DNA of 64,000 nucleotides from an uncultured delta proteobacterium (GTDB lineage Bacteria; Desulfobacterota; Syntrophorhabdia; Syntrophorhabdales; WCHB1-27). Location of the stretch: the NCBI GenBank assembly GCA_963825005.1, contig CAWGRP010000019.1:239742-303741 (forward strand), given 5' to 3'. The position numbers and the translations under genes are program-made. The notes under the pieces were generated by a model. That model worked only from the letters and a program-made list of their open reading frames with translations. It was not told the DNA's origin and made no database searches. Each line of letters starts with the position of its first letter. Positions within the stretch are counted from its first letter, which is position 1. Shown here piece by piece: positions 1 to 64,000 of the stretch.

Positions 1-583
1 GTTCCCAGATCACGACCGCATCGACGGAACTACTGACGAGCGCTTCCTCCATGGCCGAGGGTGCGAGGTCCACCATCTCCACGTTTGAAAGGGAGATGGT
101 GTTGTGCCTCAGATAGGAGCCGAGGAAGAATTCACAGATGCTCCCGCGCGGCAAGCCTACCTTTTTGCCTTTCAGGTCGGAGAGTTTCTCTATCCCACGG
201 TCTTTCCGCGCTACCAGCCCCATGGGATGAGTATTGGCGATCTGGGCGAAGGTTCTGAGGTTGTCGTTGTCAAAACTCTTCCGTACCATGACGAATTCGG
301 TAGCAGTGGCAACATCCACCGCTCCGGCAAGAAGAGCGTTGACGGCGGGCACACCCGTCTCGTAGGCATCGGTGGCCACCACGTTAATCCCGCGCTGTTT
401 GAAAAAGCCCTTCTCATCCGCTATGTGGACCAGGCCTGCTATCGGATGTGTTAGACCCCCGATCCTCACGGTCTCGAGTGAATCGGCCTTCTGCGCGCAG
501 CCTGTGAGCAGGCCGACAGCCATAGCGATCGCGGCAAGAAAGACCACGATTAGACCTGAGCGAATAACCCTTTTGTGCCTCAT
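1..583 (-). CDS. ABC-transporter periplasmic substrate-binding lipoprotein, NMT1/THI5 (SsuA/TauA-like) family; C-terminus lies beyond the window start
   Basis: Not in the ORF track because it is open to base 1. Manual minus-strand translation from ATG 583-581 gives MRHKRVIRSGLIVVFLAAIAMAVGLLTGCAQKADSLETVRIGG...DEKGFFKQRGINVV. Lipobox LLTGC. Clear paralog of ORFs 696..1544 and 1824..2819. Confidence 0.7.
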   Translation of the reverse strand, partial: MRHKRVIRSGLIVVFLAAIAMAVGLLTGCAQKADSLETVRIGGLTHPIAGLVHIADEKGFFKQRGINVVATDAYETGVPAVNALLAGAVDVATATEFVMVRKSFDNDNLRTFAQIANTHPMGLVARKDRGIEKLSDLKGKKVGLPRGSICEFFLGSYLRHNTISLSNVEMVDLAPSAMEEALVSSSVDAVVIWE

Positions 584-695
584 CCTACTGTTTCACTGAT
601 CGACATTCTTACGCAAACCTGAATCATGTCACTCGTAATGTCTGGACCCGGGACACCCGTGATCCGAGTGCAAGCCCAGGCCCCTGGACCCATAC

Positions 696-1544
696 TTAAT
701 GGACAATGCTCACCGCCTCCGGCTTCACCTTATCAAGCGCTTTGAAATAAAAGAAGTCGAGATAATTGGGCATCTCTTTGCTTTGTACAAGGTTGTTCCG
801 GATTGCCCACTTTGCCTCGCGCTCCATGAGGACGACCATATCCTGGCTCAGCTGAAGCTGGTAACGGGAACGGGACCACGCTGAAAGGAAGGACTCGCTA
901 TCGGCCTTGAACCTGTTGCGTACGATAGTTTGTGCCCGGTCCGGGTATTTCGAGACAAAGGCTTCTGCATCGGAAAGGGCAGCCAGGAACCGCTCCACCG
1001 TTTTTGGCTGCTTTCTTAAGAACCCTTCTTTTGCGAAGAGTACGAAATAGTAGTCCTGCCCGCTTTGAGCCGGCCAGAGGGCGCCGTTCGCGCCCAGTTG
1101 TTTCCGCATCTCGGTGGTGTGAGGCGGCCAGCAGAGCGCTGCGTCTATCGTCCCATCGGCCATCGCCCTGACCATTTCAGAAGGTGTGTGGTAGACGACT
1201 TGAACGCTCCCGGCCGGGATGCGGTTGAAGATGAGATAGTTGTAAAGAAAGAATTCGGGCCCACTGCCACGGGTGACGGCGACGCGCTTCCCCTTCAGGT
1301 CCTGCGGCTGGGCAATGCCGCGATCTTTTCTCACCACAAGCTCGTAGTCGGACGATATAGAGATGGTGGCCAGCATTCTTAGATCGGGGTGCTTAAAACT
1401 CTGCAAGACGAAGACAAAATCGCCGGCGGTGGCGATATCGATCTTGTCCGCTATGAGATCATTGGCCGCAAGGGTGCCCGCCTCGTACTCCTTTATGACG
1501 ACGTCAATGCCCTGTTTCTTGAAAAAGCCCTGACTTTCAGCCAC
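696..1544 (-). CDS. NMT1/THI5-like substrate-binding protein paralog. Its signal peptide (..KRKVPITIAAVVAGVLLLLGASVKQ) lies upstream in another frame (to about 1698), so there is an apparent 1-nt frameshift near 1605-1612.
   Basis: The 282-aa ORF aligns to both neighbours (..AESQGFFKKQGIDVV..IATAGDFVF..DLKGKRVAV). The in-frame upstream sequence NRPSAEPLRVGAGYRAVQSTLIYV has no start codon. A signal-peptide-like segment sits in the adjacent frame with GTG 1698 or TTG 1686. Confidence 0.7.
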   Translation of the reverse strand: MAESQGFFKKQGIDVVIKEYEAGTLAANDLIADKIDIATAGDFVFVLQSFKHPDLRMLATISISSDYELVVRKDRGIAQPQDLKGKRVAVTRGSGPEFFLYNYLIFNRIPAGSVQVVYHTPSEMVRAMADGTIDAALCWPPHTTEMRKQLGANGALWPAQSGQDYYFVLFAKEGFLRKQPKTVERFLAALSDAEAFVSKYPDRAQTIVRNRFKADSESFLSAWSRSRYQLQLSQDMVVLMEREAKWAIRNNLVQSKEMPNYLDFFYFKALDKVKPEAVSIVH

Positions 1545-1722
1545 ATAAATGAGGGTGGACTGAACAGCCCGATAACCCGCGCCAACCCGCAGCGGCTCCG
1601 CAGACGGCCTGTTTTACTGACGCCCCAAGCAACAGCAGCACTCCGGCAACTACGGCAGCGATGGTAATCGGAACCTTTCTTTTCAAAACCCCTTCCACGA
1701 ACCTCTCCAAAGCACTATTTCC

Positions 1723-1799
1723 GTCATTCCGGCGGAAGCCGGTATCCAGTCATGCAATCGTCTAATACACTCTGGATTCCGGCCTACGCCGGAATGACG
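1723..1799. repeat. Two inverted copies of a REP-like hairpin unit: GTCATTCCGGCGgaaGCCGGtATCCAG (1723-1749) and CTGGATTCCGGCctaCGCCGGAATGACG (1772-1799)
   Basis: Each unit is itself a hairpin (ATTCCGGC/GCCGGAAT). The two units are reverse complements of each other. The same unit recurs at 8573-8600. Confidence 0.8.
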
Positions 1800-1823
1800 A
1801 CAAAAGGCAGATCCTCCACAGGC

Positions 1824-2819
1824 TCAGTGAATCACCCCCACCGCATCGGACTTTACCGCCTTCAGCGGTTTCAAATCAATCATATCCAGATAGTTCGGCA
1901 TCTCTTTTCTTTCGGTCAGGTTGTTCCTGATCATCCATTGCGCCTCTGCTTCCATGAGCGTAATCAGGTCCTGGTCCAATCTCACCTCATACTTGTTCTC
2001 AGGCCATCCCCTGCGTACCTGGTCGATCGTCAATCCTGTTTCCTTCGCAATGATCTGCATCGCTTCGTCGGGATGCTGCCGCACAAAAGCCTCCGCATCA
2101 AGCATTGTTTTCAGGAGGCGCGTGATCACGTCAGGTTTGTCCCTGAGCACGTCATCGCGCGTAACAACGAGCCCGTAGTAGTCGGTCCTCCCATAGGACC
2201 GGAGAACTATGGCGTCATTCCCGAGATAATCCGTGATGCGATCTATGAAAGGAGATGTAACGCAGGCAGCATTCACGGTGCCCTTCTTCATGGCCTCCAC
2301 CACTTCTTCATGCGGAAGATAAACTATATTGAGCCTTTGATAGGCTACCCCGTTACGCTGGCAGTACGCCACAAGAAAGAATTCTGAAACCGTGCCTTTC
2401 GGGACTGCTACTTTCTTGCCTACCAGATCAGCGGGGTTCACGATTCCGGAGTCACGTCTGGCAATGATCTGCATGCCCCCGCCTTTTGCGATTGTTCCCA
2501 CCACTTTGAGATTCAGGTTTTTGACACTGTTGGCCACAAAAGCAAAATCACCGGCACTTGCTATATCGGCTTGGTGCGACACCAGGTCTCTCAGGCCAAG
2601 GGGCCCCGACTGGTACTTGCTGATTGAAGCCGAAAGACCGTTCTTCTGGTACAGATCCCGGCTGCCCGCTACAAAGATAAGGCCTGCCAAGTTCGCATAG
2701 GTAGCAGCGATTGTCACCTGCTCGCGCTTGGCAGGAGCGCACCGGGGCAAGATGATCAGCGGCACGCTCAGGCAAACCATCGCGACCGCTGCGAGGATAG
2801 TCTTTTGGCGTCGTATCAT
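1824..2819 (-). CDS. NMT1/THI5-like ABC-transporter substrate-binding protein with N-terminal signal anchor
   Basis: 331-aa ORF. Hydrophobic N-terminus ILAAVAMVCLSVPLIIL. Paralogous to the two downstream genes (..IASAGDFAFV..DLVGKKVAVPKGT..). Confidence 0.75.
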   Translation of the reverse strand: MIRRQKTILAAVAMVCLSVPLIILPRCAPAKREQVTIAATYANLAGLIFVAGSRDLYQKNGLSASISKYQSGPLGLRDLVSHQADIASAGDFAFVANSVKNLNLKVVGTIAKGGGMQIIARRDSGIVNPADLVGKKVAVPKGTVSEFFLVAYCQRNGVAYQRLNIVYLPHEEVVEAMKKGTVNAACVTSPFIDRITDYLGNDAIVLRSYGRTDYYGLVVTRDDVLRDKPDVITRLLKTMLDAEAFVRQHPDEAMQIIAKETGLTIDQVRRGWPENKYEVRLDQDLITLMEAEAQWMIRNNLTERKEMPNYLDMIDLKPLKAVKSDAVGVIH

Positions 2820-2887
2820 ACGATTTTCTTAGGGGTTTTCTAGTATAAGCACGAATATAAATGATGGCAAGCAGAAAGCGTCACCTG

Positions 2888-3631
2888 TCAAAACATCCCC
2901 GGTATCATTCGCCAGCGGACCTTTGCGCAATATTCAACGTACCCCGGCAGGTTCCTGGCGAGAAACGTCTCTTCGTCCAGAAGACGCCATATGAGGGCGG
3001 GCAGCACGGCCACGAATGCGAGAAGTCCCCAGTACGAGCCGAGCGCAAACGGTGTGCCGATGAATAAGAGCGAGCCTCCCGCGTACATCGGATGGCGCAC
3101 ATACGCATAAGGTCCCGTGGAGATGACTTTCTGATCTTCGGCGATCTCGATTGTCGCTGAACCGAAAGGGTTCTCCCTGAAGACTATAAACATGACATAG
3201 AAGCAGAGCGCCGTCAGCAGGTCGCCCGCGATGATCCCGAAGAGCGGCACGCGTGACCAGGCGAAGCGGTGATCGAGCGCCGGCACAACGAGCAAGGCAA
3301 TGAATCCGGCTGATGCAATGAGCATGATGATCTTTTGCGTCATCTCTTTCTCCGCAGTCGGCCCTCCACTCAAACGACGCTTGAGAAGTGCAGGATCTTT
3401 CTTCATGAGGTAGAGCGTGATCGCGAACGACGCCGTGAAATAGACGGCCAGGTACACCCATGCCTGCCAGTAGTGAACAGTCCCCGCCGTACCAAAAAGC
3501 AGGAGGCTCATGGCAAGAGCAAGAAAGATAAAGCCGAGCCAGGCCTTGGTATTGAGATAGGGTGTTGCGCTCACGTAGTGCCTCTCTTTAACAGAGCTAT
3601 TCACCTGCGTGCATCTGCGATGAAGATGCAA
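2888..3631 (-). CDS. Isoprenylcysteine carboxyl methyltransferase (ICMT)/phospholipid methyltransferase-family membrane protein
   Basis: Multi-TM ORF with the family-typical C-terminal block GPYAYVRHPMYAGGSLLFIGTPFALGSYWGLL. The true start may be an internal GTG (about 3574-3592). Confidence 0.7.
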   Translation of the reverse strand: MHLHRRCTQVNSSVKERHYVSATPYLNTKAWLGFIFLALAMSLLLFGTAGTVHYWQAWVYLAVYFTASFAITLYLMKKDPALLKRRLSGGPTAEKEMTQKIIMLIASAGFIALLVVPALDHRFAWSRVPLFGIIAGDLLTALCFYVMFIVFRENPFGSATIEIAEDQKVISTGPYAYVRHPMYAGGSLLFIGTPFALGSYWGLLAFVAVLPALIWRLLDEETFLARNLPGYVEYCAKVRWRMIPGMF

Positions 3632-3734
3632 TCCCTCATGCTAAAGATAGGTTTGATTTTGCGAAGCGCAAGGAAAATAAGACCGTTGAACACGAGGTTA
3701 TGCATTCAACCGCAGCAATCCGGTCAGGGTCGGA

Positions 3735-4916
3735 TCACGTAAGGAACGCGGCCGGCTCCTTCGAAAGAAACTCCTCGATGGGTATGCCCGGCCCACCCAC
3801 AAGCAGTGATCGCGCCCTGGGATAACGAGCACGGAACCGTTCCAACCCTGAGGTTTTTACGCTTCTTCCGCTTTTTACCTCAATTGCCCAGGTATCCTTA
3901 CCGCGGGAGACCACGAAATCAACCTCCTTATCTCCGACTCGCCAATACGTGAGGCTATATTCGACCGAGTTTAAATGATTGCAAAGGTGAGCGCCGACTG
4001 CATTCTCGACCAAGCGCCCCCACCAGATAGGATCGGCAAGCGACTCATTGAGTGTGCGTGTGGACAGAGCATTCACCAGGGCATTGTTCCAGAGAACAAG
4101 CTTTGGACTGCTTCCTCTCTTGCGCTGCATGCCGCGGGAATATAGCTCCAATCCGCTCAGCAAAAAGGCAGATTCCAGTATCCGGAGATAATGTGCCAGG
4201 GTGGTGGTATTTCCTGCATCGTGCAATTGCCCGAGCATCTTGGTGTACGACACTGACTGTGCTGGGAGCGTGGCCGCGAGCGCGAAGAGATGGCGGAGCA
4301 GAGCCGGCTTGGCGATTCTGGCCATTTGAAACACGTCGCGCGCAAGGACTGTCTCAATGAGGGAATCGGTAATGTAACGCTTCCACGTTGTTTCATCGTC
4401 TGCGAACGGGACAGCGCCCGGGTACCCGCCGAAGTAAAGCCACTGGTTCAGACTCCAGCCAAAGGCCTTCCGGCACTCCGGAAATCCCCAGTGGGTGCAA
4501 CGATGGAGAAAAAATCTGCCCGCAAGACTCTCGGTAAGCCCCTCCTGCATAAGAAGGGCCGACGAACCAAGAATCAGCACCCGGATCTCCGGTTTAGCAG
4601 CCCGGTTGTCCCATGCAAATTTAAGGGCTTCGCTCCAACCCTTCACCTTCTGCAGCTCGTCCAGAATGATAAGTACCGGTCCGCGCCCCGAGGACTCAGC
4701 GACAGCGCGCCGCCACTGAGTGTCAATCCAGGCAGCGTCAAGGGGGAGCGGGCTGTCTGCTGATGCGTATAAAACAGGGAAGGACAGGGAATCTTTAATC
4801 TGGAGAGCGATGGTGGTCTTTCCCACCTGCCGCGCGCCAATCAGGACATGAATCACTGGTGTGGGACGCGTAAGTACCGCCCGCAGTGTGCCCACAAGGG
4901 GACGCTCATACTTCAT
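3735..4916 (-). CDS. AAA+ ATPase with DUF4143-like C-terminal domain
   Basis: Walker A GARQVGKTT and Walker B ILDELQK. The overall layout is typical of the ATP-binding protein/DUF4143 family. Confidence 0.75.
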   Translation of the reverse strand: MKYERPLVGTLRAVLTRPTPVIHVLIGARQVGKTTIALQIKDSLSFPVLYASADSPLPLDAAWIDTQWRRAVAESSGRGPVLIILDELQKVKGWSEALKFAWDNRAAKPEIRVLILGSSALLMQEGLTESLAGRFFLHRCTHWGFPECRKAFGWSLNQWLYFGGYPGAVPFADDETTWKRYITDSLIETVLARDVFQMARIAKPALLRHLFALAATLPAQSVSYTKMLGQLHDAGNTTTLAHYLRILESAFLLSGLELYSRGMQRKRGSSPKLVLWNNALVNALSTRTLNESLADPIWWGRLVENAVGAHLCNHLNSVEYSLTYWRVGDKEVDFVVSRGKDTWAIEVKSGRSVKTSGLERFRARYPRARSLLVGGPGIPIEEFLSKEPAAFLT

Positions 4917-4956
4917 CTGCTTTTTATATCACATTGCATTCGATCATGCAAACAAA

Positions 4957-4995
4957 TTACTCAATGACTGAGTATTTTTACTCAATGACTGAGTA
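4957..4995. promoter_or_regulatory. Operator-like site: two tandem copies (period 21 nt) of TTACTCAATGACTGAGTA, each containing the inverted repeat TACTCA-N5-TGAGTA
   Basis: Exact 18-nt duplication at 4957-4974 and 4978-4995, 41-79 nt upstream of the AAA+ ATPase start at 4916. Confidence 0.45.
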
Positions 4996-5015
4996 GTACG
5001 GTATTGAGATTCGGA

Positions 5016-5456
5016 TCACCGGAGCGATGCGGGTCGGGCTTCGCCGACTGCAACGCCTGCGGGCATGGTGTAGGGTGCTATGCGTATCTCTTTTTCCCCT
5101 ATCATTCCTGAGAGACTGTCGTGAAGTCTTCCGAGTATAACAGGTGCTGCCGCATCGATGGAATCGCGCATGCTGCCGAATTCGCTGAAGAGGATACCCA
5201 GAACTTCACCCTCCATGTACCATCCCTTTGCGTCTATCTCCCTGGTTGAAGATGAGAGAACGGCTGAAATCTGTTCTACGGAGGCCGGCGGCGTTTCTCC
5301 CGATCCGCGGCCCGAGACGTCGACGAGAACGAGGAGAAAGGATGCCCCCGATCTCAGGCTCCTGAAATTTTCGCGTTGAATCGCTTCGTGAAACGTTCCC
5401 ATGTCGTGCAACGCATAACCGGATGAAGCCGGCCTTTGCGATATGTTTCCGTTCAT
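5016..5456 (-). CDS. Stand-alone degenerate GGDEF-like domain protein. The A-site GG(D/E)EF is replaced by MEGEV and an RxxD (REID) is retained five residues upstream.
   Basis: The ORF track runs to 5480, but ATG 5456 is preceded by AAGGAGGA (5461-5468). The GGDEF-fold pattern is FLLVLVDVSG...REIDAKGWYMEGEVLGILFSEF. Confidence 0.5.
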   Translation of the reverse strand: MNGNISQRPASSGYALHDMGTFHEAIQRENFRSLRSGASFLLVLVDVSGRGSGETPPASVEQISAVLSSSTREIDAKGWYMEGEVLGILFSEFGSMRDSIDAAAPVILGRLHDSLSGMIGEKEIRIAPYTMPAGVAVGEARPASLR

Positions 5457-5869
5457 GACATCCTCCTTAAAAATAACCATAAGGCTGCTTCACTTCAAGT
5501 TGCGTGCCGCACTTTCTATTTCAGGTCGATGACGCCAATCTTCAGAGTTGGAAAGGATTTACGTGACGGAACCGAGAAAGCGCAGGGTACGAGGCTGGCC
5601 TGTGCTTGCAGGACATGTCCTCTTTAGAGGACTCCTCCGTGAGCGTCTGAGACAGCGTCTGATGACTATTGACAAATGTGGAACGCGACAACATCTTTTA
5701 CTCAGGATTATTCCTTCACCCGTCCCGCTGCCCGCGCCGGCTGAAAGATCGTCGCTCGGATGTGCGACTGACCGGCAGGACATTCGGTTGCCTCCGGCGA
5801 GGCGAGCGGCGAATGCGAACGGTCTTGGCATTTTTTGACAGAACTCTGCTGTTTCATGGGAGGTCACCC

Positions 5870-6004
5870 ATGATAGTAGCGTACACTCATAGTGCGATCA
5901 TCTCTTTGCTGGCCGGGATCCTGATTCTTATCATGCCAAGACTGCTTAATTATATCGTTGCGCTCTACCTTATTATCACCGGGCTCCTGGCTTTAATCCG
6001 CTGA
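5870..6004 (+). CDS. DUF3096-like small membrane protein (44 aa)
   Basis: MIVAYTHSAIISLLAGILILIMPRLLNYIVALYLIITGLLALIR. ATG 5870 is preceded by GGGAGG (5858-5863). The core ILILIMPRLLNYIVA is typical of this family. Confidence 0.65.
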   Translation: MIVAYTHSAIISLLAGILILIMPRLLNYIVALYLIITGLLALIR

Positions 6005-6081
6005 GCATTCGCTATTGCGGCTGTTCGCTCTGCGGAAGGTGTCTTTTGGGGAGCCCTACGCAAAAGCTTTGAGAGGTACGC

Positions 6082-7317
6082 ATGGATCGGTTCATATGCA
6101 TTCACGGTCATTTCTATCAGCCGCCCCGGGAGAATCCCTGGCTCGAGGCGATAGAAATCCAGGATTCGGCGTATCCGTACCACGACTGGAACGAGAGGAT
6201 CACGGCAGAATGCTATGCGCCCAACTCTGTTTCCAGAATCGTGGACAGCGACAACCGCATCGTTGACATCGTCGGGAACTACGCCAAGATAAGCTTCAAT
6301 TTCGGCCCCACGCTCCTTTCATGGATGCAGACGAACGCGCCGAATGCATATCAGGCTATCATCGATGCCGACCGCGATAGCAGTGAGGCGCGCTCGGGCC
6401 ACGGCAACGCACTTGCGCAGGCTTATGGCCATCTCATCATGCCTCTCGCAAACAAGCGGGACAAACGCACGCAGGTAAAATGGGGCCTTAGAGATTTCGA
6501 ATACCGGTTCGGCCACGCACCTGAGGGCATGTGGCTTCCGGAGACCGCCGTCGACTTAGAGACGCTCGACATCATGGCCGAGCACGGCATCAGGTTTACT
6601 ATCCTTGCTCCGCATCAGGCGGCCAAAATAAAAAGTCTCAAGGCGAAGCAATGGGAGGACGTCAGCGGCTCCCGCATCGATCCGACGAGGGCCTATCTGT
6701 GCAGGCTGCCGTCGGGTCGTAGTATCAACATCCTCTTTTACGACGGGCCGATATCAAAGGCAGTTGCATTCGAGAACATACTCAACTCCGGAGAAGATTT
6801 CGTCAATCGTCTGCTCACCGGTTTCTCGGATCAGAGAGGGTGGGCGCAAATCTGCCACATCGCGACAGACGGCGAGACCTACGGCCACCATCACAAGTTT
6901 GGGGACATGGCTCTCGCCTTTGCGCTTCACCAGATAGAAGCGAGAGGTATCGCCAAACTCACCAATTACGGCGAGTACCTGGAAAAATATCCTCCCGCGC
7001 ATGAGGTATGGATAATCGACAACACGTCATGGAGCTGCGCCCACGGTGTAGAACGATGGCGAGCCGATTGCGGATGTAATTCCGGAGGGCACGCAGGCTG
7101 GAACCAGGCGTGGAGAACGCCGCTTCGGGAAACATTCGATTGGCTGAGAGATAGATTGGTTGATCCGTTCGTCGCGAAATCGGAAGGTCTGCTCAAGGAC
7201 CCATGGGCGGCCAGAGACGATTACGTGGATGTCATACTCGACCGGACGGATGAGAACATAGAGAAGTTCTTGCAGGCGCATGCTGCAAAGGAACTCGACG
7301 CAAGCCGACAAGAATAG
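6082..7317 (+). CDS. Glycoside hydrolase family 57 (alpha-amylase/glucanotransferase-like), N-terminal catalytic part of a frameshifted gene
   Basis: GH57 signature ICIHGHFYQPPRENPW and ..ATDGETYGHHH... Ends at TAG 7315-7317 in the linker that normally continues into the part encoded by the next ORF. Confidence 0.8.
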   Translation: MDRFICIHGHFYQPPRENPWLEAIEIQDSAYPYHDWNERITAECYAPNSVSRIVDSDNRIVDIVGNYAKISFNFGPTLLSWMQTNAPNAYQAIIDADRDSSEARSGHGNALAQAYGHLIMPLANKRDKRTQVKWGLRDFEYRFGHAPEGMWLPETAVDLETLDIMAEHGIRFTILAPHQAAKIKSLKAKQWEDVSGSRIDPTRAYLCRLPSGRSINILFYDGPISKAVAFENILNSGEDFVNRLLTGFSDQRGWAQICHIATDGETYGHHHKFGDMALAFALHQIEARGIAKLTNYGEYLEKYPPAHEVWIIDNTSWSCAHGVERWRADCGCNSGGHAGWNQAWRTPLRETFDWLRDRLVDPFVAKSEGLLKDPWAARDDYVDVILDRTDENIEKFLQAHAAKELDASRQE

Positions 7318-8521
7318 TGTGCTCAAGCTCATGGAGATGCAGCGACATCTTATGTTGATGTACACGAGCTGCGGCTGGTTCTTTGATGAGCTTTCGGGCA
7401 TTGAGACTGTTCAGGTGATTCATTACGCGGGCAGGGCAATCCAGCTCGCCCGGGACCTATTCGGCCTGACGCTTGAGGATGAATTCAAGGTGAGGCTCGC
7501 GTCCGCAAAGAGCAACCTGAGTGAGGTGGGGGACGGCGCGCGCGTCTATGATAGATTTGTGAAGCCGGCAATGGTCGATCTCGGGAACGTAGCCGCGCAC
7601 TATGCGATCAGCTCTTTGATCGAAGAGTATGACAACCCCGCGCGGATTTACTGTTACAACGTCGACAGGGAGGATTACCAGAAACTGCAAACCGGTCAGG
7701 CACGACTTGCCCTGGGCCGCATCGGCGTCGCCTCGACGATTACCCGGGAGACAGAAGTTGCCGGTTTTTCCGTGCTTCATCTGGGTGGACATATCTTCAA
7801 CGGAGGGGTGGAGGCCCGCCTTGATGAGGGCGCCTATCAGTCGATGAAAGAGGAGATGGTCGCTGCTTTTGAAAAGGGGTCGTTTGCCGACATCATCAGG
7901 CTTATCGATCGCCGCTCCGGGATGCAGACGTACTCTCTCCTCAACCTTTTCAGAGACGAACAGAGAAAAATATTGCTCCACGTCATCGACGAGACGCTGG
8001 AAGGGTCAGAGCATGCGTATCGAATCATGTATGAGAATAGTCGTGTCTTGATGCTCTTTGTGCAGGACGCCGGAATGACTGTACCGAAGACGTTTCTCGC
8101 ATCAGCGGAGTTTGTCCTCAACCGGGAGATCAAACAGGCACTCGAGAAGGAGCCGATAGACCTGGAGCAGATCAGAAAGGCACTCGCTGAAATTACACGA
8201 TGGCGCCTTTCGCTGAACGAGGTTGAGGTTGAGTTCAACGTCAGACGAAAGCTGGACGAGATGGTTGACCGATTGCGCGAGTTTCACGCGGATCTTTCTT
8301 TGCTCTCGCAGATCCATGCACTGACAGCACTCTTGCCGTCGCTGCCTTTCCTGGTAAACACCTGGTACCTTCAGAATAGATATTTTGATTTGGTCAAAGA
8401 CGTTTACGGCGGCATGCTTTCAAAAGCGCAAACAGGCGATAGTGACGCGGCAAAATGGATAGAGACGTTTACCGCAATAGGCAAGGCGCTGAGCTTTAAC
8501 ACCGACGCAGTCCTGCACTAA
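7280..8521 (+). CDS. C-terminal (DUF3536-like) part of the same GH57 protein, in the next reading frame
   Basis: ..NSVLKLMEMQRHLMLMYTSCGWFFDELSGIETVQVIHYAGRAIQLA.. is the conserved continuation of long GH57 proteins. It overlaps the previous ORF by 38 nt in another frame. Confidence 0.75.
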   Translation: MLQRNSTQADKNSVLKLMEMQRHLMLMYTSCGWFFDELSGIETVQVIHYAGRAIQLARDLFGLTLEDEFKVRLASAKSNLSEVGDGARVYDRFVKPAMVDLGNVAAHYAISSLIEEYDNPARIYCYNVDREDYQKLQTGQARLALGRIGVASTITRETEVAGFSVLHLGGHIFNGGVEARLDEGAYQSMKEEMVAAFEKGSFADIIRLIDRRSGMQTYSLLNLFRDEQRKILLHVIDETLEGSEHAYRIMYENSRVLMLFVQDAGMTVPKTFLASAEFVLNREIKQALEKEPIDLEQIRKALAEITRWRLSLNEVEVEFNVRRKLDEMVDRLREFHADLSLLSQIHALTALLPSLPFLVNTWYLQNRYFDLVKDVYGGMLSKAQTGDSDAAKWIETFTAIGKALSFNTDAVLH

Positions 8522-8572
8522 TTGGTCTTTTAGACTTACTAACGAGGTCATGATTGTTTAGACATGTGAGAC

Positions 8573-8738
8573 CTGGATTCCGGCGTCCGCCGGAATGACG
8601 GGAAGACCTGAAAGATGTTCATCTATTTTCGCAAGCAACCAGTACCAACTTGCAAATGTTCCAGTGCGTCACCCCGGCGGACGCCGGGGTCCAAAGTTAC
8701 TGCAAGACACGGGATTCCGGGCGGACGCGGAGTCCCAG
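8573..8738. repeat. Cluster of three REP-like hairpin units: 8573-8600 CTGGATTCCGGCgtcCGCCGGAATGACG, 8668-8695 GTCACCCCGGCggaCGCCGGGGTCCAAAG, 8711-8738 GGGATTCCGGGCggaCGCGGAGTCCCAG
   Basis: Same architecture as 1723-1799. Stem sequences differ between units but keep their complementarity. The cluster lies between the convergent GH57 and glgB genes. Confidence 0.7.
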
Positions 8739-8821
8739 GTGAGATCCTAATGTCTACCCAATAGTGGACTCCATAATAAACCGGTTATTTAATTTAAGGG
8801 TGACCCACGACCCATGACCGG

Positions 8822-10726
8822 TCATGTACTGCTCCTGAAAAATAGAACAGAGAGCGGGGGCAACGTCAGCGAGAGAGAGTAGGCTCTTCCGTGGAAGGCA
8901 ACCGGAGTGGCTTCCACACCGCCCATATTTCCATACCCGCTTCCTCCGTATATTTTTGCATCGCTGTTGAGAATCTCCGGCCAGAAGCCGGCTCGCGGCG
9001 CGCCTACCCGGTAATTCTTTCTCGGAACAGGGGTCAGGTTGCAGACCACGAGGATGATATCGCCGCCTCTATTCCTTCGTATGAAGCTGATCACGCTCAA
9101 ATCGGTGTCCCGGAAATCGATCCACTCAAAACCTTCCCGCGTGAAGTCGATTGCATAGAGCGCAGGCTCGCCTCTGTAGAGATGGTTAAGGTCCTTGACC
9201 CATCGTTGCATTCCTTGATGGAGAGGATACCCGAGCAGGTGCCAGTCCAGGCTCTTCTCATGGTACCACTCATCCCACTGGCCGAATTCGCCTCCCATGA
9301 AAAGAAGTTTCTTCCCCGGATGGCCGTACATGTAGCCTAACAAGAGCCTGAGATTTGCGAACCTCTGCCAATCGTCTCCGGCCATTCTTCTGATAAGTGA
9401 GCCTTTCCCGAACACGACTTCATCGTGGGAGAGGGGAAGGAGGAAATTTTCGGAGAAAGCGTACCAGATGCTGAAGGCCAACTGGTTCTGGTTGTATTTT
9501 CTGAAGATGGGATCTTGAGAGAAATAGGCTAACGTATCGTGCATCCATCCCATATTCCATTTCAAGCCGAAGCCGAGCCCCCCGGCATACGTGGGTCTTG
9601 AGACCATGGGCCAGTCGGTCGATTCTTCCGCGATAGTCTGCACATCAGGATAATCTCTGTAGACAGCTTCGTTGAACTTCTTGATGCAGGCGATTGCTTC
9701 GAGGTTCTCCCTGCCTCCGTATTTGTTGGGGATCCACTCTCCGGGTTTTCTCGCGAAATCCAGGTAAAGCATCGAGGCGACGGCATCGACTCTCAAACCG
9801 TCGACATGGTAGCGGTCGAGCCAGAAAAGGGCGCTGCTGATCAGAAACGCCTTCACCTCGGATCTGCCATAGTTAAAGACGTGGCTCTTCCACTCGGGCT
9901 GAAATCCCTGCTTGGGATCGGCATGGTCGTAAAGATGCGTGCCGTCGAAATAGACCAACCCGTATTCGTTGTCAGGGAAGTGAGACGGGACCCAATCGAG
10001 GATCACGCCGATATCATTCTGGTGAAGAGTGTCTATCAGGAACATGAAATCCTGAGGGCTCCCATACCTGGTTGTCGGCGCAAAATAACCTAAGGGCTCG
10101 TACCCCCACGAACCGTAAAAGGGGTGCTCCATCACGGGGAGGAATTCAACGTGGGTGAATCCGAGTTCCTTGACATAATCGACGAGGTACACGGCCATCT
10201 CCCGATAGGTGAGGAAACGATTGCCCTCCTCGGGTACCCTTCTCCAGGAGCCGAGATGCACCTCGTACGTCGCCATGGGTGCATCGAGGGCGTTTGATTT
10301 GTGCCTCTGCTTCATCCATGTTCCGTCCCCCCATGTGTAGGCCAGGTCCCAGACTCTGGATGCTGTTTCGGGAGGAGACTCCCATCGAAACGCGAAAGGA
10401 TCGCCCTTATCAACGCTGTAATTATTATATCTGGAGACGAGGTGATACTTGTAAGAGGCTCCCTGCGCGATGCCGGGGAGAAAGCCTTCCCATATCCCTG
10501 AGTCGTCTTCTCTCCTTTGGAGGTAATGCGATTTTTTGTTCCAGTTGTTGAAGTCTCCCACCACCGAAACGCTCTTGGCATTAGGGGCCCAGAGAGCGAA
10601 GTATGCGCCTTGCGTATTGCCGGCGGTGACGATATGTGAACCAAGCTTATTGTAGAGTCTGAAATGGTTGCCCTGCTTGAAGAGGTAGATATCCTGATCA
10701 GAAAACAGCGTCACGTTCTCGGCCAT
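8822..10726 (-). CDS. glgB: 1,4-alpha-glucan branching enzyme
   Basis: GH13 blocks DGLRVDAVASMLY and EESTDWP. The N-terminus MAENVTLFSDQDIYLFKQGNH starts at ATG 10726, which overlaps the TAA of the upstream gene (TAATG). The ORF track extends to 10777. Confidence 0.9.
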   Translation of the reverse strand: MAENVTLFSDQDIYLFKQGNHFRLYNKLGSHIVTAGNTQGAYFALWAPNAKSVSVVGDFNNWNKKSHYLQRREDDSGIWEGFLPGIAQGASYKYHLVSRYNNYSVDKGDPFAFRWESPPETASRVWDLAYTWGDGTWMKQRHKSNALDAPMATYEVHLGSWRRVPEEGNRFLTYREMAVYLVDYVKELGFTHVEFLPVMEHPFYGSWGYEPLGYFAPTTRYGSPQDFMFLIDTLHQNDIGVILDWVPSHFPDNEYGLVYFDGTHLYDHADPKQGFQPEWKSHVFNYGRSEVKAFLISSALFWLDRYHVDGLRVDAVASMLYLDFARKPGEWIPNKYGGRENLEAIACIKKFNEAVYRDYPDVQTIAEESTDWPMVSRPTYAGGLGFGLKWNMGWMHDTLAYFSQDPIFRKYNQNQLAFSIWYAFSENFLLPLSHDEVVFGKGSLIRRMAGDDWQRFANLRLLLGYMYGHPGKKLLFMGGEFGQWDEWYHEKSLDWHLLGYPLHQGMQRWVKDLNHLYRGEPALYAIDFTREGFEWIDFRDTDLSVISFIRRNRGGDIILVVCNLTPVPRKNYRVGAPRAGFWPEILNSDAKIYGGSGYGNMGGVEATPVAFHGRAYSLSLTLPPLSVLFFRSST

Positions 10727-12366
10727 TATTCGCCTTCTATGAGATCCTTTACGCCTTGCAGCGGAATGGCCACCCACTCCGGACGATTGTTCAACTCGTA
10801 CCCGAGCTCGTAAACCGCTTTTTCCAGAAGATAGGCTTTGAGCATGATCTCCAGATCATTCTGGTCGCTCGCCATAAAGAGTGTATCTTTCACCGTCTGA
10901 AGGTAGGCCCCGATAAAAATTCCCGACACATAACGGTACCATAAATCGGTCCACGGCTGTAAAGAAGGTGTGTCCTCAGGTCTGACCGAGGCTTCTTTGA
11001 GGAGAGCGCTGTAGCCCACATAGTGAAAAGATCTTATCATACCTGCCGCATCCTTGAATGGTGATTGTTTGAGGCGTCTCTCGGTCAAAGGCCTCGCGGG
11101 CTCGCCCTCAAAATCGATGATAACAAAATCTTTTCCGGTATAGAGGACCTGACCCAGGTGATAATCGCCGTGTATCCGCATACGGATCGCGGAAAACTTA
11201 CGGTTCAGGAACTCTTGAAAAAAGGCCAGTATCTTCTGCTCTGATTGGAGGATGAGAAGGGCGTCATCTTTGAGAGCGTCCGGAATTTTCTTGATATTAT
11301 TCTTCAGAAGCTGCAGATTTCTCCTGAGAAGGGTGCGCATCGACTGGAAGACGGAACGCTGATACAATGTCGAGAACGATTCCGGAGTGAAGTCCGGCTG
11401 ATCCTGCATTGACGCCAGAGCGAGGTGCATCTCGCCCGTGCGTCTACCGAGCAGAGCGCTCATCTCCAGAAAATGACCTTCTATCAGTTCCTGCATTACC
11501 TGCGGAATACGGGATGAGTCGATTTCAAAAAGAGATGACGGGGGCTTTGGAATCTCTTTGATCTCTTTCGATTTGGCTAAGACACTTTCGAAGTACCGCA
11601 GGATAGCGTCCTGCGTATAGGTCCAGCCGTCGCCCTGACTGGGAATGAAGCCCTGGAGCAAACCGATTGTGGCCGGGACTCCGGCGAAGCTCCTGTATTC
11701 GACGGCGCCCGCGAAAGGCGCGATCGATCCGAAACCCGCCTGCTCGGTCAAGAGCCTGACGATTTCCTCATCAGGGTTGATCCCCTCGCTCAGCTTACGG
11801 AAAAGCTTGAAATAGAATGTATCCTCATAGAGGAAAGAAGTGTTACTCTGCTCCGCTTTAACCCTCTGAGAACTCAATTGGAGGCTTTTCCCGCCGATGA
11901 GTTTTCTGAAGAGCCTGCCCTGGTAGCCGATCAGTTCGCCTTTTTTCCCCCTGATCTTTTTCCTTCGCGCTATCATCGCGAGAAGGGACTCACGGAACGT
12001 ATTATCGTAGGATGCGTCGTACAGGATTCCTTCATCCTTCCCCGGCGTAGAGCCGCGCGATGATGCTTTCGGGTTGCGCTTCAGTGATCGATTTAGAACG
12101 TACGGTCGCCTCCCCGCTGGAGGACGTGGGGGACGATCCTCCCGATGCAGCGGCTTCTGCTCCCTGCTCTGATTTTTTTGAGAGGACAAATGAAACCGGC
12201 AGGAGGTAGAGCTCCTGCTGACCTTCGATGTAGGATACCTCAAGGAAAAGCAGATACGGCGAATCCGTATTCCCCACGGGTATGGACTCAACAATTTTGA
12301 TTTCCCGGATAGTGCTTGCTTTACCCCCGAACCACCGGCATTGCCGCAGGTAGCCCGGCAGGACAT
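10726..12366 (-). CDS. mak: Maltokinase (Mak/Pep2) catalytic part. This is the 3' half of a treS-mak fusion interrupted by a frameshift; the real coding part starts at about 12043.
   Basis: Kinase motif RIHGDYHLGQVLYTGKDFVIIDFEGEP. The sequence upstream of 12043 in this frame is low-complexity and overlaps treS. Confidence 0.8.
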   Translation of the reverse strand: MSCRATCGNAGGSGVKQALSGKSKLLSPYPWGIRIRRICFSLRYPTSKVSRSSTSCRFHLSSQKNQSREQKPLHREDRPPRPPAGRRPYVLNRSLKRNPKASSRGSTPGKDEGILYDASYDNTFRESLLAMIARRKKIRGKKGELIGYQGRLFRKLIGGKSLQLSSQRVKAEQSNTSFLYEDTFYFKLFRKLSEGINPDEEIVRLLTEQAGFGSIAPFAGAVEYRSFAGVPATIGLLQGFIPSQGDGWTYTQDAILRYFESVLAKSKEIKEIPKPPSSLFEIDSSRIPQVMQELIEGHFLEMSALLGRRTGEMHLALASMQDQPDFTPESFSTLYQRSVFQSMRTLLRRNLQLLKNNIKKIPDALKDDALLILQSEQKILAFFQEFLNRKFSAIRMRIHGDYHLGQVLYTGKDFVIIDFEGEPARPLTERRLKQSPFKDAAGMIRSFHYVGYSALLKEASVRPEDTPSLQPWTDLWYRYVSGIFIGAYLQTVKDTLFMASDQNDLEIMLKAYLLEKAVYELGYELNNRPEWVAIPLQGVKDLIEGE

Positions 12367-14131
12367 CGGCCTCCAGTTTTTCGCGAGCAGTCCCCTGGAA
12401 CACCTGTGACCAGTCAGTCAAGAATGTGCGCAACTCAGGAACGCTCCTTTCTTCGCGAACCGCGGCTGTCTCGTCGATCTTCCTGAGATATAACCAGATG
12501 TAATTGTAAGGCCCCATCGTGAGTACGTAAGGGGTTTCCCGGATAACCGGGAATTTTATCAGGCTGTACGTTGTTTGCGGCGTGAAGCCGGCATACTTCG
12601 AAAGGTCGAGCTCCACCACTTGAAAGAGCTTTGACAAATTGGCAACGATCAGGATCGTTTCCTCTTTAAACGTGCGGATGAAGACAAGGACTTTCGCATT
12701 GTCGGGGAAGAGGAATTCGGTCGTTCCCCTGCCGAGGGATGTGAGCCTTTTTCTCATGTGGATTACGCGTTTAAACCACCAGAGGAGCGAGGAGAGATTT
12801 CGCTGTTGATTCTCGACATTGATAGATTCGTAGTGGTATTCAGGGTCTATGACGACGGGCAGATAAAGCTGCTGGGGGTTTGCCATGGAAAACCCGGCAT
12901 TCCTGTCAGGGCTCCATTGCATCGGCGTCCTGACGCCGTTCCTGTCGCCGAGATAGTAGTTGTCGCCCATGCCTATTTCATTGCCATAATAGATGAACGG
13001 CGTGCCGGGGAGGGAAAAGAGGATCGCATAAATCAGCTCAAGTCGTCTTCTGTCATTTTCAAGGAGCGGAGCCAGGCGGCGCCGGATGCCAAGGTTGATC
13101 CTTGCGCGCGGGTCTCTCGCGTAGACGCGGTACATATAATCCCTCTCTTCGTCGGTAACCATCTCGAGCGTCAGTTCGTCATGGTTGCGCAGAAAGAGCG
13201 CCCATTGGCACGTCTCGGCGCAGATCTCGTCAATATTCGGGGTCTGCTGCAGAATATCGACGATCGGAAATCGATCTTCCATCTGAAGACCGATGAACAT
13301 CCTCGGCATGAGCGGGAAGTGGAAAGCCATGTGGCACATATCACCGGCGCCGAAGTAGGCGGCAGCGTCCTCAGGCCATTGGTTTGCTTCCGCAAGAAGT
13401 ATGCGCGCCTTGAACTTACCGTCTATGTGCTTCCTCATTTCTCTCAGGAATGCAAACGTTTCAGGCAGGTTTTCGCAATTGGTTCCCTCTCGTTTGAAGA
13501 GATAGGGAACCGCATCCAGCCTGAGACCGTCGACACCCATGCCCAGCCAGAAATCGACAACCTGGAATATCGCCTCCCGCACACGGGGGTTATCGTAGTT
13601 CAGATCGGGTTGGTGCGAGTAGAAACGGTGAAAATAATAGGCGCCCGCCACCGGGTCCCAGGCCCAGTTCGACGTTTCAAAATCCTTGAAAATGACCCTG
13701 GCATCTTTGTATCGATCCGGCGTGTCGCTCCAGATGTAAAAGTCGCGCGAGGACGACCCGGGCTTCGATCTTCGCGATTTCCTGAACCAGAGGTGCTGAT
13801 CCGACGTATGGTTGAGGATAAGCTCGGTGATCACGCGGATGCGTCGCCGGTGGGCCTCTCTCAGGAATCCTTTGAAGTCATGCAGCCGTCCGTAATCCGG
13901 ATGGACATCGAAATAATTTGAAATATCGTAGCCGTCATCCTTGAGCGGAGAAGGGTAGAAGGGCAAAAGCCAGATGGCGGTAATGCCGAGGTCCTCCAGG
14001 TAAGGGAGCCGTTCGGTCAGGCCCTTGAAGTCCCCTATGCCGTCGCCATTGCTGTCGCGATAAGCTTTTACGTGCGTTTCATAAATGATGGCATCCTTGA
14101 ACCAGAGCGGATCGTCTTCAAGTACAGGCAT
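12032..14131 (-). CDS. treS: Trehalose synthase (maltose alpha-D-glucosyltransferase) plus the N-terminal cap of maltokinase
   Basis: GH13 blocks GDFKGLTERLPYLEDLGITAIWLLPF, DGLRLDAVPYL, LAEANQWPED and FLRNHDELTLEMV. The C-terminal LPGYLRQCRWFGGK is the maltokinase N-terminal motif. Confidence 0.9.
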   Translation of the reverse strand: MPVLEDDPLWFKDAIIYETHVKAYRDSNGDGIGDFKGLTERLPYLEDLGITAIWLLPFYPSPLKDDGYDISNYFDVHPDYGRLHDFKGFLREAHRRRIRVITELILNHTSDQHLWFRKSRRSKPGSSSRDFYIWSDTPDRYKDARVIFKDFETSNWAWDPVAGAYYFHRFYSHQPDLNYDNPRVREAIFQVVDFWLGMGVDGLRLDAVPYLFKREGTNCENLPETFAFLREMRKHIDGKFKARILLAEANQWPEDAAAYFGAGDMCHMAFHFPLMPRMFIGLQMEDRFPIVDILQQTPNIDEICAETCQWALFLRNHDELTLEMVTDEERDYMYRVYARDPRARINLGIRRRLAPLLENDRRRLELIYAILFSLPGTPFIYYGNEIGMGDNYYLGDRNGVRTPMQWSPDRNAGFSMANPQQLYLPVVIDPEYHYESINVENQQRNLSSLLWWFKRVIHMRKRLTSLGRGTTEFLFPDNAKVLVFIRTFKEETILIVANLSKLFQVVELDLSKYAGFTPQTTYSLIKFPVIRETPYVLTMGPYNYIWLYLRKIDETAAVREERSVPELRTFLTDWSQVFQGTAREKLEADVLPGYLRQCRWFGGKASTIREIKIVESIPVGNTDSPYLLFLEVSYIEGQQELYLLPVSFVLSKKSEQGAEAAASGGSSPTSSSGEATVRSKSITEAQPESIIARLYAGEG

Positions 14132-14155
14132 CTTTTTCTCCAGGCATAGACATCC

Positions 14156-16153
14156 TCACATGAAATAATCGAAATCGACTTCCCGTTTGAGTCTCTTTCT
14201 TAACCTAAATATATTCGCCGGCAGGAATTGGGGATTCAGTTCCACAAAATTGCGCTCTCCCTGCCAGATGTATTTGTCATCGCTCAGGAGGTTGTGCACC
14301 AGAAAAGGCCGTAGAGGATCGATCTCCAGTTGAGCAAGAGGCACGCTCAACCAGCCTGACTGCGTGTGAAACGGATCGAGATTCACAACAACCAGCACGA
14401 TATCGGAGAGATCATCGGTGGTCTTCGTATAGAAAAGCAGATACTCGTTCGTCACCGGATGGAAGCTCAGATGCGACGTCGTCTGGAGCGCCGGATTCTC
14501 CCTCCTGATCCTGTTTACCCGTGCGATAAAATCTTTCAGATTGCCGGGAGCATCCCGGTCCCAGTGTTTCAGCTCGTATTTTTCCGAATTGAGATACTCC
14601 TCCGTTCCCGGCAGAGCATCGGTGACGCAGAGCTCAAAAGCGGGTCCGTAGATACCGTAATTGGAGGCGAGGGTTGCGGCGAGAACGAGACGTATCATGA
14701 AGGCAGGCCTGCCTCCGTATTGCAGATATTCGGTGATGATGTCAGGAGTGTTCGGCCAGAAATTGGGCCTGAAATATTCTTCCTCGTCCGTCTGCGTCAA
14801 TGAGGTCAGGTACTCTGTCAATTCGTTTTTCGTATTTCTCCACGTGAAGTAGGTGTACGATTGGGTGAATCCCGATTTGGCCAGACGGTACATGACCTTG
14901 GGCCGCGTGAATGCCTCGCAGAAAAAAATGACTTCGGGATATTCTTGCTTTATCTCCTTAACCAGCCATTCCCAGAAGGCAAAAGGTTTGGTGTGAGGAT
15001 TATCAACGCGGAATATCCGTACGTCTCTGCCGATCCAGAAAAGGACAATGCTCTTCAGTTCTTGCCAGAGTTCTTGCCAGTTGTCCGATTCGAAATTGAA
15101 GGGGATGATGTCTTCGTATTTCTTGGGAGGGTTCTCCGCATACTGGATCGTGCCGTCGGGCCTCCACGAGAACCACTCGGGATGCTCTTTTACATACGGA
15201 TGGTCGGGGGCGCACTGGAAGGCAAGGTCCATGGCAACATCGATCCCGTACTCTTTTGCACTCTTGACCAGCTTGTCGAAATCTTCCAGGGTTCCGAGTT
15301 GAGGATGAATTGCCTTGTGGCCGCCCTCATCGCTGCCGATGGCCCAGGGACTGCCGACATCATCGGGTCGTACCTGCAGGCTGTTATTCTTTCCTTTCCG
15401 GTTGGTCTTTCCGATCGGATGAATGGGAGGAAGATAGAGCGTGTCAAAACCCATTCCTGCGATCTCGGGAAGCAGCCTTTCGCAATCTCCGAAGGTTCCG
15501 TGTCTGCCCTCATCGGGGGAACACGACCTCGGGAAAATCTCATACCATGAACTGAGCACTGCCTTGCGTGCGTCGACGGTAACCTCAAATTCCTGCTCGC
15601 TACGAACGGCAGAAGCCTTGTCTGCATACGTTGCCATGAGCGCGCTCAGCTCATCGTTGAGTGCAGCCGAGGCAGCCTCTTGCCAGCTGTTTCTCAGAAG
15701 TGCGGCGTATCCGGCGAGGTTGCTCCTCTCTTCAGCCGCTGTTTTTTCCGATACTCTCTCCGATGCTGCTTCGATAAGGCGGGCGCCGATCAACATATCG
15801 GCGGCTGAGGCCGAGCCCGCGTTCAATCGTTTCTTGAGGTCGAGCTGCCACGTTCTGAAATGATCGATCCATCCCTGCACGACGTATCGATAGGTACCGA
15901 TCTCCTCGACGACAAATTCTGCTCTCCACATGTCGTTTTCGATCAACGTCGCGGGCGCTTCCCGCCATTCTTTGTTATCTGCTTTTCGGTACAAGAGGCT
16001 CGCTGCAACAACATCGTGGCCATCGGCAAAAATATCGGCTGTCACCACTACCTTGTCTCCCACGACTCTCTTGATGGGGAAAGCGCCGGAGCCGATCTGC
16101 GGTTTGATGTTTTCGATAACGACTCGTTTCTTACCGTCAGCCTGAGATATCAT
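14156..16153 (-). CDS. glgE: Alpha-1,4-glucan:maltose-1-phosphate maltosyltransferase
   Basis: N-terminal IENIKPQIGSGAFPIKRVVGD (DUF3416-type), then FRVDNPHTKPFAFWEWL and FRPNFWPNTPDI. Confidence 0.9.
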   Translation of the reverse strand: MISQADGKKRVVIENIKPQIGSGAFPIKRVVGDKVVVTADIFADGHDVVAASLLYRKADNKEWREAPATLIENDMWRAEFVVEEIGTYRYVVQGWIDHFRTWQLDLKKRLNAGSASAADMLIGARLIEAASERVSEKTAAEERSNLAGYAALLRNSWQEAASAALNDELSALMATYADKASAVRSEQEFEVTVDARKAVLSSWYEIFPRSCSPDEGRHGTFGDCERLLPEIAGMGFDTLYLPPIHPIGKTNRKGKNNSLQVRPDDVGSPWAIGSDEGGHKAIHPQLGTLEDFDKLVKSAKEYGIDVAMDLAFQCAPDHPYVKEHPEWFSWRPDGTIQYAENPPKKYEDIIPFNFESDNWQELWQELKSIVLFWIGRDVRIFRVDNPHTKPFAFWEWLVKEIKQEYPEVIFFCEAFTRPKVMYRLAKSGFTQSYTYFTWRNTKNELTEYLTSLTQTDEEEYFRPNFWPNTPDIITEYLQYGGRPAFMIRLVLAATLASNYGIYGPAFELCVTDALPGTEEYLNSEKYELKHWDRDAPGNLKDFIARVNRIRRENPALQTTSHLSFHPVTNEYLLFYTKTTDDLSDIVLVVVNLDPFHTQSGWLSVPLAQLEIDPLRPFLVHNLLSDDKYIWQGERNFVELNPQFLPANIFRLRKRLKREVDFDYFM

Positions 16154-16407
16154 GCCTCTCCGTCATAACGCGATGCCCGCATCCGCGCAGTAAAATGCTT
16201 TCTCCCCTTCGGCAACTCCTTGCGATGATCGGCTTGAAAGCGATGACGTAACGTCCGGATTATCGGTAAGGTAAATAAAAGACTCTTGTTTTTTGTTGTC
16301 AAGACTCTCACAAATGGCCCTCGGGCGCAGAATGACACTTTACAGGTGGTGAGGAGATCGTTATGTTTGTTTTATGGCGGGCGCGATTCCGTTAATGTGA
16401 GGATTGC

Positions 16408-18036
16408 ATGCGTATCAAAAAGAGAGATTCCCGTGCACGCAGATGGCGATTGCGGATCTTCATCGTCATTGCGGCGATACTCGTCACGGCCGGCGCCATA
16501 TCTTACTTCGTAAGTAACGACGCTTTGCGACGCTACATGGAACATCAGATGAACAGCCGTCTGAAAGGATACACGGTCCATGTCGGACGCGCCTATTTTC
16601 ATCCCATCACCTTCGCCTTGAATCTGTACGACCTGAAACTGACGCAGGATGCCAACCCGAATCCGGCGGTCGCCGATATCAGGCGTATGCGCGCAAGGGT
16701 GCACTGGGGAGCACTGCTGCGTGCCCGCCTGGTGGGTGATTTTCTTATAGACCGGCCGAAACTCTACATCAATCTCAACAACATCGTCGAAGAAGAGAAA
16801 AGCAAGATCCCTTTCGAACAGAAGGGATGGCAGCAGGCCCTGGAATCGATCTATCCCCTCAAGATCGACGTGTTTACGATCCGCGACGGGGACGTAGCCT
16901 ACGTTGAGGAGGGTCCTTACAAGCCGCTCCAGCTGAGCCAGGTATCGTTCAGTGCCTGGAACATCCGCAACATCAGCACTCCGGAGCGCGTCTATCCTTC
17001 AATCATCCGGCTGGAGGCAAAGATCTTCGACACGGGAAGGCTCACCCTGAACGGGAATGCAAATTTTCTGCAGGAGCCTTACTTCGGGATCAAGGCGAAC
17101 GTCGATGTGGTTGATATGGACTTGAGCTATTTTGCGCCTGTGGCCAGTCGCGCTAATATCCTGGTACGGAAAGGAACACTGTCGGCAAAGGGGAACGTGG
17201 AATACGCCCCTCGCATCACTGAAATTAACCTGGAAAACCTCGATATCAAAGGGGCCGATGCTGATTATCTCCATCTTCCCGAGACTGTCGTTGCGGAACG
17301 GCGGCGGGTCGAGGAGGCCGGGCGCGCAGCGAAGAGGCTCGGCAATGAGCCCGAGGCAAAGGTCAGGGCAAAGGTCTTCACGATCAAAGAGAGCACCTTC
17401 GGTTACGTGAACAAGGTAGCTAAGCCCAACTATCGCGTCTTTATAGACCATATGGATGCGACACTCAATCATTTCAGCAATCAATCCCGGGAAGGCGCGG
17501 CTACCCTGGAGCTGAAAGGGAAGTTCATGGGAACGGGTGCGACGCGCATAAGCGGCACGTTTCAACCGGAGATGAAGAACGCCGATTTCACTCTCAATGT
17601 CACCATTGAGAATACGGACATGGTGCCGATGAGCGATCTCTTCAGGTCTTTTGGAGATTTCGATATCAAGAGAGGTCTCTTCTCTTTCTATTCAGAGCTG
17701 ACGATCAAGAATAATAGGGTGGACGGCTACGTCAAACCTTTGTTCAAGGATATGCAGGTCTATGACAAGCGCACAACCGAGCAAAAGGGGATCTTCCATA
17801 AGCTCTACGTGGGCATCGTGAGCGGTTTATCCAAGCTTCTTGAAAACAGGTCCCGCAAGGAGGTGGCCACCAAAGCCGCTATCTCCGGGTCGCTTGAGAG
17901 CCCTAATACCAATATTTGGGAGGTCATTGTCAACCTGATCCGCAACGCGTTCATCGAGTCGATCCTGCCCGGTTTCGAACAAGAAGTCAATCCGCCGAAA
18001 TCTCATCCCCCTGCCGGTGGCGCAGGACGTCGGTGA
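16408..18036 (+). CDS. DUF748-like (AsmA-like) membrane-anchored protein
   Basis: N-terminal TM segment LRIFIVIAAILVTAGAISYF followed by a long beta-rich region. Resembles DUF748 proteins; this call is from memory. Confidence 0.5.
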   Translation: MRIKKRDSRARRWRLRIFIVIAAILVTAGAISYFVSNDALRRYMEHQMNSRLKGYTVHVGRAYFHPITFALNLYDLKLTQDANPNPAVADIRRMRARVHWGALLRARLVGDFLIDRPKLYINLNNIVEEEKSKIPFEQKGWQQALESIYPLKIDVFTIRDGDVAYVEEGPYKPLQLSQVSFSAWNIRNISTPERVYPSIIRLEAKIFDTGRLTLNGNANFLQEPYFGIKANVDVVDMDLSYFAPVASRANILVRKGTLSAKGNVEYAPRITEINLENLDIKGADADYLHLPETVVAERRRVEEAGRAAKRLGNEPEAKVRAKVFTIKESTFGYVNKVAKPNYRVFIDHMDATLNHFSNQSREGAATLELKGKFMGTGATRISGTFQPEMKNADFTLNVTIENTDMVPMSDLFRSFGDFDIKRGLFSFYSELTIKNNRVDGYVKPLFKDMQVYDKRTTEQKGIFHKLYVGIVSGLSKLLENRSRKEVATKAAISGSLESPNTNIWEVIVNLIRNAFIESILPGFEQEVNPPKSHPPAGGAGRR

Positions 18037-18336
18037 AATGTTGACACGTCGGGAATCCCTTCGCTCTACGTGCAACAGTGCACGGCGGATCTCGTGCGCA
18101 CGGAGAACACGCCTACCCTTGGTAGCTACCTTGCTCACTGCGGAGCGCGCGAGATGTAGCTAACAAATGCAATTGTGTCGGGTGATCAGGGTTCTGTCAA
18201 CGATTAAAGAAAAGCTTCTGTGTCCCGACTATGGTAAAATATAAAAGAATATATTCAAGAGAAAACGCAGATCGTGCAGATACTCGATGCCTTTCTGGAG
18301 AGTGAGAAGTTCAAGAGGACCGGGCAGATTTAGGGG

Positions 18337-18552
18337 GTGATTATAATGACAACCGTAGACGCAACGTCCGAAGTATTCATGACGGCCTTTCGAGCATTGC
18401 CAAAGAAGGCGCGAGAGGCGGTGGTCGGCAAAATGCTCGGTGATAGAGAATTTCGGGAAGACCTGGTGGATATTGCGATTATTGAACAGCGTCGCAAGGA
18501 GCCATCACGCCCCTTGGAGGAGTATATTTCAGGCAGACGAAAAAAAGGCTGA
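18337..18552 (+). CDS. Putative type II antitoxin, partner of the downstream RelE/ParE toxin
   Basis: 71-aa ORF ending 2 nt before the toxin ATG. Charged C-terminus. No family recognised. Confidence 0.5.
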   Translation: MIIMTTVDATSEVFMTAFRALPKKAREAVVGKMLGDREFREDLVDIAIIEQRRKEPSRPLEEYISGRRKKG

Positions 18553-18554
18553 CG

Positions 18555-18809
18555 ATGGCATATACCGTCTACCTGAAGAGATCGGCAGAAAAGGAGCTGG
18601 AAGAGCTACCTACAAAGATACACGACAAAATCATCGCAGTCCTTCTTTCTTTAAGAGACAATCCTTTCCCCCGCAATGTCAGAAAGCTTCACGGCCGCGA
18701 AGGTCTCAGAATACGGGTCGGCAATTATCGGATCCTCTACATCATTGACGACGCGAATGAGAAGATAGAGGTCATCTCCGTGGCTGATAGAAAAGACGTG
18801 TACCGGTGA
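18555..18809 (+). CDS. Type II toxin, RelE/ParE family
   Basis: MAYTVYLKRSAEKELEELP..I..L..NPFPRNVRKLHG..GLRIRVGNYRILYIIDD..EKIEVISVADRKDVYR is a canonical RelE/StbE-like pattern. Confidence 0.85.
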   Translation: MAYTVYLKRSAEKELEELPTKIHDKIIAVLLSLRDNPFPRNVRKLHGREGLRIRVGNYRILYIIDDANEKIEVISVADRKDVYR

Positions 18810-18869
18810 TCCCGTTAAGGTTGTCGCCTGTCCCTTGTCAGTGCCGGACCCCCTCTATTCCCTTCCTGC

Positions 18870-20609
18870 CTATCTACTGCGGAGCAGCTTCTTCACATCG
18901 GGCCAGCTTCGCGTATTGATCACGTCTTCGGCCTCCAGCCAGCCCCGCCTGGCCTGGGCAACGCCGAACCGCATGAACAGAAGGTCTGTTCTGCTGTGCG
19001 CATCGGTGGAGATGGAAACCTTTACGCCGAAATCTTTTGCCATCTTGCAAAATCTGTCGGAGAGATCGAGGCGATCCGGATTGCCGTTTACCTCCATGAA
19101 GCAGCCCTTGGCGCGCGCTGCTTTCATCAGTTGCTCCATGTCCACGTCGTACGGCTGCCGTTCGTCTATCAGCCGGCCGGTAGGATGAGCGAGGATGTGG
19201 AAATAAGGATTCTCCATTGCCTTCAGGATTCGTTCCGTCTGTTGTGATTTCGAAAGATTAAACTTTGAATGGATCGAGCAAACGGTTATGTCCAGTTCTT
19301 TGAGGATGTTGTCAGGAAGATCCAGAGAGCCGTCCTCGTGAATGTCCACCTCGATCGATTTTAAGATGTGAATCGATTTCAGCCTCTTGTTCAGTTGATC
19401 GATCTCCTGGTTTCGCGCGGCAAGACGGACAGCGTCGAAGCCGCGTGTCATGGCGAGCCGTTGTGTGTGATCGGTAATCGCGATGTATGCATAACCCAGC
19501 TTGGCGGCGGCTTCAGCCATCTCCAGCGGCGTATTCCGACCGTCGGTTGTTTCCTTGGTGTGCGTGTGGAGGTCCCCCTTGATATCCTTTTGTTCAACAA
19601 GTCTTGGAAGGCGTCCTTCGCGGGCTGCCTCGATCTCGCCCCAGTTTTCCCTCAGCTCTGGTTCAATGTAAGGAAGACCCACCTGCCGGTAGACCTCTTC
19701 TTCGGTCTTGCCGGCAATCTGCTTCTCATCCCTGAAGACGCCGTACTCGTTGATTTTCAAGCCGGCCTTCATGCCAAGCTTGCGGATTGCTATGTTGTGC
19801 TCTTTGCAGCCGGTGAAGTAGTGGAGTGCTGCCCCGTAGCTCACCTGGGGCACAAGACGAAGATCGACCTGCAAGCCGGAGCGCAATATCACGCTGGAGC
19901 GGGTCGATCCATGCGAGATGACCTTTTTCACATTCTCATACTGTGTGAAATGCTCCATGATGGGACATTCGGCGCTGCAGGTTGCGAGAATATCGAGGTC
20001 GCCCACTGTCTCTTTCTTGCGGCGGTAGCTTCCGGCGACCTCGATATTCTGTATGCCCTTCACGGCCTGGAGGTAATGAACCAGGGATTCGGCTATCTCC
20101 TCGGCGACCGGAAGCTTGACGCGATCCTTTTTTTGTTCCGTTCCCTCCTCAGGCGTGCCGCCCAATTCTTCCACTATTGCCTGCTCGGTCTTCTTGCCAA
20201 AACCGGGAAGTTCGCTGATCGCGCCTTTGCTCGCCGCCTCTTTCAACTGCTGCATGGTGCTGATGCCCAATGTTTCGTAAAGGGCATGAACGCGTTTGGG
20301 ACCGAGGCCGGCTACCCTCATGAGCTTACCTAATTCGCCGGGCATGCGCGCTTCCATTTCCTGCAGTTCAGGAAACGTTCCGGTCTTCACCATCTGTGCA
20401 ATCTTGTTGGCGAGATCTTTACCAATGCCGGAAAACTGGGTGAGATCTTCGTTCCTGCCGACCATCTCGGCTACACTTTGCGGAAGGCTGGCGATAATAC
20501 GGGCAGCATTTCTGTACGCACGCACCCTGAACTGATTGGCTCCCTCTATTTCGAGCAGGTCCGCCATTTCATTGAAGCGATCAATTATCTCTGCGTTATG
20601 AACGGGCAT
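18870..20609 (-). CDS. polX: Family X DNA polymerase with C-terminal PHP phosphoesterase domain
   Basis: N-terminal ...LLEIEGANQFRVRAYRNAAR, HhH motifs, and the PHP block IKGDLHTHTKETTDG...ITDH. Confidence 0.9.
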   Translation of the reverse strand: MPVHNAEIIDRFNEMADLLEIEGANQFRVRAYRNAARIIASLPQSVAEMVGRNEDLTQFSGIGKDLANKIAQMVKTGTFPELQEMEARMPGELGKLMRVAGLGPKRVHALYETLGISTMQQLKEAASKGAISELPGFGKKTEQAIVEELGGTPEEGTEQKKDRVKLPVAEEIAESLVHYLQAVKGIQNIEVAGSYRRKKETVGDLDILATCSAECPIMEHFTQYENVKKVISHGSTRSSVILRSGLQVDLRLVPQVSYGAALHYFTGCKEHNIAIRKLGMKAGLKINEYGVFRDEKQIAGKTEEEVYRQVGLPYIEPELRENWGEIEAAREGRLPRLVEQKDIKGDLHTHTKETTDGRNTPLEMAEAAAKLGYAYIAITDHTQRLAMTRGFDAVRLAARNQEIDQLNKRLKSIHILKSIEVDIHEDGSLDLPDNILKELDITVCSIHSKFNLSKSQQTERILKAMENPYFHILAHPTGRLIDERQPYDVDMEQLMKAARAKGCFMEVNGNPDRLDLSDRFCKMAKDFGVKVSISTDAHSRTDLLFMRFGVAQARRGWLEAEDVINTRSWPDVKKLLRSR

Positions 20610-20842
20610 GGCTAGCTAGCGCCTCCATTAACCAAATCTAATACCAATTCGTGGTCAAGGGTGTAGGCCGGGGGGCACTCCGGGCCACACGAACAAATGT
20701 GCATGAGAAAATGGAAAGGCAAAGGCCGGTTAGTTCAGGGGCACGTGAGAAATGCGTATAAAAAAGGAAGGGGCGGGGAAGACCGTTTTCTCCGCTCTCT
20801 CAATAGATTGCAGGTTCTATTTAGTGCACGCGAGAAGTGGAT

Positions 20843-21107
20843 GGCCAGCCGGAAGAACTGTTCGTTCCACGAGTTAGGCGCTGCAGGTCTGACCCGCGCT
20901 ACACTCCGCCTCCTTCGATGCTCATTGCGAACTCCTCTTTTCAGGCTTCCTGTATTGGCAGCTCGCAAAATATAGGATTTGCGTCTGCTCGGCCTCGGAG
21001 TCAGGCGCATCGTGCCGCGCCAATCACATGCGCGGCAACAGTCGTCTCCGCTGCCGGGTCCCCAGACCTTCCGCGATACTCGTTCCACGAACAGTTCTTC
21101 CGGCCGG
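20843..21107 (-). repeat. Family-1 repeat, subtype 1, copy A1 (about 265 nt, rod-forming)
   Basis: The reverse complement aligns end to end with 25881-26143 and 44330-44597. Terminal arms are GGCCAGCCGGAAGAAC / GTTCTTCCGGCCGG. Confidence 0.85.
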
Positions 21108-21169
21108 TCATTATGTGCGTTGTTGTGTCTGACAAAATTTTAAAACAATACCGTAGAGCCCGGTGGGCT

Positions 21170-21417
21170 GGGAGGACCTTTTTCGGAGCGAACATCGCGG
21201 AAGGGCTGGGGACCCGTAAACGCAGGCGAGTGGTGCTGCACATCGTGAGGTGCAGCACGATGCGTCCGACTCCGAGGCCTCGCAGCTCTGAACAATCTGG
21301 TTTGCGAGCTGCCATGGTAATCTACGGTACCCGAGGGGTTCGCAGTCAAAAAGCATCGAACTCGCCGGAGTGTCCAACGGGTCAGACCTGGAGCGTCTAG
21401 AGAGCGGAGAAAACGGT
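21170..21417 (+). repeat. Family-1 repeat, subtype 2, copy A2
   Basis: By eye, the reverse complement of 25527-25775 differs from this copy at only scattered positions. It shares conserved blocks with subtype 1 (ATCGCGGAAGGGCTGGGGACCCG, GACTCCGAGGCC, GTTTGCGAGCTGCC, GTTCGCA, CGGGTCAGACCTGGAGCG). Confidence 0.85.
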
Positions 21418-21532
21418 GCGAGCAGCCCGCCCTTTCCCGCGGCGTGGATTTCTTGCTCTTCCGTGTTTAGTGTATAGTTAGCGCCGTTGCGATGACCATT
21501 GCTGTGGTGAATGCGGACACACCGGGCGTCAT

Positions 21533-23704
21533 GTGAGCATGAAAGAATCGCGGTTTCAATTCGGCCTCTATTTCTTGCCCTTCGTCATATGGGTTCCGCT
21601 CATCATTTTTCTTCTCTGGTTTGTCTTCCATTACGTTGACCTGAAGCCGCAGGTAAACGAGAACTTCTTCTTCGCGAGCAGTGATCCGCAACTGCAGACA
21701 GACCGGTTGATCTCGAAGCTCTTTATACAGGAAGATCAACTCGTCGTGGCTGCAACGGGTGACATCCGTTCTCCTCGATATCTCGAGAAATTACACCGCC
21801 TGACGGAAGAGCTCTCGGCTATTCCGCAGATTGACACGGTGGAATCCCTGGTAAAAGGACCCAAGGACACTGATGAGGCCCTGAAGAGCCCTCTCTGGAA
21901 ACGGGTCCTCTTTTCCGAAGATCACAAGGCTTCTTTTGTCTACGTCTGGGTAAAGCGGCAAGCTTCGTTGGATAAAGCGGTCGCGGGGATTGAACATGTT
22001 GTGCTCCGTCTGAATACGCCCGATTTTCCACTCAGGATATCCGGCGCCCCGTACATCATGCATCTCATCGAGCGCAATCTTTTGCGAGACCTGAAGATAT
22101 TCAGCATTGGGGCCTTTTGTGTCTTCGGACTCTGCGGCCTCGCAATATCGCGCTCAATTCCCATGGTCCTTGGAACGCTGATCGCCTGCACCATCGCAAG
22201 CGCCGTCACTCTGATGCTGACGCACAAATTCGCCATACCGGTCGGGCCTCTCACTGCCAACCTTTCCACGATCGTCTTCGTGCTCACGCTCACCCACATG
22301 GTATTCATGACCTACAATTTCCGGCACATCATCCAGAAGAAAGAGGCAGCTCTCGATGAAGCGTGGCGCCGGGCGGTAAGGGTCACGATACTGCCGTCGT
22401 CTTTGAGCATGCTCACCGCGCTTTTCGGTTTTTTGAGCCTTCTTATCGTTCCTGCAACACCGCTGCGCCAACTGGGAATCTCCGGTGCCATCGGGACGGT
22501 TATCGCTTTCGTATCAGCTTATGTTGTCTATCCTTTATTTCTGAGGGCACAAAGATCAGGCCTCGCTCCTCAACATAAGAAGACGGCGGATGCGCGCACC
22601 GAATCGACAGACGTAGCGCCATTCTTCAGAAAGAGGCACGGCAGGATTGTTGCGCTCATTCTCATCGCTGCAGCGGGTGCTTCGATAGGCCTCTGGACGC
22701 TGAACACGGAGCCGAGTATCTTTTCCTATTTCAAGAAAGGGAGCGAACTGAGAACGAGTCTCGAATATTTCGACCGGAACGGCGGGAGCATCCCGCTCAA
22801 TATGGTGGTGGCGAATCCCAATAAGGCGCCGTTCAAGATCGGTGAAGACTACCAGAGGCTCTGGAACCTTCAGACGGCACTGGAGAAGGATCCTGCCGTA
22901 GGAACCGTAATGTCTCTGGCGCTCCTTCTCGCCGAGGCCAAGACCAGGCACCCGGTACTCACCTTTTTTATTCCGCTGAAATGGGTGCTGAAAGCGTTGG
23001 AAAGCAGCCGCTTCGAGAACGCGGCAAAGTATTACATATCAAATGATGAATCGAAAACGCTCCTCGTGCTGAGAATGAAAGAGGAGTCGCAGCAATCCGA
23101 TCGGCTGGCAAACGTTGAGCGGCTGAAGAAAATAGTCCGCAAAGAAGGGTTTGAGCCGGTGCTCATAGGAGGCACGTACGTGCTGTATGGGAAACTTTCA
23201 AAGCTCGTGGGATCGAGTCTCATCGAAGGTCTCGGGCTTCTGGTCCTGATGTTCACGATCATGGGCGGTATCATCTCCCGCTCCTTCAGAGTGACTGTGG
23301 CGGTCTTCATCGGTTTGGCTGATATTCCTCTCCTGCTGCTTGGCCTGATAGGTCTTTTCCGTATTCCTATAGATATCATTTCAGCTCCCGGCGCCAATAT
23401 CGCCATCGGGATCGGCGTGGATGCGATGATCCACATGCTTATCTGGGTGAGACGCCACCCGGCCGGCATGCGCTCCTGGGAGGCGTGGTCTCCCGTCAGC
23501 TCGAGATTGCGAAAGCCGATTCTTTATTCCATGAGCGTCGTCTGTGCCGGATTCGGAATCTTCATGCTGTCCGGTTTCCCTCCCACGCAGCGTTTTGGTT
23601 TCTCGGTCGTACTGGGAACATTGCTGACGCCGCTCTCGGCGCTCTTCATCCTGCCATGGTTCAGCACGATGCAACTGGGTTGGCATCGTTCAAAGGTTTC
23701 ATGA
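21533..23704 (+). CDS. MMPL/RND-superfamily membrane transporter
   Basis: 723 aa with two blocks of about 6 TM helices separated by soluble loops, the typical MMPL/SSD architecture. Confidence 0.75.
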   Translation: MSMKESRFQFGLYFLPFVIWVPLIIFLLWFVFHYVDLKPQVNENFFFASSDPQLQTDRLISKLFIQEDQLVVAATGDIRSPRYLEKLHRLTEELSAIPQIDTVESLVKGPKDTDEALKSPLWKRVLFSEDHKASFVYVWVKRQASLDKAVAGIEHVVLRLNTPDFPLRISGAPYIMHLIERNLLRDLKIFSIGAFCVFGLCGLAISRSIPMVLGTLIACTIASAVTLMLTHKFAIPVGPLTANLSTIVFVLTLTHMVFMTYNFRHIIQKKEAALDEAWRRAVRVTILPSSLSMLTALFGFLSLLIVPATPLRQLGISGAIGTVIAFVSAYVVYPLFLRAQRSGLAPQHKKTADARTESTDVAPFFRKRHGRIVALILIAAAGASIGLWTLNTEPSIFSYFKKGSELRTSLEYFDRNGGSIPLNMVVANPNKAPFKIGEDYQRLWNLQTALEKDPAVGTVMSLALLLAEAKTRHPVLTFFIPLKWVLKALESSRFENAAKYYISNDESKTLLVLRMKEESQQSDRLANVERLKKIVRKEGFEPVLIGGTYVLYGKLSKLVGSSLIEGLGLLVLMFTIMGGIISRSFRVTVAVFIGLADIPLLLLGLIGLFRIPIDIISAPGANIAIGIGVDAMIHMLIWVRRHPAGMRSWEAWSPVSSRLRKPILYSMSVVCAGFGIFMLSGFPPTQRFGFSVVLGTLLTPLSALFILPWFSTMQLGWHRSKVS

Positions 23705-23724
23705 AGAAGAATATAAATAGAATT

Positions 23725-23963
23725 TCATCGCAGATGAACGCAGATAAGGAAAAGAGAGATGTTCACAGATGATATGCCGGTGGACAGCATTGAGATAGAG
23801 CGACAATGCTGTCCACACTTCAGCGCTCCGCGGGTCAGGTCTCACCCCACCGGAGGTGCTGGGGTTGACCGGCTGTGACGCTCTATCACACAGGCGGTCA
23901 AGAAATAATCATCAGCGTTCATCATAGCCCTTATCCGCTCTTATCTGCGATGAAGAAAGCGGG
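23725..23963. repeat. Family-4 MITE-like repeat, long copy 1
   Basis: Termini TCATCGCAGATgaacGCAGATAAGG / CCCTTATCCGCTCTTATCTGCGATGA. Internal 13-bp hairpin GTGGACAGCATTG...CAATGCTGTCCAC. Homologous to 32652-32914. Confidence 0.8.
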
Positions 23964-24021
23964 CTGTGAGTGATATCTGTCGCAGTATTGCGACATAAAC
24001 CTGACTGAAGGAGTCAGACCC

Positions 24022-25260
24022 ATGAAGATCACGATTTTAACCAACGAATATCCGCCACACGTGTATGGAGGAGCAGGTGTGCACGTCGAACACCTTGCGC
24101 GAGAACTTTCCAGGCTGCGCGAAGAAGATCTCTCGGTGCAGGTGCTTTGTTTCGGCGACCAGAGAGAAGAGTCACCTCCACTGCATGTACAGGGGATAGA
24201 AAAACCGTGCGATATACGGTCGAGCGATGAGCGCGACGCCAAATTGCTCGAGACGTTTCTCAGAGACGTGATGATGGTCGGTGCTGCGCAGGATACCGAT
24301 ATTGTTCATTGTCACACCTGGTATACGCACCTGGCGGGTTGTCTCGTGAGGCAACTGCGGCAGTGTCCTCTGGTGCTCACCACGCATTCTCTGGAACCTC
24401 AGCGCCCGTGGAAGGAGGAGCAACTCGGGTCGGGCTATGCAGTCAGCACATGGGTCGAGAAGACCGCCTACCACAGTGCCGATGGAGTGGTCGCAGTCTC
24501 TCAATCGATGAAACAGGCTGTGCATGATCTGTATGGCGTCCCGTTTGAGAAGGTGCAAGTGATTCCGAACGGCGTTGACACCGAGGTCTACAAACCAACG
24601 CCTGACCCTGCGCTTCTTGCATCCTTTGGTATCGATCCGGCCAAACCGTACCTGCTCTTCGTGGGAAGGGTTACACGGCAGAAAGGTATCATCCACCTCG
24701 TGAATGCAATCAAGCATCTCGCATCAAATGTGCAGGTCGTACTCTGCGCCGGGGCGCCGGACACGCCTGAGATCGGACGCGAGATGGCTGAAAAGGTCGA
24801 ATCCGTGCGGGCGCAAACGCAGAACCCGATCATCTGGATAGAGCGCTGGGTTCCGCGTGACCAGATCGTCACGCTCTACACGCACGCTTCTTTGTTTGTC
24901 TGCCCGTCAGTCTATGAGCCGTTCGGTATTATCAACCTTGAGGCGATGGCCTGCGGCACGCCGGTCGTTGCATCCGCAGTGGGCGGTATCCCGGAAGTGG
25001 TGGTTCAGGGGAAAACCGGTCTGCTGGTGCCGTTCGAGAGCAAGGCTGAGAATGATCCGGAACCTCGGGAACCGGAACGATTTGCCGCAGACCTGGCTGG
25101 CGCGATCGATCGCATTTTCAGCTTGTCTGCTGATATGGACCTCATGCGCCGAAGCTGCCGCGAATGGGTAGAGGAGCGCTTCAGCTGGAAAACCGTGGCG
25201 AGCGAGACGTACCGGTTCTACAGTGACCTGATAAAGACCGACCGCTCCGCGAAGACGTAG
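24022..25260 (+). CDS. GT4 glycosyltransferase of the actinobacterial glycogen-synthase type, a likely GlgM-like alpha-maltose-1-phosphate synthase
   Basis: MKITILTNEYPPHVYGGAGVHVEHLAREL.., HTWYT.LAG, THSLEP.RPWK.EQLG.GY, FVGR.TRQKG, CAGAPDTPEI and VCPSVYEPFGIINLEAMACGTPVVAS. By recollection it aligns along the whole length with mycobacterial GlgM. Confidence 0.8.
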   Translation: MKITILTNEYPPHVYGGAGVHVEHLARELSRLREEDLSVQVLCFGDQREESPPLHVQGIEKPCDIRSSDERDAKLLETFLRDVMMVGAAQDTDIVHCHTWYTHLAGCLVRQLRQCPLVLTTHSLEPQRPWKEEQLGSGYAVSTWVEKTAYHSADGVVAVSQSMKQAVHDLYGVPFEKVQVIPNGVDTEVYKPTPDPALLASFGIDPAKPYLLFVGRVTRQKGIIHLVNAIKHLASNVQVVLCAGAPDTPEIGREMAEKVESVRAQTQNPIIWIERWVPRDQIVTLYTHASLFVCPSVYEPFGIINLEAMACGTPVVASAVGGIPEVVVQGKTGLLVPFESKAENDPEPREPERFAADLAGAIDRIFSLSADMDLMRRSCREWVEERFSWKTVASETYRFYSDLIKTDRSAKT

Positions 25261-25307
25261 GACGCTAGGACGACCGTCATGCTGACCGGGGCAGGTCGGG
25301 CCGCTCG

Positions 25308-25440
25308 GACCGTTTTCTCCGCGAACTAGGCGCTCCGAAAAGGCTCCTCCCCGCCCGCCAGGCCAGTGCAGTATTGTCTTAAAATGTTGTCAGACACAAT
25401 AACGCAACACAATGGCCGGCCGGAAGAACTTTCGTTCCAC
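25308..25440 (-). repeat. Family-1 partial composite copy B1: internally deleted subtype 2, the central spacer, and only the terminal arm of subtype 1
   Basis: The reverse complement matches 21085-21190 (..GAACGAAAGTTCTTCCGGCCGGCCATTGTGTTGCGTTATTGTGTCTGACAACATTTTAAGACAATAC..). It then jumps from GGAGCG to the subtype-2 3' end CCTAGTTCGCGGAGAAAACGGTC. Confidence 0.7.
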
Positions 25441-25526
25441 TCTCCATTCGAGTAGGTAGGAGCGATCAGAAAGGCATCCGACGAGTTGAGTCGACTAGAA
25501 CCGTACCGAAGGGGGGGGCGGGGAGG

Positions 25527-25775
25527 ACCGTTTTCTGCACTCTCTAGGCGCTCCAGGTCTGACCCGTTGGACACTCCGGCGAGTTCGATGCTTTTTGACT
25601 GCGAACCCCTCGGGTACCGTAGATCACCATGGCAGCTCGCAAACCTGCATTGTTCTGACCTGCTAGGCCTCGGAGTCGGACGCATCGTGCTGCACCTCGC
25701 GATGTGCAGCACCACTCGCCTGCATTTACGGGTCCCCAGCCCCTCCGCGATGTTCGCTCCGAAAAAGGTCCTCCC
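25527..25775 (-). repeat. Family-1 repeat, subtype 2, copy B2
   Basis: Reverse complement of A2 (21170-21417). Confidence 0.85.
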
Positions 25776-25880
25776 CGCCCTCACCCGGTCGATGATAAAT
25801 TGAACACGACGAAAATTTAATCGTCAGACATAAATCGTGCAGGGTATTGGCATTTACAAGAAAAGTAACGACTATGGTAT

Positions 25881-26143
25881 GGCCAGACGGAAGACTTTCG
25901 TGGAACGAGTATCGCGGGAGGTCTGGGGACCCGGCAGCGCAGACGACTGGTGCCGCGTATCTGATTGGCGCGGCACGACGCGCCTGACTCCGAGGCTTGA
26001 GTGAGCGTCAGAGGTTAGTTTGCGAGCTGCCGATCTCGGAAGATTGGAGAAAGGTGTTCGCAATGAGCGTCGAAGGAGGCGGAGCGTAGCACGGGTCAGA
26101 CCGGGAGCGCCTAACTCGTGGAATGAAAGTGTTCCGGCTGGCC
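25881..26143 (+). repeat. Family-1 repeat, subtype 1, copy B3
   Basis: GGCCAGACGGAAGACTTTCGTGGAACGAGTATCGCGGGAGGTCTGGGGACCCGG...CGGGTCAGACCGGGAGCGCCTAACTCGTGGAATGAAAGTGTTCCGGCTGGCC. Confidence 0.85.
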
Positions 26144-26213
26144 ATTCCTTTATGCAGCGGTAGTTTGTCTGTTTTGCAGGGCGAACTGGTAAAAAGATGA
26201 AGGCTTGTAGATT

Positions 26214-26453
26214 TTACAGCGAGAAATTGGAGAGCTGGTACGGGATCTCTTTCTCTTCGAGGATCTGTTTTTTCTCGAAGTAGATCTCGCCTGCTGCGAT
26301 CTCTCTCAAGGCGGTCACTACTTCCTTGTTGGCTGATTTGACCAGGGGGCGGGCGCCTTTAACTAACTGCTTGGTCCTCTTGGCTGCAAGATGTACGAGC
26401 TCGAAGCGGTTTTCTACATGCGCCATGCAGTCTTCAACAGTTATTCTTGCCAT
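26214..26453 (-). CDS. rpoZ: DNA-directed RNA polymerase subunit omega
   Basis: [30 protein letters not shown] is the canonical RpoZ N-terminus. Confidence 0.9.
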
Positions 26454-27015
26454 TCTCTTGCCCCCCTAAGGACACAATAATCGACTGGAATTGCTGATAT
26501 GCTGTCTCCAAGGTATCATTTTTTACCGTGAAAGTAAAGAGAGGCCTCTTTTCCATCTCCTCCTGCACCCGTTGCATCCTTTTTTCGATCTCTTTTTCTC
26601 CTCGCAAAGAAAGGCGTCGTATCAGCTCATCGACGGATGGCGGTTCAATAAATATGAGGCAGGCTGCGGAACACTTCTCTCTTACCTTCAGAGCGCCTTT
26701 TACATCGACATCCAGAATGACGTCGCGTCCCTCCTCGATCGGTTCGAATATCTCCTTGATCGGTGTTCCGTAGAGGTATCCGTGGACAGACTCCCATTCG
26801 AGAAAGCCGTTATCGTGAATCATTTTCTGAAAAGTCGGCTCATCGGTAAAGTAGTAATCCTTGCCGTCCACCTCATTTTGCCTCTTATTGCGGGTGGTGT
26901 AGGACACAGAAAAGAGGAGATTCCTCTCCTCTCTCAGTACACGTTCAATCAGCGTCGATTTTCCGACGCCTGAAGGCCCCGACACCACAATCAAATGCCC
27001 TTTTTTCCCCGACAC
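26434..27015 (-). CDS. gmk: Guanylate kinase
   Basis: P-loop [12 protein letters not shown], ..SVSYTTR..R..E.DG.DYYF.., and the gmk-rpoZ synteny. Confidence 0.9.
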
Positions 27016-27095
27016 CTCAGCCCCGCATCAATCTGTTCTGTTTTATCCGTGACCCTGACGGGTACCCGCTTGCGGGTGCCCGTGACCCCGTCTTG

Positions 27096-27962
27096 TCATT
27101 CAACGTTCTGCACCTGCTCGCGCATCTTTTCTATTTCTACTTTTATTTTTATGACCCGCTCGCTGATGTACAGATCGCTTGACTTGCTGCCTATGGTATT
27201 CGACTCCCGGACCATCTCCTGTATGATGAAATCCAGTTTGCGTCCCATTTCATCAGGAGCGTCGAGCGTTTGCCGGAAGTGGCCGAGATGTCCATTGAGC
27301 CGCGTGATCTCTTCGGCTATGTCGGCTCTTTCCATGTAGATGGCGATCTCCTGGAGTATGCGTGACTCGTCGATCGATGACGCCTCGATAGCCTTCCGCA
27401 CCTTTTCCCGCAGATTCTCCTCATGCTTTTTTACGACCGAAGGCCATCGCTCCTCAATCTGGGAAAGGTCGGCTCGTATCTTTTCAAGGCGATCGGAAAG
27501 GTCCTGCTTTATCAGCTCCCCTTCGCGCTCGCGCTCCTGGTTCAACTTTGCGAGCAGCTCATCGAAACAGCTATACAGCGCTGCTTCGGGCAGGCTTGCT
27601 TCCTCGTACACGATGATATCTCTCGCACCCAGAATATTCTCAAGGGTCAGATCTCCCTTGAGGCCATAGGTCTGTTTCAGATGACCGGCGACATTGATGT
27701 ACCATTTGATTGCTTCCTCGTTCAACGTCGGTAAGGTCAGGCTCTCGTTCGTTTTTTCCCATTTCATCGTAACATCGAGCCTGCCTCTCTTGATCTGTTT
27801 TTTTGCCAGCTCCCGCAAGCGCTGCTCGTAGACTGAAGCGCTCTTCGGCAGTTTAAGCGAGACTTCCAGGTAGCGGCTGTTGAGGGAGCGCGCTTCTCCC
27901 GAGCATTTGCCGTCACTTGTTTCCGATTCAGCCCTTGAAAAGCCCGTCATGCTTCTTGGCAT
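27096..27962 (-). CDS. yicC: YicC/YloC-family stress-induced protein (endoribonuclease)
   Basis: N-terminal SMTGFSRAE and C-terminal EEITRLNGHL..F...LDFIIQEMVRESNTIGSKS. Confidence 0.85.
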   Translation of the reverse strand: MPRSMTGFSRAESETSDGKCSGEARSLNSRYLEVSLKLPKSASVYEQRLRELAKKQIKRGRLDVTMKWEKTNESLTLPTLNEEAIKWYINVAGHLKQTYGLKGDLTLENILGARDIIVYEEASLPEAALYSCFDELLAKLNQEREREGELIKQDLSDRLEKIRADLSQIEERWPSVVKKHEENLREKVRKAIEASSIDESRILQEIAIYMERADIAEEITRLNGHLGHFRQTLDAPDEMGRKLDFIIQEMVRESNTIGSKSSDLYISERVIKIKVEIEKMREQVQNVE

Positions 27963-28480
27963 CGCAGCGTCTCCTTATACTGTTGTTTCCAGTCATTGCA
28001 AAGTGCAATGATCTCTTCACTTCCGTAATCCGGGTACGTCCAGGGCAGACCACGATAACTGCCGTTCTCGAACATAAGGGTCAGATCCCCGTATATGCCG
28101 TTCCCCAGATAGAGCCGGTGCGCGAACCCTTTTGTCGTGGCGAGCACGACGTGCTCGGAGGCAATATACCCGGGATCGATGTTTACCGTCCGGTGGCCCT
28201 GACGCGCGTGGCGCATCTCGATATCGTTCGTCCGTAATTTTACCTCAGGAAGCTGCTCGCGCGAAACCAATGATGCAAATAGAAGAAAATAACGGCTCAG
28301 GTTCTTGCCCATCTCTTTCTCGTAGTAGTCTGAATGAAAAAAAGGCTTAGTCACAGTCCTGTCGAGGACCGGGCCCAGGACGTCGCCAAGCTCCTTTTCA
28401 ACGTCGTCCATCTGCGCACTATCGTTGAATATGACGCTCGCAAAACAGAGCACAGAGGGCGGTCTCTTTACAGTTCCCAC
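27947..28480 (-). CDS. DUF4416-like protein
   Basis: 177-aa ORF with FFHSDYYEKEMG..L.RYF..F.. pattern. Its position between tlyA and yicC is common for this family. The call is from memory. Confidence 0.55.
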   Translation of the reverse strand: MGTVKRPPSVLCFASVIFNDSAQMDDVEKELGDVLGPVLDRTVTKPFFHSDYYEKEMGKNLSRYFLLFASLVSREQLPEVKLRTNDIEMRHARQGHRTVNIDPGYIASEHVVLATTKGFAHRLYLGNGIYGDLTLMFENGSYRGLPWTYPDYGSEEIIALCNDWKQQYKETLRCQEA

Positions 28481-29199
28481 AGGATAAAATACTCCCGGTT
28501 CTTTCTCTCTTTGTCTCTGGGCGCTTCCGTCACGCCCACAGGTCGCAGCCCGAGGCCCATACCGAATTCCTTTATATCCTCGATGACGGCCCGGACCCTT
28601 TCCTGATCCTTGACAATGCCGCCTTTTCCGACCTGGTACCGGCCCACCTCAAATTGAGGCTTTACCAGGGTGACGAGCTGCGATCCCTGATGCATAATCG
28701 GCAGCAGGGCAGGCAGAATCTTTTTGAGAGATATGAAAGAGACATCGACCGTGATTATGTCCACAGCCTCGCCGATCTGCTCGGCCGTGAGGTATCTGGC
28801 GTTGACCCCTTCCAGCAGAACAACGCGCGCATCCTTCCTCACCTTCTCGTGGAGCTGATGCGCGCCCACGTCAACCGCAAAGATGCGCTCTGCTCCGTGC
28901 TGCAGCATATAGTCTACGAAGCCGCCGGTTGATGAGCCGACATCAAGCGCTTTTTTCCCTTTGATGTCCAGCTCGAATGCTTCGAAAGCCTTCTTAAGCT
29001 TGCTCCCGCCAAAACTGACGAACGGCAAACCTCCCGACCTTACCTCCAGGTGTGCATCTACATCGATCTGTTGATCGGGCTTGAGAGCTCTCTGCCCCTC
29101 AACGTAGACTACGCCGGCCATCACAAGGATCTTGGCTTTTTCTCTCGATTCAACGAGTGCCTTTTGGGCGAGGAGGACGTCTAGCCTTTGCTTAGCCAA
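28468..29199 (-). CDS. tlyA: TlyA-family rRNA (cytidine-2'-O)-methyltransferase
   Basis: S4-like N-terminus RLDVLLAQKALVESREKAKILVMAGVVYV and the FtsJ SAM motif ALDVGSSTGGFVDYMLQHGA. Confidence 0.85.
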   Translation of the reverse strand: MAKQRLDVLLAQKALVESREKAKILVMAGVVYVEGQRALKPDQQIDVDAHLEVRSGGLPFVSFGGSKLKKAFEAFELDIKGKKALDVGSSTGGFVDYMLQHGAERIFAVDVGAHQLHEKVRKDARVVLLEGVNARYLTAEQIGEAVDIITVDVSFISLKKILPALLPIMHQGSQLVTLVKPQFEVGRYQVGKGGIVKDQERVRAVIEDIKEFGMGLGLRPVGVTEAPRDKERKNREYFILWEL

Positions 29200-31046
29200 A
29201 GCCTGACTGTCTTCTTTATACCTTCTTGATCGAGGCCGAGGAGTTCCCGCAGCGTCTTCTGCGTGCCGTGAGCAAGGAACCTGTCAGGAAGCCCGATTCT
29301 TCGCACCGGGACCTGTATGCCTTCCTCCGACAGGACCTCCATCACGCCGCTGCCGAAACCGCCGATGAGGGTATTTTCCTCGATCGTAAGCACCTTTCCC
29401 GTGTGTGTGGCCAGGTTGATTATGACCTCGCGGTCCATCGGCTTGATAAATCGCGCATTCACCACTGCGCAGCTTATACCTTCTTTTTCGAGGTCGAGAG
29501 CAGCATCAAGCGAGGTATACACGAGGGGGCCGCATGCCATCAGCGTGATGTCCGTGCCTTCTTTCAACACTTCCCACGTGCCGATCGGGATCTCTCTGAA
29601 GTCGGGCTCTATGGGGATGCCGATGCCCTCACCTCGCGGGTAGCGAATGGAGGCGGGTTTTCCGTAACAGGATGCCGAATAGAGCATCTGTTTCAGCTCG
29701 TTCTCATCCTTAGGGCACATGACGACCATGTTCGGGATATGTCGCAGATACGAGAAATCGAAGCTTCCGTTGTGCGTCGGGCCGTCCTGCCCGACCAGGC
29801 CGGCGCGGTCCAGGGCGAAAACAACGGGAAGCTGCTGCAGGCAGACATCTTCAATAACCTGGTCGTACGCGCGCTGCAGGAACGTCGAATAGATGGCGAC
29901 GAACGGCTTCAAGCCCTGGCACGCAAGACCCGCGGCAAACGTCACCCCGTGCTGTTCTGCGATGCCTATATCGTAGAACCGGTCGGGAAAGAGCGTGGAG
30001 AACTTCTCGAGGCCCGTCCCGAGGCACATGGCGGCCGTTACCGCAACCACCTTGCTGTCCGTCTGAGCCAGTTGAATCACCGCATCGCCGAAGGCATCGG
30101 TAAAGGTCGAGCGGCCATTCTGCGTGGCGGCGCCCGTTGCTATGTCAAACTTTGAGACCCCGTGAAAACGGGCGGGATCTGCCTCCGCAGGTGCATACCC
30201 CTTGCCCTTCTTGGTGATGACATGCACCATGCGAGGACCTTTCAGGCGCTTCACATTCTTAAACGTGTCTATCAGGTGGGTAAGATTATGTCCATCGACC
30301 GGGCCGATATACGTGAAACCCAGCTCTTCAAAGAGTATGCCCGGTGTAACCATCCCTTTGATTGATTCCTCCAGTTGGCGGGCGGCTTTGTACACCTTGT
30401 CGCCTATCCCCGGCCACTGTTTAAGCCTGTTCTTGATCTCTTCCCTCAGGTTGCTGACGAACTCACCGGTCATGATACGGTTGAGGTGGGCTGAAAGCGC
30501 TCCGACGTTTTTGGATATGGACATCTCGTTGTCGTTGAGGATCACGATAACATCGGTCTTAAGATGGCCTGCGTGATTGAGCGCCTCGAAAGCCATGCCG
30601 CCTGTGAGAGAGCCGTCTCCGATAACCGCGATAACGCTCTGCGTCTGGCCGAGTTTCCTCGCTGCTTCAGCGAGTCCCACGGCCACGGAGATTGAATTAC
30701 TCGCATGGCCCGTATCGAAGGTATCGTAGCAGCTTTCTTTTCTGCAGGGAAAACCGCTCAATCCGCCGGTCTGTCGGATTGTCCAGAGCTTCTCCTTACG
30801 CTCTGTCAGGATCTTGTGCGTATAGCACTGGTGGCCGACGTCCCACACTATCTGGGAGTTGGGCGTGTCAAATACATGGTGGAGTGCCAGGGTCAATTCG
30901 ACCACGCCAAGATTTGACGAGAGATGACCACCTGTCTTGGAGACGGTCTGGATGATAAGTTCGCGCATCTCATCGGCAAGCGTCTGCATCTCCGCAACGG
31001 TGAGGTTCCGTATATCTTCGGGGTTCTTGATCGTGTCCAGAAGCAT
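29181..31046 (-). CDS. dxs: 1-deoxy-D-xylulose-5-phosphate synthase
   Basis: GGHLSSNLGVVELTLALHHVF..P.D.IVWDVGHQCYTHKILT, the ThDP motif GDGSLTGGMAFEALN, and the xseB-ispA-dxs gene order. Confidence 0.95.
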   Translation of the reverse strand: MLLDTIKNPEDIRNLTVAEMQTLADEMRELIIQTVSKTGGHLSSNLGVVELTLALHHVFDTPNSQIVWDVGHQCYTHKILTERKEKLWTIRQTGGLSGFPCRKESCYDTFDTGHASNSISVAVGLAEAARKLGQTQSVIAVIGDGSLTGGMAFEALNHAGHLKTDVIVILNDNEMSISKNVGALSAHLNRIMTGEFVSNLREEIKNRLKQWPGIGDKVYKAARQLEESIKGMVTPGILFEELGFTYIGPVDGHNLTHLIDTFKNVKRLKGPRMVHVITKKGKGYAPAEADPARFHGVSKFDIATGAATQNGRSTFTDAFGDAVIQLAQTDSKVVAVTAAMCLGTGLEKFSTLFPDRFYDIGIAEQHGVTFAAGLACQGLKPFVAIYSTFLQRAYDQVIEDVCLQQLPVVFALDRAGLVGQDGPTHNGSFDFSYLRHIPNMVVMCPKDENELKQMLYSASCYGKPASIRYPRGEGIGIPIEPDFREIPIGTWEVLKEGTDITLMACGPLVYTSLDAALDLEKEGISCAVVNARFIKPMDREVIINLATHTGKVLTIEENTLIGGFGSGVMEVLSEEGIQVPVRRIGLPDRFLAHGTQKTLRELLGLDQEGIKKTVRLWLSKG

Positions 31047-31930
31047 CAGGAGGACCTCTTGCCCACGAACACGGCGAGCCCGGTGAGTACCTCGCCCGCA
31101 GAACCAAGAAAAGCCAGGGCCTGTACGGCTTCGCTGACCAGTTCGTTTAACCGCTCTCTTGATTGCGCGCTGCCGTAATGTTTTATGTAGGTTTGCTTGC
31201 CGATATCTTTTCTCAATTTTTTGCCGACCAGCTTCTCATCGCCTTCAGCATCGAGAAGGTCGTCTCCGACCTGGAATGCCAACCCGAGCGATTCTCCGTA
31301 TCTCGTGAACTGCTCCAATTCCGCGGCGCTGGCGTTGCCGGCTAGAGCCCCGACGCGCACCGACGCCCGGATCAACGCAGCCGTCTTGTTCCGGTGTATA
31401 TAGTCAAGAATTGTCTTGGTCCCTTCTTTTCCGTCGTAGAGCACATCTACTACCTGTCCGGCGATCATTCCTTCTGCGCCCGCTGCCAGGGCTATTTCAT
31501 GAATCATCTGTCCGGCAACGTCCGGTGGAGTATGCGCATTGAAGCGGTGATCCGTCATCACCCGGAAGGCTTCAGTCAGCAGCGCGTCTCCTGCAAGCAG
31601 TGCGGTTGCCTCCCCGTAAACCTTATGGCACGTGGGTTTCCCACGGCGCAGATCGTCATCATCCATACAGGGAAGATCATCGTGGATAAGTGAATACGTA
31701 TGAATCATCTCCAGGGCACAGGCAAAAGGAAGCACGCTCGCTGCATCGCCCCGTTTCGCTTCACACGCGGCAAGCGCCAGTATAGGCCTGATCCTCTTGC
31801 CCTCCGCGAAGAGACTGTGCTCCATTGCCTGTTTGAGAACGTCGGGAATCGTGGTAAAGGACGCAAAGATCGCATGGAGAAAATCCTCGACCACGAGCCG
31901 CTTTTCGTTAAGAAAGGTACGGGCGTCCAT
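31046..31930 (-). CDS. ispA: (2E,6E)-farnesyl diphosphate synthase / polyprenyl synthetase
   Basis: FARM motif LIHDDLPCMDDDDLRRGKPT and SARM motif FQVGDDLLD. Confidence 0.9.
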   Translation of the reverse strand: MDARTFLNEKRLVVEDFLHAIFASFTTIPDVLKQAMEHSLFAEGKRIRPILALAACEAKRGDAASVLPFACALEMIHTYSLIHDDLPCMDDDDLRRGKPTCHKVYGEATALLAGDALLTEAFRVMTDHRFNAHTPPDVAGQMIHEIALAAGAEGMIAGQVVDVLYDGKEGTKTILDYIHRNKTAALIRASVRVGALAGNASAAELEQFTRYGESLGLAFQVGDDLLDAEGDEKLVGKKLRKDIGKQTYIKHYGSAQSRERLNELVSEAVQALAFLGSAGEVLTGLAVFVGKRSS

Positions 31931-32190
31931 TACGACTCTTCCTGCGGGAAAGGCTTTTTCTCGACGGAACCATCCTCTTTTTTTATGAGGATCTCCACTT
32001 TTTTCTCAATCTCGTCCAGTCTTTTGGAGAGGTCCTTGGTGAGAAGAAGACCTTCTTTGAAAAGATCCAATGCGGCGTCCAGAGACACCTGGCCTTCGTC
32101 GAGAATACCTACAATCTCTTCCAGCCTCTTTAATCCCTCTTCGAATTTCACGCAGCTATTATTATATAGATTGCAGGGTACGTTTTGCAA
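31930..32190 (-). CDS. xseB: Exodeoxyribonuclease VII small subunit
   Basis: ..FEEGLKRLEEIVGILDEGQVSLDAALDLFKEGLLL.. The start is probably GTG 32151 rather than ATG 32190. Confidence 0.8.
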   Translation of the reverse strand: MQNVPCNLYNNSCVKFEEGLKRLEEIVGILDEGQVSLDAALDLFKEGLLLTKDLSKRLDEIEKKVEILIKKEDGSVEKKPFPQEES

Positions 32191-32245
32191 GGGCTACTCC
32201 ACTTTTACTGTTGCCATACCTGTTGCGGGTGTGTAGAATTAACAT

Positions 32246-32632
32246 ATGCTGGAGATCACGTTAAAAACCGCGAGCCGCATCGAGGCCAGGGATATAACCG
32301 ATGAAGTGGCCCGGGCCGTGAAGGATAAGGAGGGGGCACTGGTTTATGTTTTCACCCCCCATACGACATGCGGGCTCCTGATCAACGAAAATGCAGATCC
32401 TGCGGTGATGAGCGATATCATGGACGGTCTGAACAGGCTTGTGCCGCGAAATCACCCCTATAAGCATGCGGAGGGAAATGCCGACGCCCACATCAAGTCT
32501 TCTTTGATGGGACACTCTGTGCTTGTGCCGTTTGCGGCCGGGAAGCTGGTGCTGGGCACGTGGCAGGGTATTTTTCTCATGGAATTTGACGGGCCGAGAG
32601 ACCGCAAAGTGCAGATCGCGGTGCTGCACTAG
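32246..32632 (+). CDS. YjbQ/UPF0047-family protein (secondary thiamine-phosphate synthase-like)
   Basis: ..VFTPHTTCGLLINENADPAV..D........HAEGNADAHIKSSLMGHS. Confidence 0.8.
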   Translation: MLEITLKTASRIEARDITDEVARAVKDKEGALVYVFTPHTTCGLLINENADPAVMSDIMDGLNRLVPRNHPYKHAEGNADAHIKSSLMGHSVLVPFAAGKLVLGTWQGIFLMEFDGPRDRKVQIAVLH

Positions 32633-32651
32633 GCGTAGAAAGGACAGAATC

Positions 32652-32914
32652 TCATCGCAGATTTACGCAGATGAATAAAAGAGATATTCGCAGAGTGCGC
32701 AGCCTCCTGTAAGGGTGACCAAGCTTGTGTCCAGCATTGTGATACAGCGTCAATGCTGTCCATCCACCCGCAAGCGGGTACCCGAGCGCTCCGCGCAGGG
32801 GTGTCACCTCACCGGAGGTGCTGCAGGTTGACCGGCTGTGCCGCCCTATCGCACAGGCGGTCAAGAATGAATCATCCGCAGTTATCAGAGCCTTTATCCG
32901 CTCTTATCTGCGAT
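32652..32914. repeat. Family-4 MITE-like repeat, long copy 2
   Basis: Termini TCATCGCAGATttacGCAGATGAAT / GCCTTTATCCGCTCTTATCTGCGAT. The interior is collinear with 23725-23963 (..CACCGGAGGTGCTG..GTTGACCGGCTGTG..CACAGGCGGTCAAGAA..). Confidence 0.8.
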
Positions 32915-32992
32915 AAAATGCTCTGTCTTAATGAACTGGACGGTGAAAAGGTTCAAAAAGTTTGACAACCTATAAGAAATAAGGAGATCAAT

Positions 32993-33448
32993 ATGAAGAA
33001 ATTCGTCGCCGGGCTTGCCCTGGCAACGTTACTGGTTCTGCTCGGCACCGCTGCTTTTCCTGCGAAGGATGATGTGACACAGCCGAAGGAGTACGGCGTC
33101 TACATCAAGGGCCCGAAAGGGCTCAAAAGATTGCTGCCGAATATTGTCTTCGACGAGAAGGGTGTGCTTTATGTAGAGAGTAACAACCCTCAGAGGTTTC
33201 CGCTCGCCGAGATAGAGCAGTTCATTATATACGGAAAATACGACACAAAATACCTTACGCTGAACCCTATGCTTTTTGTGAGCGAAACAGCCCTGCACAA
33301 GTCACGCTTTCTTTTCGGCAAAGAGATCCAACTGGAAGTGACCAAAAAAAGCGATGTTCTTTCTGGAGTCAAGCCGAAGGGCCTCCTTGGAAGAGGCTAC
33401 TACAGCCTCTGGATTAATGACTCCGCATGGGATTTTGTAGTTGAGTAA
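32993..33448 (+). CDS. Hypothetical exported protein
   Basis: Signal peptide MKKFVAGLALATLLVLLGTAAFPA. GGAG lies 8 nt upstream of the start. No family recognised. Confidence 0.6.
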   Translation: MKKFVAGLALATLLVLLGTAAFPAKDDVTQPKEYGVYIKGPKGLKRLLPNIVFDEKGVLYVESNNPQRFPLAEIEQFIIYGKYDTKYLTLNPMLFVSETALHKSRFLFGKEIQLEVTKKSDVLSGVKPKGLLGRGYYSLWINDSAWDFVVE

Positions 33449-33504
33449 TAGATAGTTCTCGCCGTCTTACATTGCTACGTCCACACGCGCTGCATACGAA
33501 CTTC

Positions 33505-33556
33505 TTGACAACCGATTACGGGCTTCACTATACTGGACATATGGTATACCGTATAC
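33505..33556 (+). promoter_or_regulatory. Sigma70-like promoter TTGACA-N18-TATACT (33505-33534), followed by the palindromic element GGTATACCGTATAC (33543-33556)
   Basis: Near-consensus hexamers about 110 nt upstream of meaB. GGTATACC and GTATAC palindromes lie directly downstream of the -10. Confidence 0.4.
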
Positions 33557-33642
33557 AATATATCGCCCACGAAAGATGTTTGTGAAAGCCTGAAGTCCTT
33601 TGAGCCTTCCGCAAGGGGTTCATAGGGACAAAAAAAGCGGGA

Positions 33643-34608
33643 GTGGCGCCCTTGAATGTTGGTGGACTCGCACAAAAAGTAATGGAGGGCGATGAAAAGA
33701 GCGCTGCCCGTCTCATCTCGCTCATCGAAAATGGAAAACCGGAAGGCTACGCCGAACTGTCACTGCTCCTTCCGCACACAGGCAAAGCCCACGTCATAGG
33801 CGTCACGGGTCCGCCGGGAGCGGGCAAGAGCACGATAACGGGCCGGCTCGCCGTCTCTTTGTCGGATAAGGGCAAGAAGGTAGGCGTCGTAGCGGTCGAC
33901 CCCACAAGCGTGCGAGGCGGCGCACTTCTTGCCGACAGGCTTCGGATGAAAGATGCTGAAAAAAAGTCCATCTTCATCCGTTCCATGGCGCACAGGGGCC
34001 ACCCCGGCGGCATTGCGCGAGCAGCCGCAGGCGCGGCCTATGTGCTCGAAGGCCTCGGAAAAGAGGTCATCATCATAGAAAGTCTGGGGGCGGGGCAGAC
34101 GGAGAAGGATCTCTTCCACCTGTGCGATACCGTGATTATTCTCTTCACTCCCGATTATGGCGATGAGATCCAATTGCTGAAGGCAGGACTCATGGAGATA
34201 GGCGATATACTGGTTGTCAACAAAGGGGATCGCCCGGGAGCCATGGAAGCAGAACAAGAGTTGGCGAGGTGTTCTTCCTGCCGGACGGGGACTGATGACT
34301 GGGTTGCTCCGATAGTGATGACGCGGGCTGACAAGGGCGGGGGTATTGCCGAACTCACAGAAGCGATTAACCGGCACTGGCTCTTCATTTTGGCGGATGG
34401 AAGAAGGGCAAAAAGGAAGGAAACAAGAACTTCGGCTTTGCTTATGGGTCTCCTGAAAGAAGAGGTGTGGAAGCGCTTTGCGGCTGGAATCGGTCATAAT
34501 AAAGAGTGTACCCGCATTGCTGAAGACGCCGGCCACGGGAAGATAGACCCCTATAGTGCGGTTGAAAAGATACTGGAACAAACGGCGTTCGGAAGCGGCG
34601 GCTGGTAG
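33643..34608 (+). CDS. meaB: Methylmalonyl-CoA-mutase-associated G3E GTPase (MeaB/ArgK)
   Basis: P-loop GVTGPPGAGKST and NKxD VVNKGD. The N-terminus ..AARLISLIENG is typical. The true start may be ATG at about 33682. Confidence 0.85.
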   Translation: MAPLNVGGLAQKVMEGDEKSAARLISLIENGKPEGYAELSLLLPHTGKAHVIGVTGPPGAGKSTITGRLAVSLSDKGKKVGVVAVDPTSVRGGALLADRLRMKDAEKKSIFIRSMAHRGHPGGIARAAAGAAYVLEGLGKEVIIIESLGAGQTEKDLFHLCDTVIILFTPDYGDEIQLLKAGLMEIGDILVVNKGDRPGAMEAEQELARCSSCRTGTDDWVAPIVMTRADKGGGIAELTEAINRHWLFILADGRRAKRKETRTSALLMGLLKEEVWKRFAAGIGHNKECTRIAEDAGHGKIDPYSAVEKILEQTAFGSGGW

Positions 34609-34625
34609 GGGATGGGGATAGCGGG

Positions 34626-35786
34626 ATGGATTTTAGATTAAGAGAGGATCAGCAGTTTTTTAAAGATCAATTCTCGGAGGCACTCCAGAGATTGGCGCTC
34701 CCTCAGGCGGAAACGCTGGACAGGGATGATATATTCCCTACCGCCCTGTTTGAGGAGTTGGGGCGGTTAGGCTACTACGGCATCAGGTACCCAGTCGAGA
34801 TCGGCGGTATGGGAGCCGATTGTGTCACGTTCACGCTTCTCGCTGAAGAGCTTGCAAAGATCTCGATAGGTCTTGCTGCAATCGTGACTATGCAGTGTCT
34901 GATGGGGACTGATTTTATCCATCGTTTCGGCACGAAGGAACAAAAAGAACGCTGCCTGATACCTGCCATCAAAGGGCAGAGGATCGGGACCATCGCATTT
35001 ACGGAACCCGATTGCGGCTCAGACCTGGGCAGCATCAAAACCCGCGCTGTCAAAATCGGCGAGGAGTATGTCATTACCGGCAGGAAGCTTTGGATTACCA
35101 ACGGCAAGGTTGCCGACTTTGTCACGGTGGCCGCGACCACGGACCCTGCAAAACGGATTGACGGCCTCGGTTTCTTTCTGGTGGAGAAGGGAACGCCTGG
35201 ATTTTCGGTAGGCCAGAAAATCAATAAAATCTCGGCGCGAGGAGCGAGCACGTCCGAGCTTATTTTTGAGGAGTGCCGTGTGCCGAAAGAGAATCTTCTC
35301 GGGCAGGAGGGAAAAGGCGCCCAACAGCTTGACTCCATATTGAGCGAGATCCGGACGATGATCGCAGGACTCGGTTTGGGATTAGCGAAAAGTGCTTTCG
35401 CTGCGGGTCTCAGGTATGCAACCGAACGCGAGGCATTCGGTCGAACCATCGGGAATTTTCAACTCATCCAGGAAAAGATTGCTGAAATGGAGATGCGCAT
35501 CAAGGCATCCGAATTCCTTACCTACTACGCAGCCTGGTTGAAGGATACGGGCGTGGCAACCGGCAAAGAGGCTGCGATGGCCAAGCTTTATGCCACTGAG
35601 TCGGCCTGCTTTGTTGCGGACGAGGTCACGCGCATCCATGGCGCATACGGGCTGGCGGAAGAATACCCGGCGCAGAGATTTTTCCGGGACGCACGCTTTC
35701 TGCTTTTCGGCGGCGGCACATCTGAAATTTTGAAGACGATTATCGCAAAGGATACGCTCAGGAAACCTGAGCAGTACTACAAATAG
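34626..35786 (+). CDS. Acyl-CoA dehydrogenase
   Basis: ACAD blocks AFTEPDCGSDLGSIKTRA, ITGRKLWITNG, and C-terminal ..RDARFLLFGGGTSEILK. Confidence 0.9.
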   Translation: MDFRLREDQQFFKDQFSEALQRLALPQAETLDRDDIFPTALFEELGRLGYYGIRYPVEIGGMGADCVTFTLLAEELAKISIGLAAIVTMQCLMGTDFIHRFGTKEQKERCLIPAIKGQRIGTIAFTEPDCGSDLGSIKTRAVKIGEEYVITGRKLWITNGKVADFVTVAATTDPAKRIDGLGFFLVEKGTPGFSVGQKINKISARGASTSELIFEECRVPKENLLGQEGKGAQQLDSILSEIRTMIAGLGLGLAKSAFAAGLRYATEREAFGRTIGNFQLIQEKIAEMEMRIKASEFLTYYAAWLKDTGVATGKEAAMAKLYATESACFVADEVTRIHGAYGLAEEYPAQRFFRDARFLLFGGGTSEILKTIIAKDTLRKPEQYYK

Positions 35787-35797
35787 AGGAGGGGTTG

Positions 35798-36946
35798 ATG
35801 GATTTTGCCTTGACTGAGGAACAGGAATTTTTCAAAAAGATGATTACCGACACCATCGACCGCATGGTCATACCGAAGGCGCGCGAGATCGATGAGAAGG
35901 ATGAATTTCCCTGGGAATTATGGCGCGAGTTCGGCAAGCTCGGGTACCTGGGGCTGCGCTATCCTGAAGAGATAGGTGGCATGAATGCCGACCCTGTGAC
36001 CGCCATGATCTTTTATGAGCAGATAGCGAGAGGCTCGGTCGGTTTTGCGCAAAGCGTCATCATGAACATACTCATGGGTACCTATTTTATCTTTCGCTTT
36101 GGCTCTGATGAGATAAAGAAGCGCTGCCTGTACCCTGCGATGAAGGGTGAGAAGGTCGCTACCATGTGTTTCACGGAAGACCAATCGGGATCCGATTTAT
36201 CCGCGACAAAGACCACAGCGGTTAAGGACGGCAAGGAATGGGTCTTAAACGGAACGAAGATGTGGATAACAAACGGCCCGCTTGCTGACATGGCTACCGT
36301 GCTTGCCACGACCGATCCCAAGCTGGGCAACAAGGGGCTCAATTTCTTCCTCGTTGAAAAGGGGACGCCGGGTTTTTCGCCGGGGCAGATTCTCGATAAA
36401 CTTGGCTGCCGCGGAACGGTGACCGGAGAGCTGGTGCTCGATAATGTGCGGCTTCCCGAGGAGAATCTTCTGGGTACTGAGATAAACAGGGGCATTGATT
36501 ACCTGGGTGAGATCCTGGACGAAGTGAGGGTAATGACCGGAGCCATGGCCATGGGCATCGCGCAGGCGGCATTCGATGAGGGCCTGGAATATGCCAAGAA
36601 ACGCGTAGCTTTCGGGAAGCCGATCGGCAGCTATCAGCTCATCAGGGCGAAATTTGCCGACATGGCTACCGAGATGGAGGCGAGCCGTCTCATGGTTTAT
36701 TACGCGGCGTGGAGAATTAAAGAAAAGCTGTCCAGCCGCAAGGAATCAGCCATGGCGAAGATGTTTGCTACCGAGACATGCCTGAAGGTGGTTGACGAGG
36801 TCACGCGGATCTGGGGAGCAAATGGCTTTGCCCGTGAATATGATCCGCAGCGCCATTTCAGGGACGCGCGCTTTCTGCTTTACGGCGGCGGCACGCACGA
36901 AATAATAAAAGATTTTCTGGGCAGGCTGATAATCGGAAAGATGTGA
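35798..36946 (+). CDS. Acyl-CoA dehydrogenase (second paralog)
   Basis: CFTEDQSGSDLSATKTTA, LNGTKMWITNG and RDARFLLYGGGTHEII. ATG 35798 follows GAGGAGGGG. The ORF track starts at TTG 35795. Confidence 0.9.
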   Translation: MDFALTEEQEFFKKMITDTIDRMVIPKAREIDEKDEFPWELWREFGKLGYLGLRYPEEIGGMNADPVTAMIFYEQIARGSVGFAQSVIMNILMGTYFIFRFGSDEIKKRCLYPAMKGEKVATMCFTEDQSGSDLSATKTTAVKDGKEWVLNGTKMWITNGPLADMATVLATTDPKLGNKGLNFFLVEKGTPGFSPGQILDKLGCRGTVTGELVLDNVRLPEENLLGTEINRGIDYLGEILDEVRVMTGAMAMGIAQAAFDEGLEYAKKRVAFGKPIGSYQLIRAKFADMATEMEASRLMVYYAAWRIKEKLSSRKESAMAKMFATETCLKVVDEVTRIWGANGFAREYDPQRHFRDARFLLYGGGTHEIIKDFLGRLIIGKM

Positions 36947-36960
36947 AGGGGTAACAATTT

Positions 36961-37052
36961 ATGCAGATGAAAGCTGATAAGAGCCAAGAGAGATGTTCGC
37001 AGATGCGTATGATCGTTCATCAAGGCTTTTATCCGCTCTTATCGGCGATGAA
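36961..37052. repeat. Family-4 repeat, short (termini-only) copy
   Basis: GCAGATGAAAGCTGATAAGAGCC...GGCTTTTATCCGCTCTTATCGGCGATGA. It creates the spurious N-terminal extension of ORF 36961..37509. Confidence 0.7.
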
Positions 37053-37104
37053 AAGCAGTGTCTTGCGAAAAGGGTTTGACACTGAAGCGAGGAGGGAGGA
37101 GATT

Positions 37105-37509
37105 TTGGAAAATCAAAGGGAAATAAAAATAATGGTTGCCAAACCTGGACTCGACGGCCACGACAGGGGCGCCAAAGTAGTGGCCCACGCGCTCAAGGAA
37201 GCCGGCCTGGAAGTGATCTATACAGGACTTCATAAGACGGTCGATCAGATTGTGAGAATCGCCATCCAGGAGGACGTGGACATTATCGGACTTTCGATCA
37301 TGAGCGGCGCGCACATTCCGATTGTCGAAAAGCTGATGAAGAAAGTGGAGCAGGAAGGGATACAGGACAAGATGGTAATCGTGGGAGGCGTGATCCCGAA
37401 TAAAGATATTGCCCGGCTCAAGGAGCTCGGCGTCTCCGGTGTCTTTCCCGGCGGCACGCCCTTTTCGGAAATCGTGACGTTCATAAAGGAACAGGTGAAA
37501 CCGGCGTAG
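37105..37509 (+). CDS. Acyl-CoA mutase small subunit (cobalamin-binding domain)
   Basis: B12-binding DxHxxG motif in VAKPGLDGHDRGAKVVA. TTG 37105 follows GGAGGGAGGA (37091-37100); ATG 37132 is an alternative start. Confidence 0.85.
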   Translation: MENQREIKIMVAKPGLDGHDRGAKVVAHALKEAGLEVIYTGLHKTVDQIVRIAIQEDVDIIGLSIMSGAHIPIVEKLMKKVEQEGIQDKMVIVGGVIPNKDIARLKELGVSGVFPGGTPFSEIVTFIKEQVKPA

Positions 37510-37548
37510 AAGAGCGGCCAAAAGGTCTTGTGACAAGCAAAGGACGAT

Positions 37549-37775
37549 TTCACCACAGAGGCACAGAGGTCACAGAGAAGTGCTCCACGGAGAACCGAAA
37601 TTATTCGTGTCCGAAACAGTGGAGATTCTGTTCCGGACACACACCGACGCTCCGCGTAGGTGTGGAAGGCATCTCGCCTCCCGCAGGGATGCGAGTGACC
37701 GGATATGGTCGTCTCCCCATATCCGGTCGAAACTACTTAGGGCTTCCTCTGTGTACTCTGTGCCTCCGTGGTGAA
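37549..37775 (+). repeat. Family-2 repeat, copy 1 (about 227 nt)
   Basis: Terminal inverted repeats CACCACAGAGGCACAGAG / CTCTGTGCCTCCGTGGTG and four internal hairpins. Collinear with 41261-41488. Confidence 0.85.
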
Positions 37776-37828
37776 TACAAGTAGTTTTCGAAGCCTGGCG
37801 AAAAGTCGGGCACGAGTAGGAGGATTGA

Positions 37829-39457
37829 ATGGGAGTTGCAAAATATACTAAGGATGAGAAAGATCAGATAGTCGATGTGACGCTTCAGTCGGGCATCCAT
37901 GTGAAGCCGCTCTACGGGCCCGAGGATCTGGAAAAGATCGGTTTTTCCTATGAGCGCGATCTCGCGGACCCCGGCACGTATCCGTTTACGAGGGGCATAC
38001 ACCGTCAAGGGTATCGCAGCCGCGCCTGGACAACGAGGCAGTACACGGGCTTCGGCACACCCTACGAGACGAATGAACGGTTCAAGCTGATGATCGCGCA
38101 TGGTCAGACCGGATTGAATGTGGCGTTCGATCTGCCTACCCAAATGGGCTATGACTCCGACGACCCGATCGCCGAAGGCGAAGTAGGCCGCGTAGGGATG
38201 GCAGTCGACTCGCTCAGGGATTTTGAAGTGGCATTCAAAGATATCAACCTGGCGAAGATAGGATCAGGGCTGACGATCAATGCGGTAGCATCCATCATGC
38301 TCGCGATGTACCAGGCTGTTGCCGAGAAATTCGGTTATAGTCGCGACGCAATATCGGCCACACCGCAGAATGATATCCTGAAAGAGATGATCGGACGCGG
38401 CTCGTGGATCTTCCCGGTAGAACCGGCGGTGAAGCTGATCGGCGACACCATTGAATATTCGATTGAGGCCCTTCCTCGCACAAACCCGGTCAGCGTCTGC
38501 GGCTACCACATCAGGGAATCGGGGGCAACGCCCGCGCAGGAGATCGGATACGCCATACTGATCGCCAACGCGTACATAGACAATGTGATCGCCAGAGGCT
38601 ACGACGTGGATGCGTTTGTCGGCCGCTTCTCTTTCAACTTCAACGTGTTCGGCAATATCTGGGAACAGGTGGCGAAATTCAGGGCAGGACGCAAACTCTG
38701 GGCGAGAAATCTCAAGGAAAAATACGGCGTCAAGAAAGATTCGAACATGTACTTACGGGGCCTCTTCGGCGGCGGAGGATACGGCCTCACGAAAGCTCAG
38801 CCCGAGAACAACATCATGCGCGGAGCCTATTACGCGCTTTCTGCCGCGCTCGCAGGAGCGCAGACTATAGCGCTCTGCAGCTATGATGAAGCCTACACCA
38901 TACCGACGCCGCATTCAGCCATCATTTCTCTGCGCACGCTGCAGCTTCTCATGGATGAGATAGGCCTGCGCGACACAGTCGATCCTCTGGCCGGAAGCTA
39001 CTTCATAGAGACGCTCACCAAAGAGATGGAGCAGAAGATCGAAGAAGAGATGGCTCAGATAGAGAAAGCGGGAGGAATCACACAGGCTGTGGCGACCGGT
39101 TACATTCAGAGGCTGGTTGCACGACAGGCCTACGAGTTCGAGAAAGGCATCCAATCAGGAGAGCTCCTCAAGGTCGGCGTGAACATCTATACCGACGAAC
39201 AACCGATGGACGTCGAACTGCACGAATACAACTGGGAATCGGCGGAAAAGCAGATGGAAGGGCTCAAGCAGGTGAAGCGGGAGAGGAATAACCGGGAAGT
39301 AACGCGCACGCTTGCAGCGCTGGAGCAGGCAACAAAAGAGGGTAAGAACGTCATGCCTTATCTCGTGGAATGCTGCAAAGCGTATGCAACGGTCGGCGAA
39401 ATGACGTCGATCTTCAGAAACATCTACGGAGAATTCGACGAGCCGAGTCTGTTCTGA
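37829..39457 (+). CDS. Methylmalonyl-CoA-mutase-family large (catalytic) subunit
   Basis: YPFTRGIH..GYRSRAWTTRQYTGFGTPYETNERFK....GQTGLNVAFDLPTQMGYDSDDPIAEGEVGRVGMAVDSL. Confidence 0.9.
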   Translation: MGVAKYTKDEKDQIVDVTLQSGIHVKPLYGPEDLEKIGFSYERDLADPGTYPFTRGIHRQGYRSRAWTTRQYTGFGTPYETNERFKLMIAHGQTGLNVAFDLPTQMGYDSDDPIAEGEVGRVGMAVDSLRDFEVAFKDINLAKIGSGLTINAVASIMLAMYQAVAEKFGYSRDAISATPQNDILKEMIGRGSWIFPVEPAVKLIGDTIEYSIEALPRTNPVSVCGYHIRESGATPAQEIGYAILIANAYIDNVIARGYDVDAFVGRFSFNFNVFGNIWEQVAKFRAGRKLWARNLKEKYGVKKDSNMYLRGLFGGGGYGLTKAQPENNIMRGAYYALSAALAGAQTIALCSYDEAYTIPTPHSAIISLRTLQLLMDEIGLRDTVDPLAGSYFIETLTKEMEQKIEEEMAQIEKAGGITQAVATGYIQRLVARQAYEFEKGIQSGELLKVGVNIYTDEQPMDVELHEYNWESAEKQMEGLKQVKRERNNREVTRTLAALEQATKEGKNVMPYLVECCKAYATVGEMTSIFRNIYGEFDEPSLF

Positions 39458-39463
39458 GAACTA

Positions 39464-39491
39464 CAGGGTCCAGGGTCCAGGGTCCAGGGTC
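39464..39491. repeat. Tandem heptamer array (CAGGGTC)x4
   Basis: Read directly from the sequence. It sits just after the mutase stop and is followed by GCTAGTAA/GCTGGCAA word repeats up to about 39570. Confidence 0.8.
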
Positions 39492-39575
39492 CGGGAATAG
39501 AAGAAGAAAGTATTAAGCTGGCAAGCCGGATAGCTAGTAAGCTAGTAAGCTGGCAAGCTAAGAGCTGAGGGCTGA

Positions 39576-40013
39576 ATGAAAATTCAAAAGATCGACCACA
39601 TCTGTTTTGCGGTAAAGGACCTCGAAAGAACAAAACAGATGTACAGCGATAACTTCGGTCTCCTGCCGGAAGTGGAGTACGTCGCCGAAGCGGAGCACAT
39701 AAAGGTGGCTCGTTACTACATCGGCGATGTGGCTGTGGAGCTGATGGAATCTACATCACCGGAGGGAGAGGTAGCAAAATTCATCAAGAAGAGAGGTGAG
39801 GGCGTCTTTCTCATCTCTTATAGGGTGGACGATCTCAAAGCGGCATTGACCGAACTCAAGGCGAAAGGTGCAGACCTGATCGATCAGGAACCGAGGGAGC
39901 TATTCGGCAATCGCTATGCATTCGTGCAGCGGCCGGACAAGCTTTGCGGCGTGCTCACCGAGCTTCTCGATGGAGAATTCGACAAGAGCAAAGTTCCGTT
40001 ACTGAAGAAGTAG
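39576..40013 (+). CDS. Methylmalonyl-CoA epimerase (VOC/glyoxalase-fold)
   Basis: MKIQKIDHICFAVKDLE...VELMESTSPEG.V.KFI.KRGEG..H..Y.V.D. Supported by the genomic context with the mutase. Confidence 0.8.
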   Translation: MKIQKIDHICFAVKDLERTKQMYSDNFGLLPEVEYVAEAEHIKVARYYIGDVAVELMESTSPEGEVAKFIKKRGEGVFLISYRVDDLKAALTELKAKGADLIDQEPRELFGNRYAFVQRPDKLCGVLTELLDGEFDKSKVPLLKK

Positions 40014-40072
40014 TTGATGTGTTTGCGGAAAAAGCATCGCACAAAAAAATTTGAACCGGCAAGGGGGTTACC

Positions 40073-41215
40073 ATGCGCGCGCTAGTGGTCGGCGGAACGG
40101 GAGGTATGGGTCAGGGTGTCGCCCGGGACCTCATCAAACAGGAGCAGATCAAGGACGTCATTCTGGGTGATATAAATATAGATCAGTCTCGCGTGCAGGA
40201 TAAGCTGCGCGATAGCAAAAAAGTATCGCTCAAGAAGATCGATGTAAACGATCATGGCGGCATGGTGGACGCAATCCGCGGGGCTGACGTTGTCATCAAC
40301 TGCGCAGGGCCATTCTACAAGACTGCGGTGGCGGTTGCCAGAGCGGCAATCGATGCGAAGGTCAACTACATAGATATTTGCGACGACTACGAAGCGACTG
40401 ACATTCTTTTCGCTTCTGACATTAATGATGCGGCCAGGAAAGCAGGGATCACCGTGCTGACGGGCATGGGATCGGATCCGGGAACCAACAACGTAATAGT
40501 CAAATGGTATGCGGATCATCTGGATAGCGTGGACGAGATTGCTTTGTTCTGGGTGGTGAGTATAGCCGAGCTCCGGGGCGCAGCCTGGGATCATGGCCTC
40601 CATATGATCATAGGTAAGATCCCCCAGTACCTGGATGGTAAACTGGAATATGTGGAAGGGGGAACCGGCGAGGAGACGGCGAAATTTCTCGAACCCCTGG
40701 GCGTCTGTGAGGTTCGCTACGTGGGTCATCCTCAGCCGCTCACGATACCCCGCTATATACCGGGTGTAAAAAGTGTTGTTATCAAGGGTGCCCTTATCCC
40801 GCTATGGGTGGACCAGCTGATTAAGGAGCAGAAAGAGACAGGCTTTCTCGGTAAAGAGCCGGTAGACGTGAAGGGTGCGCAGGTGACACCCTATGATCTG
40901 ACCCTGCGGCTCTGGGAAACTATTCCGATCGGCAGGGATAACGGGCCCGCAGCCTCCGGTCTCAAGGTCATCGTAAGAGGTAAGAGAAAAGGAGTGCAGG
41001 TAACCTACACCGCAGACATAGTGGGCAGGATGGCGCCCGGGACGGGTCTTCCCGCCTCTATCGCGGCTCTCATGATGGATGCGGGCGATGTCAAGGCGAA
41101 GGGCGTGGTGGCCCCGGAAGGCTGTATCGATCCCGGGAAATTCCTTACCGCATTGCTCCAGAGGGGTGCAAGGATACATCAAACGGAAACGATAACGTCC
41201 ATGCTCAGTGTGTAG
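40073..41215 (+). CDS. Saccharopine-dehydrogenase-family NAD(P)-binding protein
   Basis: Rossmann N-terminus ALVVGGTGGMGQGVARDL and ..VVINCAGPFYKT...YIDICDD. Confidence 0.75.
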   Translation: MRALVVGGTGGMGQGVARDLIKQEQIKDVILGDINIDQSRVQDKLRDSKKVSLKKIDVNDHGGMVDAIRGADVVINCAGPFYKTAVAVARAAIDAKVNYIDICDDYEATDILFASDINDAARKAGITVLTGMGSDPGTNNVIVKWYADHLDSVDEIALFWVVSIAELRGAAWDHGLHMIIGKIPQYLDGKLEYVEGGTGEETAKFLEPLGVCEVRYVGHPQPLTIPRYIPGVKSVVIKGALIPLWVDQLIKEQKETGFLGKEPVDVKGAQVTPYDLTLRLWETIPIGRDNGPAASGLKVIVRGKRKGVQVTYTADIVGRMAPGTGLPASIAALMMDAGDVKAKGVVAPEGCIDPGKFLTALLQRGARIHQTETITSMLSV

Positions 41216-41260
41216 TGGCCGGTGAATTTGTTAAACGTTTTATGAAAAAGGAAATGAAAA

Positions 41261-41488
41261 TTCTACCACAGAGGCACAGAGGGCACAGAGAAGTGCTCCA
41301 CGGAGAAAGAATAATTTCGTGTCCGGAACAGTGGAGATTCTGTTCCGGACACACACCGACGCTCCGCGTAGGTGTAGTAAGTACCTGTGCCCCGCAGGGG
41401 TGCAGGTGACCGGATATGGCCGTCTCCCCATATCCGGTCAGAAACTACTTAAGGCTTTCCTCTGTGTCCTCTGTGCCTCCGTGGTGAA
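41261..41488 (+). repeat. Family-2 repeat, copy 2
   Basis: Same orientation as copy 1 and collinear with it. Confidence 0.85.
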
Positions 41489-41526
41489 TGAAAATAACTG
41501 ACATGCCTTAGTCAAAGGAGCATGCT

Positions 41527-42786
41527 ATGAAAAGTGCTGAGAAACTGAACATTACACGAAGCCTCAAATTCTTCGACGATGCAACGAAACTGGTTCCCGG
41601 CGGAGTGCTCGGCGCCCGCAAGCCGGGCGATTTTATTCAGGGGGAATACCCGATATTTCTTGAATTCGGCAAGGGCGCCCATTTGACCGATGTTGACGGC
41701 AATGAGTTCATCGATTTCCTCTGCGGCTACGGCCCGATTATCCTGGGCTATAGAGAAGACGAGGTCGATGATGCCGTGATCAGGCAGATAAAAGAGAAGG
41801 GCTTCTGCTTTACCCTGACGCAGCCCTACCAGAATCAGCTCGCGCAAAGACTGACCGAACTCGTTCCCTGTTCGGAGATGACCATCTTTCTGAAGACCGG
41901 GTCGGACGCCACGACGGCGAGCGTCCGCATTGCACGTGCATTTACGAACCGCATCAAGGTGATGCGTTGCGGCTACCACGGGTGGCATGACTGGTCAGTA
42001 GAGATGAAGGGGGGCATTCCGGCGAAGCTGTACGAAGATGTGTACGAGTTCCGTTACAACAAGCTCGATCAGCTCGAAGAGCTGATGACAAAGCACGGCA
42101 CTGAGACCGCCGCCATCATCATGACTCCCTTCGGCCATCCGAACCATCAGAAAATGGAAGAGCCGAAACCCGGATTCCTGGAAGGGGTGAGGGCGATCGC
42201 CGACAGGTACGGAGCCGTTCTGGTCTACGATGAGATCCGCACCAACTTCAGGCTCAGCATGGGCGGCGCGCAAAAGCTCTATGGCGTCACTCCGGACCTG
42301 TCAGTCCTGGGGAAGGGCATGGCCAACGGCTACGCCATAAGCGCCGTCACCGGGAAAAGAGACGTTATGATGGCTGCAGCAAGCAAGCTTTTCATTTCTT
42401 CCACCTTCTTCCCCAACAGTGACGGTTACATCGCCGCGCTCAAGACGCTTGAGATCCTGGAGCGTGAGAAGGTAATTGACAATATATGGGAGAAAGGCGG
42501 CCGGTTCCTGCAGAAAATAAGGGCTATCATCGACAAATATGATGCTGCCGGAGCCGAACTGACCGGTGTTGCGCCCATGTTTTACATTACCTTCAAGAAG
42601 GATGAAGCCGATACGCACAAGGCCAGGCGTGATGCGTTCTACACGCAGCTCATCCGCAGGGGCATCTTCCTGCACCCGCACCACCATGGGTATATCTGTT
42701 ACAGGCACACCGAGAAGGATCTCGATACGACCATCGCGGCAATAGACGAATCCATGGCCTACGTGCAGGAAACGTACGCCAAGTGA
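41527..42786 (+). CDS. Class-III (GSA-aminomutase-like) PLP-dependent aminotransferase
   Basis: ..VPGGV.......G.YP.F...GKGAHL.DVDGNEFIDF..GYGP.ILGY, GSDAT..A.R.AR, and the PLP-Lys context VLGKGMANGY. Confidence 0.85.
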   Translation: MKSAEKLNITRSLKFFDDATKLVPGGVLGARKPGDFIQGEYPIFLEFGKGAHLTDVDGNEFIDFLCGYGPIILGYREDEVDDAVIRQIKEKGFCFTLTQPYQNQLAQRLTELVPCSEMTIFLKTGSDATTASVRIARAFTNRIKVMRCGYHGWHDWSVEMKGGIPAKLYEDVYEFRYNKLDQLEELMTKHGTETAAIIMTPFGHPNHQKMEEPKPGFLEGVRAIADRYGAVLVYDEIRTNFRLSMGGAQKLYGVTPDLSVLGKGMANGYAISAVTGKRDVMMAAASKLFISSTFFPNSDGYIAALKTLEILEREKVIDNIWEKGGRFLQKIRAIIDKYDAAGAELTGVAPMFYITFKKDEADTHKARRDAFYTQLIRRGIFLHPHHHGYICYRHTEKDLDTTIAAIDESMAYVQETYAK

Positions 42787-42789
42787 CCA

Positions 42790-43030
42790 GAGGGAAGACC
42801 GCCGCGGGCTAGGAAGATCGTTCGCGATGCTCACTAGGAAGACCGCCTTCGGCTAGGAAGATGGAAGAGAGAAACCTATATCTACTGAGACGGTACCAGC
42901 GGATGTTCGCTTTTGCTTCCTAGTCACGCCAAGGCGTGACGGTCTTCCTGGCGCGTAGCGCGATCTTCCCCCCTTCGGGGACTTCGCCTCTTCCTAGCCC
43001 TCCAGGTCCCCGCAAGGGGGGCAGCGGTCT
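42790..43030. repeat. Family-3 word repeat element, copy 1
   Basis: Multiple CTAGGAAGA(C/T)CG words in both orientations around the core GGAAGAGAGAAACCTATATCTACTG..ACCAGCGGATGTTCGCTTTTGCTTCCTAGTCACGCC. Collinear with 49056-49298. Confidence 0.8.
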
Positions 43031-43095
43031 TTTTCCATTTGACATCGGATATTGGTTCTATCTATAATAGGTCAGACCTATTAGCGGAGGTGTCT

Positions 43096-44262
43096 ATGAG
43101 CGGCTATCACAAAAGGGATTTTGACAATTTCCCGATGCATACGATCACAAGGGTCGACCGGCCCACGACGATCATACATGACAACGAGGTAAAGAGAGTC
43201 GATGAGCGCGACAGCGGCTTCAATAAAGCATCCGCGGGCCTGTACGGTCCCATCCTAGCCAAGGAGAGACCGCGCTTCGTCATGAAGCATCCCCTCTCAG
43301 GGGCACTCGGACAGATGCAGCTTTTTCTCAGGGATATCGTCGACGGCATGGTGGCGAAGCAAAAGGCTCCGATCCCGGAAGATCCTTCGATTCTGGCTCG
43401 CCACATCAAGGAGACGGCCTACTTCTTGAGGTCGGATGCCGTCGGTATCTGCGAGCTTCCCCCGTATGCAGTCTACACCCACAGCTTTCCTGACGGCGAG
43501 CCGGTGGAGTGCAATCACAAATATGCCATAGGCATTCTTATCGATCAGGACTATAGAACATCACATGCCACGAACGGTCATAACTGGATCAGCAACTCGA
43601 TGAGCTTCGTAGCCTATTCCGCATCCGGTTTTATCGCGTGTATTCTCGCCGAGTATATCCGGAGACTCGGTTATCCTGCAAGGGCGCATCACGCCCGTAA
43701 CTATCAGGTAGTCGTCCCCCCGATCCTTCTGTGGGCAGGCCTGGGCGAGATGAGCCGGATCGGCGACAGTGTGCTCCATCCTTTCATGGGGCCCCGTTTC
43801 AAGGCAGCGGTTGTGACGACCGATCTGCCCATGGCTATCGACAAGCCGATCGATTTCGGATTGCAGGATTTTTGCTCCAAGTGTAAGAAGTGCGCCCGCG
43901 AATGCCCGTCCGGTGCGCTCACCGATGGCGGCAAAGAGATATACAACGGCTACGAACACTGGCCGAGTAACATTCGCAAATGCACTACCATGCGCGTGGG
44001 GAACCAGCACGGCTCGGGCTGCGGCACCTGTATCAAGGCCTGTCCCTGGAATAAGCCCTATACGCCGTTTCACCGCGCGGTGGGCTGGGCCATGCGCCAT
44101 TCAGGCGCAGCGCGAAGCCTCGCCATCTGGGGTGACGATCTGATGGGTTACGGCAAGGCCCATCCGGAGGAGCAGTGGTGGCTCGATCTCGAAGAGATCG
44201 ACGGGGTGGTGCAATTACCAAGGAAGCACACAGGCAAACATCTATGGGCAGCGGACGAATAA
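43096..44262 (+). CDS. Reductive-dehalogenase (RdhA)-family protein, cytoplasmic type with no Tat signal
   Basis: Two Fe-S motifs, CSKCKKCARECP and C..(x11)..CGTCIKACPW. The start MSGYHKRD at ATG 43096 follows GGAGG. The ORF track starts at 43039. Confidence 0.75.
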   Translation: MSGYHKRDFDNFPMHTITRVDRPTTIIHDNEVKRVDERDSGFNKASAGLYGPILAKERPRFVMKHPLSGALGQMQLFLRDIVDGMVAKQKAPIPEDPSILARHIKETAYFLRSDAVGICELPPYAVYTHSFPDGEPVECNHKYAIGILIDQDYRTSHATNGHNWISNSMSFVAYSASGFIACILAEYIRRLGYPARAHHARNYQVVVPPILLWAGLGEMSRIGDSVLHPFMGPRFKAAVVTTDLPMAIDKPIDFGLQDFCSKCKKCARECPSGALTDGGKEIYNGYEHWPSNIRKCTTMRVGNQHGSGCGTCIKACPWNKPYTPFHRAVGWAMRHSGAARSLAIWGDDLMGYGKAHPEEQWWLDLEEIDGVVQLPRKHTGKHLWAADE

Positions 44263-44329
44263 TAACGGTTCGTTCTGAACACCTTCGTTATCGAGCTTTC
44301 TGGTAATTAGATGGGGACGAATAATCAAT

Positions 44330-44597
44330 GGACAGCCGGAAGAACTTTCGTGGAACGAGCATCGCGGGAGGTCTGGGGACCCGGCAGCGGAGATGACTGG
44401 TGCCGCGTATCCGTATGGGCGCGGCACGACGCGTTCTGACTCCGAGGCTTGAGTAAACGTAAAGAGAATAGTTTGCGAAGTGCCAGAGGGCAAATGATCA
44501 TGGGCAACGTTCGCAATGAGCGTCGAAGGAGTCGGAGCGTAGCACGGGTCAGACCGGGAGCGCCTCGCTCGTGGAACGAACAGTCTTCCGGCTGGCC
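44330..44597 (+). repeat. Family-1 repeat, subtype 1, solitary copy C
   Basis: Collinear with B3 and with the reverse complement of A1. Confidence 0.85.
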
Positions 44598-44621
44598 ATT
44601 TCCTTAACCGAAGGGGTGTTG

Positions 44622-45377
44622 ATGTTCGAACCGCTTGAAAAGAGGCGCTACTCTGAACAGATTGCTCATCTGATCCGGCAGCGCATACTGACCGAGAATC
44701 TTGAGAACGGCGCAAAGCTTCCCGCAGAACGGCAGCTCGCCACGGAACTGGGCGTGAGCCGCTCCGTGGTCAGGGAGGCCCTGTGCATGCTTGATGTCTC
44801 TGGCTACGTGAGCATGAAGAAGGGGCCGGGCGGCGGTATATTCGTGTCGCAGGTCTACCATAAACCGATCAGTGATTCTCTGAAAAACCTCGCTGTTAAC
44901 GGCCAGATCACCGTGGATCATCTCTTTGACGTGCGCCTCCAGATCGAGCCGTTCATGGCGTATGACGCGGCCCGCCATGCAACGAAGGCACACATCAGAG
45001 GTCTGCAGGAGCTGATGGCTGAGGCACGTCAGTGCCTCGATGACGCAGCATCGCTGAAGCAGAAGAACATACTCTTTCACATCCTTCTCGGTGAAGCCTC
45101 GGCCAATCCGGTCTCTGAGATGTTCATGAAATCAATCGCGGAGATCCTCAACGACGTTGCTTACAAGTTTTTGGATCTCTCGTGCGAGCGCATTTTCTTT
45201 AACACACACGGAAAAATTCTGAAGCTCGTTGCCGACCGGAAGGCACGGGAGGCTATGAGACTGGTGAAGGAAGACATTCTCGACGTCAGAAAAAGGCTGA
45301 GCAGAGCCTTGAAAAAAGGCGACACGGTGCGGACCCTGTCGACCACTTCACTCACTAAGGGGGCTGAGATCGTATGA
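44622..45377 (+). CDS. GntR-family transcriptional regulator (FadR/FCD subfamily)
   Basis: wHTH LPAERQLATELGVSRSVVREAL plus a helical FCD-like C-terminal domain. ATG 44622; the ORF-track N-terminal extension runs into repeat C. Confidence 0.85.
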   Translation: MFEPLEKRRYSEQIAHLIRQRILTENLENGAKLPAERQLATELGVSRSVVREALCMLDVSGYVSMKKGPGGGIFVSQVYHKPISDSLKNLAVNGQITVDHLFDVRLQIEPFMAYDAARHATKAHIRGLQELMAEARQCLDDAASLKQKNILFHILLGEASANPVSEMFMKSIAEILNDVAYKFLDLSCERIFFNTHGKILKLVADRKAREAMRLVKEDILDVRKRLSRALKKGDTVRTLSTTSLTKGAEIV

Positions 45378-46396
45378 AAGATCGCGTCTGGTTACAACTG
45401 ATCGTCCTGACCTTTATCGCAAGCTTCGCATTCAGTGTGCATCCTGTTTTCGCTCAAGAGGTGATCACGCTCCGGTATGCGCATTTCATGCCGCCGCCTA
45501 CAGCACAGGCTATCAATTCAGCAGAGTGGTGCAAGGAGGTGGAGAAAAGGACCAACGGGAAAGTGAAGATAACCTTTTACCCGGGCTCCACCCTGATGCC
45601 TGCGCCCCAGACGTACGACTCGGTTGTAAAAGGGATCGCCGATATCGGCTGGTCCATCATGAGTTACACAAGGGGCAAATTCCCCCTCACCGAAGTGATC
45701 GATCTTCCTCTCGGCTACAAGAGCGGCTACGTTGCAACAAAGCTTATCAATGCCTATTACGACAAATTCAAACCGAAGGAGTTCGATGAGACAAAGGTGC
45801 TGTATCTCCATGCCCATGGCCCCGGCATCCTGACAACAAAGAAAGCCGTAAATAAACTTGATGACCTGAAGGGAATGAAGATACGGTCTACCGGCTTGAG
45901 CGCAAAAATAGTGCAGGCGCTCGGCGCGGCACCGGTCGGCTTGCCGATCACCGAAACGTATGACGCTCTTTCAAAAGGCGTGGCCGAGGGTGTGTTGATG
46001 CCGGTAGAAGGGCTTCACCAGTGGAAGCTTGCCGAGGTAACCAAATTCACAACGGAGAACTACGGCTCGGCCTACTCGACCGGCTTTTTCTGCGTCATGA
46101 ACAAGAGCAAGTGGAACGCTCTGCCTCCGGATATTCAGAAGACCATCGAGGCGATCAATCTGGAGTGGATAGAGAAGACAGGCAAGCTCTGGGATACCAT
46201 CGATGTTGAAGGCAAGGATTGGGCAATAAAGCAGGGGCACAAATTCATTCAGCTGCCGAAGGAAGAAGACGCGCGCTGGAGCGAGAGAATGCGTCCTATC
46301 CTGGATGACTACGTGAAAGCGATGAAGGAGAAAGGTCTGCCCGGAGAGCAGTCTTTGAAATTCTGCATGGATTATTTGAAGGCTAACCAGAAATAG
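45374..46396 (+). CDS. TRAP-transporter solute-binding protein (DctP family)
   Basis: Signal peptide, then LRYAHFMPP......W...VEK.TNGKVKITFYPG..L. No DctQ or DctM gene is present anywhere in the window. Confidence 0.8.
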   Translation: MKDRVWLQLIVLTFIASFAFSVHPVFAQEVITLRYAHFMPPPTAQAINSAEWCKEVEKRTNGKVKITFYPGSTLMPAPQTYDSVVKGIADIGWSIMSYTRGKFPLTEVIDLPLGYKSGYVATKLINAYYDKFKPKEFDETKVLYLHAHGPGILTTKKAVNKLDDLKGMKIRSTGLSAKIVQALGAAPVGLPITETYDALSKGVAEGVLMPVEGLHQWKLAEVTKFTTENYGSAYSTGFFCVMNKSKWNALPPDIQKTIEAINLEWIEKTGKLWDTIDVEGKDWAIKQGHKFIQLPKEEDARWSERMRPILDDYVKAMKEKGLPGEQSLKFCMDYLKANQK

Positions 46397-46418
46397 CGAT
46401 GTGAGGGAGGAGGAAGCT

Positions 46419-47600
46419 ATGAGCGGCTATCATAAACGGGATTGGGAAACATTCCCGATGCACAAGCTCAAGAGAGTCGATAGACCGACGACCTTGATCA
46501 ACGATGAGAAGGTCGCCCGGGTGCGGGAGCGGGAAAGCGGCTTTCATAAAGCCGCTGCGGGTGATTATGGTCCCGTGCTCGTAAGGGAGTTCAGACGCTT
46601 TGTGCCGAAGCAGCCGATATCGGGCGCGCTCACGTGGATGAGGAATGCAATGAGACCTCTGGTCGACGGCATGGTCGCTGCCCAGAAGGCTCCTATTCCA
46701 ACGGACCCGGCAGCGCTCACCCGTCACGTCAAAGAAACCGCCTATTTCCTGAGGGCGGACGCAGTGGGCGTGTGTGAACTGCCGCGTTATGCTATTTACA
46801 GCCATAAGTTCGACTTCATGAAACCGGAAGCAGGAGAGCAACCGGTCGAGCTGGATCATAAGTATGCCATTACCGTGCTCATCGATCAGGACTACAGAAC
46901 ATCGCAGGCCTATTCAGGCAGCGATTGGATCAGCAACGCGATGAGCATGATGTCGTATGCCACCTCAGGTTTCATCGCGATCATCCTCGCCGACTACATC
47001 AGGAGGCTCGGCTATCCCGCTAAAGCGCACTACGCGCCCTTCTATGATGTGGTGCTGCCGCCTCTCATACTGCTCTCCGGCCTCGGCGAGATGAGCAGAA
47101 TCGGCGATTCGGTGCTCCACCCCTTTCTCGGGCCGCGATTCAAAGGGGCTGTGGTGACGACCGATCTTCCGCTTCTTGCGGACAAGCCTATCGATTTCGG
47201 CCTTCAGGATTTCTGTTCGAAGTGTAAGAAGTGCGCCCGTGAGTGTCCGAGCGGCGCCATAAGCGACGGCGGCAAGGAGATGTTCAACGGCTACGAGAAA
47301 TGGCCGATGGACAAAAAGAAGTGTACCGGTATGCGCGTCGGCAATCAGAGAGGTTCAGGCTGCGGCACGTGCATCAAGGTCTGTCCCTGGAGCAAGCCGT
47401 ACACGCCATTCCACAGGGCGGTAGGATGGAGCATGCGACACTCAGGGCTGGCCAGGAGCCTTGCGATCTGGGGAGACGACCTGATGGGCTACGGCAAGCC
47501 TGACTACAGCAGAAAGTGGTGGTTCGATCTCGAAGATGTGGCAGGAGACGGCATCTTAAAGATCCCCGCGAACAGGAAAAGCGAGTTCGAAGAGAGGTGA
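46419..47600 (+). CDS. Reductive-dehalogenase (RdhA)-family protein, cytoplasmic type; paralog of 43096..44262
   Basis: Same N-terminus MSGYHKRDW and the same Fe-S motifs CSKCKKCARECP and CGTCIKVCPW. By eye it is similar to paralog 1 along the whole length. Confidence 0.75.
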   Translation: MSGYHKRDWETFPMHKLKRVDRPTTLINDEKVARVRERESGFHKAAAGDYGPVLVREFRRFVPKQPISGALTWMRNAMRPLVDGMVAAQKAPIPTDPAALTRHVKETAYFLRADAVGVCELPRYAIYSHKFDFMKPEAGEQPVELDHKYAITVLIDQDYRTSQAYSGSDWISNAMSMMSYATSGFIAIILADYIRRLGYPAKAHYAPFYDVVLPPLILLSGLGEMSRIGDSVLHPFLGPRFKGAVVTTDLPLLADKPIDFGLQDFCSKCKKCARECPSGAISDGGKEMFNGYEKWPMDKKKCTGMRVGNQRGSGCGTCIKVCPWSKPYTPFHRAVGWSMRHSGLARSLAIWGDDLMGYGKPDYSRKWWFDLEDVAGDGILKIPANRKSEFEER

Positions 47601-47612
47601 GCGCTGCGCTCG

Positions 47613-48026
47613 CTATCTCTCTTCAGGTTGAATCGTATCCGACTGCTCCAGGTCCAGAGTTTCTTCTTCCTGCGGCGCCAACTCGGATGATATCTCGTCG
47701 ATTGTCTTCAACCCGCAGGCCCTGTCCGAACGTTCCCAGGGCAGGGAGCTGATAACAATCTCATCGGTGATGTTTGCAAGGCCGATGTGGTCTTCCACGA
47801 TCTCACGGAGCCTGCGGTGCTGTGCCTCGGTAGGCAGGAAACCCTCCAGGTGCACAGAGCCTGCCTCTACGGATATGCTTAACTCCTCCACATCGACGAC
47901 ACCATCCTCACGGAGCTCGTCAAAGATGGCTTTTGTGTCCAGCGCGTCGTGAAGCTCTGCCCGTTCTGCAGGCGTCGGCCCGGCTTCCTCGATTACCGGG
48001 GACCTCGTTCCTGTTGCTTTGCGCAT
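47613..48026 (-). CDS. Hypothetical acidic protein with a BON-like segment
   Basis: ..ISVEAGSVHLEGFLPTEAQHRRLREIVEDHIGLANITDEIVI resembles a BON domain. The start is taken at ATG 48026; the ORF track runs to 48089 and overlaps the dksA-like gene. Confidence 0.4.
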   Translation of the reverse strand: MRKATGTRSPVIEEAGPTPAERAELHDALDTKAIFDELREDGVVDVEELSISVEAGSVHLEGFLPTEAQHRRLREIVEDHIGLANITDEIVISSLPWERSDRACGLKTIDEISSELAPQEEETLDLEQSDTIQPEER

Positions 48027-48346
48027 CGCGTGCAGTATGCCGTCCAGGGAATAGCTTCGAGCCTTCTCGCAGAAATCCTCTTGCCGCACGATTGGCAGAC
48101 CGGATAATCGCCTGTCTCTACTCGGGCGAGAGCATTGTTTATCGCTTCGACTTCCTTTTCCTCCTGTTCGTCGAGTGATGCCATTACATCGCCGAGGCTC
48201 TCTTTCTGGGAGGCCTCCTCGAACTCGATCTCCGGTTCCAATAAGGTGCGCCGGGCTTCTTCAGTACGACGGTGTGCGTCGAAGATGGCGTCACGCCTTC
48301 TGACAAGTACCGAGCGAAGCTTAGTGGGATTCATTTTTTCAGTCAT
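47993..48346 (-). CDS. DksA/TraR-family C4 zinc-finger protein
   Basis: CQSCGKRISARRLEAIPWTAYCTRC preceded by a coiled-coil region. Confidence 0.8.
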   Translation of the reverse strand: MTEKMNPTKLRSVLVRRRDAIFDAHRRTEEARRTLLEPEIEFEEASQKESLGDVMASLDEQEEKEVEAINNALARVETGDYPVCQSCGKRISARRLEAIPWTAYCTRCAKQQERGPR

Positions 48347-48385
48347 GGATACCTCCTTAAACGGTGCTGCTTTGCGCCTTCACCG

Positions 48386-49003
48386 CTATTTGGCTTTGCC
48401 CCCGATCGGCTTGTAGAACACGTGATGGGCGATAGTCGCGGTCCTGATATATTTTTTTGACCAGGCCGGAGCCGGAGCTGATTTGTTGTCGTGGAAATAG
48501 AGTGCGCCGCCGGTGAGATCTGTCAGTTCGTGATTGAGAGCCTTGCGGGCCATTTCTTTGGCAGCTGCGTAGGGTTCCTCCTCCTGTGCCGAATCCGGTT
48601 TCCCATCACACCACCAGGAGAATTGGCAGGTATGTTGCTCCTGTCCCTGCTTGACGATTCCGCAGATCGTGCTCGGGAATCCCTCATGGCCCAGGCGGTT
48701 CATGACCACATTGGCTATGGCTTGCATATCGGCAGCATTTGAGCTCCTGGCTTCCCAATATATGGTGCGGGCAAGGCAGGTGATTGCATCATTCAGGCCC
48801 TCCTTGCCGGTTGGATCGACCGCCTGAGCCTCCGAATGCGTTATGGCGTCGGCCGCCGGTGGGTCGACCCCTTTGACTGTAGCTTTCTCCTCAACAACAG
48901 CCTTGCTTTTGGCAGTCTTCTCTTTCTCGGGCTGTTCGCTCGTGGTTGCCTGGCAGGCAAAAAAGAGAATGAGACAGACTGTAACAAGAATACTCTTGCC
49001 CAT
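48386..49003 (-). CDS. SleB-like cell-wall hydrolase (Hydrolase_2 family), secreted
   Basis: Signal peptide, then CLARTIYWEARSS...QAIANVVMNRL.....FP.TICGVV.Q....CQFSWWCDG. Confidence 0.8.
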   Translation of the reverse strand: MGKSILVTVCLILFFACQATTSEQPEKEKTAKSKAVVEEKATVKGVDPPAADAITHSEAQAVDPTGKEGLNDAITCLARTIYWEARSSNAADMQAIANVVMNRLGHEGFPSTICGIVKQGQEQHTCQFSWWCDGKPDSAQEEEPYAAAKEMARKALNHELTDLTGGALYFHDNKSAPAPAWSKKYIRTATIAHHVFYKPIGGKAK

Positions 49004-49055
49004 ATTGAATCGTAGTTACTAAAAGTCTATTGAGCAAGGGGGCGCGTGAAAGACA

Positions 49056-49298
49056 GACCGCTGCGCTAGGAAGACCGTTCGCGATGCTCACTAGGAAGAC
49101 CGCCTTCGGCTAGGAAGATGGAAGAGAGAAACCTATATCTACTGGACGGACCAGCGGATGTTCGCTTTGCTTCCTAATCACGCCAGAGGCGTGATGGTCT
49201 TCCTAGCGAACGTAGTGAGCGGTCTTCCTAGCGCGCAGCGCGGTCTTCCCTCTTCCTAGCGAACGTAGTGAGCGATCTTCCTAGCGAAGCGATCTTCC
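49056..49298. repeat. Family-3 word repeat element, copy 2
   Basis: Collinear with 42790-43030, with extra CTAGCGAACGTAGTGAGCG(G/A)TCTTCCTAG words at the right end. Confidence 0.8.
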
Positions 49299-49324
49299 AT
49301 CGTGTATTCAGAAAGGGGTTGGTA

Positions 49325-49399
49325 TGGAGGCGGCATCCGGATTTGAACCGGAGAATAACGGTTTTGCAGACCGCTGCCTTACCACTTGGCTATGCCGCC
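49325..49399 (-). tRNA. tRNA-Cys (GCA), CCA-encoded
   Basis: Manual fold of GGCGGCA-TA-GCC..GGC-A-GCGGT CTGCAAA ACCGT-TATTC-TCCGG TTCAAAT CCGGA-TGCCGCC-T-CCA. Confidence 0.9.
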
Positions 49400-49480
49400 A
49401 GGCAAAGGGGAAGGGTTTGTTGACCCGCCTATTTGTAGATTTCAAGGCAGGCAAGTCATCTCACCGTTGTTATTACGTAT

Positions 49481-49555
<75 letters not shown>

Positions 49556-49608
49556 GCCGTCTTAAGTTTATAATATAATCCCGTATCCATGTCAATGCCT
49601 GCTGCCGG

Positions 49609-49871
49609 GCTGCCTTCAAGCGCATACCTTCGTTGTCGCAGCGTCGCTTTCGTCGACGTACCTCAAGGTACGCCTTCCTCGGCTCCTCGCTGCCGCCTCG
49701 GCCTGCACTCGAATGCAGCCCGGCAGGGATCATCAGGCTGCCTTCAAGCGCATACCTTCGTTGTCGCAGCGTCGCGCTCCTTCGACGTACTTATAGTACG
49801 CCTCGGGTACCCGCTTGCGGGTGTGCGCTCCTCGCTGCCGCCTCGGCCTGCACTCGAATGCAGCCCGGCAG
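49609..49871 (+). repeat. Two tandem units of 118 and 135 nt (49609-49726, 49737-49871)
   Basis: Shared blocks GCTGCCTTCAAGCGCATACCTTCGTTGTCGCAGCGTCGC and CTCCTCGCTGCCGCCTCGGCCTGCACTCGAATGCAGCCCGGCAG. Unit 2 carries an inserted GGGTACCCGCTTGCGGGTG hairpin. Confidence 0.8.
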
Positions 49872-49965
49872 CGAGGATCGCTGCAGGATCAGGAAGCCTG
49901 TCCTACTGCTGTGGATTTCTCTTGGTGACGAAATAGTATGGACGCGCAAGGAAAAATATGACTAT

Positions 49966-50778
49966 ATGATGGGCATGCTTCAATCCGTGATGGATCTGCT
50001 GCCTCACCACTCGATTCTCTTCTGGATCTCCGCGAGCTGCGCTGTGACAATGGTCGGCATTTCCAAAGCGGGATTCGGCGCCGGCGTGGGTGTAATCTCA
50101 ACGCCGCTCATGGCCCTGACGATTTCCGTGTCGGATGCAGCGGCATTGCTGCTGCCACTGCTCGTGCTCTGTGATATTGTGGCTGTCTACGCTTACGGGA
50201 CGGGCTTTCATCGGCGAAGCATCAAGGTTCTCCTTCCCGGGGCGATAGTCGGCATTGCCATAGGAGGAATCTTCTTCGGCTACTTCATCGGGATGGATCG
50301 CAGTATGCGTGTCGGCATCGGCGTGCTTGCCATTCTCTTTGTCATTTTTCAGGCTGCCCGGGCCTATATTATGGGCGCGCTGAAAGAGCACCGTCCTCAC
50401 GCCGCGGAAGGGCTGCTCATGGGGGCTATCTCGGGTTTCACCTCCACGCTTGCCCATGCCGGAGGTCCTCCGCTGGCCGTCTACCTCCTTCCGCAAAAGC
50501 TGAGCCCGTCACTTTATGTAGGCACCTCGGTGATATTCTTCGCTGTCACAAACGCACTCAAGTTGATCCCTTACGGGGTGCTCGGTATGCTCAAAGTGGG
50601 CAACATTACCACCATCGCCTTGCTTGCCCCTTTAACTTACGTCGGTGTACAACTCGGCCTCTACCTGAACAACCGTGTTTCTCCGAAGTGGTTTAACCGC
50701 GTGGTATACGGAGTGCTCTTTGTCAGCGGGCTGGATTTAATCGGGATACCGAAACTTGTTTCGGGGCTGTTCCACTAA
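49966..50778 (+). CDS. TauE/SafE-family (sulfite exporter-like) membrane protein
   Basis: Multi-TM with ..GISKAGFGAG.G....P and ..GFTS..AHAGGPP..VYLL. ATG 49966; the ORF-track N-terminus is translated repeat DNA. Confidence 0.8.
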   Translation: MMGMLQSVMDLLPHHSILFWISASCAVTMVGISKAGFGAGVGVISTPLMALTISVSDAAALLLPLLVLCDIVAVYAYGTGFHRRSIKVLLPGAIVGIAIGGIFFGYFIGMDRSMRVGIGVLAILFVIFQAARAYIMGALKEHRPHAAEGLLMGAISGFTSTLAHAGGPPLAVYLLPQKLSPSLYVGTSVIFFAVTNALKLIPYGVLGMLKVGNITTIALLAPLTYVGVQLGLYLNNRVSPKWFNRVVYGVLFVSGLDLIGIPKLVSGLFH

Positions 50779-51191
50779 TACTCGGACAGATCCGGCTTGG
50801 TTCCGCGTGATCGTTTCTTCTGCGATGTGATGTGCTTAAACTCCAGCACTTTTTCTTTCGCGCGGCGAGAGCGGCGTCGTTTCTGACGCTTCAGTTTTTC
50901 GATGCGCTGCTGTTGCTCGCTCTTTTTTCCGAGGATTATGTTCTCGATCTTTTCAGCGAGTATGCGCCGGGCGAAAAACCGGTTCAGGGCCTGTGAACGC
51001 TCCTGCTGGCACTTGACCTCAACCCCTGTCGGCACATGTTTCAGGTAAACGCAGGTGGATACTTTGTTCACATTTTGGCCGCCGTGACCGCGGGATCGGA
51101 TGAACCGTTCGATCAGATCCTCTTCGCGGATCCCGAGCTTCGCCATCTTTTCTTGAAGCGCTTTTTCTTTTTCCGGGCTGACAGCGTACAT
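50775..51191 (-). CDS. RF-1-domain (GGQ) peptidyl-tRNA hydrolase, ArfB-like ribosome rescue factor
   Basis: SRGHGGQNVNKVSTCVYLKH plus a basic C-terminal tail KLKRQKRRRSRRAKEK. Confidence 0.7.
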   Translation of the reverse strand: MYAVSPEKEKALQEKMAKLGIREEDLIERFIRSRGHGGQNVNKVSTCVYLKHVPTGVEVKCQQERSQALNRFFARRILAEKIENIILGKKSEQQQRIEKLKRQKRRRSRRAKEKVLEFKHITSQKKRSRGTKPDLSEY

Positions 51192-51218
51192 GGACAGTAG
51201 TATAGCACGGAAAGGACA

Positions 51219-51413
51219 GGGTCACGGGGTCACGGGTCACGTAGAAACCCGAATACAATTATGTGAAACACCTGCAGAACGCACCGTTTAACTGCAACTG
51301 ATACTCGCACATAATTGGTTAGCTCTTCTCGCCGTGACAAGCGAAGGCTTTTTGGCGGGTTCTAGCTTTCATTTCATTGACTGGCCCCGTGACCCGTGAC
51401 CCAGGACCCGGTC
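51219..51413. repeat. About 195-nt element bounded by inverted heptamer arrays: (GGGTCAC)n at 51219-51241 and (GTGACCC)n-like at 51385-51413
   Basis: GGGTCACGGGGTCACGGGTCACG ... CCCCGTGACCCGTGACCCAGGACCCGGTC, read directly from the sequence. Confidence 0.7.
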
Positions 51414-52043
51414 AGCTATGTGTTATACTTGCACCGATGGTTCGCGACCCTTTCCATCGGCAATCTTCGCCTGCCTCAGCCGTTTTTTCTTGCGCCGCTT
51501 GCGGGCGTGAGTGATCTGACTTACAGGCTCATCAGCCGCTCTTTCGGCGTTACGCTGGCATTCACGGAGATGGTCAGCGCCCGGGCTTTGAAGTATGGCA
51601 ACAAGAGGTGCCGGGATATGCTCGTAAGCGCTGATGCGGACCGGCCGCTCGGAATACAATTGGTTGCCGGAGATCAGGAGGACATCCTTTCTGCTCTTGA
51701 AGTGCTCGAACAATACCGGTTCGACGTGATCGACCTTAATGCCGCCTGCCCTGTATCGAAGATCGTTCGCAGAGGGGAAGGGGCAGGCCTTCTCAAAGAG
51801 CCTCAACGACTCCAGAAGCTCGCGAGCGCTCTGGTTCACAAGTCAGGTAAGCCTGTCACGCTGAAGATACGGGCCGGTTGGGATGCGGCTTCCATCAATG
51901 CGCCGGAAGTCGCAAAGATGGCTGAGGACGCGGGCGTGGCTGCGGTTTGCGTTCACGGACGGACTAAGGCCCAGGGCTATGACGGGAGAGTCGATTACGG
52001 AGTGATCAGAAAAGTGAAAGAAGCCGTGGCATCCCGGTCATAG
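51396..52043 (+). CDS. dus: tRNA-dihydrouridine synthase, N-terminal part (frameshifted gene)
   Basis: ..FFLAPLAGVSDLTYRLISRSFG.....EMVSA.AL, DLNAACP, and C..VHGRT..Q.Y.G..DY. The frame is lost after VKEAV near 52027. Confidence 0.8.
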   Translation: MTQDPVSYVLYLHRWFATLSIGNLRLPQPFFLAPLAGVSDLTYRLISRSFGVTLAFTEMVSARALKYGNKRCRDMLVSADADRPLGIQLVAGDQEDILSALEVLEQYRFDVIDLNAACPVSKIVRRGEGAGLLKEPQRLQKLASALVHKSGKPVTLKIRAGWDAASINAPEVAKMAEDAGVAAVCVHGRTKAQGYDGRVDYGVIRKVKEAVASRS

Positions 52044-52107
52044 GCACAGGCGACGTATTTTCAGGTGAACTTGCCATGAAAATGTTCGCGAGACAGGGTG
52101 CGACGGG

Positions 52108-52461
52108 GTGGCAGTCGCCCGCGGTTCTATGGGTAACCCCTGGATCTTCAGAGAGATAGCCGAGTTGCTGCATGATGGAACTGCGCCGGCGAGGCCGAGC
52201 AAGGATGAAGTCATTTCTACGATGAGAGACCATCTTAATCTATCAATGACTCTTCTCGGGGAAACGCTGGCGGTTCTGACCTTCCGCAAGTTCTTTGTCT
52301 GGTATAGCCATGGTTTCGCCAAGGTGAGGCCGTTGCGTACCAAAGCCTTGCAAGCACGATCTCTTGAAGAGATGCTGGGCGTGATCGAAGAGCTGCGCGC
52401 CTTAGGACATTTCATATATCGCAGATCAGGACGGATAACGGCTTGTCGATCAAGATCGTAA
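52108..52461 (+). CDS. dus: tRNA-dihydrouridine synthase, C-terminal part
   Basis: ..VARGSMGNPWIFREI... The missing IPVIGTGDVFSGELAMKMFARQGA segment is encoded at 52030-52100 in the third frame, so two frameshifts separate the parts. Confidence 0.75.
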   Translation: MAVARGSMGNPWIFREIAELLHDGTAPARPSKDEVISTMRDHLNLSMTLLGETLAVLTFRKFFVWYSHGFAKVRPLRTKALQARSLEEMLGVIEELRALGHFIYRRSGRITACRSRS

Positions 52462-52666
52462 ATTAATATTTGACCTCCTAAACAATAGAGTCACACAGTT
52501 CAACGGGGACTCCAATGACGAAGTGACAGTTTTTGCGGATTCTCGATTTGAGAATTCACGCGGCGTACCAGGTGTCGGTCGATAATGCTGAAGGATAAAT
52601 GTTCGATATTCGAATTTGGAGTCTTTACCAGTTCTGTCTTGGATGCGCACGTGACTAAACTCACGT

Positions 52667-52900
52667 CTAACTACACCTTCTTCTTCTTTCTTGTACAGCA
52701 GCATCTCGGGAAGCGGGATCCGCAAGCTGATGGCGTCTCACGGGGCATTCCTCAACGCAGCAGTTGCAATGAAAACAGAATTCGGGATACGTGACTACGG
52801 GTAGCTTCCCTGCCTCCGAGCCGAAGTAGACATCCTCGGCACAAACCTCACTGCAGGTCCCGCACTGAATGCATTTCGTTGTATCTATGACAGGTGGCAT
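52667..52900 (-). CDS. 2x[4Fe-4S] ferredoxin, AprB-like; 3' end frameshifted near 52735-52741
   Basis: CIQCGTCSEVC and CFHCNCCVEECP. The expected continuation (V)DAISLRIPLPEMLL.. is in the frame of ORF 52450..52725. Confidence 0.75.
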   Translation of the reverse strand: MPPVIDTTKCIQCGTCSEVCAEDVYFGSEAGKLPVVTYPEFCFHCNCCVEECPVRRHQLADPASRDAAVQERRRRCS

Positions 52901-52916
52901 TTGGCTCTCCTTGGTT

Positions 52917-53996
52917 TTACTCTACTTTTTTCCATTCCATCACGGGTTTGCCGTCTACCCGCTTAACAAAAATTGCCTTACCGTCAAGCACCGGATCAGT
53001 CAGAGGATAATCCGGCCTGTTGTGGAGTGCCCGCGTTTCTTTCCGTTCCCTCGCTGCCAGAAAGACAAGCTCTCCCAAGTCAAGCAGGTTCAGTGTTTCG
53101 AGCGCTCGGGTGAGCTCCCAGCGATTTCGCGCAACCATCGATGACGCTGCTTTCTCTTTCAGCCGCCTCACGTAGCTCAGGCCGGCTGACATCAGTGTCT
53201 CGGTCCGGACGAGCCCGACATAGTCCTGCATGATCTGCTGTAGCGCAATGTTTGTCTCTTTCCAGTCCGGACCTTGCTGGCGGCTGAGCATGTCCTGGAT
53301 CATACTGCCTTTTTCCTCGACATACGCCCCTGGTATCGCTTCCGGAGCGGCGACGCCCCGTGCAAACGTCGCGGCGCTATGGCCGGCAATCCAGCCGTAT
53401 GTGGCCGCGGGCCCTATACTCACGATCGACTCGTCACCGGCGGCGTAGAGACCTTTAACCGATGTCTCGGCCTTCTCGTTAATCCATATCTTTGCCTCAG
53501 GATAGATGTGATACGTGCCGAATTCAACGGGATGCTTACGCAGGTCGACCTTCTCGTCTTTCAGGTAGTTTATCATTGCCGTGAGTCCCTCGTGGACAAA
53601 GGCTTCCATCATATACGCGTAATCCTCCTCGGATATACCGCGGCAGTCCATGTAGACCGGCCCTCTGCCTGATTTGAGATAATCTTCGAGGATGGTGCTC
53701 CTTGCCTCCATCGTCATGTCGCCATACCTTCGGTCAGGCTTTGTCACGTAGGGTCCGATCGGTTTTCCCTGCGGATCCCTCAAGACGCCGACCCAGGTAG
53801 CCTGTCCGTATCGGCCAAAATAGCGGGGACCCATGTGACGTTTTGGGCTTTCGGGGCCCACGAGGGTGGCTCCGGCCCTGTAGGTCATAGCTCGACCATC
53901 GCCTGTAAGTGAAAGGCACCCGGGAGTGCTTGCCATCCAGCCCGGCACCGGCGAGGGATAGAGCCGCTCGACCACTCCCGTGCGCCACAATGACAC
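52917..53996 (-). CDS. FAD-dependent oxidoreductase (AprA / fumarate-reductase-flavoprotein-like), C-terminal part
   Basis: ..LTGDGRAMTYRAGATLVGPE......GP.....YG... and ..GLYAAGDES.. are typical of AprA/FrdA-like flavoproteins. Confidence 0.7.
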   Translation of the reverse strand: MSLWRTGVVERLYPSPVPGWMASTPGCLSLTGDGRAMTYRAGATLVGPESPKRHMGPRYFGRYGQATWVGVLRDPQGKPIGPYVTKPDRRYGDMTMEARSTILEDYLKSGRGPVYMDCRGISEEDYAYMMEAFVHEGLTAMINYLKDEKVDLRKHPVEFGTYHIYPEAKIWINEKAETSVKGLYAAGDESIVSIGPAATYGWIAGHSAATFARGVAAPEAIPGAYVEEKGSMIQDMLSRQQGPDWKETNIALQQIMQDYVGLVRTETLMSAGLSYVRRLKEKAASSMVARNRWELTRALETLNLLDLGELVFLAARERKETRALHNRPDYPLTDPVLDGKAIFVKRVDGKPVMEWKKVE

Positions 53997-54004
53997 TCTT
54001 TGCT

Positions 54005-54598
54005 TTAAACAGGAACATCCTGTTTCTCACGGGTGTCCACGCCCAGGGCGCCACACACACCGCTCTCATCGCGCAGCAGATCAAAGATCATCACCCTGTT
54101 GACTATCCTCGCACCCTTTTCCAGGGCCTTGTTGGTCAGTACGCGTTTCTGCGAGTGCCCTTTGTATTTCAGATGAGTGAAAATGTCTCCCGGGAATGAG
54201 TGGCCTGAAAACTCCCATTTTCCGTCATGTTTCATCGGGATGCCCCAGCTATCCCAGAGCTTGACCACGTCGAAAGAATTTTCAAGAAAGGTTCTCATCA
54301 CTTTCATGCTGGTTCCGGCTTGCATGATGCGGAGTTTCGGTCCCTTGAGGCATTCTTTGAGGAATGAATCCATATCCGAGCCATGAACCTCAGGTATGTA
54401 GCACCAGAAATGGTCATTACCGGCGCGGCCACGACCGCTATAAAGTGCATTGCCTTTTTCAGCCACAACAACCGTTGCGCCGACCTCTCTTGCGCTGATT
54501 GCTGCCATCAAGCCGGCAATCCCTCCGCCCACGCAGAGCACATCAGACTCGATAGTTTCTATTTCCTGCCTCCCTGCCGCTTCCATTATTACCTCCAC
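54005..54598 (-). CDS. FAD-dependent oxidoreductase, N-terminal part (dinucleotide-binding)
   Basis: DVLCVGGGIAGLMAAISA (GxGxxG). The linking segment FLFKAKSVIVAHGSG is in a third frame (about 53975-54015). Confidence 0.7.
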   Translation of the reverse strand: MEVIMEAAGRQEIETIESDVLCVGGGIAGLMAAISAREVGATVVVAEKGNALYSGRGRAGNDHFWCYIPEVHGSDMDSFLKECLKGPKLRIMQAGTSMKVMRTFLENSFDVVKLWDSWGIPMKHDGKWEFSGHSFPGDIFTHLKYKGHSQKRVLTNKALEKGARIVNRVMIFDLLRDESGVCGALGVDTREKQDVPV

Positions 54599-54642
54599 GA
54601 GCTCTGTTGGTCAGGGCTTTACCTCTGCTGTTCCCCGACTCT

Positions 54643-55398
54643 TTACTGCTTACTGTCCATTCCTCGCCGGTTCTCAGTTACAAATGCTTCAATCGCACGA
54701 TTCACCGGGGCCGGCTTTTCGATCATGAGAAGGTGTCCCGCATCAGGAATCCGCACAAGCTTTGAGTCCGGTATCTCGGCGTGAAGGAACTCCGAGTATT
54801 TGGGCGGCGTAAGGAGATCGTCCCCTCCACGCAGAATTAAGGTAGGTACGGTGATTCTCCCGACCCTGTCCATGACGTTGAACTGTTCGCAACTGGAAAA
54901 GTCTCTGTGAATCACCTCTTTCCTGCACTTCATCATCTCGTTGAAGCCGGACTCTGTGACGGATGCATCTGTCTTCCCGGAAAAGGCCAGCTCCGCTATC
55001 TTGCGAACCGTGCCCTCCTTGTCTCTGAGCAAGCCCTGCAATATCTCGGGGAAGACGCGCAGCTTGGCCCCCGTGCCCAGGAGAACCAATCCTTCCAGAA
55101 GCTCAGGATAGGTGAGCGCAAAGAGCATGGCGATTGCCCCGCCCATCGAGTGTCCCACCAGGTAGAACCTGTCAAGCCCCAGGCTCGTCAGGGCCTCATG
55201 CACGGCGTCTGTGCACTCCTCGAGCCGCTCGAAGCCGTCTCCCGAAGACTTTCCGTGGCCGGGCAGGTCAAGAAGGATCACCTCCATGAACCGGGTCAGG
55301 TACTCCTTCTGGAAATACCATGATAAAGAGCTTCCGCTGGCGCCGTGTATGAAGACCGCCGGCTTTCCCGCACCGTACCGCTCCACGTGCAGGTCCAT
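54643..55398 (-). CDS. Alpha/beta-fold hydrolase
   Basis: Nucleophile elbow LVGHSMGGAIAM, HG oxyanion motif VFIHGASGS, and C-terminal ..DAGHLLMIEKP. ATG 55398 follows GGAGGAG. Confidence 0.85.
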   Translation of the reverse strand: MDLHVERYGAGKPAVFIHGASGSSLSWYFQKEYLTRFMEVILLDLPGHGKSSGDGFERLEECTDAVHEALTSLGLDRFYLVGHSMGGAIAMLFALTYPELLEGLVLLGTGAKLRVFPEILQGLLRDKEGTVRKIAELAFSGKTDASVTESGFNEMMKCRKEVIHRDFSSCEQFNVMDRVGRITVPTLILRGGDDLLTPPKYSEFLHAEIPDSKLVRIPDAGHLLMIEKPAPVNRAIEAFVTENRRGMDSKQ

Positions 55399-55454
55399 AG
55401 CTCCTCCCGCACAAATATATTGAAAAGGCTGGATATGCATAATAGTATGATAGT

Positions 55455-55726
55455 ATGCGGTTTTTTGCAACGATAGCAATAGTTATCTTCCTCGCAGGAT
55501 GCACGGGTCCGGCGGATGTCACCCCCGCGAAGAAAGTCGATGATGAGTGCGGAAGGATGCGACGTATCAAAAGGAGATGGACGAGGTAAGGCAATCGATC
55601 AAGTCAGAGGTAAAGATCAAATTGAAGAAGGACGGAAAGGGTACCTACAGCTGGGAGATACAGGGTAAAGACCCGCAGGAAATCCTGAAAGCAAACGAAG
55701 CCCTCCGCAAGAAACTCGGCGACTGA
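55455..55726 (+). CDS. Possible small lipoprotein, split over two frames
   Basis: MRFFATIAIVIFLAGCTGPADVTPAKKVDDE.. (lipobox LAGC), then in another frame ..KDATYQKEMDEVRQSIKSEVKIKLKKDGKGTYSWEIQGKDPQEILKANEALRKKLGD*. Neither piece reaches the ORF-track length cutoff. Confidence 0.35.
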
Positions 55727-56029
55727 TACCAACTAAAACCAGACGCGCTCCGCACAGAGGCGAAGAAGGCTTTCTGAAAGGATCATCCCAAATGCCGTTG
55801 AGGATGCCCTGCGGGCGTGCATGAGCTTGAGGTGCAGTGACTGGATACCGGGGCTTCGCTGCTCGGTGTTGAGCGAAGTAGCTAAGCAGGAAGTCATTCT
55901 CGTTGTTCGTGGCAGCGCCGTCACGGGACACCTATCACCGGCAGTGGGGTAGGGTGCCGGGGGATTCCAGGGAGCGAACGGGAAAAGGCAGCCAGTGGGC
56001 AATGCACAGGCGCACCATAAGATGGAACG

Positions 56030-56407
56030 AGTGTTGAGGCCGCTCTCAGGGCAAGGGACCTCGTGAAGCAGATCCTCGATTTCAGGAAGAGCGAAGCGGA
56101 ACGAAAAGAGATCAGATTTCTGATGGTCAAAGAAAACCTACGTGCTGCTAGGTCATCTTTGCCGACGATCCAGATGAACCTGGTCACGAGCGTGATAGGA
56201 TGCTGGCGAGATGGCGCGGGGTATGCTTGAAAGGGTTGAACGGAAGCCTGGAATTTGTTTTTGAAGAGCTTGGGTTTGATCGTGTGAGACCGTATCAGCC
56301 GAAACGGCAAAAGAGGCTGGTATTTCTGCCTTTGTCATGAACCTGTCGTGAGGAAGGAATTGGCCGAGACGGTGCGGAGGTTATTGGACGGGAAAGGCGG
56401 AGCTTGA
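56030..56407 (+). pseudogene. Remnant of a hybrid sensor kinase: a DHp-proximal fragment joined to a receiver C-terminal tail
   Basis: ..[43 protein letters not shown].. parallels [46 protein letters not shown] of the intact kinase downstream. It then reads ..EAGISAFVMN / (K)PVVRKELAETVRRLLDGKGGA* with a frame break. The HATPase domain and most of the REC domain are missing. Confidence 0.5.
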
Positions 56408-56623
56408 CCTCCAGTTAGCGCTTCCCGGCGGGGGAGGGTTAAGGAGGGGGTGATGTCGCGGTATTGACAATGGCTGTCCACGACCCGATATTGTCTTGAG
56501 AGCTATACACGAGATCTTGAACTCGGTGCGGCAGTGAAAGGATGGTAATTCATTTCTTTACAGTTCCTTGCCGTTCTGCTAGGCTCTGCTAGTATTTCTA
56601 ACAATTTCCCGAAGGGGTGATCG

Positions 56624-58681
56624 TTGCCGAATCGGCGATCCAGACACGGAAAACCGGTTTCCGAAAAAGAGATTCCGGGGGGGGTCTTTCCCCCTTATTC
56701 AACGAATGAAGGGGATGACCAGATCGAGGATTTGAAGGCTCTTCTCAAAGAGCGGACCGATACGCTCCGTGAACTGTTCGACACGCTAAAGACGTGCAGG
56801 GAAGAACACTCCGAAATCCTCGAAGCCATGCCGCTCGCCTTTCTCTCCCTGGACGAAAGCCTGCACGTGCTTTCCTGTAACAGGACCGCCGAGCAATTTC
56901 TGGGCGCGACGCAGGAAGAACTCGTGGGCAAGAAACTCTGGCCGTCGCATCAGAAGGAGCAAGCCGATGCAGTCTTCAAAAGAAAGTATAGCGAGGCGCT
57001 TTCAGAGAACAAATCAGTCTCGTTTCAAGCCTTCTCCTCAGTCGCCGGCAGATGGCTGGATGCGTACGCCCATCCGTTAGACAGCGGTGGGCTCTTTGTC
57101 TATCTTCGGGATATCACGAAGGAGAAGACGTTCGAACTGATGTCCGCTAAACTCTGGAAGGAGTACCGGTCGCTCGCCGACAACGCACCGGACGTGATCT
57201 CCCGCTTCAACGAAGCGCTTCAGTGTACCTTCGCGAACAAAGAGTTCCAGCGCTTTATGGGCATCGATCAGGATAAATGCATCGGAAAGAGCCACGAGCA
57301 ATTAGGGATGCCCAGCCACACGGCTGAGCGGCTCGATGCCGCGATGAAAGAAGCGTTCAGAACGAGGAACGTGGTGTCGGTTGATTTCGAGATCGCCACG
57401 AAGGAAGGCAGAAAATACTTCTCGTGGAGAGCGGCGCCGGAGATCGACGTCAGCGGGCACGTCACATCCGTTCTCGTCATTGCCACGGATGTCACGCGGC
57501 AAAGAGAGCAGGAAGCGACGCGCCTGAAGCTCGCGGCGGCGATCCAGGCTGCGCAAGAAGGGATCGCGCTGGTGGAGCCGGACGGCGCATTGACGTATGC
57601 GAACAGCGCTTTTTACGCGATAACGGGATATGAGCAGGCCGAATTGGAGGGGAAAAGGATCGGCGATCTTGCGGATCAGAGCCCTGACTCCTCCCTGATG
57701 CGTTCCATCTTTGAGTCGGTCGCCGCGGGTAAGACCCGGTCAGGCCGCATGACCACGCGATGCAGGGAAGACGCGGAGTTCCAGTGCGACTTGCGGGTGT
57801 CACCCGTCGAAGACGCGTCAGGGCGCGTGACGGAATGCGTCGTCCTCGTGCGGGATGTTACCCGCGAAGCGCAACTCGAGCAGCAGCTCCGGGAATCGCA
57901 GCGGCTCGAGGCCGTAGGCACGTTATCCGGCGGCATAGCCCATGACTTCAACAACCTCCTTGCCGTTATCATCGGCAACATAGAGCTGGCCCTCGACGAG
58001 ATACCGCAAGAATCTACCGCGTCCCGCAACTTGAAGCGCGTCTTCACCGCGGCGATACGCGGACGCGATCTCGTCAAACAGATACTCGCCTTCAGCCGCA
58101 AATCGGCACAACACGCGAAGCCCATCAGTCTTACGCCACTCGTGAAAGAGACGGCAAAGCTCCTGCGCAGCACTATCAGTACCACCATCGAGATACGACT
58201 CGATCTGGAGGTCGAGGATGCTATCGTGACGGCAGACCCCGCGCAGATGCAGCAGGTGCTTCTGAACCTCACAACGAACGCAGCCCAGGCGATGGCCGCC
58301 GAGGGAGGGGTAATGACGATTGCGCTGCGCGAGATCATGCTTGATACGCAGAATCTGCTCCCCGATCCTGATCTGCGTCCCGGCGATTATCTCGTTCTGT
58401 CAGTCACCGACACAGGCGACGGGATGGACGACGCGGTCAAGAAGAAGATCTTCGAACCCTTCTTTACGACCAAGGGCGTCGGAAAGGGCTCGGGCCTCGG
58501 GCTTTCCGTAGTTTACGGCATCGCCAAGTCTCATGAAGGAACGGTTACAGTGGCGAGCACAAAGGGGAAGGGCTCTACGTTCAGGGTCTTCCTTCCTAAA
58601 GGGCCGAAGGGTGCCCGGGGAGCCGATACAACAGGGGCCGCACCCTTCCGTCGGCAACGGCAGGATACTCGCCGTCGATGA
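56624..58681 (+). CDS. PAS-domain sensor histidine kinase; kinase part of a hybrid HK whose receiver is in the next frame
   Basis: At least three PAS-like segments, the H-box [11 protein letters not shown], the N-box [12 protein letters not shown], and G-boxes DTGDGMD...[24 protein letters not shown]. Confidence 0.85.
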
Positions 58682-59117
58682 TGAAGAAGCCCGTTGCTTC
58701 CATGGTGCAGGGTCGCTCTCCCGGCTGGGCTACGAGGTGCACACGGAGACAGACCCTGAGGCGGCGCTGGAGCTTTTCACGCGCGACCCGGCCCGATTCG
58801 ACCTTGTGATCACGGACCAGGCGATGCCCCGTATGTCGGGCGTTACCCTTGCCCGGCGCGTACTTGCGGTGCGGCCGGAGATCCCCATACTGCTCTGCAC
58901 GGGTTACAGCGCGACTGTCGATGAGGATATCGCGAGAACGGAGGGTATCAAGGGTTTCCTGATGAAGCCCCTCACGCGCGAACAGATGGCCGTCATGGTG
59001 AAGAAGACACTCGCAAAGGGCGGACGACGGACGACGGAGACGACGGATGACGGACGCGAGGACCGATGGACGATGAGGACCGATGGACGATGGACGACCG
59101 GTCGCTCCGCTCCCTAG
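58533..59117 (+). CDS. Response-regulator receiver domain. The real part begins at about 58655 and is probably fused to the preceding kinase.
   Basis: [32 protein letters not shown] and GFLMKPL. The C-terminal tail GGRRTTETTDDGREDRW.. is translated word-repeat DNA. Confidence 0.7.
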   Translation: MKERLQWRAQRGRALRSGSSFLKGRRVPGEPIQQGPHPSVGNGRILAVDDEEARCFHGAGSLSRLGYEVHTETDPEAALELFTRDPARFDLVITDQAMPRMSGVTLARRVLAVRPEIPILLCTGYSATVDEDIARTEGIKGFLMKPLTREQMAVMVKKTLAKGGRRTTETTDDGREDRWTMRTDGRWTTGRSAP

Positions 59118-59264
59118 GACGATGGACGCGAAAAACGAATGACGAGGGACGAAAAAGCTTTTGCGTCCTAGTCCCGCGAGGCGGGACGATCTCCTAGCGG
59201 AGCGGTCGTCCTAGCGCAAGCGATCGTCCGAGCGAAGCGGTCAGAAAAAAAAAGGGAGAATGAG

Positions 59265-59695
59265 ATGAAAGAGGAAACAAACCAGAAAAGCCCGACCGCA
59301 CCACCTTTCCGGTCGTCGGCATCGGCTCGTCCGCGGGCGGCGTCGAGGCCCTCCAGGGAGTCTTTTCCACTCTTTCTCCCAAGTTGAAGGCGGCATTCCT
59401 CCTTGTCCAGCACCTCCAGCCCGATCGACCGAGCATGCTCGTCGATATCCTCTCGATGGTCACGAAAATGCCTGTCTTGGAGGCGAAAGAGGGAACACAG
59501 ATCGAAGCCGGCCACGCGTACCTGATCCCGCCGGGTAAGTTCCTTTCCCTCCAACAAGGAGCACTCAGTTTAACTTCCCCCGCTGCCGACGGCGTGCGTA
59601 TGCCGATTGACTTCCTCTTTCGCTCTTTGGCAAAGAAAAGGGCGAAGCGTCCATTGGCATCGTTCTTTCAGGTTCCGGCTCCGACGGTACCATAG
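59265..59695 (+). CDS. CheB-type methylesterase domain of a CheB-CheR-PAS fusion (frameshifted near 59300-59310 and 59631-59640)
   Basis: ATG 59265 follows AAGGGAGA (MKEETNQKSP..). The next frame reads FPVVGIGSSAGGVEALQGVFSTL......LLVQHL.P...S.L..IL...T.MPV.EA..G..I..GHAYLIPPG. Confidence 0.75.
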
Positions 59696-59766
59696 GCCTG
59701 CGTGAGATACACGGCGCGGGGGGCATCACCATCGTCCAGGAGCCATCCTCCGCCCAGTACGCACAG

Positions 59767-60165
59767 ATGCCGGAGAGCGCGATCAGCACGGGCATAGCCG
59801 ATCATGTCGTACCTCCCGGAAGGATAGGGGAACTCCTCGAACGGTACGTTCAGGACCTCCCCATGGCCCAACCCGAGGTGACTGCGGAGGATGTCGAGCC
59901 CGTGATGTCCCGGGTGTTCGCGGCTCTCAAGAGATCCACGGGACAGGACTTTTCATTCTACAAGATGAACACCGTCATGCGCAGGGTTCGCCGCCGGATG
60001 AACGTGCTTGATATCCGCGAGCCGCAGCAGTACCTGACCTATCTCGGCGAGCACCATCAGGAGGCAGCTCTTCTCTTCAGGGAACTCCTTATCAGGGTGA
60101 CGAGCTTTTTCAGGGACCCGGCGTTTACCAGGCGCTCGAAGAGGAGATTCTTCCGAAGCTGCTGA
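59767..60165 (+). CDS. End of the CheB domain and start of the CheR (all-alpha N-terminal) domain of the same fusion
   Basis: This frame is open from about 59634: ..IGIVLSGSGSDGTIGLREIHGAGGITIVQEP.SAQYAQMPESAI, then ..TGQDFSFYKMNTVMRRVRRRM.......YL.YL..........ELLIRVTSFFRDP. Confidence 0.75.
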   Translation: MPESAISTGIADHVVPPGRIGELLERYVQDLPMAQPEVTAEDVEPVMSRVFAALKRSTGQDFSFYKMNTVMRRVRRRMNVLDIREPQQYLTYLGEHHQEAALLFRELLIRVTSFFRDPAFTRRSKRRFFRSC

Positions 60166-60291
60166 TGAAGCGGCAGGATGAGGATGTGATCCGGGTCTGG
60201 GTGGCGGGCTGCTCGACCGGGAGGAGGCCTATTCCCTCGCGATGCTGCTCGACGAGTTCAACCGCGGTCACGGAAACACTTTACCATCCAG

Positions 60292-62160
60292 ATGTTCGCG
60301 ACCGACCTCGACGAACCCTCGGTGGAGCAGGCCGGCACCGGCTTCTATCCCCTGGATATCTCGGCGGACGTAAACGACGAGCGGCTGCATCGGTTCTTCA
60401 CGGCCGAAGATAAAGGTTACAGGATAAAGAAGGAGCTGCGGGAAAAGATTGTCTTCGCCGTGCAGAACGTGCTCAAGGATCCGCCCTTTACCAAGCTCGA
60501 CCTCGTCTCCTGCCGGAACCTTATGATCTATCTCCGGACGGAGGCTCAAAAGAGACTGATCGAAACGTTCCACTACAGTCTTAACCCGGGAGGGATCCTG
60601 TTCCTTGGCTCATCCGAGACGATAGGGAACCGGAACGATCTCTTTGAGGTGGGCGGACGTAAGTGGAAATTCTGCGAAGCGAAACCGAGGCAAGGGTATC
60701 CCGTCTTTCAGACGGATACCGCGACCGGTGCATACCGGCGCCGCGCCCCGGTACCCATTGAGGGGCAGCAGAAGGAGTTCACGGCGAAAGAGGCGGCCAG
60801 GAACGAGATCCTCGATTATTTCTCCCCTCCGTGCGTCGTGGTCGATGAGGTAGGAAGCATCGTTTACATCCACGGGCAGACGGTGCGCTTTCTCGAACCG
60901 GCTCCCGGCGGCCCCCGCTTCAACATATACGACATGGCGAAGAAGGGGGTACGGACCGGACTCCACGCAGTCCTCCACAGGGCCATTGCTCAGAAAGCGG
61001 AAGCCGTATCGCCCGACATTGCGATCAACATGGAAGGCGGGCGCGTCGGGCTCAGGATGAGGGCAAAACCGCTGTCCGGCGTTGAAGGCCTTTTTATAGT
61101 CGTTTTCGAAGAGGTGAGCCTGCCGAAAGAGAAAGCCGCGGGCGGGAAAGCGGGACGTCCGGGCGATGACAAACGGGCGGCCGAGCTGGAAGAGGAACTG
61201 CGGCGCACCAGGGAAGACTTCCAGACCGCCATAGAGGAGTTGCAGACGGCAATCGAAGAGCAGAAGTCGACGAGCGAAGAGCTCCAGTCGTCCAATGAAG
61301 AGCTCCAGTCCACCAACGAGGAGCTTGAGACGTCCAAAGAAGAGCTGCAATCGATCAACGAAGAGCTGGTGACGGTCAACGCGGAACTCGAAGAGAAGGT
61401 CCGGCAACTGGCCCGCGCGGAATCCGACATAAAGAACCTTCTCGACAGCGTGAACGTGGGGGCAATCTTCGTCGATACCGAATTGAGGATCAGGAGCTAC
61501 ACCGCGGACATCAAGACAGTCGCCAATCTCCTTCCATCGGATGTCGGCCGCCCGGTCCGGGACATCGCGACCACCCTGCTCGATGCCGATTTTACGGAAG
61601 ACGCACGGAAGGTGCTCGACACACTGCAGGCCAGGGAGAAAGACGTCCAGGCTGAGACCGGCGAATGGTACCTGATGCGGGTCAGGCCCTACAGAACGAA
61701 TGAAAACGTGATCGGCGGCGTCGTCATCACCTTTAACAACGTCACGACAATCAAAAAGGCCTCAGAAGAGGCAGCCTCGAAAGAAAGGGTTAAAGTGGCT
61801 CGCGATTTCGCTCAGGCCACAGTTGACACGGTGAAGCAGCCGCTCCTCACCCTTTCGGAAGACCTGCGGATCGTTACTGCCAACCGCTCGTTCTACCGGC
61901 TTCTGGGCGTGGACGATCGTACGGCGGAAGGCAAGCTCATCTATGAGATAGCAGGCATCCAGCTCAATATGCCGGAATTGCGGCGCCTCCTGGAGCAGGT
62001 TCTTCCCAAAGACTCGTTTATCGAGAACTATGCGCTAACCTACAATCTTCCGGGCGGGCAGCAAAAGAAACTCTTGCTGAATGCGCGCGCCGTGGTGACC
62101 TCCGAAGGCGCGAAGCTCCCCTTCATCCTCATCGGCATAGAGGAAGCGGAGAGCAAGTAA
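60292..62160 (+). CDS. CheR SAM-methyltransferase domain, NEELQS coiled coil and two PAS domains (3' part of the fusion)
   Basis: ..MFATDLDE.....A..G.YP, FAVQNVLKDPPFTKLDLVSCRNLMIYL, ILFLGSSE, and EELQSSNEELQSTNEELETSKEELQSINEEL. Confidence 0.85.
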   Translation: MFATDLDEPSVEQAGTGFYPLDISADVNDERLHRFFTAEDKGYRIKKELREKIVFAVQNVLKDPPFTKLDLVSCRNLMIYLRTEAQKRLIETFHYSLNPGGILFLGSSETIGNRNDLFEVGGRKWKFCEAKPRQGYPVFQTDTATGAYRRRAPVPIEGQQKEFTAKEAARNEILDYFSPPCVVVDEVGSIVYIHGQTVRFLEPAPGGPRFNIYDMAKKGVRTGLHAVLHRAIAQKAEAVSPDIAINMEGGRVGLRMRAKPLSGVEGLFIVVFEEVSLPKEKAAGGKAGRPGDDKRAAELEEELRRTREDFQTAIEELQTAIEEQKSTSEELQSSNEELQSTNEELETSKEELQSINEELVTVNAELEEKVRQLARAESDIKNLLDSVNVGAIFVDTELRIRSYTADIKTVANLLPSDVGRPVRDIATTLLDADFTEDARKVLDTLQAREKDVQAETGEWYLMRVRPYRTNENVIGGVVITFNNVTTIKKASEEAASKERVKVARDFAQATVDTVKQPLLTLSEDLRIVTANRSFYRLLGVDDRTAEGKLIYEIAGIQLNMPELRRLLEQVLPKDSFIENYALTYNLPGGQQKKLLLNARAVVTSEGAKLPFILIGIEEAESK

Positions 62161-62175
62161 GCAAAGACTTCTCCA

Positions 62176-62355
62176 TTGGCAAAAGAGGCAATCAGCCAGT
62201 ATCTCGACCGGGAAGAAGCGATAGAGCGCTTTAAACAGGAAACCCTCGGTCGATGGGAACAGTATCGCCAAACCGGCAAGAGCGTCCCGAATGATGTTGT
62301 GATGGACTGGCTTGACTCCTGGGGAACCGATAAAGAGTCTAAGCCGCCTGTATGA
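62176..62355 (+). pseudogene. C-terminal remnant of a CopG/RHH-type antitoxin; the N-terminal ribbon-helix part is missing
   Basis: ..AKEAISQYLDREEAIERFKQETLGRWEQYRQTGKSVPNDVVMDWLDSWGTDKESKPPV*. The tail is homologous to that of antitoxin 63046..63321. There is no ATG (only TTG 62176). Its stop overlaps the toxin ATG (ATGA). Confidence 0.5.
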
Positions 62356-62666
62356 AAAATCGAGTGGCTGCCCGAGTAGCTATTTACAGATCTGCCAACC
62401 GACTGAGAGAATTCAATAGGCTCTCTTCCATGAAATCTCATAACAGGGAGGCTGCTAGTAACAAGGTTATCAAAAGCTCGGTGAAGATGTTGACGCGCTA
62501 TGAATATGTCGGCAAACCAGCAGAAGATCTGCCGGGCTACTATGACCTGGTGATTCCCTTCGGTGTGTCGGGCTACGTGCTCCGCTACAGGGTCGAAGAA
62601 GGCATTCTATATATTGTTGCCGTAAAGCATGGCAAAGAAGCCGGATTCCCGGACGAAGGCCGATGA
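62352..62666 (+). CDS. RelE/ParE-family toxin with a disrupted N-terminus
   Basis: ..RLREF......VKMLTRYEYVGKPAEDLPGYYDLVIPFGVSGYVLRYRVEEGILYIVAVKHGKEAGF. The family-typical start KIEWLPE is readable only in another frame and runs into TAG 62377-62379. Confidence 0.65.
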   Translation: MKNRVAARVAIYRSANRLREFNRLSSMKSHNREAASNKVIKSSVKMLTRYEYVGKPAEDLPGYYDLVIPFGVSGYVLRYRVEEGILYIVAVKHGKEAGFPDEGR

Positions 62667-62728
62667 AGTAGCAAACCTGCCTCAACAAGAACGCGAACAG
62701 AGAAAACCCTCGTGGAACAGTCAATTGA

Positions 62729-63049
62729 CTATCCTACTACCGAAGGTGGTAAGGGAAGGCTGAGCGTTCGATTACCGATCCTCCTTTGTATGCCAAAGAC
62801 GCAACACATAGATGGTGGACCCTTGGATCTCGTAGCGTATCTCGAATGATTTACGAGCAGCCGGCGAATCTCACGTGGCTCGAATTCGTTGAGTTTTTCT
62901 CCAATACGCGGATATTCCTTGAGACGGGTAGGGGCGGCAGCCAGCGACTGCACAATGCCGGCGGCGGCTTGCTTGCTTACGGGAGCCAGGAATTCGTAGA
63001 GGCGCGCCAAATCAGAAAGCGCCTTGCTCGTCCACTTTAGTCGCATCAT
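62729..63049 (-). CDS. RelE/ParE-family toxin, frameshifted near 62845-62851. The authentic end ..EIRYEIQGSTIYVLRLWHTKEDR* stops at 62772.
   Basis: MMRLKWTSKALSDLARLYEFLAPVSKQAAAGIVQSL......LKEYPRIGEKL..FEPREIRRLLVNH, then the conserved C-terminus appears in the adjacent frame. Confidence 0.7.
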   Translation of the reverse strand: MMRLKWTSKALSDLARLYEFLAPVSKQAAAGIVQSLAAAPTRLKEYPRIGEKLNEFEPREIRRLLVNHSRYATRSKGPPSMCCVFGIQRRIGNRTLSLPLPPSVVG

Positions 63050-63321
63050 TGTGGCAGCGGCAGCGGCTTTTCCGTGCTAAGACTTTCCGCCCACTCTTGC
63101 ACAGCCTCGTGAGCAATAACGCGGCCGGCATCAACATCGCCCATTGCTTCTAGTGTCATGCGTTGGCGCTCCTCTTCCTGCTCTATCCATGCGGTCAACG
63201 CTTGCTTAACAATCCAGCCACGAGAACGCTCTCGGCGAGTCGCCAACTGGTCTATCTTCTCGGCCAACGGTAATGGTATGTGTGCAGTGAGTACTTTAGT
63301 CGTCATGGATAACCTCCTCAC
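63046..63321 (-). CDS. CopG/ribbon-helix-helix antitoxin
   Basis: MTTKVLTAHIPLPLAEKIDQLATRRERSRGWIVKQALTAWIEQEEE.. The probable start is ATG 63306. Its stop overlaps the toxin start (ATGA). Confidence 0.8.
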   Translation of the reverse strand: MRRLSMTTKVLTAHIPLPLAEKIDQLATRRERSRGWIVKQALTAWIEQEEERQRMTLEAMGDVDAGRVIAHEAVQEWAESLSTEKPLPLPQ

Positions 63322-63464
63322 AATCGTTATTAATCATAACGATTAATTATGATTAAGTAAAACACTTTTCTTCGTCCGTTGTAACATTTCAATCCGTAGC
63401 TCTCGCTTTTCATACAGGCAGGACCCTATCTTGACCTTTCTGTAATCCCACTGTAATATAATGG

Positions 63465-63911
63465 GTGACAATGACATTCACAAGGAGACAACCCATGGGT
63501 GCTGTTCAAAAGAGTCTCCGTCTTCCTGAGGAGACCGTAAAAGAAATCGAAAAGCTTGCCGAAGAACGGGGAGAGGATTTTTCCGCAACGGCAAAACATC
63601 TGCTGGAAGAAGCCATTAAAACGAGGAGATGTCCCGGCATCATTTTCGCCCCTGGCGTGTCTGGCCGCCGGGCCCGGGTGGCTGGCACGGGTATCGAGGT
63701 ATGGGAGATTATCGTTCAGTACCAGAGCTTGAATCGTGATCAGAAACGGCTCCAGCAAGCCTTCCATTGGCTCACACCCGGGCAGATCAAAGCAGCGCTC
63801 GGCTACTATGCCGTCTATCCGGCTGAAATTAACGCACTCATAGCGCGCAACGAGCAGTGGACGGAAGAGACCCTGGAAAAGCGCTACCCAGCCTTGAGCC
63901 CGAGGATATGA
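63465..63911 (+). CDS. DUF433-like antitoxin with an N-terminal RHH-like segment
   Basis: ..CPGIIFAPGVSGRRARVAGTGIEVWEIIVQYQSL......L...F.WLTPGQIKAALGYY. The probable start is ATG 63495. Confidence 0.7.
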   Translation: MTMTFTRRQPMGAVQKSLRLPEETVKEIEKLAEERGEDFSATAKHLLEEAIKTRRCPGIIFAPGVSGRRARVAGTGIEVWEIIVQYQSLNRDQKRLQQAFHWLTPGQIKAALGYYAVYPAEINALIARNEQWTEETLEKRYPALSPRI

Positions 63912-64000
63912 AGTTCTATCTAGACGAAAACATGAGCCCCAAGATAGCCCAGATCGCGAGAAGGCTCGGGATAGATGCGGTCAGTGCCCACGATGTGAAC
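63908..64000 (+). CDS. DUF5615-like PIN-fold putative toxin, 5' partial (runs off the window end)
   Basis: MKFYLDENMSPKIAQIARRLGIDAVSAHDVN... The ATG overlaps the upstream stop (ATGA). This is the usual partner of DUF433 proteins. Confidence 0.65.
   Translation, partial: MKFYLDENMSPKIAQIARRLGIDAVSAHDVN

Follow-up and report, generated by a model that had tools for sequence, protein, structure and literature searches.

Two short, Tat-less reductive dehalogenase homologs flanking a GntR regulator and a TRAP binding protein: a candidate module for the dehalogenation of phenolic acids

The window (the whole 64-kb stretch of DNA that was analysed) contains two paralogous genes of the reductive dehalogenase (RdhA) family, hereafter referred to as RdhA1 and RdhA2, which flank a GntR/FCD regulator and a DctP-family protein, all on the same strand. 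This arrangement had been reported in the first-pass annotation of the sequence, and ORF and Pfam annotation reproduced both the positions of the four ORFs and the placing of GntR and DctP between the two paralogs. The features are as follows.

43039..43068, plus strand: sigma-70-type promoter, TTGACA-18 nt-TATAAT, matching the consensus at 12/12 positions, 5′ of RdhA1
43065..43083, no strand assigned: perfect 19-bp palindrome, TAATAGGTC-A-GACCTATTA, overlapping the −10 box; candidate GntR/FCD operator
43096..44262, plus strand: RdhA1, 388 aa, predicted short-form cytoplasmic reductive dehalogenase homolog
44327..44600, no strand assigned: multicopy repeat element of ~274 nt with 34-nt inverted repeats at both ends, between RdhA1 and GntR
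44622..45377, plus strand: GntR/FCD regulator, 251 aa, FadR-type ligand domain
45374..46396, plus strand: DctP-family TRAP solute-binding protein, 340 aa
46419..47600, plus strand: RdhA2, 393 aa, paralog of RdhA1

RdhA1 and RdhA2 are 70% identical over 383 aligned residues and have the N-terminus MSGYHKRD in common. The start of DctP overlaps the stop of GntR by 4 nt, the end of DctP is separated from the start of RdhA2 by 22 nt, and a GGGAGG ribosome-binding site lies 8 nt 5′ of RdhA2. In four public metagenome runs, the repeat element between RdhA1 and GntR is covered at 3–6 times the depth of the sequence on either side and shows many loose ends, and the corresponding spacer in two related loci (L003 and L006) measures no more than about 80 nt; the element is an insertion and lies outside the ancestral operon. 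No RNA runs holding an rdhA gene of the window were found.

The TTGACA box and the −10 region are kept 5′ of the RdhA1 orthologs, whose upstream regions are otherwise only ~40% alike. The 19-bp palindrome occurs once in the window (0.01 expected), and its core, AATAGGTCNGRCC, was found in 12 of the 99 fetched loci, in each case just 5′ of an RdhA1-type gene. The regulator matches PF00392 (3.5e-19) and PF07729 (1.8e-15), and its orthologs (53–87% identical) lie 3′ of RdhA1-type genes in L001, L003, L006, L010, L020, L024, L071, L086, and L096; in L002/21, L023, and L026/27, the operator motif is present while an adjacent GntR gene is absent. From these positions, we infer that the GntR protein may bind the palindrome as a repressor.

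An HMM search, which the first-pass annotation had proposed, gave TIGR02486 ("reductive dehalogenase") scores of 192 and 196 bits for the two RdhAs, above the curated NCBIfam cut-off of 160 bits, and there was no match to PF13486 in either protein. The pair of RdhA-type Fe-S motifs noted earlier is present in both: the first cluster motif is CSKCKKCARECP, and the second is C-x12-CGTCIK(A/V)CPW, whose spacing had been given, by a minor error, as C-x11. In RdhA1, the [4Fe-4S] ligand motifs are C260/263/266/270 and C296/309/312/316. Neither a Tat-like motif nor a hydrophobic segment was found in RdhA1 or RdhA2 with either possible start codon, and the start codon is fixed by homologs of 379–393 aa that cover 97–100% of the query. 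Between 41 and 50 kb, the only ORF of at least 40 aa with more than one hydrophobic segment encodes a TauE permease, at 49.6 kb, and Pfam annotation of the flanking genes revealed no RdhC- or RdhK-type gene. Thus, the earlier claims that a twin-arginine signal, a nearby RdhB anchor, and a nearby RdhC/K-type regulator are all missing hold. Of the 108 related genes, a single one carries a hydrophobic segment at its N-terminus and a single one an RR motif; no small multi-TM ORF recurs across the related loci, and RdhA1 and RdhA2 cluster separately from the Tat-bearing sequences. Judged by sequence, RdhA1 and RdhA2 are soluble, cytoplasmic, anchor-less RdhA-family proteins.

Proteins of this kind are not a new type, being already known from genomes since 2016–2025. 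Short RdhAs without Tat or RdhB in anaerobes were described by Jochum 2018 (PMC6129605) and by Wasmund 2016 (PMC4959651), and Han 2025 (PMC12219181) gave them the name "simplified cytosolic type". The simplified cytosolic type and the DEH-C11/Desulfobacula Tol2 clade of the two latter reports consist of proteins of ~395 aa from Desulfobacterota and Chloroflexota without Tat, TM helices, RdhB, or the vestigial domain; they were placed as the sister group to NpRdhA/BhbA and considered unlikely to serve as terminal reductases (PMC12219181, PMC4959651). The RdhA proteins of the window show every feature listed there. The two reports concern marine sediments and cold seeps, and the neighbours that they name are IclR/MarR regulators and genes for beta-oxidation and galactose; their accessible parts describe neither the combination of GntR with DctP nor two paralogs side by side in one locus nor a promoter/operator as in the window.

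The top relative in a phmmer search of the PDB was NpRdhA (E 1.5e-122; query residues 10–381 on chain residues 259–633), which is 44–45% identical over its catalytic half, has both [4Fe-4S] motifs in common with the window RdhAs, and likewise lacks a Tat signal, RdhB, and a fused reductase. Structure prediction, also suggested in the first-pass annotation, yielded an AF2 model (pLDDT 90.4) with a TM-score to NpRdhA of 0.91–0.93; the model has the same fold as the cobalamin-binding catalytic half of NpRdhA. They differ in that NpRdhA has ~700 aa, its 250-residue N-terminal vestigial domain being missing from the window RdhAs. The source of NpRdhA is a marine, aerobic alphaproteobacterium; the window host would be an anaerobe of soils and wetlands. 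QueG, a B12 and two-[4Fe-4S] enzyme, belongs to the same superfamily, but membership in its family was rejected (TIGR00276 only 23–28 bits against a cut-off of 200) and the kinship is far (PDB E 3e-5; TM 0.37–0.39 with the AF2 model); the "QueG-like chemistry" considered at first is therefore without support.

In NpRdhA, Ser422, Lys488, and Arg552 bind the phenolic hydroxyl of the substrate, and Tyr426 donates a proton (PMC7565698). These residues are kept in both paralogs (S170, Y174, K236, and R300 in RdhA1; S176, Y180, K242, and R306 in RdhA2) and in essentially all of the 30 clade members, one partial sequence being gapped at R552; in the respiratory-like remainder of the sequences, position 488 is mostly Arg and position 552 mostly Trp. 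The hydrophobic half of the pocket is unlike that of NpRdhA in every examined clade member, with F290 replaced by Gly, P311 by Val (Gly in two sequences), and A419 by Asn, so that the substrate need not be 3,5-dihalo-4-hydroxybenzoate. Since NpRdhA position 423 is Phe in RdhA1 and Met in RdhA2, the two paralogs probably cover different substitution patterns.

DctP, a predicted secreted (periplasmic) binding protein, matches PF03480 (3.3e-48) and also NF037995, and has a signal-peptide-like N-terminus (…HPVFA/QE) with one hydrophobic segment at residues 4–22. Entries 7NR2 and 7NSW are, we presume, hydroxycinnamate-binding TarP proteins. The closest solved relatives of DctP are the Desulfovibrio SBPs 4N6D and 4PGN/4NAP; the latter, Dde_0634, is a DctP-family protein and a reported indole-3-acetate binder, and ranks with the best of the solved matches (E 3e-50). 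In contrast to such TRAP aromatic-acid binders, the DctP lineage of the window lacks adjacent DctQM genes. A tblastn search of the 64-kb window with DctQ, DctM, and fused DctQM of related loci gave a best E of 0.16, in agreement with the earlier statement that the permease partners are absent from it, and neither a CoA ligase, a ferredoxin, nor a reductase was found there. In the related loci, DctP orthologs at least 62% identical are never followed by DctQM, and the DctPs with DctQM directly 3′ are only 33–48% identical to that of the window.

The gene order RdhA1–GntR–DctP–RdhA2 recurs in L006. RdhA2 orthologs (86–88% identical) were found in L006, L023, L026/27, and L099, and lie 3′ of DctP in the same order where the context was resolved (L006, L023, and L026/27). 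In L016/17/18, a DctM–DctQ–ECH–ECH–CoA ligase–DctP cluster is divergent to GntR–RdhA–RdhA. Counted over 74 non-redundant related loci, neighbours include TRAP parts (21 loci), a CoA ligase (17), an Amidohydro_2 decarboxylase-type gene (12), GntR (11), and a three-subunit Mo-hydroxylase like 4-hydroxybenzoyl-CoA reductase (5); UbiD genes also occur. Half of the related loci have no informative neighbour, many of these contigs being short (median 8 ORFs). This recurrence beside TRAP and aromatic-acid genes supports the earlier suggestion that an organic acid is delivered or sensed through the TRAP protein.

Characterised catabolic RdhAs offer a comparison. BhbA (Comamonas sp. 7D-2) and JtRdhA (Jhaorihella thermophila) are self-sufficient and cytoplasmic, with ortho-halogenated hydroxy-aromatic acids imported for catabolism as substrates, and ortho-halogenated phenols are the substrates of every characterised catabolic RdhA (PMC10463259). 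Part of what defines these enzymes is a vestigial duplicate domain at the N-terminus; the window RdhAs have neither this nor the reductase domains of the long catabolic enzymes, and a separate electron donor would therefore be needed. That short RdhAs without fused domains can be active dehalogenases follows from Ros_A3X954 (Roseobacter sp.), a short Tat-less cytoplasmic RdhA that debrominates 2,6-dibromophenol (PMC13101508, 2026), although it belongs to another subfamily, with a PF13486 match and the cluster motifs CDICTKCADACP and CAICMRVCP.

Our preferred reading, to which we assign a probability of roughly 0.6, is that the locus may be a GntR-controlled module by which ortho-halogenated phenolic acids are taken up and then dehalogenated in the cytoplasm. 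The host would be a strict anaerobe and appears to be a relative of the Syntrophorhabdales; the halogenated substrate is deduced from the four to five conserved residues and the gene neighbours. DctP would capture an aromatic carboxylate with a halogen ortho to the hydroxyl group, for example 3-chloro- or 3,5-dihalo-4-hydroxybenzoate or related phenylacetates or cinnamates, and pass it to DctQM membrane subunits whose genes would lie in another part of the genome. The ligand or its product would release the GntR repressor from the palindrome. RdhA1 and RdhA2 would then remove the halogen via Co(I) cobalamin, supplied with electrons by a separate low-potential donor, for instance ferredoxin, by way of the two clusters, and the dehalogenated hydroxy-acid would enter the benzoyl-CoA route after CoA ligation. 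The non-respiratory, catabolic-type character proposed in the first-pass annotation is thus upheld by the kinship to NpRdhA, the conserved pocket, and the lack of Tat, TM, and RdhB features here and across the related genes.

An overlapping but rather unlikely alternative is that the same dehalogenation serves mainly as an electron sink re-oxidising ferredoxin or NAD(P)H. A syntrophic or fermentative host is plausible (the top genome hits carry the labels Syntrophorhabdales, Syntrophobacterales, or delta proteobacterium), and the literature counts cofactor re-oxidation among the functions that cytoplasmic RdhAs might have (PMC6129605, PMC12219181). In about 10 of the 74 loci, a 2-hydroxyacid dehydrogenase and a 364-aa Fe-S protein, a pair that could be a redox-feeding module, lie within 6 genes of rdhA, often directly downstream. 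However, no such gene is present in the window, and the tight linkage of the relatives to aromatic-acid uptake and CoA-activation genes indicates use of the carbon skeleton.

It is improbable that CoA ligation comes first and that the RdhAs work on halogenated hydroxyaryl-CoA thioesters instead of free acids. An AMP-binding CoA ligase does lie within 2 genes of rdhA in 8 of the 74 non-redundant loci, directly 5′ on the same strand in L048, L052, L062, L071, and L073, and the clade-wide change of F290 to Gly enlarges the pocket; nevertheless, we know of no RdhA that uses a CoA thioester, the window has no ligase, and the GntR/FCD and DctP partners are typical free-acid sensors and binders. Similarly doubtful is the removal of a non-halogen group (hydroxyl or methoxyl) from lignin-derived phenolic acids by B12/Fe-S reductases. 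The family is very abundant in metagenomes from apparently pristine soil, wetland, peat, and permafrost, but natural organohalogens are common in such soils. The neighbours are general phenolic-acid catabolism genes and not halogen-specific ones, the invariant Asn in place of Ala419 adds a polar pocket contact, and the superfamily includes one non-dehalogenating member, QueG; against this, the residues for halophenol turnover (Ser/Tyr/Lys/Arg) are conserved as a complete set, the window RdhAs are far from QueG, and the enzymes characterised on their side of the family are all dehalogenases (PMC10463259). Organohalide respiration with a membrane partner and an export signal encoded or supplied elsewhere is hardly credible: RdhA family membership itself and the distant rdhB of some genomes would allow it, but the Tat motif and TM helix are absent with either start codon, homolog lengths fix that codon, a small multi-TM ORF neither lies nearby nor recurs, and the proteins group apart from Tat-bearing sequences.

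The respiratory PceA/PceA2 type (PDB 4UQU, 8Q4H) has the superfamily fold and cofactor motifs in common with the window RdhAs but is Tat-exported and RdhB-held, and it matches them more weakly (E 1e-29 and 2e-22; TM 0.62–0.69). NpRdhA is kept monomeric by a vestigial copy of the cobalamin-binding core at its N-terminus (PMC10463259). Because this domain is missing from RdhA1 and RdhA2, they are probably dimers, the likely quaternary state also suggested by PceA/PceA2, which are homodimers without it.

The unit under study lies on the plus strand and consists of four genes, an upstream promoter with a palindrome, and an element bounded by inverted repeats:

43039–43068: sigma-70 promoter TTGACA-18-TATAAT (12/12 consensus positions), 30 nt upstream of RdhA1
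43065–43083: perfect 19-bp palindrome TAATAGGTCAGACCTATTA, overlapping the −10 box
43096–44262, plus strand: RdhA1, 388 aa
44327–44600: inverted-repeat-bounded element of 274 nt with 34-nt arms, between RdhA1 and GntR
44622–45377, plus strand: GntR regulator (PF00392, 68.7 bits; PF07729, 57.9 bits)
45374–46396, plus strand: DctP binding protein (PF03480, 164.9 bits; NF037995, 105.9 bits, cut-off 50)
46419–47600, plus strand: RdhA2, 393 aa, with a GGGAGG ribosome-binding site in front

The ATG of the DctP gene overlaps the stop codon of the GntR gene, 22 nt separate the DctP gene from RdhA2, and a convergent BON-domain gene bounds the unit at 47613. RdhA1 and RdhA2 share 70% identity. Alternative longer ORFs begin at TTG 43039 (RdhA1) and GTG 46401 (RdhA2); homologs of 379–393 aa cover 97–100% of the ATG-started proteins and, at the level of homology, confirm the ATG starts. 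All four genes are intact and full length in comparison with their homologs. ORF calling returned the same gene positions as the first-pass annotation, the reading of which was correct in outline; the sole slip in its description is the spacing of the second cluster motif, which was given as C-x11-CGTC and is actually C-x12-CGTC.

Both RdhA proteins pass the curated cut-off (160.35 bits) of TIGR02486, the NCBIfam model for reductive dehalogenases, with 191.8 and 195.6 bits; the match spans profile positions 86–314 and leaves the N-terminal (signal) part of the profile unmatched. The [4Fe-4S] motifs (CxxCxxCxxxCP, then C-xn-CxxCxxxCP) are formed in RdhA1 by C260/263/266/270 and C296/309/312/316, and alignment A1 shows no variation at these eight cysteines; in alignment A2 each is invariant or conserved to at least 90%. 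Pfam matched only ferredoxin-type cluster (Fer4) families, and PF13486 ('Dehalogenase') gave no match at E ≤ 0.01; this miss reflects the bias of the model to respiratory enzymes and is no argument against RdhA membership. The best PDB match is the catabolic dehalogenase NpRdhA (E 1.5e-122), restricted to its residues 259–633, the cobalamin-binding catalytic half; the runners-up are the respiratory enzyme PceA (E 1e-29) and QueG (E 3e-5). An AlphaFold2 model of RdhA1 (pLDDT 90.4) superposes on NpRdhA with a TM-score of 0.91–0.93 and an rmsd of 1.7–2.8 Å over approximately 375 columns, as compared with TM-scores of 0.62–0.69 for PceA-type respiratory enzymes and 0.37–0.39 for QueG. The modelled protein has the fold of the cobalamin-binding core seen in solved RdhAs, and binding of the cofactor is predicted. 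The QueG-like chemistry suggested by the first-pass annotation was not borne out: besides the low TM-scores, the two proteins reach just 28.1 and 23.4 bits with TIGR00276, the cut-off of which is 200. The HMM check that it had proposed places both proteins among the RdhAs, with a Pfam match to Fer4 and none to PF13486, and the structure prediction does so for RdhA1.

A scan of 1.84 billion representatives gave 302 clusters at E ≤ 1e-30. The nearest neighbors were a mixture of short (370–425 aa) and long (650–1090 aa) proteins, the latter matching from about residue 260 onward, which is the NpRdhA/BhbA architecture; lower in the list are proteins of about 450 aa, and several of these bear Tat signals. 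In a neighbor-joining tree of the shared core, which is midpoint-rooted without bootstrap support and is used for grouping and not for branching order, RdhA1 and RdhA2 group with Dehalococcoidia sequences in a clade of short proteins without Tat signals; the long cytosolic clade and the Tat-bearing, respiratory-like remainder lie outside it.

No twin-arginine motif or hydrophobic stretch was found in the first 60 residues of RdhA1 or RdhA2 with either start codon, and no rdhB-like small ORF for a 2–3 TM anchor occurs between 41 and 50 kb in the window. Pfam annotation of the flanking genes revealed no RdhC/RdhK-type gene, ferredoxin or reductase near the unit. The related loci contain 108 full-length related genes, of which one encodes a hydrophobic segment at the N terminus and one an RR motif; small two-TM ORFs adjoin these genes sporadically, and no rdhB recurs. 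The earlier description of two cytoplasmic, non-respiratory proteins lacking a Tat signal, an RdhB anchor and an rdhC/K-type regulator therefore stands, and the closest solved relative, NpRdhA, agrees with it.

A vestigial N-terminal duplicate of the cobalamin-binding core is the distinguishing feature of the characterized catabolic RdhAs; that of NpRdhA mimics the dimer partner, so that NpRdhA is a monomer (PMC10463259). This domain of about 250 residues is missing from RdhA1 and RdhA2: the alignment is confined to NpRdhA residues 259–633, and the upstream DNA consists of promoter and repeat sequence that does not code for protein. Past the second cluster region only about 40 residues follow, and Pfam gave no match to a flavin or 2Fe-2S domain such as a C-terminal PDOR reductase would have. 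Because the vestigial domain and the fused NADPH reductase module are both absent, RdhA1 and RdhA2 would be expected to act as dimers and to need a separate low-potential electron donor. In 11 related loci (L038, L041, L045, L046, L055, L056, L059, L066, L068, L071 and L084), a 2-hydroxyacid dehydrogenase and/or a 364-aa protein with a C-terminal two-[4Fe-4S] domain is encoded downstream of the short rdhA on the same strand, often directly 3′ of it. This pair is a candidate electron-supply module for reductase-less RdhAs; the N-terminal 280 residues of the 364-aa protein match no Pfam family.

Like NpRdhA, BhbA (Comamonas sp. 7D-2) and JtRdhA (Jhaorihella thermophila), RdhA1 and RdhA2 are cytoplasmic, without a Tat signal or RdhB. 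BhbA and JtRdhA carry a fused NADPH reductase module, whereas NpRdhA and the two window proteins do not. By analogy, RdhA1 and RdhA2 would work as NpRdhA does, but they miss its vestigial domain and are therefore not filed with the NpRdhA/BhbA/JtRdhA group. Han et al. (2025, PMC12219181) describe a 'simplified cytosolic type': it is about 395 aa long, lacks the vestigial domain, Tat signal, TMH and RdhB, groups with the cytosolic and not the respiratory clades, and comes from Desulfobacterota or Chloroflexota. Every feature stated for this type is found in RdhA1 and RdhA2 (388 and 393 aa). They also fit the Tat-less, RdhB-less clade of Wasmund et al. (2016, PMC4959651; also Jochum 2018, PMC6129605). 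The characterized short Tat-less debrominase of Roseobacter (PMC13101508) belongs to another subfamily. RdhA1 and RdhA2 are thus of an already known kind of RdhA, and an assay report for any member of their clade was not found in the literature.

The active site was compared using NpRdhA numbering. In the substrate complexes of NpRdhA, Ser422, Lys488 and Arg552 bind the phenolic hydroxyl, Tyr426 is the proton donor, and F290, F310, P311, A419 and M423 form a hydrophobic wall (PMC7565698). The equivalents of S422/Y426/K488/R552 are S170/Y174/K236/R300 in RdhA1 and S176/Y180/K242/R306 in RdhA2, and this set is kept across 30 clade members, except that one partial sequence has a gap where R552 would be. 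The respiratory-like remainder has, for the most part, Arg at position 488 and Trp at position 552. The wall is altered: F290 is replaced by Gly and A419 by Asn in 30/30 members, and P311 by Val in 28/30, and position 423 separates the RdhA1 type (Phe) from the RdhA2 type (Met). All characterized catabolic RdhAs act on ortho-halogenated phenols (PMC10463259). In our reading of these residues, RdhA1 and RdhA2 may retain the ortho-halophenol recognition mode of those enzymes; in its other parts the substrate probably differs, and RdhA1 and RdhA2 probably show a slight difference from each other as well.

For the gene neighborhoods, 99 related loci (L001–L099) were collected from metagenomes, their ORFs were called and clustered, and recurrent clusters were named by Pfam. 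The arrangement in which the two RdhAs flank GntR and DctP, reported for the window by the first-pass annotation, recurs in identical order in L006. Parts of it occur elsewhere: RdhA1-DctP-RdhA2 without the regulator in L023 and L026/27, RdhA1-GntR in L001, L003, L010, L020 and L024, and RdhA1-DctP in L002/21. More distant loci have other combinations. In L016–18, DctM-DctQ-ECH-ECH-CoA ligase-DctP is divergent from GntR-RdhA-RdhA; the L016 pair was rejected as the same paralog pair, since the tree puts its first gene in a different, more distant subfamily. L036 carries GntR-RdhA-DctP-DctQ-DctM, and L071 carries CoA ligase-RdhA-GntR-DctP-DctQ-DctM-FeS protein. The series TAXI-DctQM-Amidohydro_2-RdhA-2-hydroxyacid dehydrogenase-FeS protein is found, whole or partial, in L046, L050 and L065–68. 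A three-subunit molybdenum hydroxylase with the composition of 4-hydroxybenzoyl-CoA reductase accompanies a CoA ligase and RdhA in L048, L052 and L026/27, and UbiD-family genes occur in L039 and L047.

In the 74 non-redundant loci that contain a close homolog (just 8 ORFs in the median; many contigs are short, the redundancy filter is simple and the ORF calls are mechanical), TRAP parts were found in 21, CoA ligases in 17, Amidohydro_2 in 12, GntR in 11 and Mo-hydroxylases in 5; 38 loci have at least one of them. Neighbors of these kinds are the usual equipment with which anaerobes take up and activate phenolic acids, and they provide the main support for a catabolic (carbon-skeleton) role and an aromatic carboxylate substrate. 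The earlier proposal of an organic-acid substrate tied to the TRAP protein is also strengthened by the recurrence of TRAP parts and CoA ligases. Separately, eight loci (L074, L075, L080, L082, L085, L088, L090 and L092) have a 662-aa AMP-binding ligase and a 315–350-aa protein with a weak methyltransferase match, followed by a short rdhA.

The search of the 64-kb window bore out that neither DctQ nor DctM is encoded in it. Wherever the contig extends beyond an ortholog of the window DctP with at least 62% identity (L002/21, L006, L023, L026/27, L060, L086 and L089), no DctQM comes after it, so that the orphan state is not an accident of the window edge. The DctPs with DctQM directly after them are only 33–48% identical to the window DctP. 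The lineage would either share membrane subunits encoded elsewhere or act as a sensor. Among solved proteins, the window DctP is closest to the Desulfovibrio binding proteins 4N6D and 4PGN/4NAP (Dde_0634), the latter with indole-3-acetate as the reported ligand; by analogy, an aromatic acid would fit as the ligand of the window DctP.

The 19-bp palindrome is unique in the window (0.01 chance matches expected). Upstream regions that otherwise share just about 40% of their sequence retain the promoter and the core AATAGGTC-N-GRCC, and the core is found in 12 of the 99 loci, always just upstream of an RdhA1-type gene. A palindrome centered on GT-N3-AC over the −10 box is the expectation for a GntR-family repressor. 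The window GntR has an N-terminal winged helix and a C-terminal FCD domain, the make-up of the FadR (FCD) subfamily, and it is predicted to bind this candidate operator; some loci with the motif but no adjacent GntR gene weaken the pairing. No second operator or promoter was found in front of GntR, and the RdhA1-GntR spacer is at most about 80 nt in L003 and L006, so that the ancestral unit was probably a single autoregulated operon. The window spacer measures 360 nt because the 274-nt element resides there. In four public soil/wetland runs, this element has 3–6 times the depth of its flanks and many contig ends at its borders, indicating that it is multicopy, and it is missing from related loci. 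No cobalamin riboswitch or other known RNA was detected in the long spacers at Rfam gathering scores.

To account for these observations, we propose, with a probability of roughly 0.6, that a halogenated phenolic acid would be bound by DctP and imported, would de-repress the operon via GntR, and would lose the halogen ortho to its hydroxyl through RdhA1 or RdhA2, a separate donor supplying the electrons; the product would then enter a CoA-dependent aromatic pathway. A syntroph could use the same chemistry chiefly as a sink for electrons, which is compatible with this account and has a modest chance of being the better description. There is a slim chance that RdhA1 and RdhA2 form a heterodimer, each in the place of the vestigial domain, and/or that the clade reductively removes non-halogen groups; either would mean a quaternary arrangement or a reaction class that is new for the RdhA family. 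Removal of a non-halogen group as such, which may include dehydroxylation or demethoxylation of lignin-derived phenolic acids, would explain why the clade abounds in peat, wetland and permafrost soils that are unpolluted, and why Asn invariably takes the place of Ala419; we regard it as improbable, and equally so an action of the RdhAs on CoA thioesters. Respiration with a distant anchor deserves scarcely any credence, since Tat and rdhB are lacking here and no rdhB recurs beside the 108 related genes.

Cytoplasmic anchor-less RdhA genes, first noticed in 2016, are among the commonest rdhA-like genes in anoxic sediments and soils. New here are the conserved RdhA1-(GntR)-DctP-RdhA2 arrangement, its promoter and candidate operator, the consistently orphan DctP lineage, and a systematic association with phenolic-acid genes among Syntrophorhabdales-like bacteria of soils and wetlands. 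Three independent substrate handles are thereby available: the binding protein, a ligand-responsive repressor with its operator (a predicted pairing), and two enzymes with a phenol-binding pocket. Such a set is unusually complete for a widespread enzyme class, and all three can be screened by routine methods. If the preferred account of phenolic-acid dehalogenation is true, syntrophic aromatic degraders would be tied to the turnover of natural organohalogens in soils of peat, wetland and permafrost, and small single-domain dehalogenases would be gained for enzyme work.

The best genome matches (87–93% identity) are MAGs labelled Syntrophorhabdales, Syntrophobacterales or 'delta proteobacterium', and the named database matches are Syntrophorhabdaceae, Syntrophorhabdales (phylum Thermodesulfobacteriota) or Deltaproteobacteria; the host placement that they give is approximate. 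Metagenomes from soil, wetland and permafrost contain near-identical DNA. Beside or near window-type genes, L006 (12823–13974), L016 (8656–9864) and L002 (19373–20626) hold additional Tat-less rdhA genes that belong to more distant subfamilies (34–37% identity), so Syntrophorhabdales-like organisms hold several cytoplasmic RdhA lineages.

Other features of the window are as follows:

33643–42786: B12-related acyl-CoA cluster, adjoining the rdhA unit
37553–37771 and 41266–41484: copies of a 219-nt repeat, 93% identical, with inverted repeat CCACAGAGGCACAGAGG and internal hairpins
6082–8521: GH57/DUF3536 gene, split in two ORFs
10726–14131: TreS-maltokinase gene, split in two ORFs
51396–52461: dihydrouridine synthase gene, split in two ORFs
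52917–54598: fumarate-reductase-like flavoprotein gene (FAD_binding_2 + Succ_DH_flav_C), split in two ORFs

The B12-related cluster encodes MeaB, two acyl-CoA dehydrogenases, split methylmalonyl-CoA-mutase-type subunits, an epimerase, a saccharopine-dehydrogenase-like protein and a class-III aminotransferase resembling glutamate-1-semialdehyde aminomutase. A functional link of the rdhA unit to it was rejected, since the cluster is absent beside the RdhA1 orthologs (L001–L006 and L010); that RdhA1 has a promoter of its own, preceded by repeat-rich DNA in which terminator-like hairpins lie, also counts against the link. The 219-nt intergenic element looks like a MITE-type repeat; one copy lies between the genes for the small and large methylmalonyl-CoA mutase subunits and the other before the aminotransferase gene. 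The spacer after the latter gene (42793–42963) is repeat-rich, containing GGAAGACCGCC…GGCTAGGAAGAT twice and 24-nt inverted arms (42822–42845 and 42940–42963), and contigs break there in public runs. The split genes suggest frameshifts from sequencing or assembly errors, or pseudogenes, and, since there are several, sequence errors are possible in the window. The fumarate-reductase-like flavoprotein family is intact near rdhA genes in L019 and L055. Finally, the region 6082–16153 carries a GlgE-type alpha-glucan/trehalose set consisting of GH57, branching enzyme, TreS-maltokinase and GlgE.
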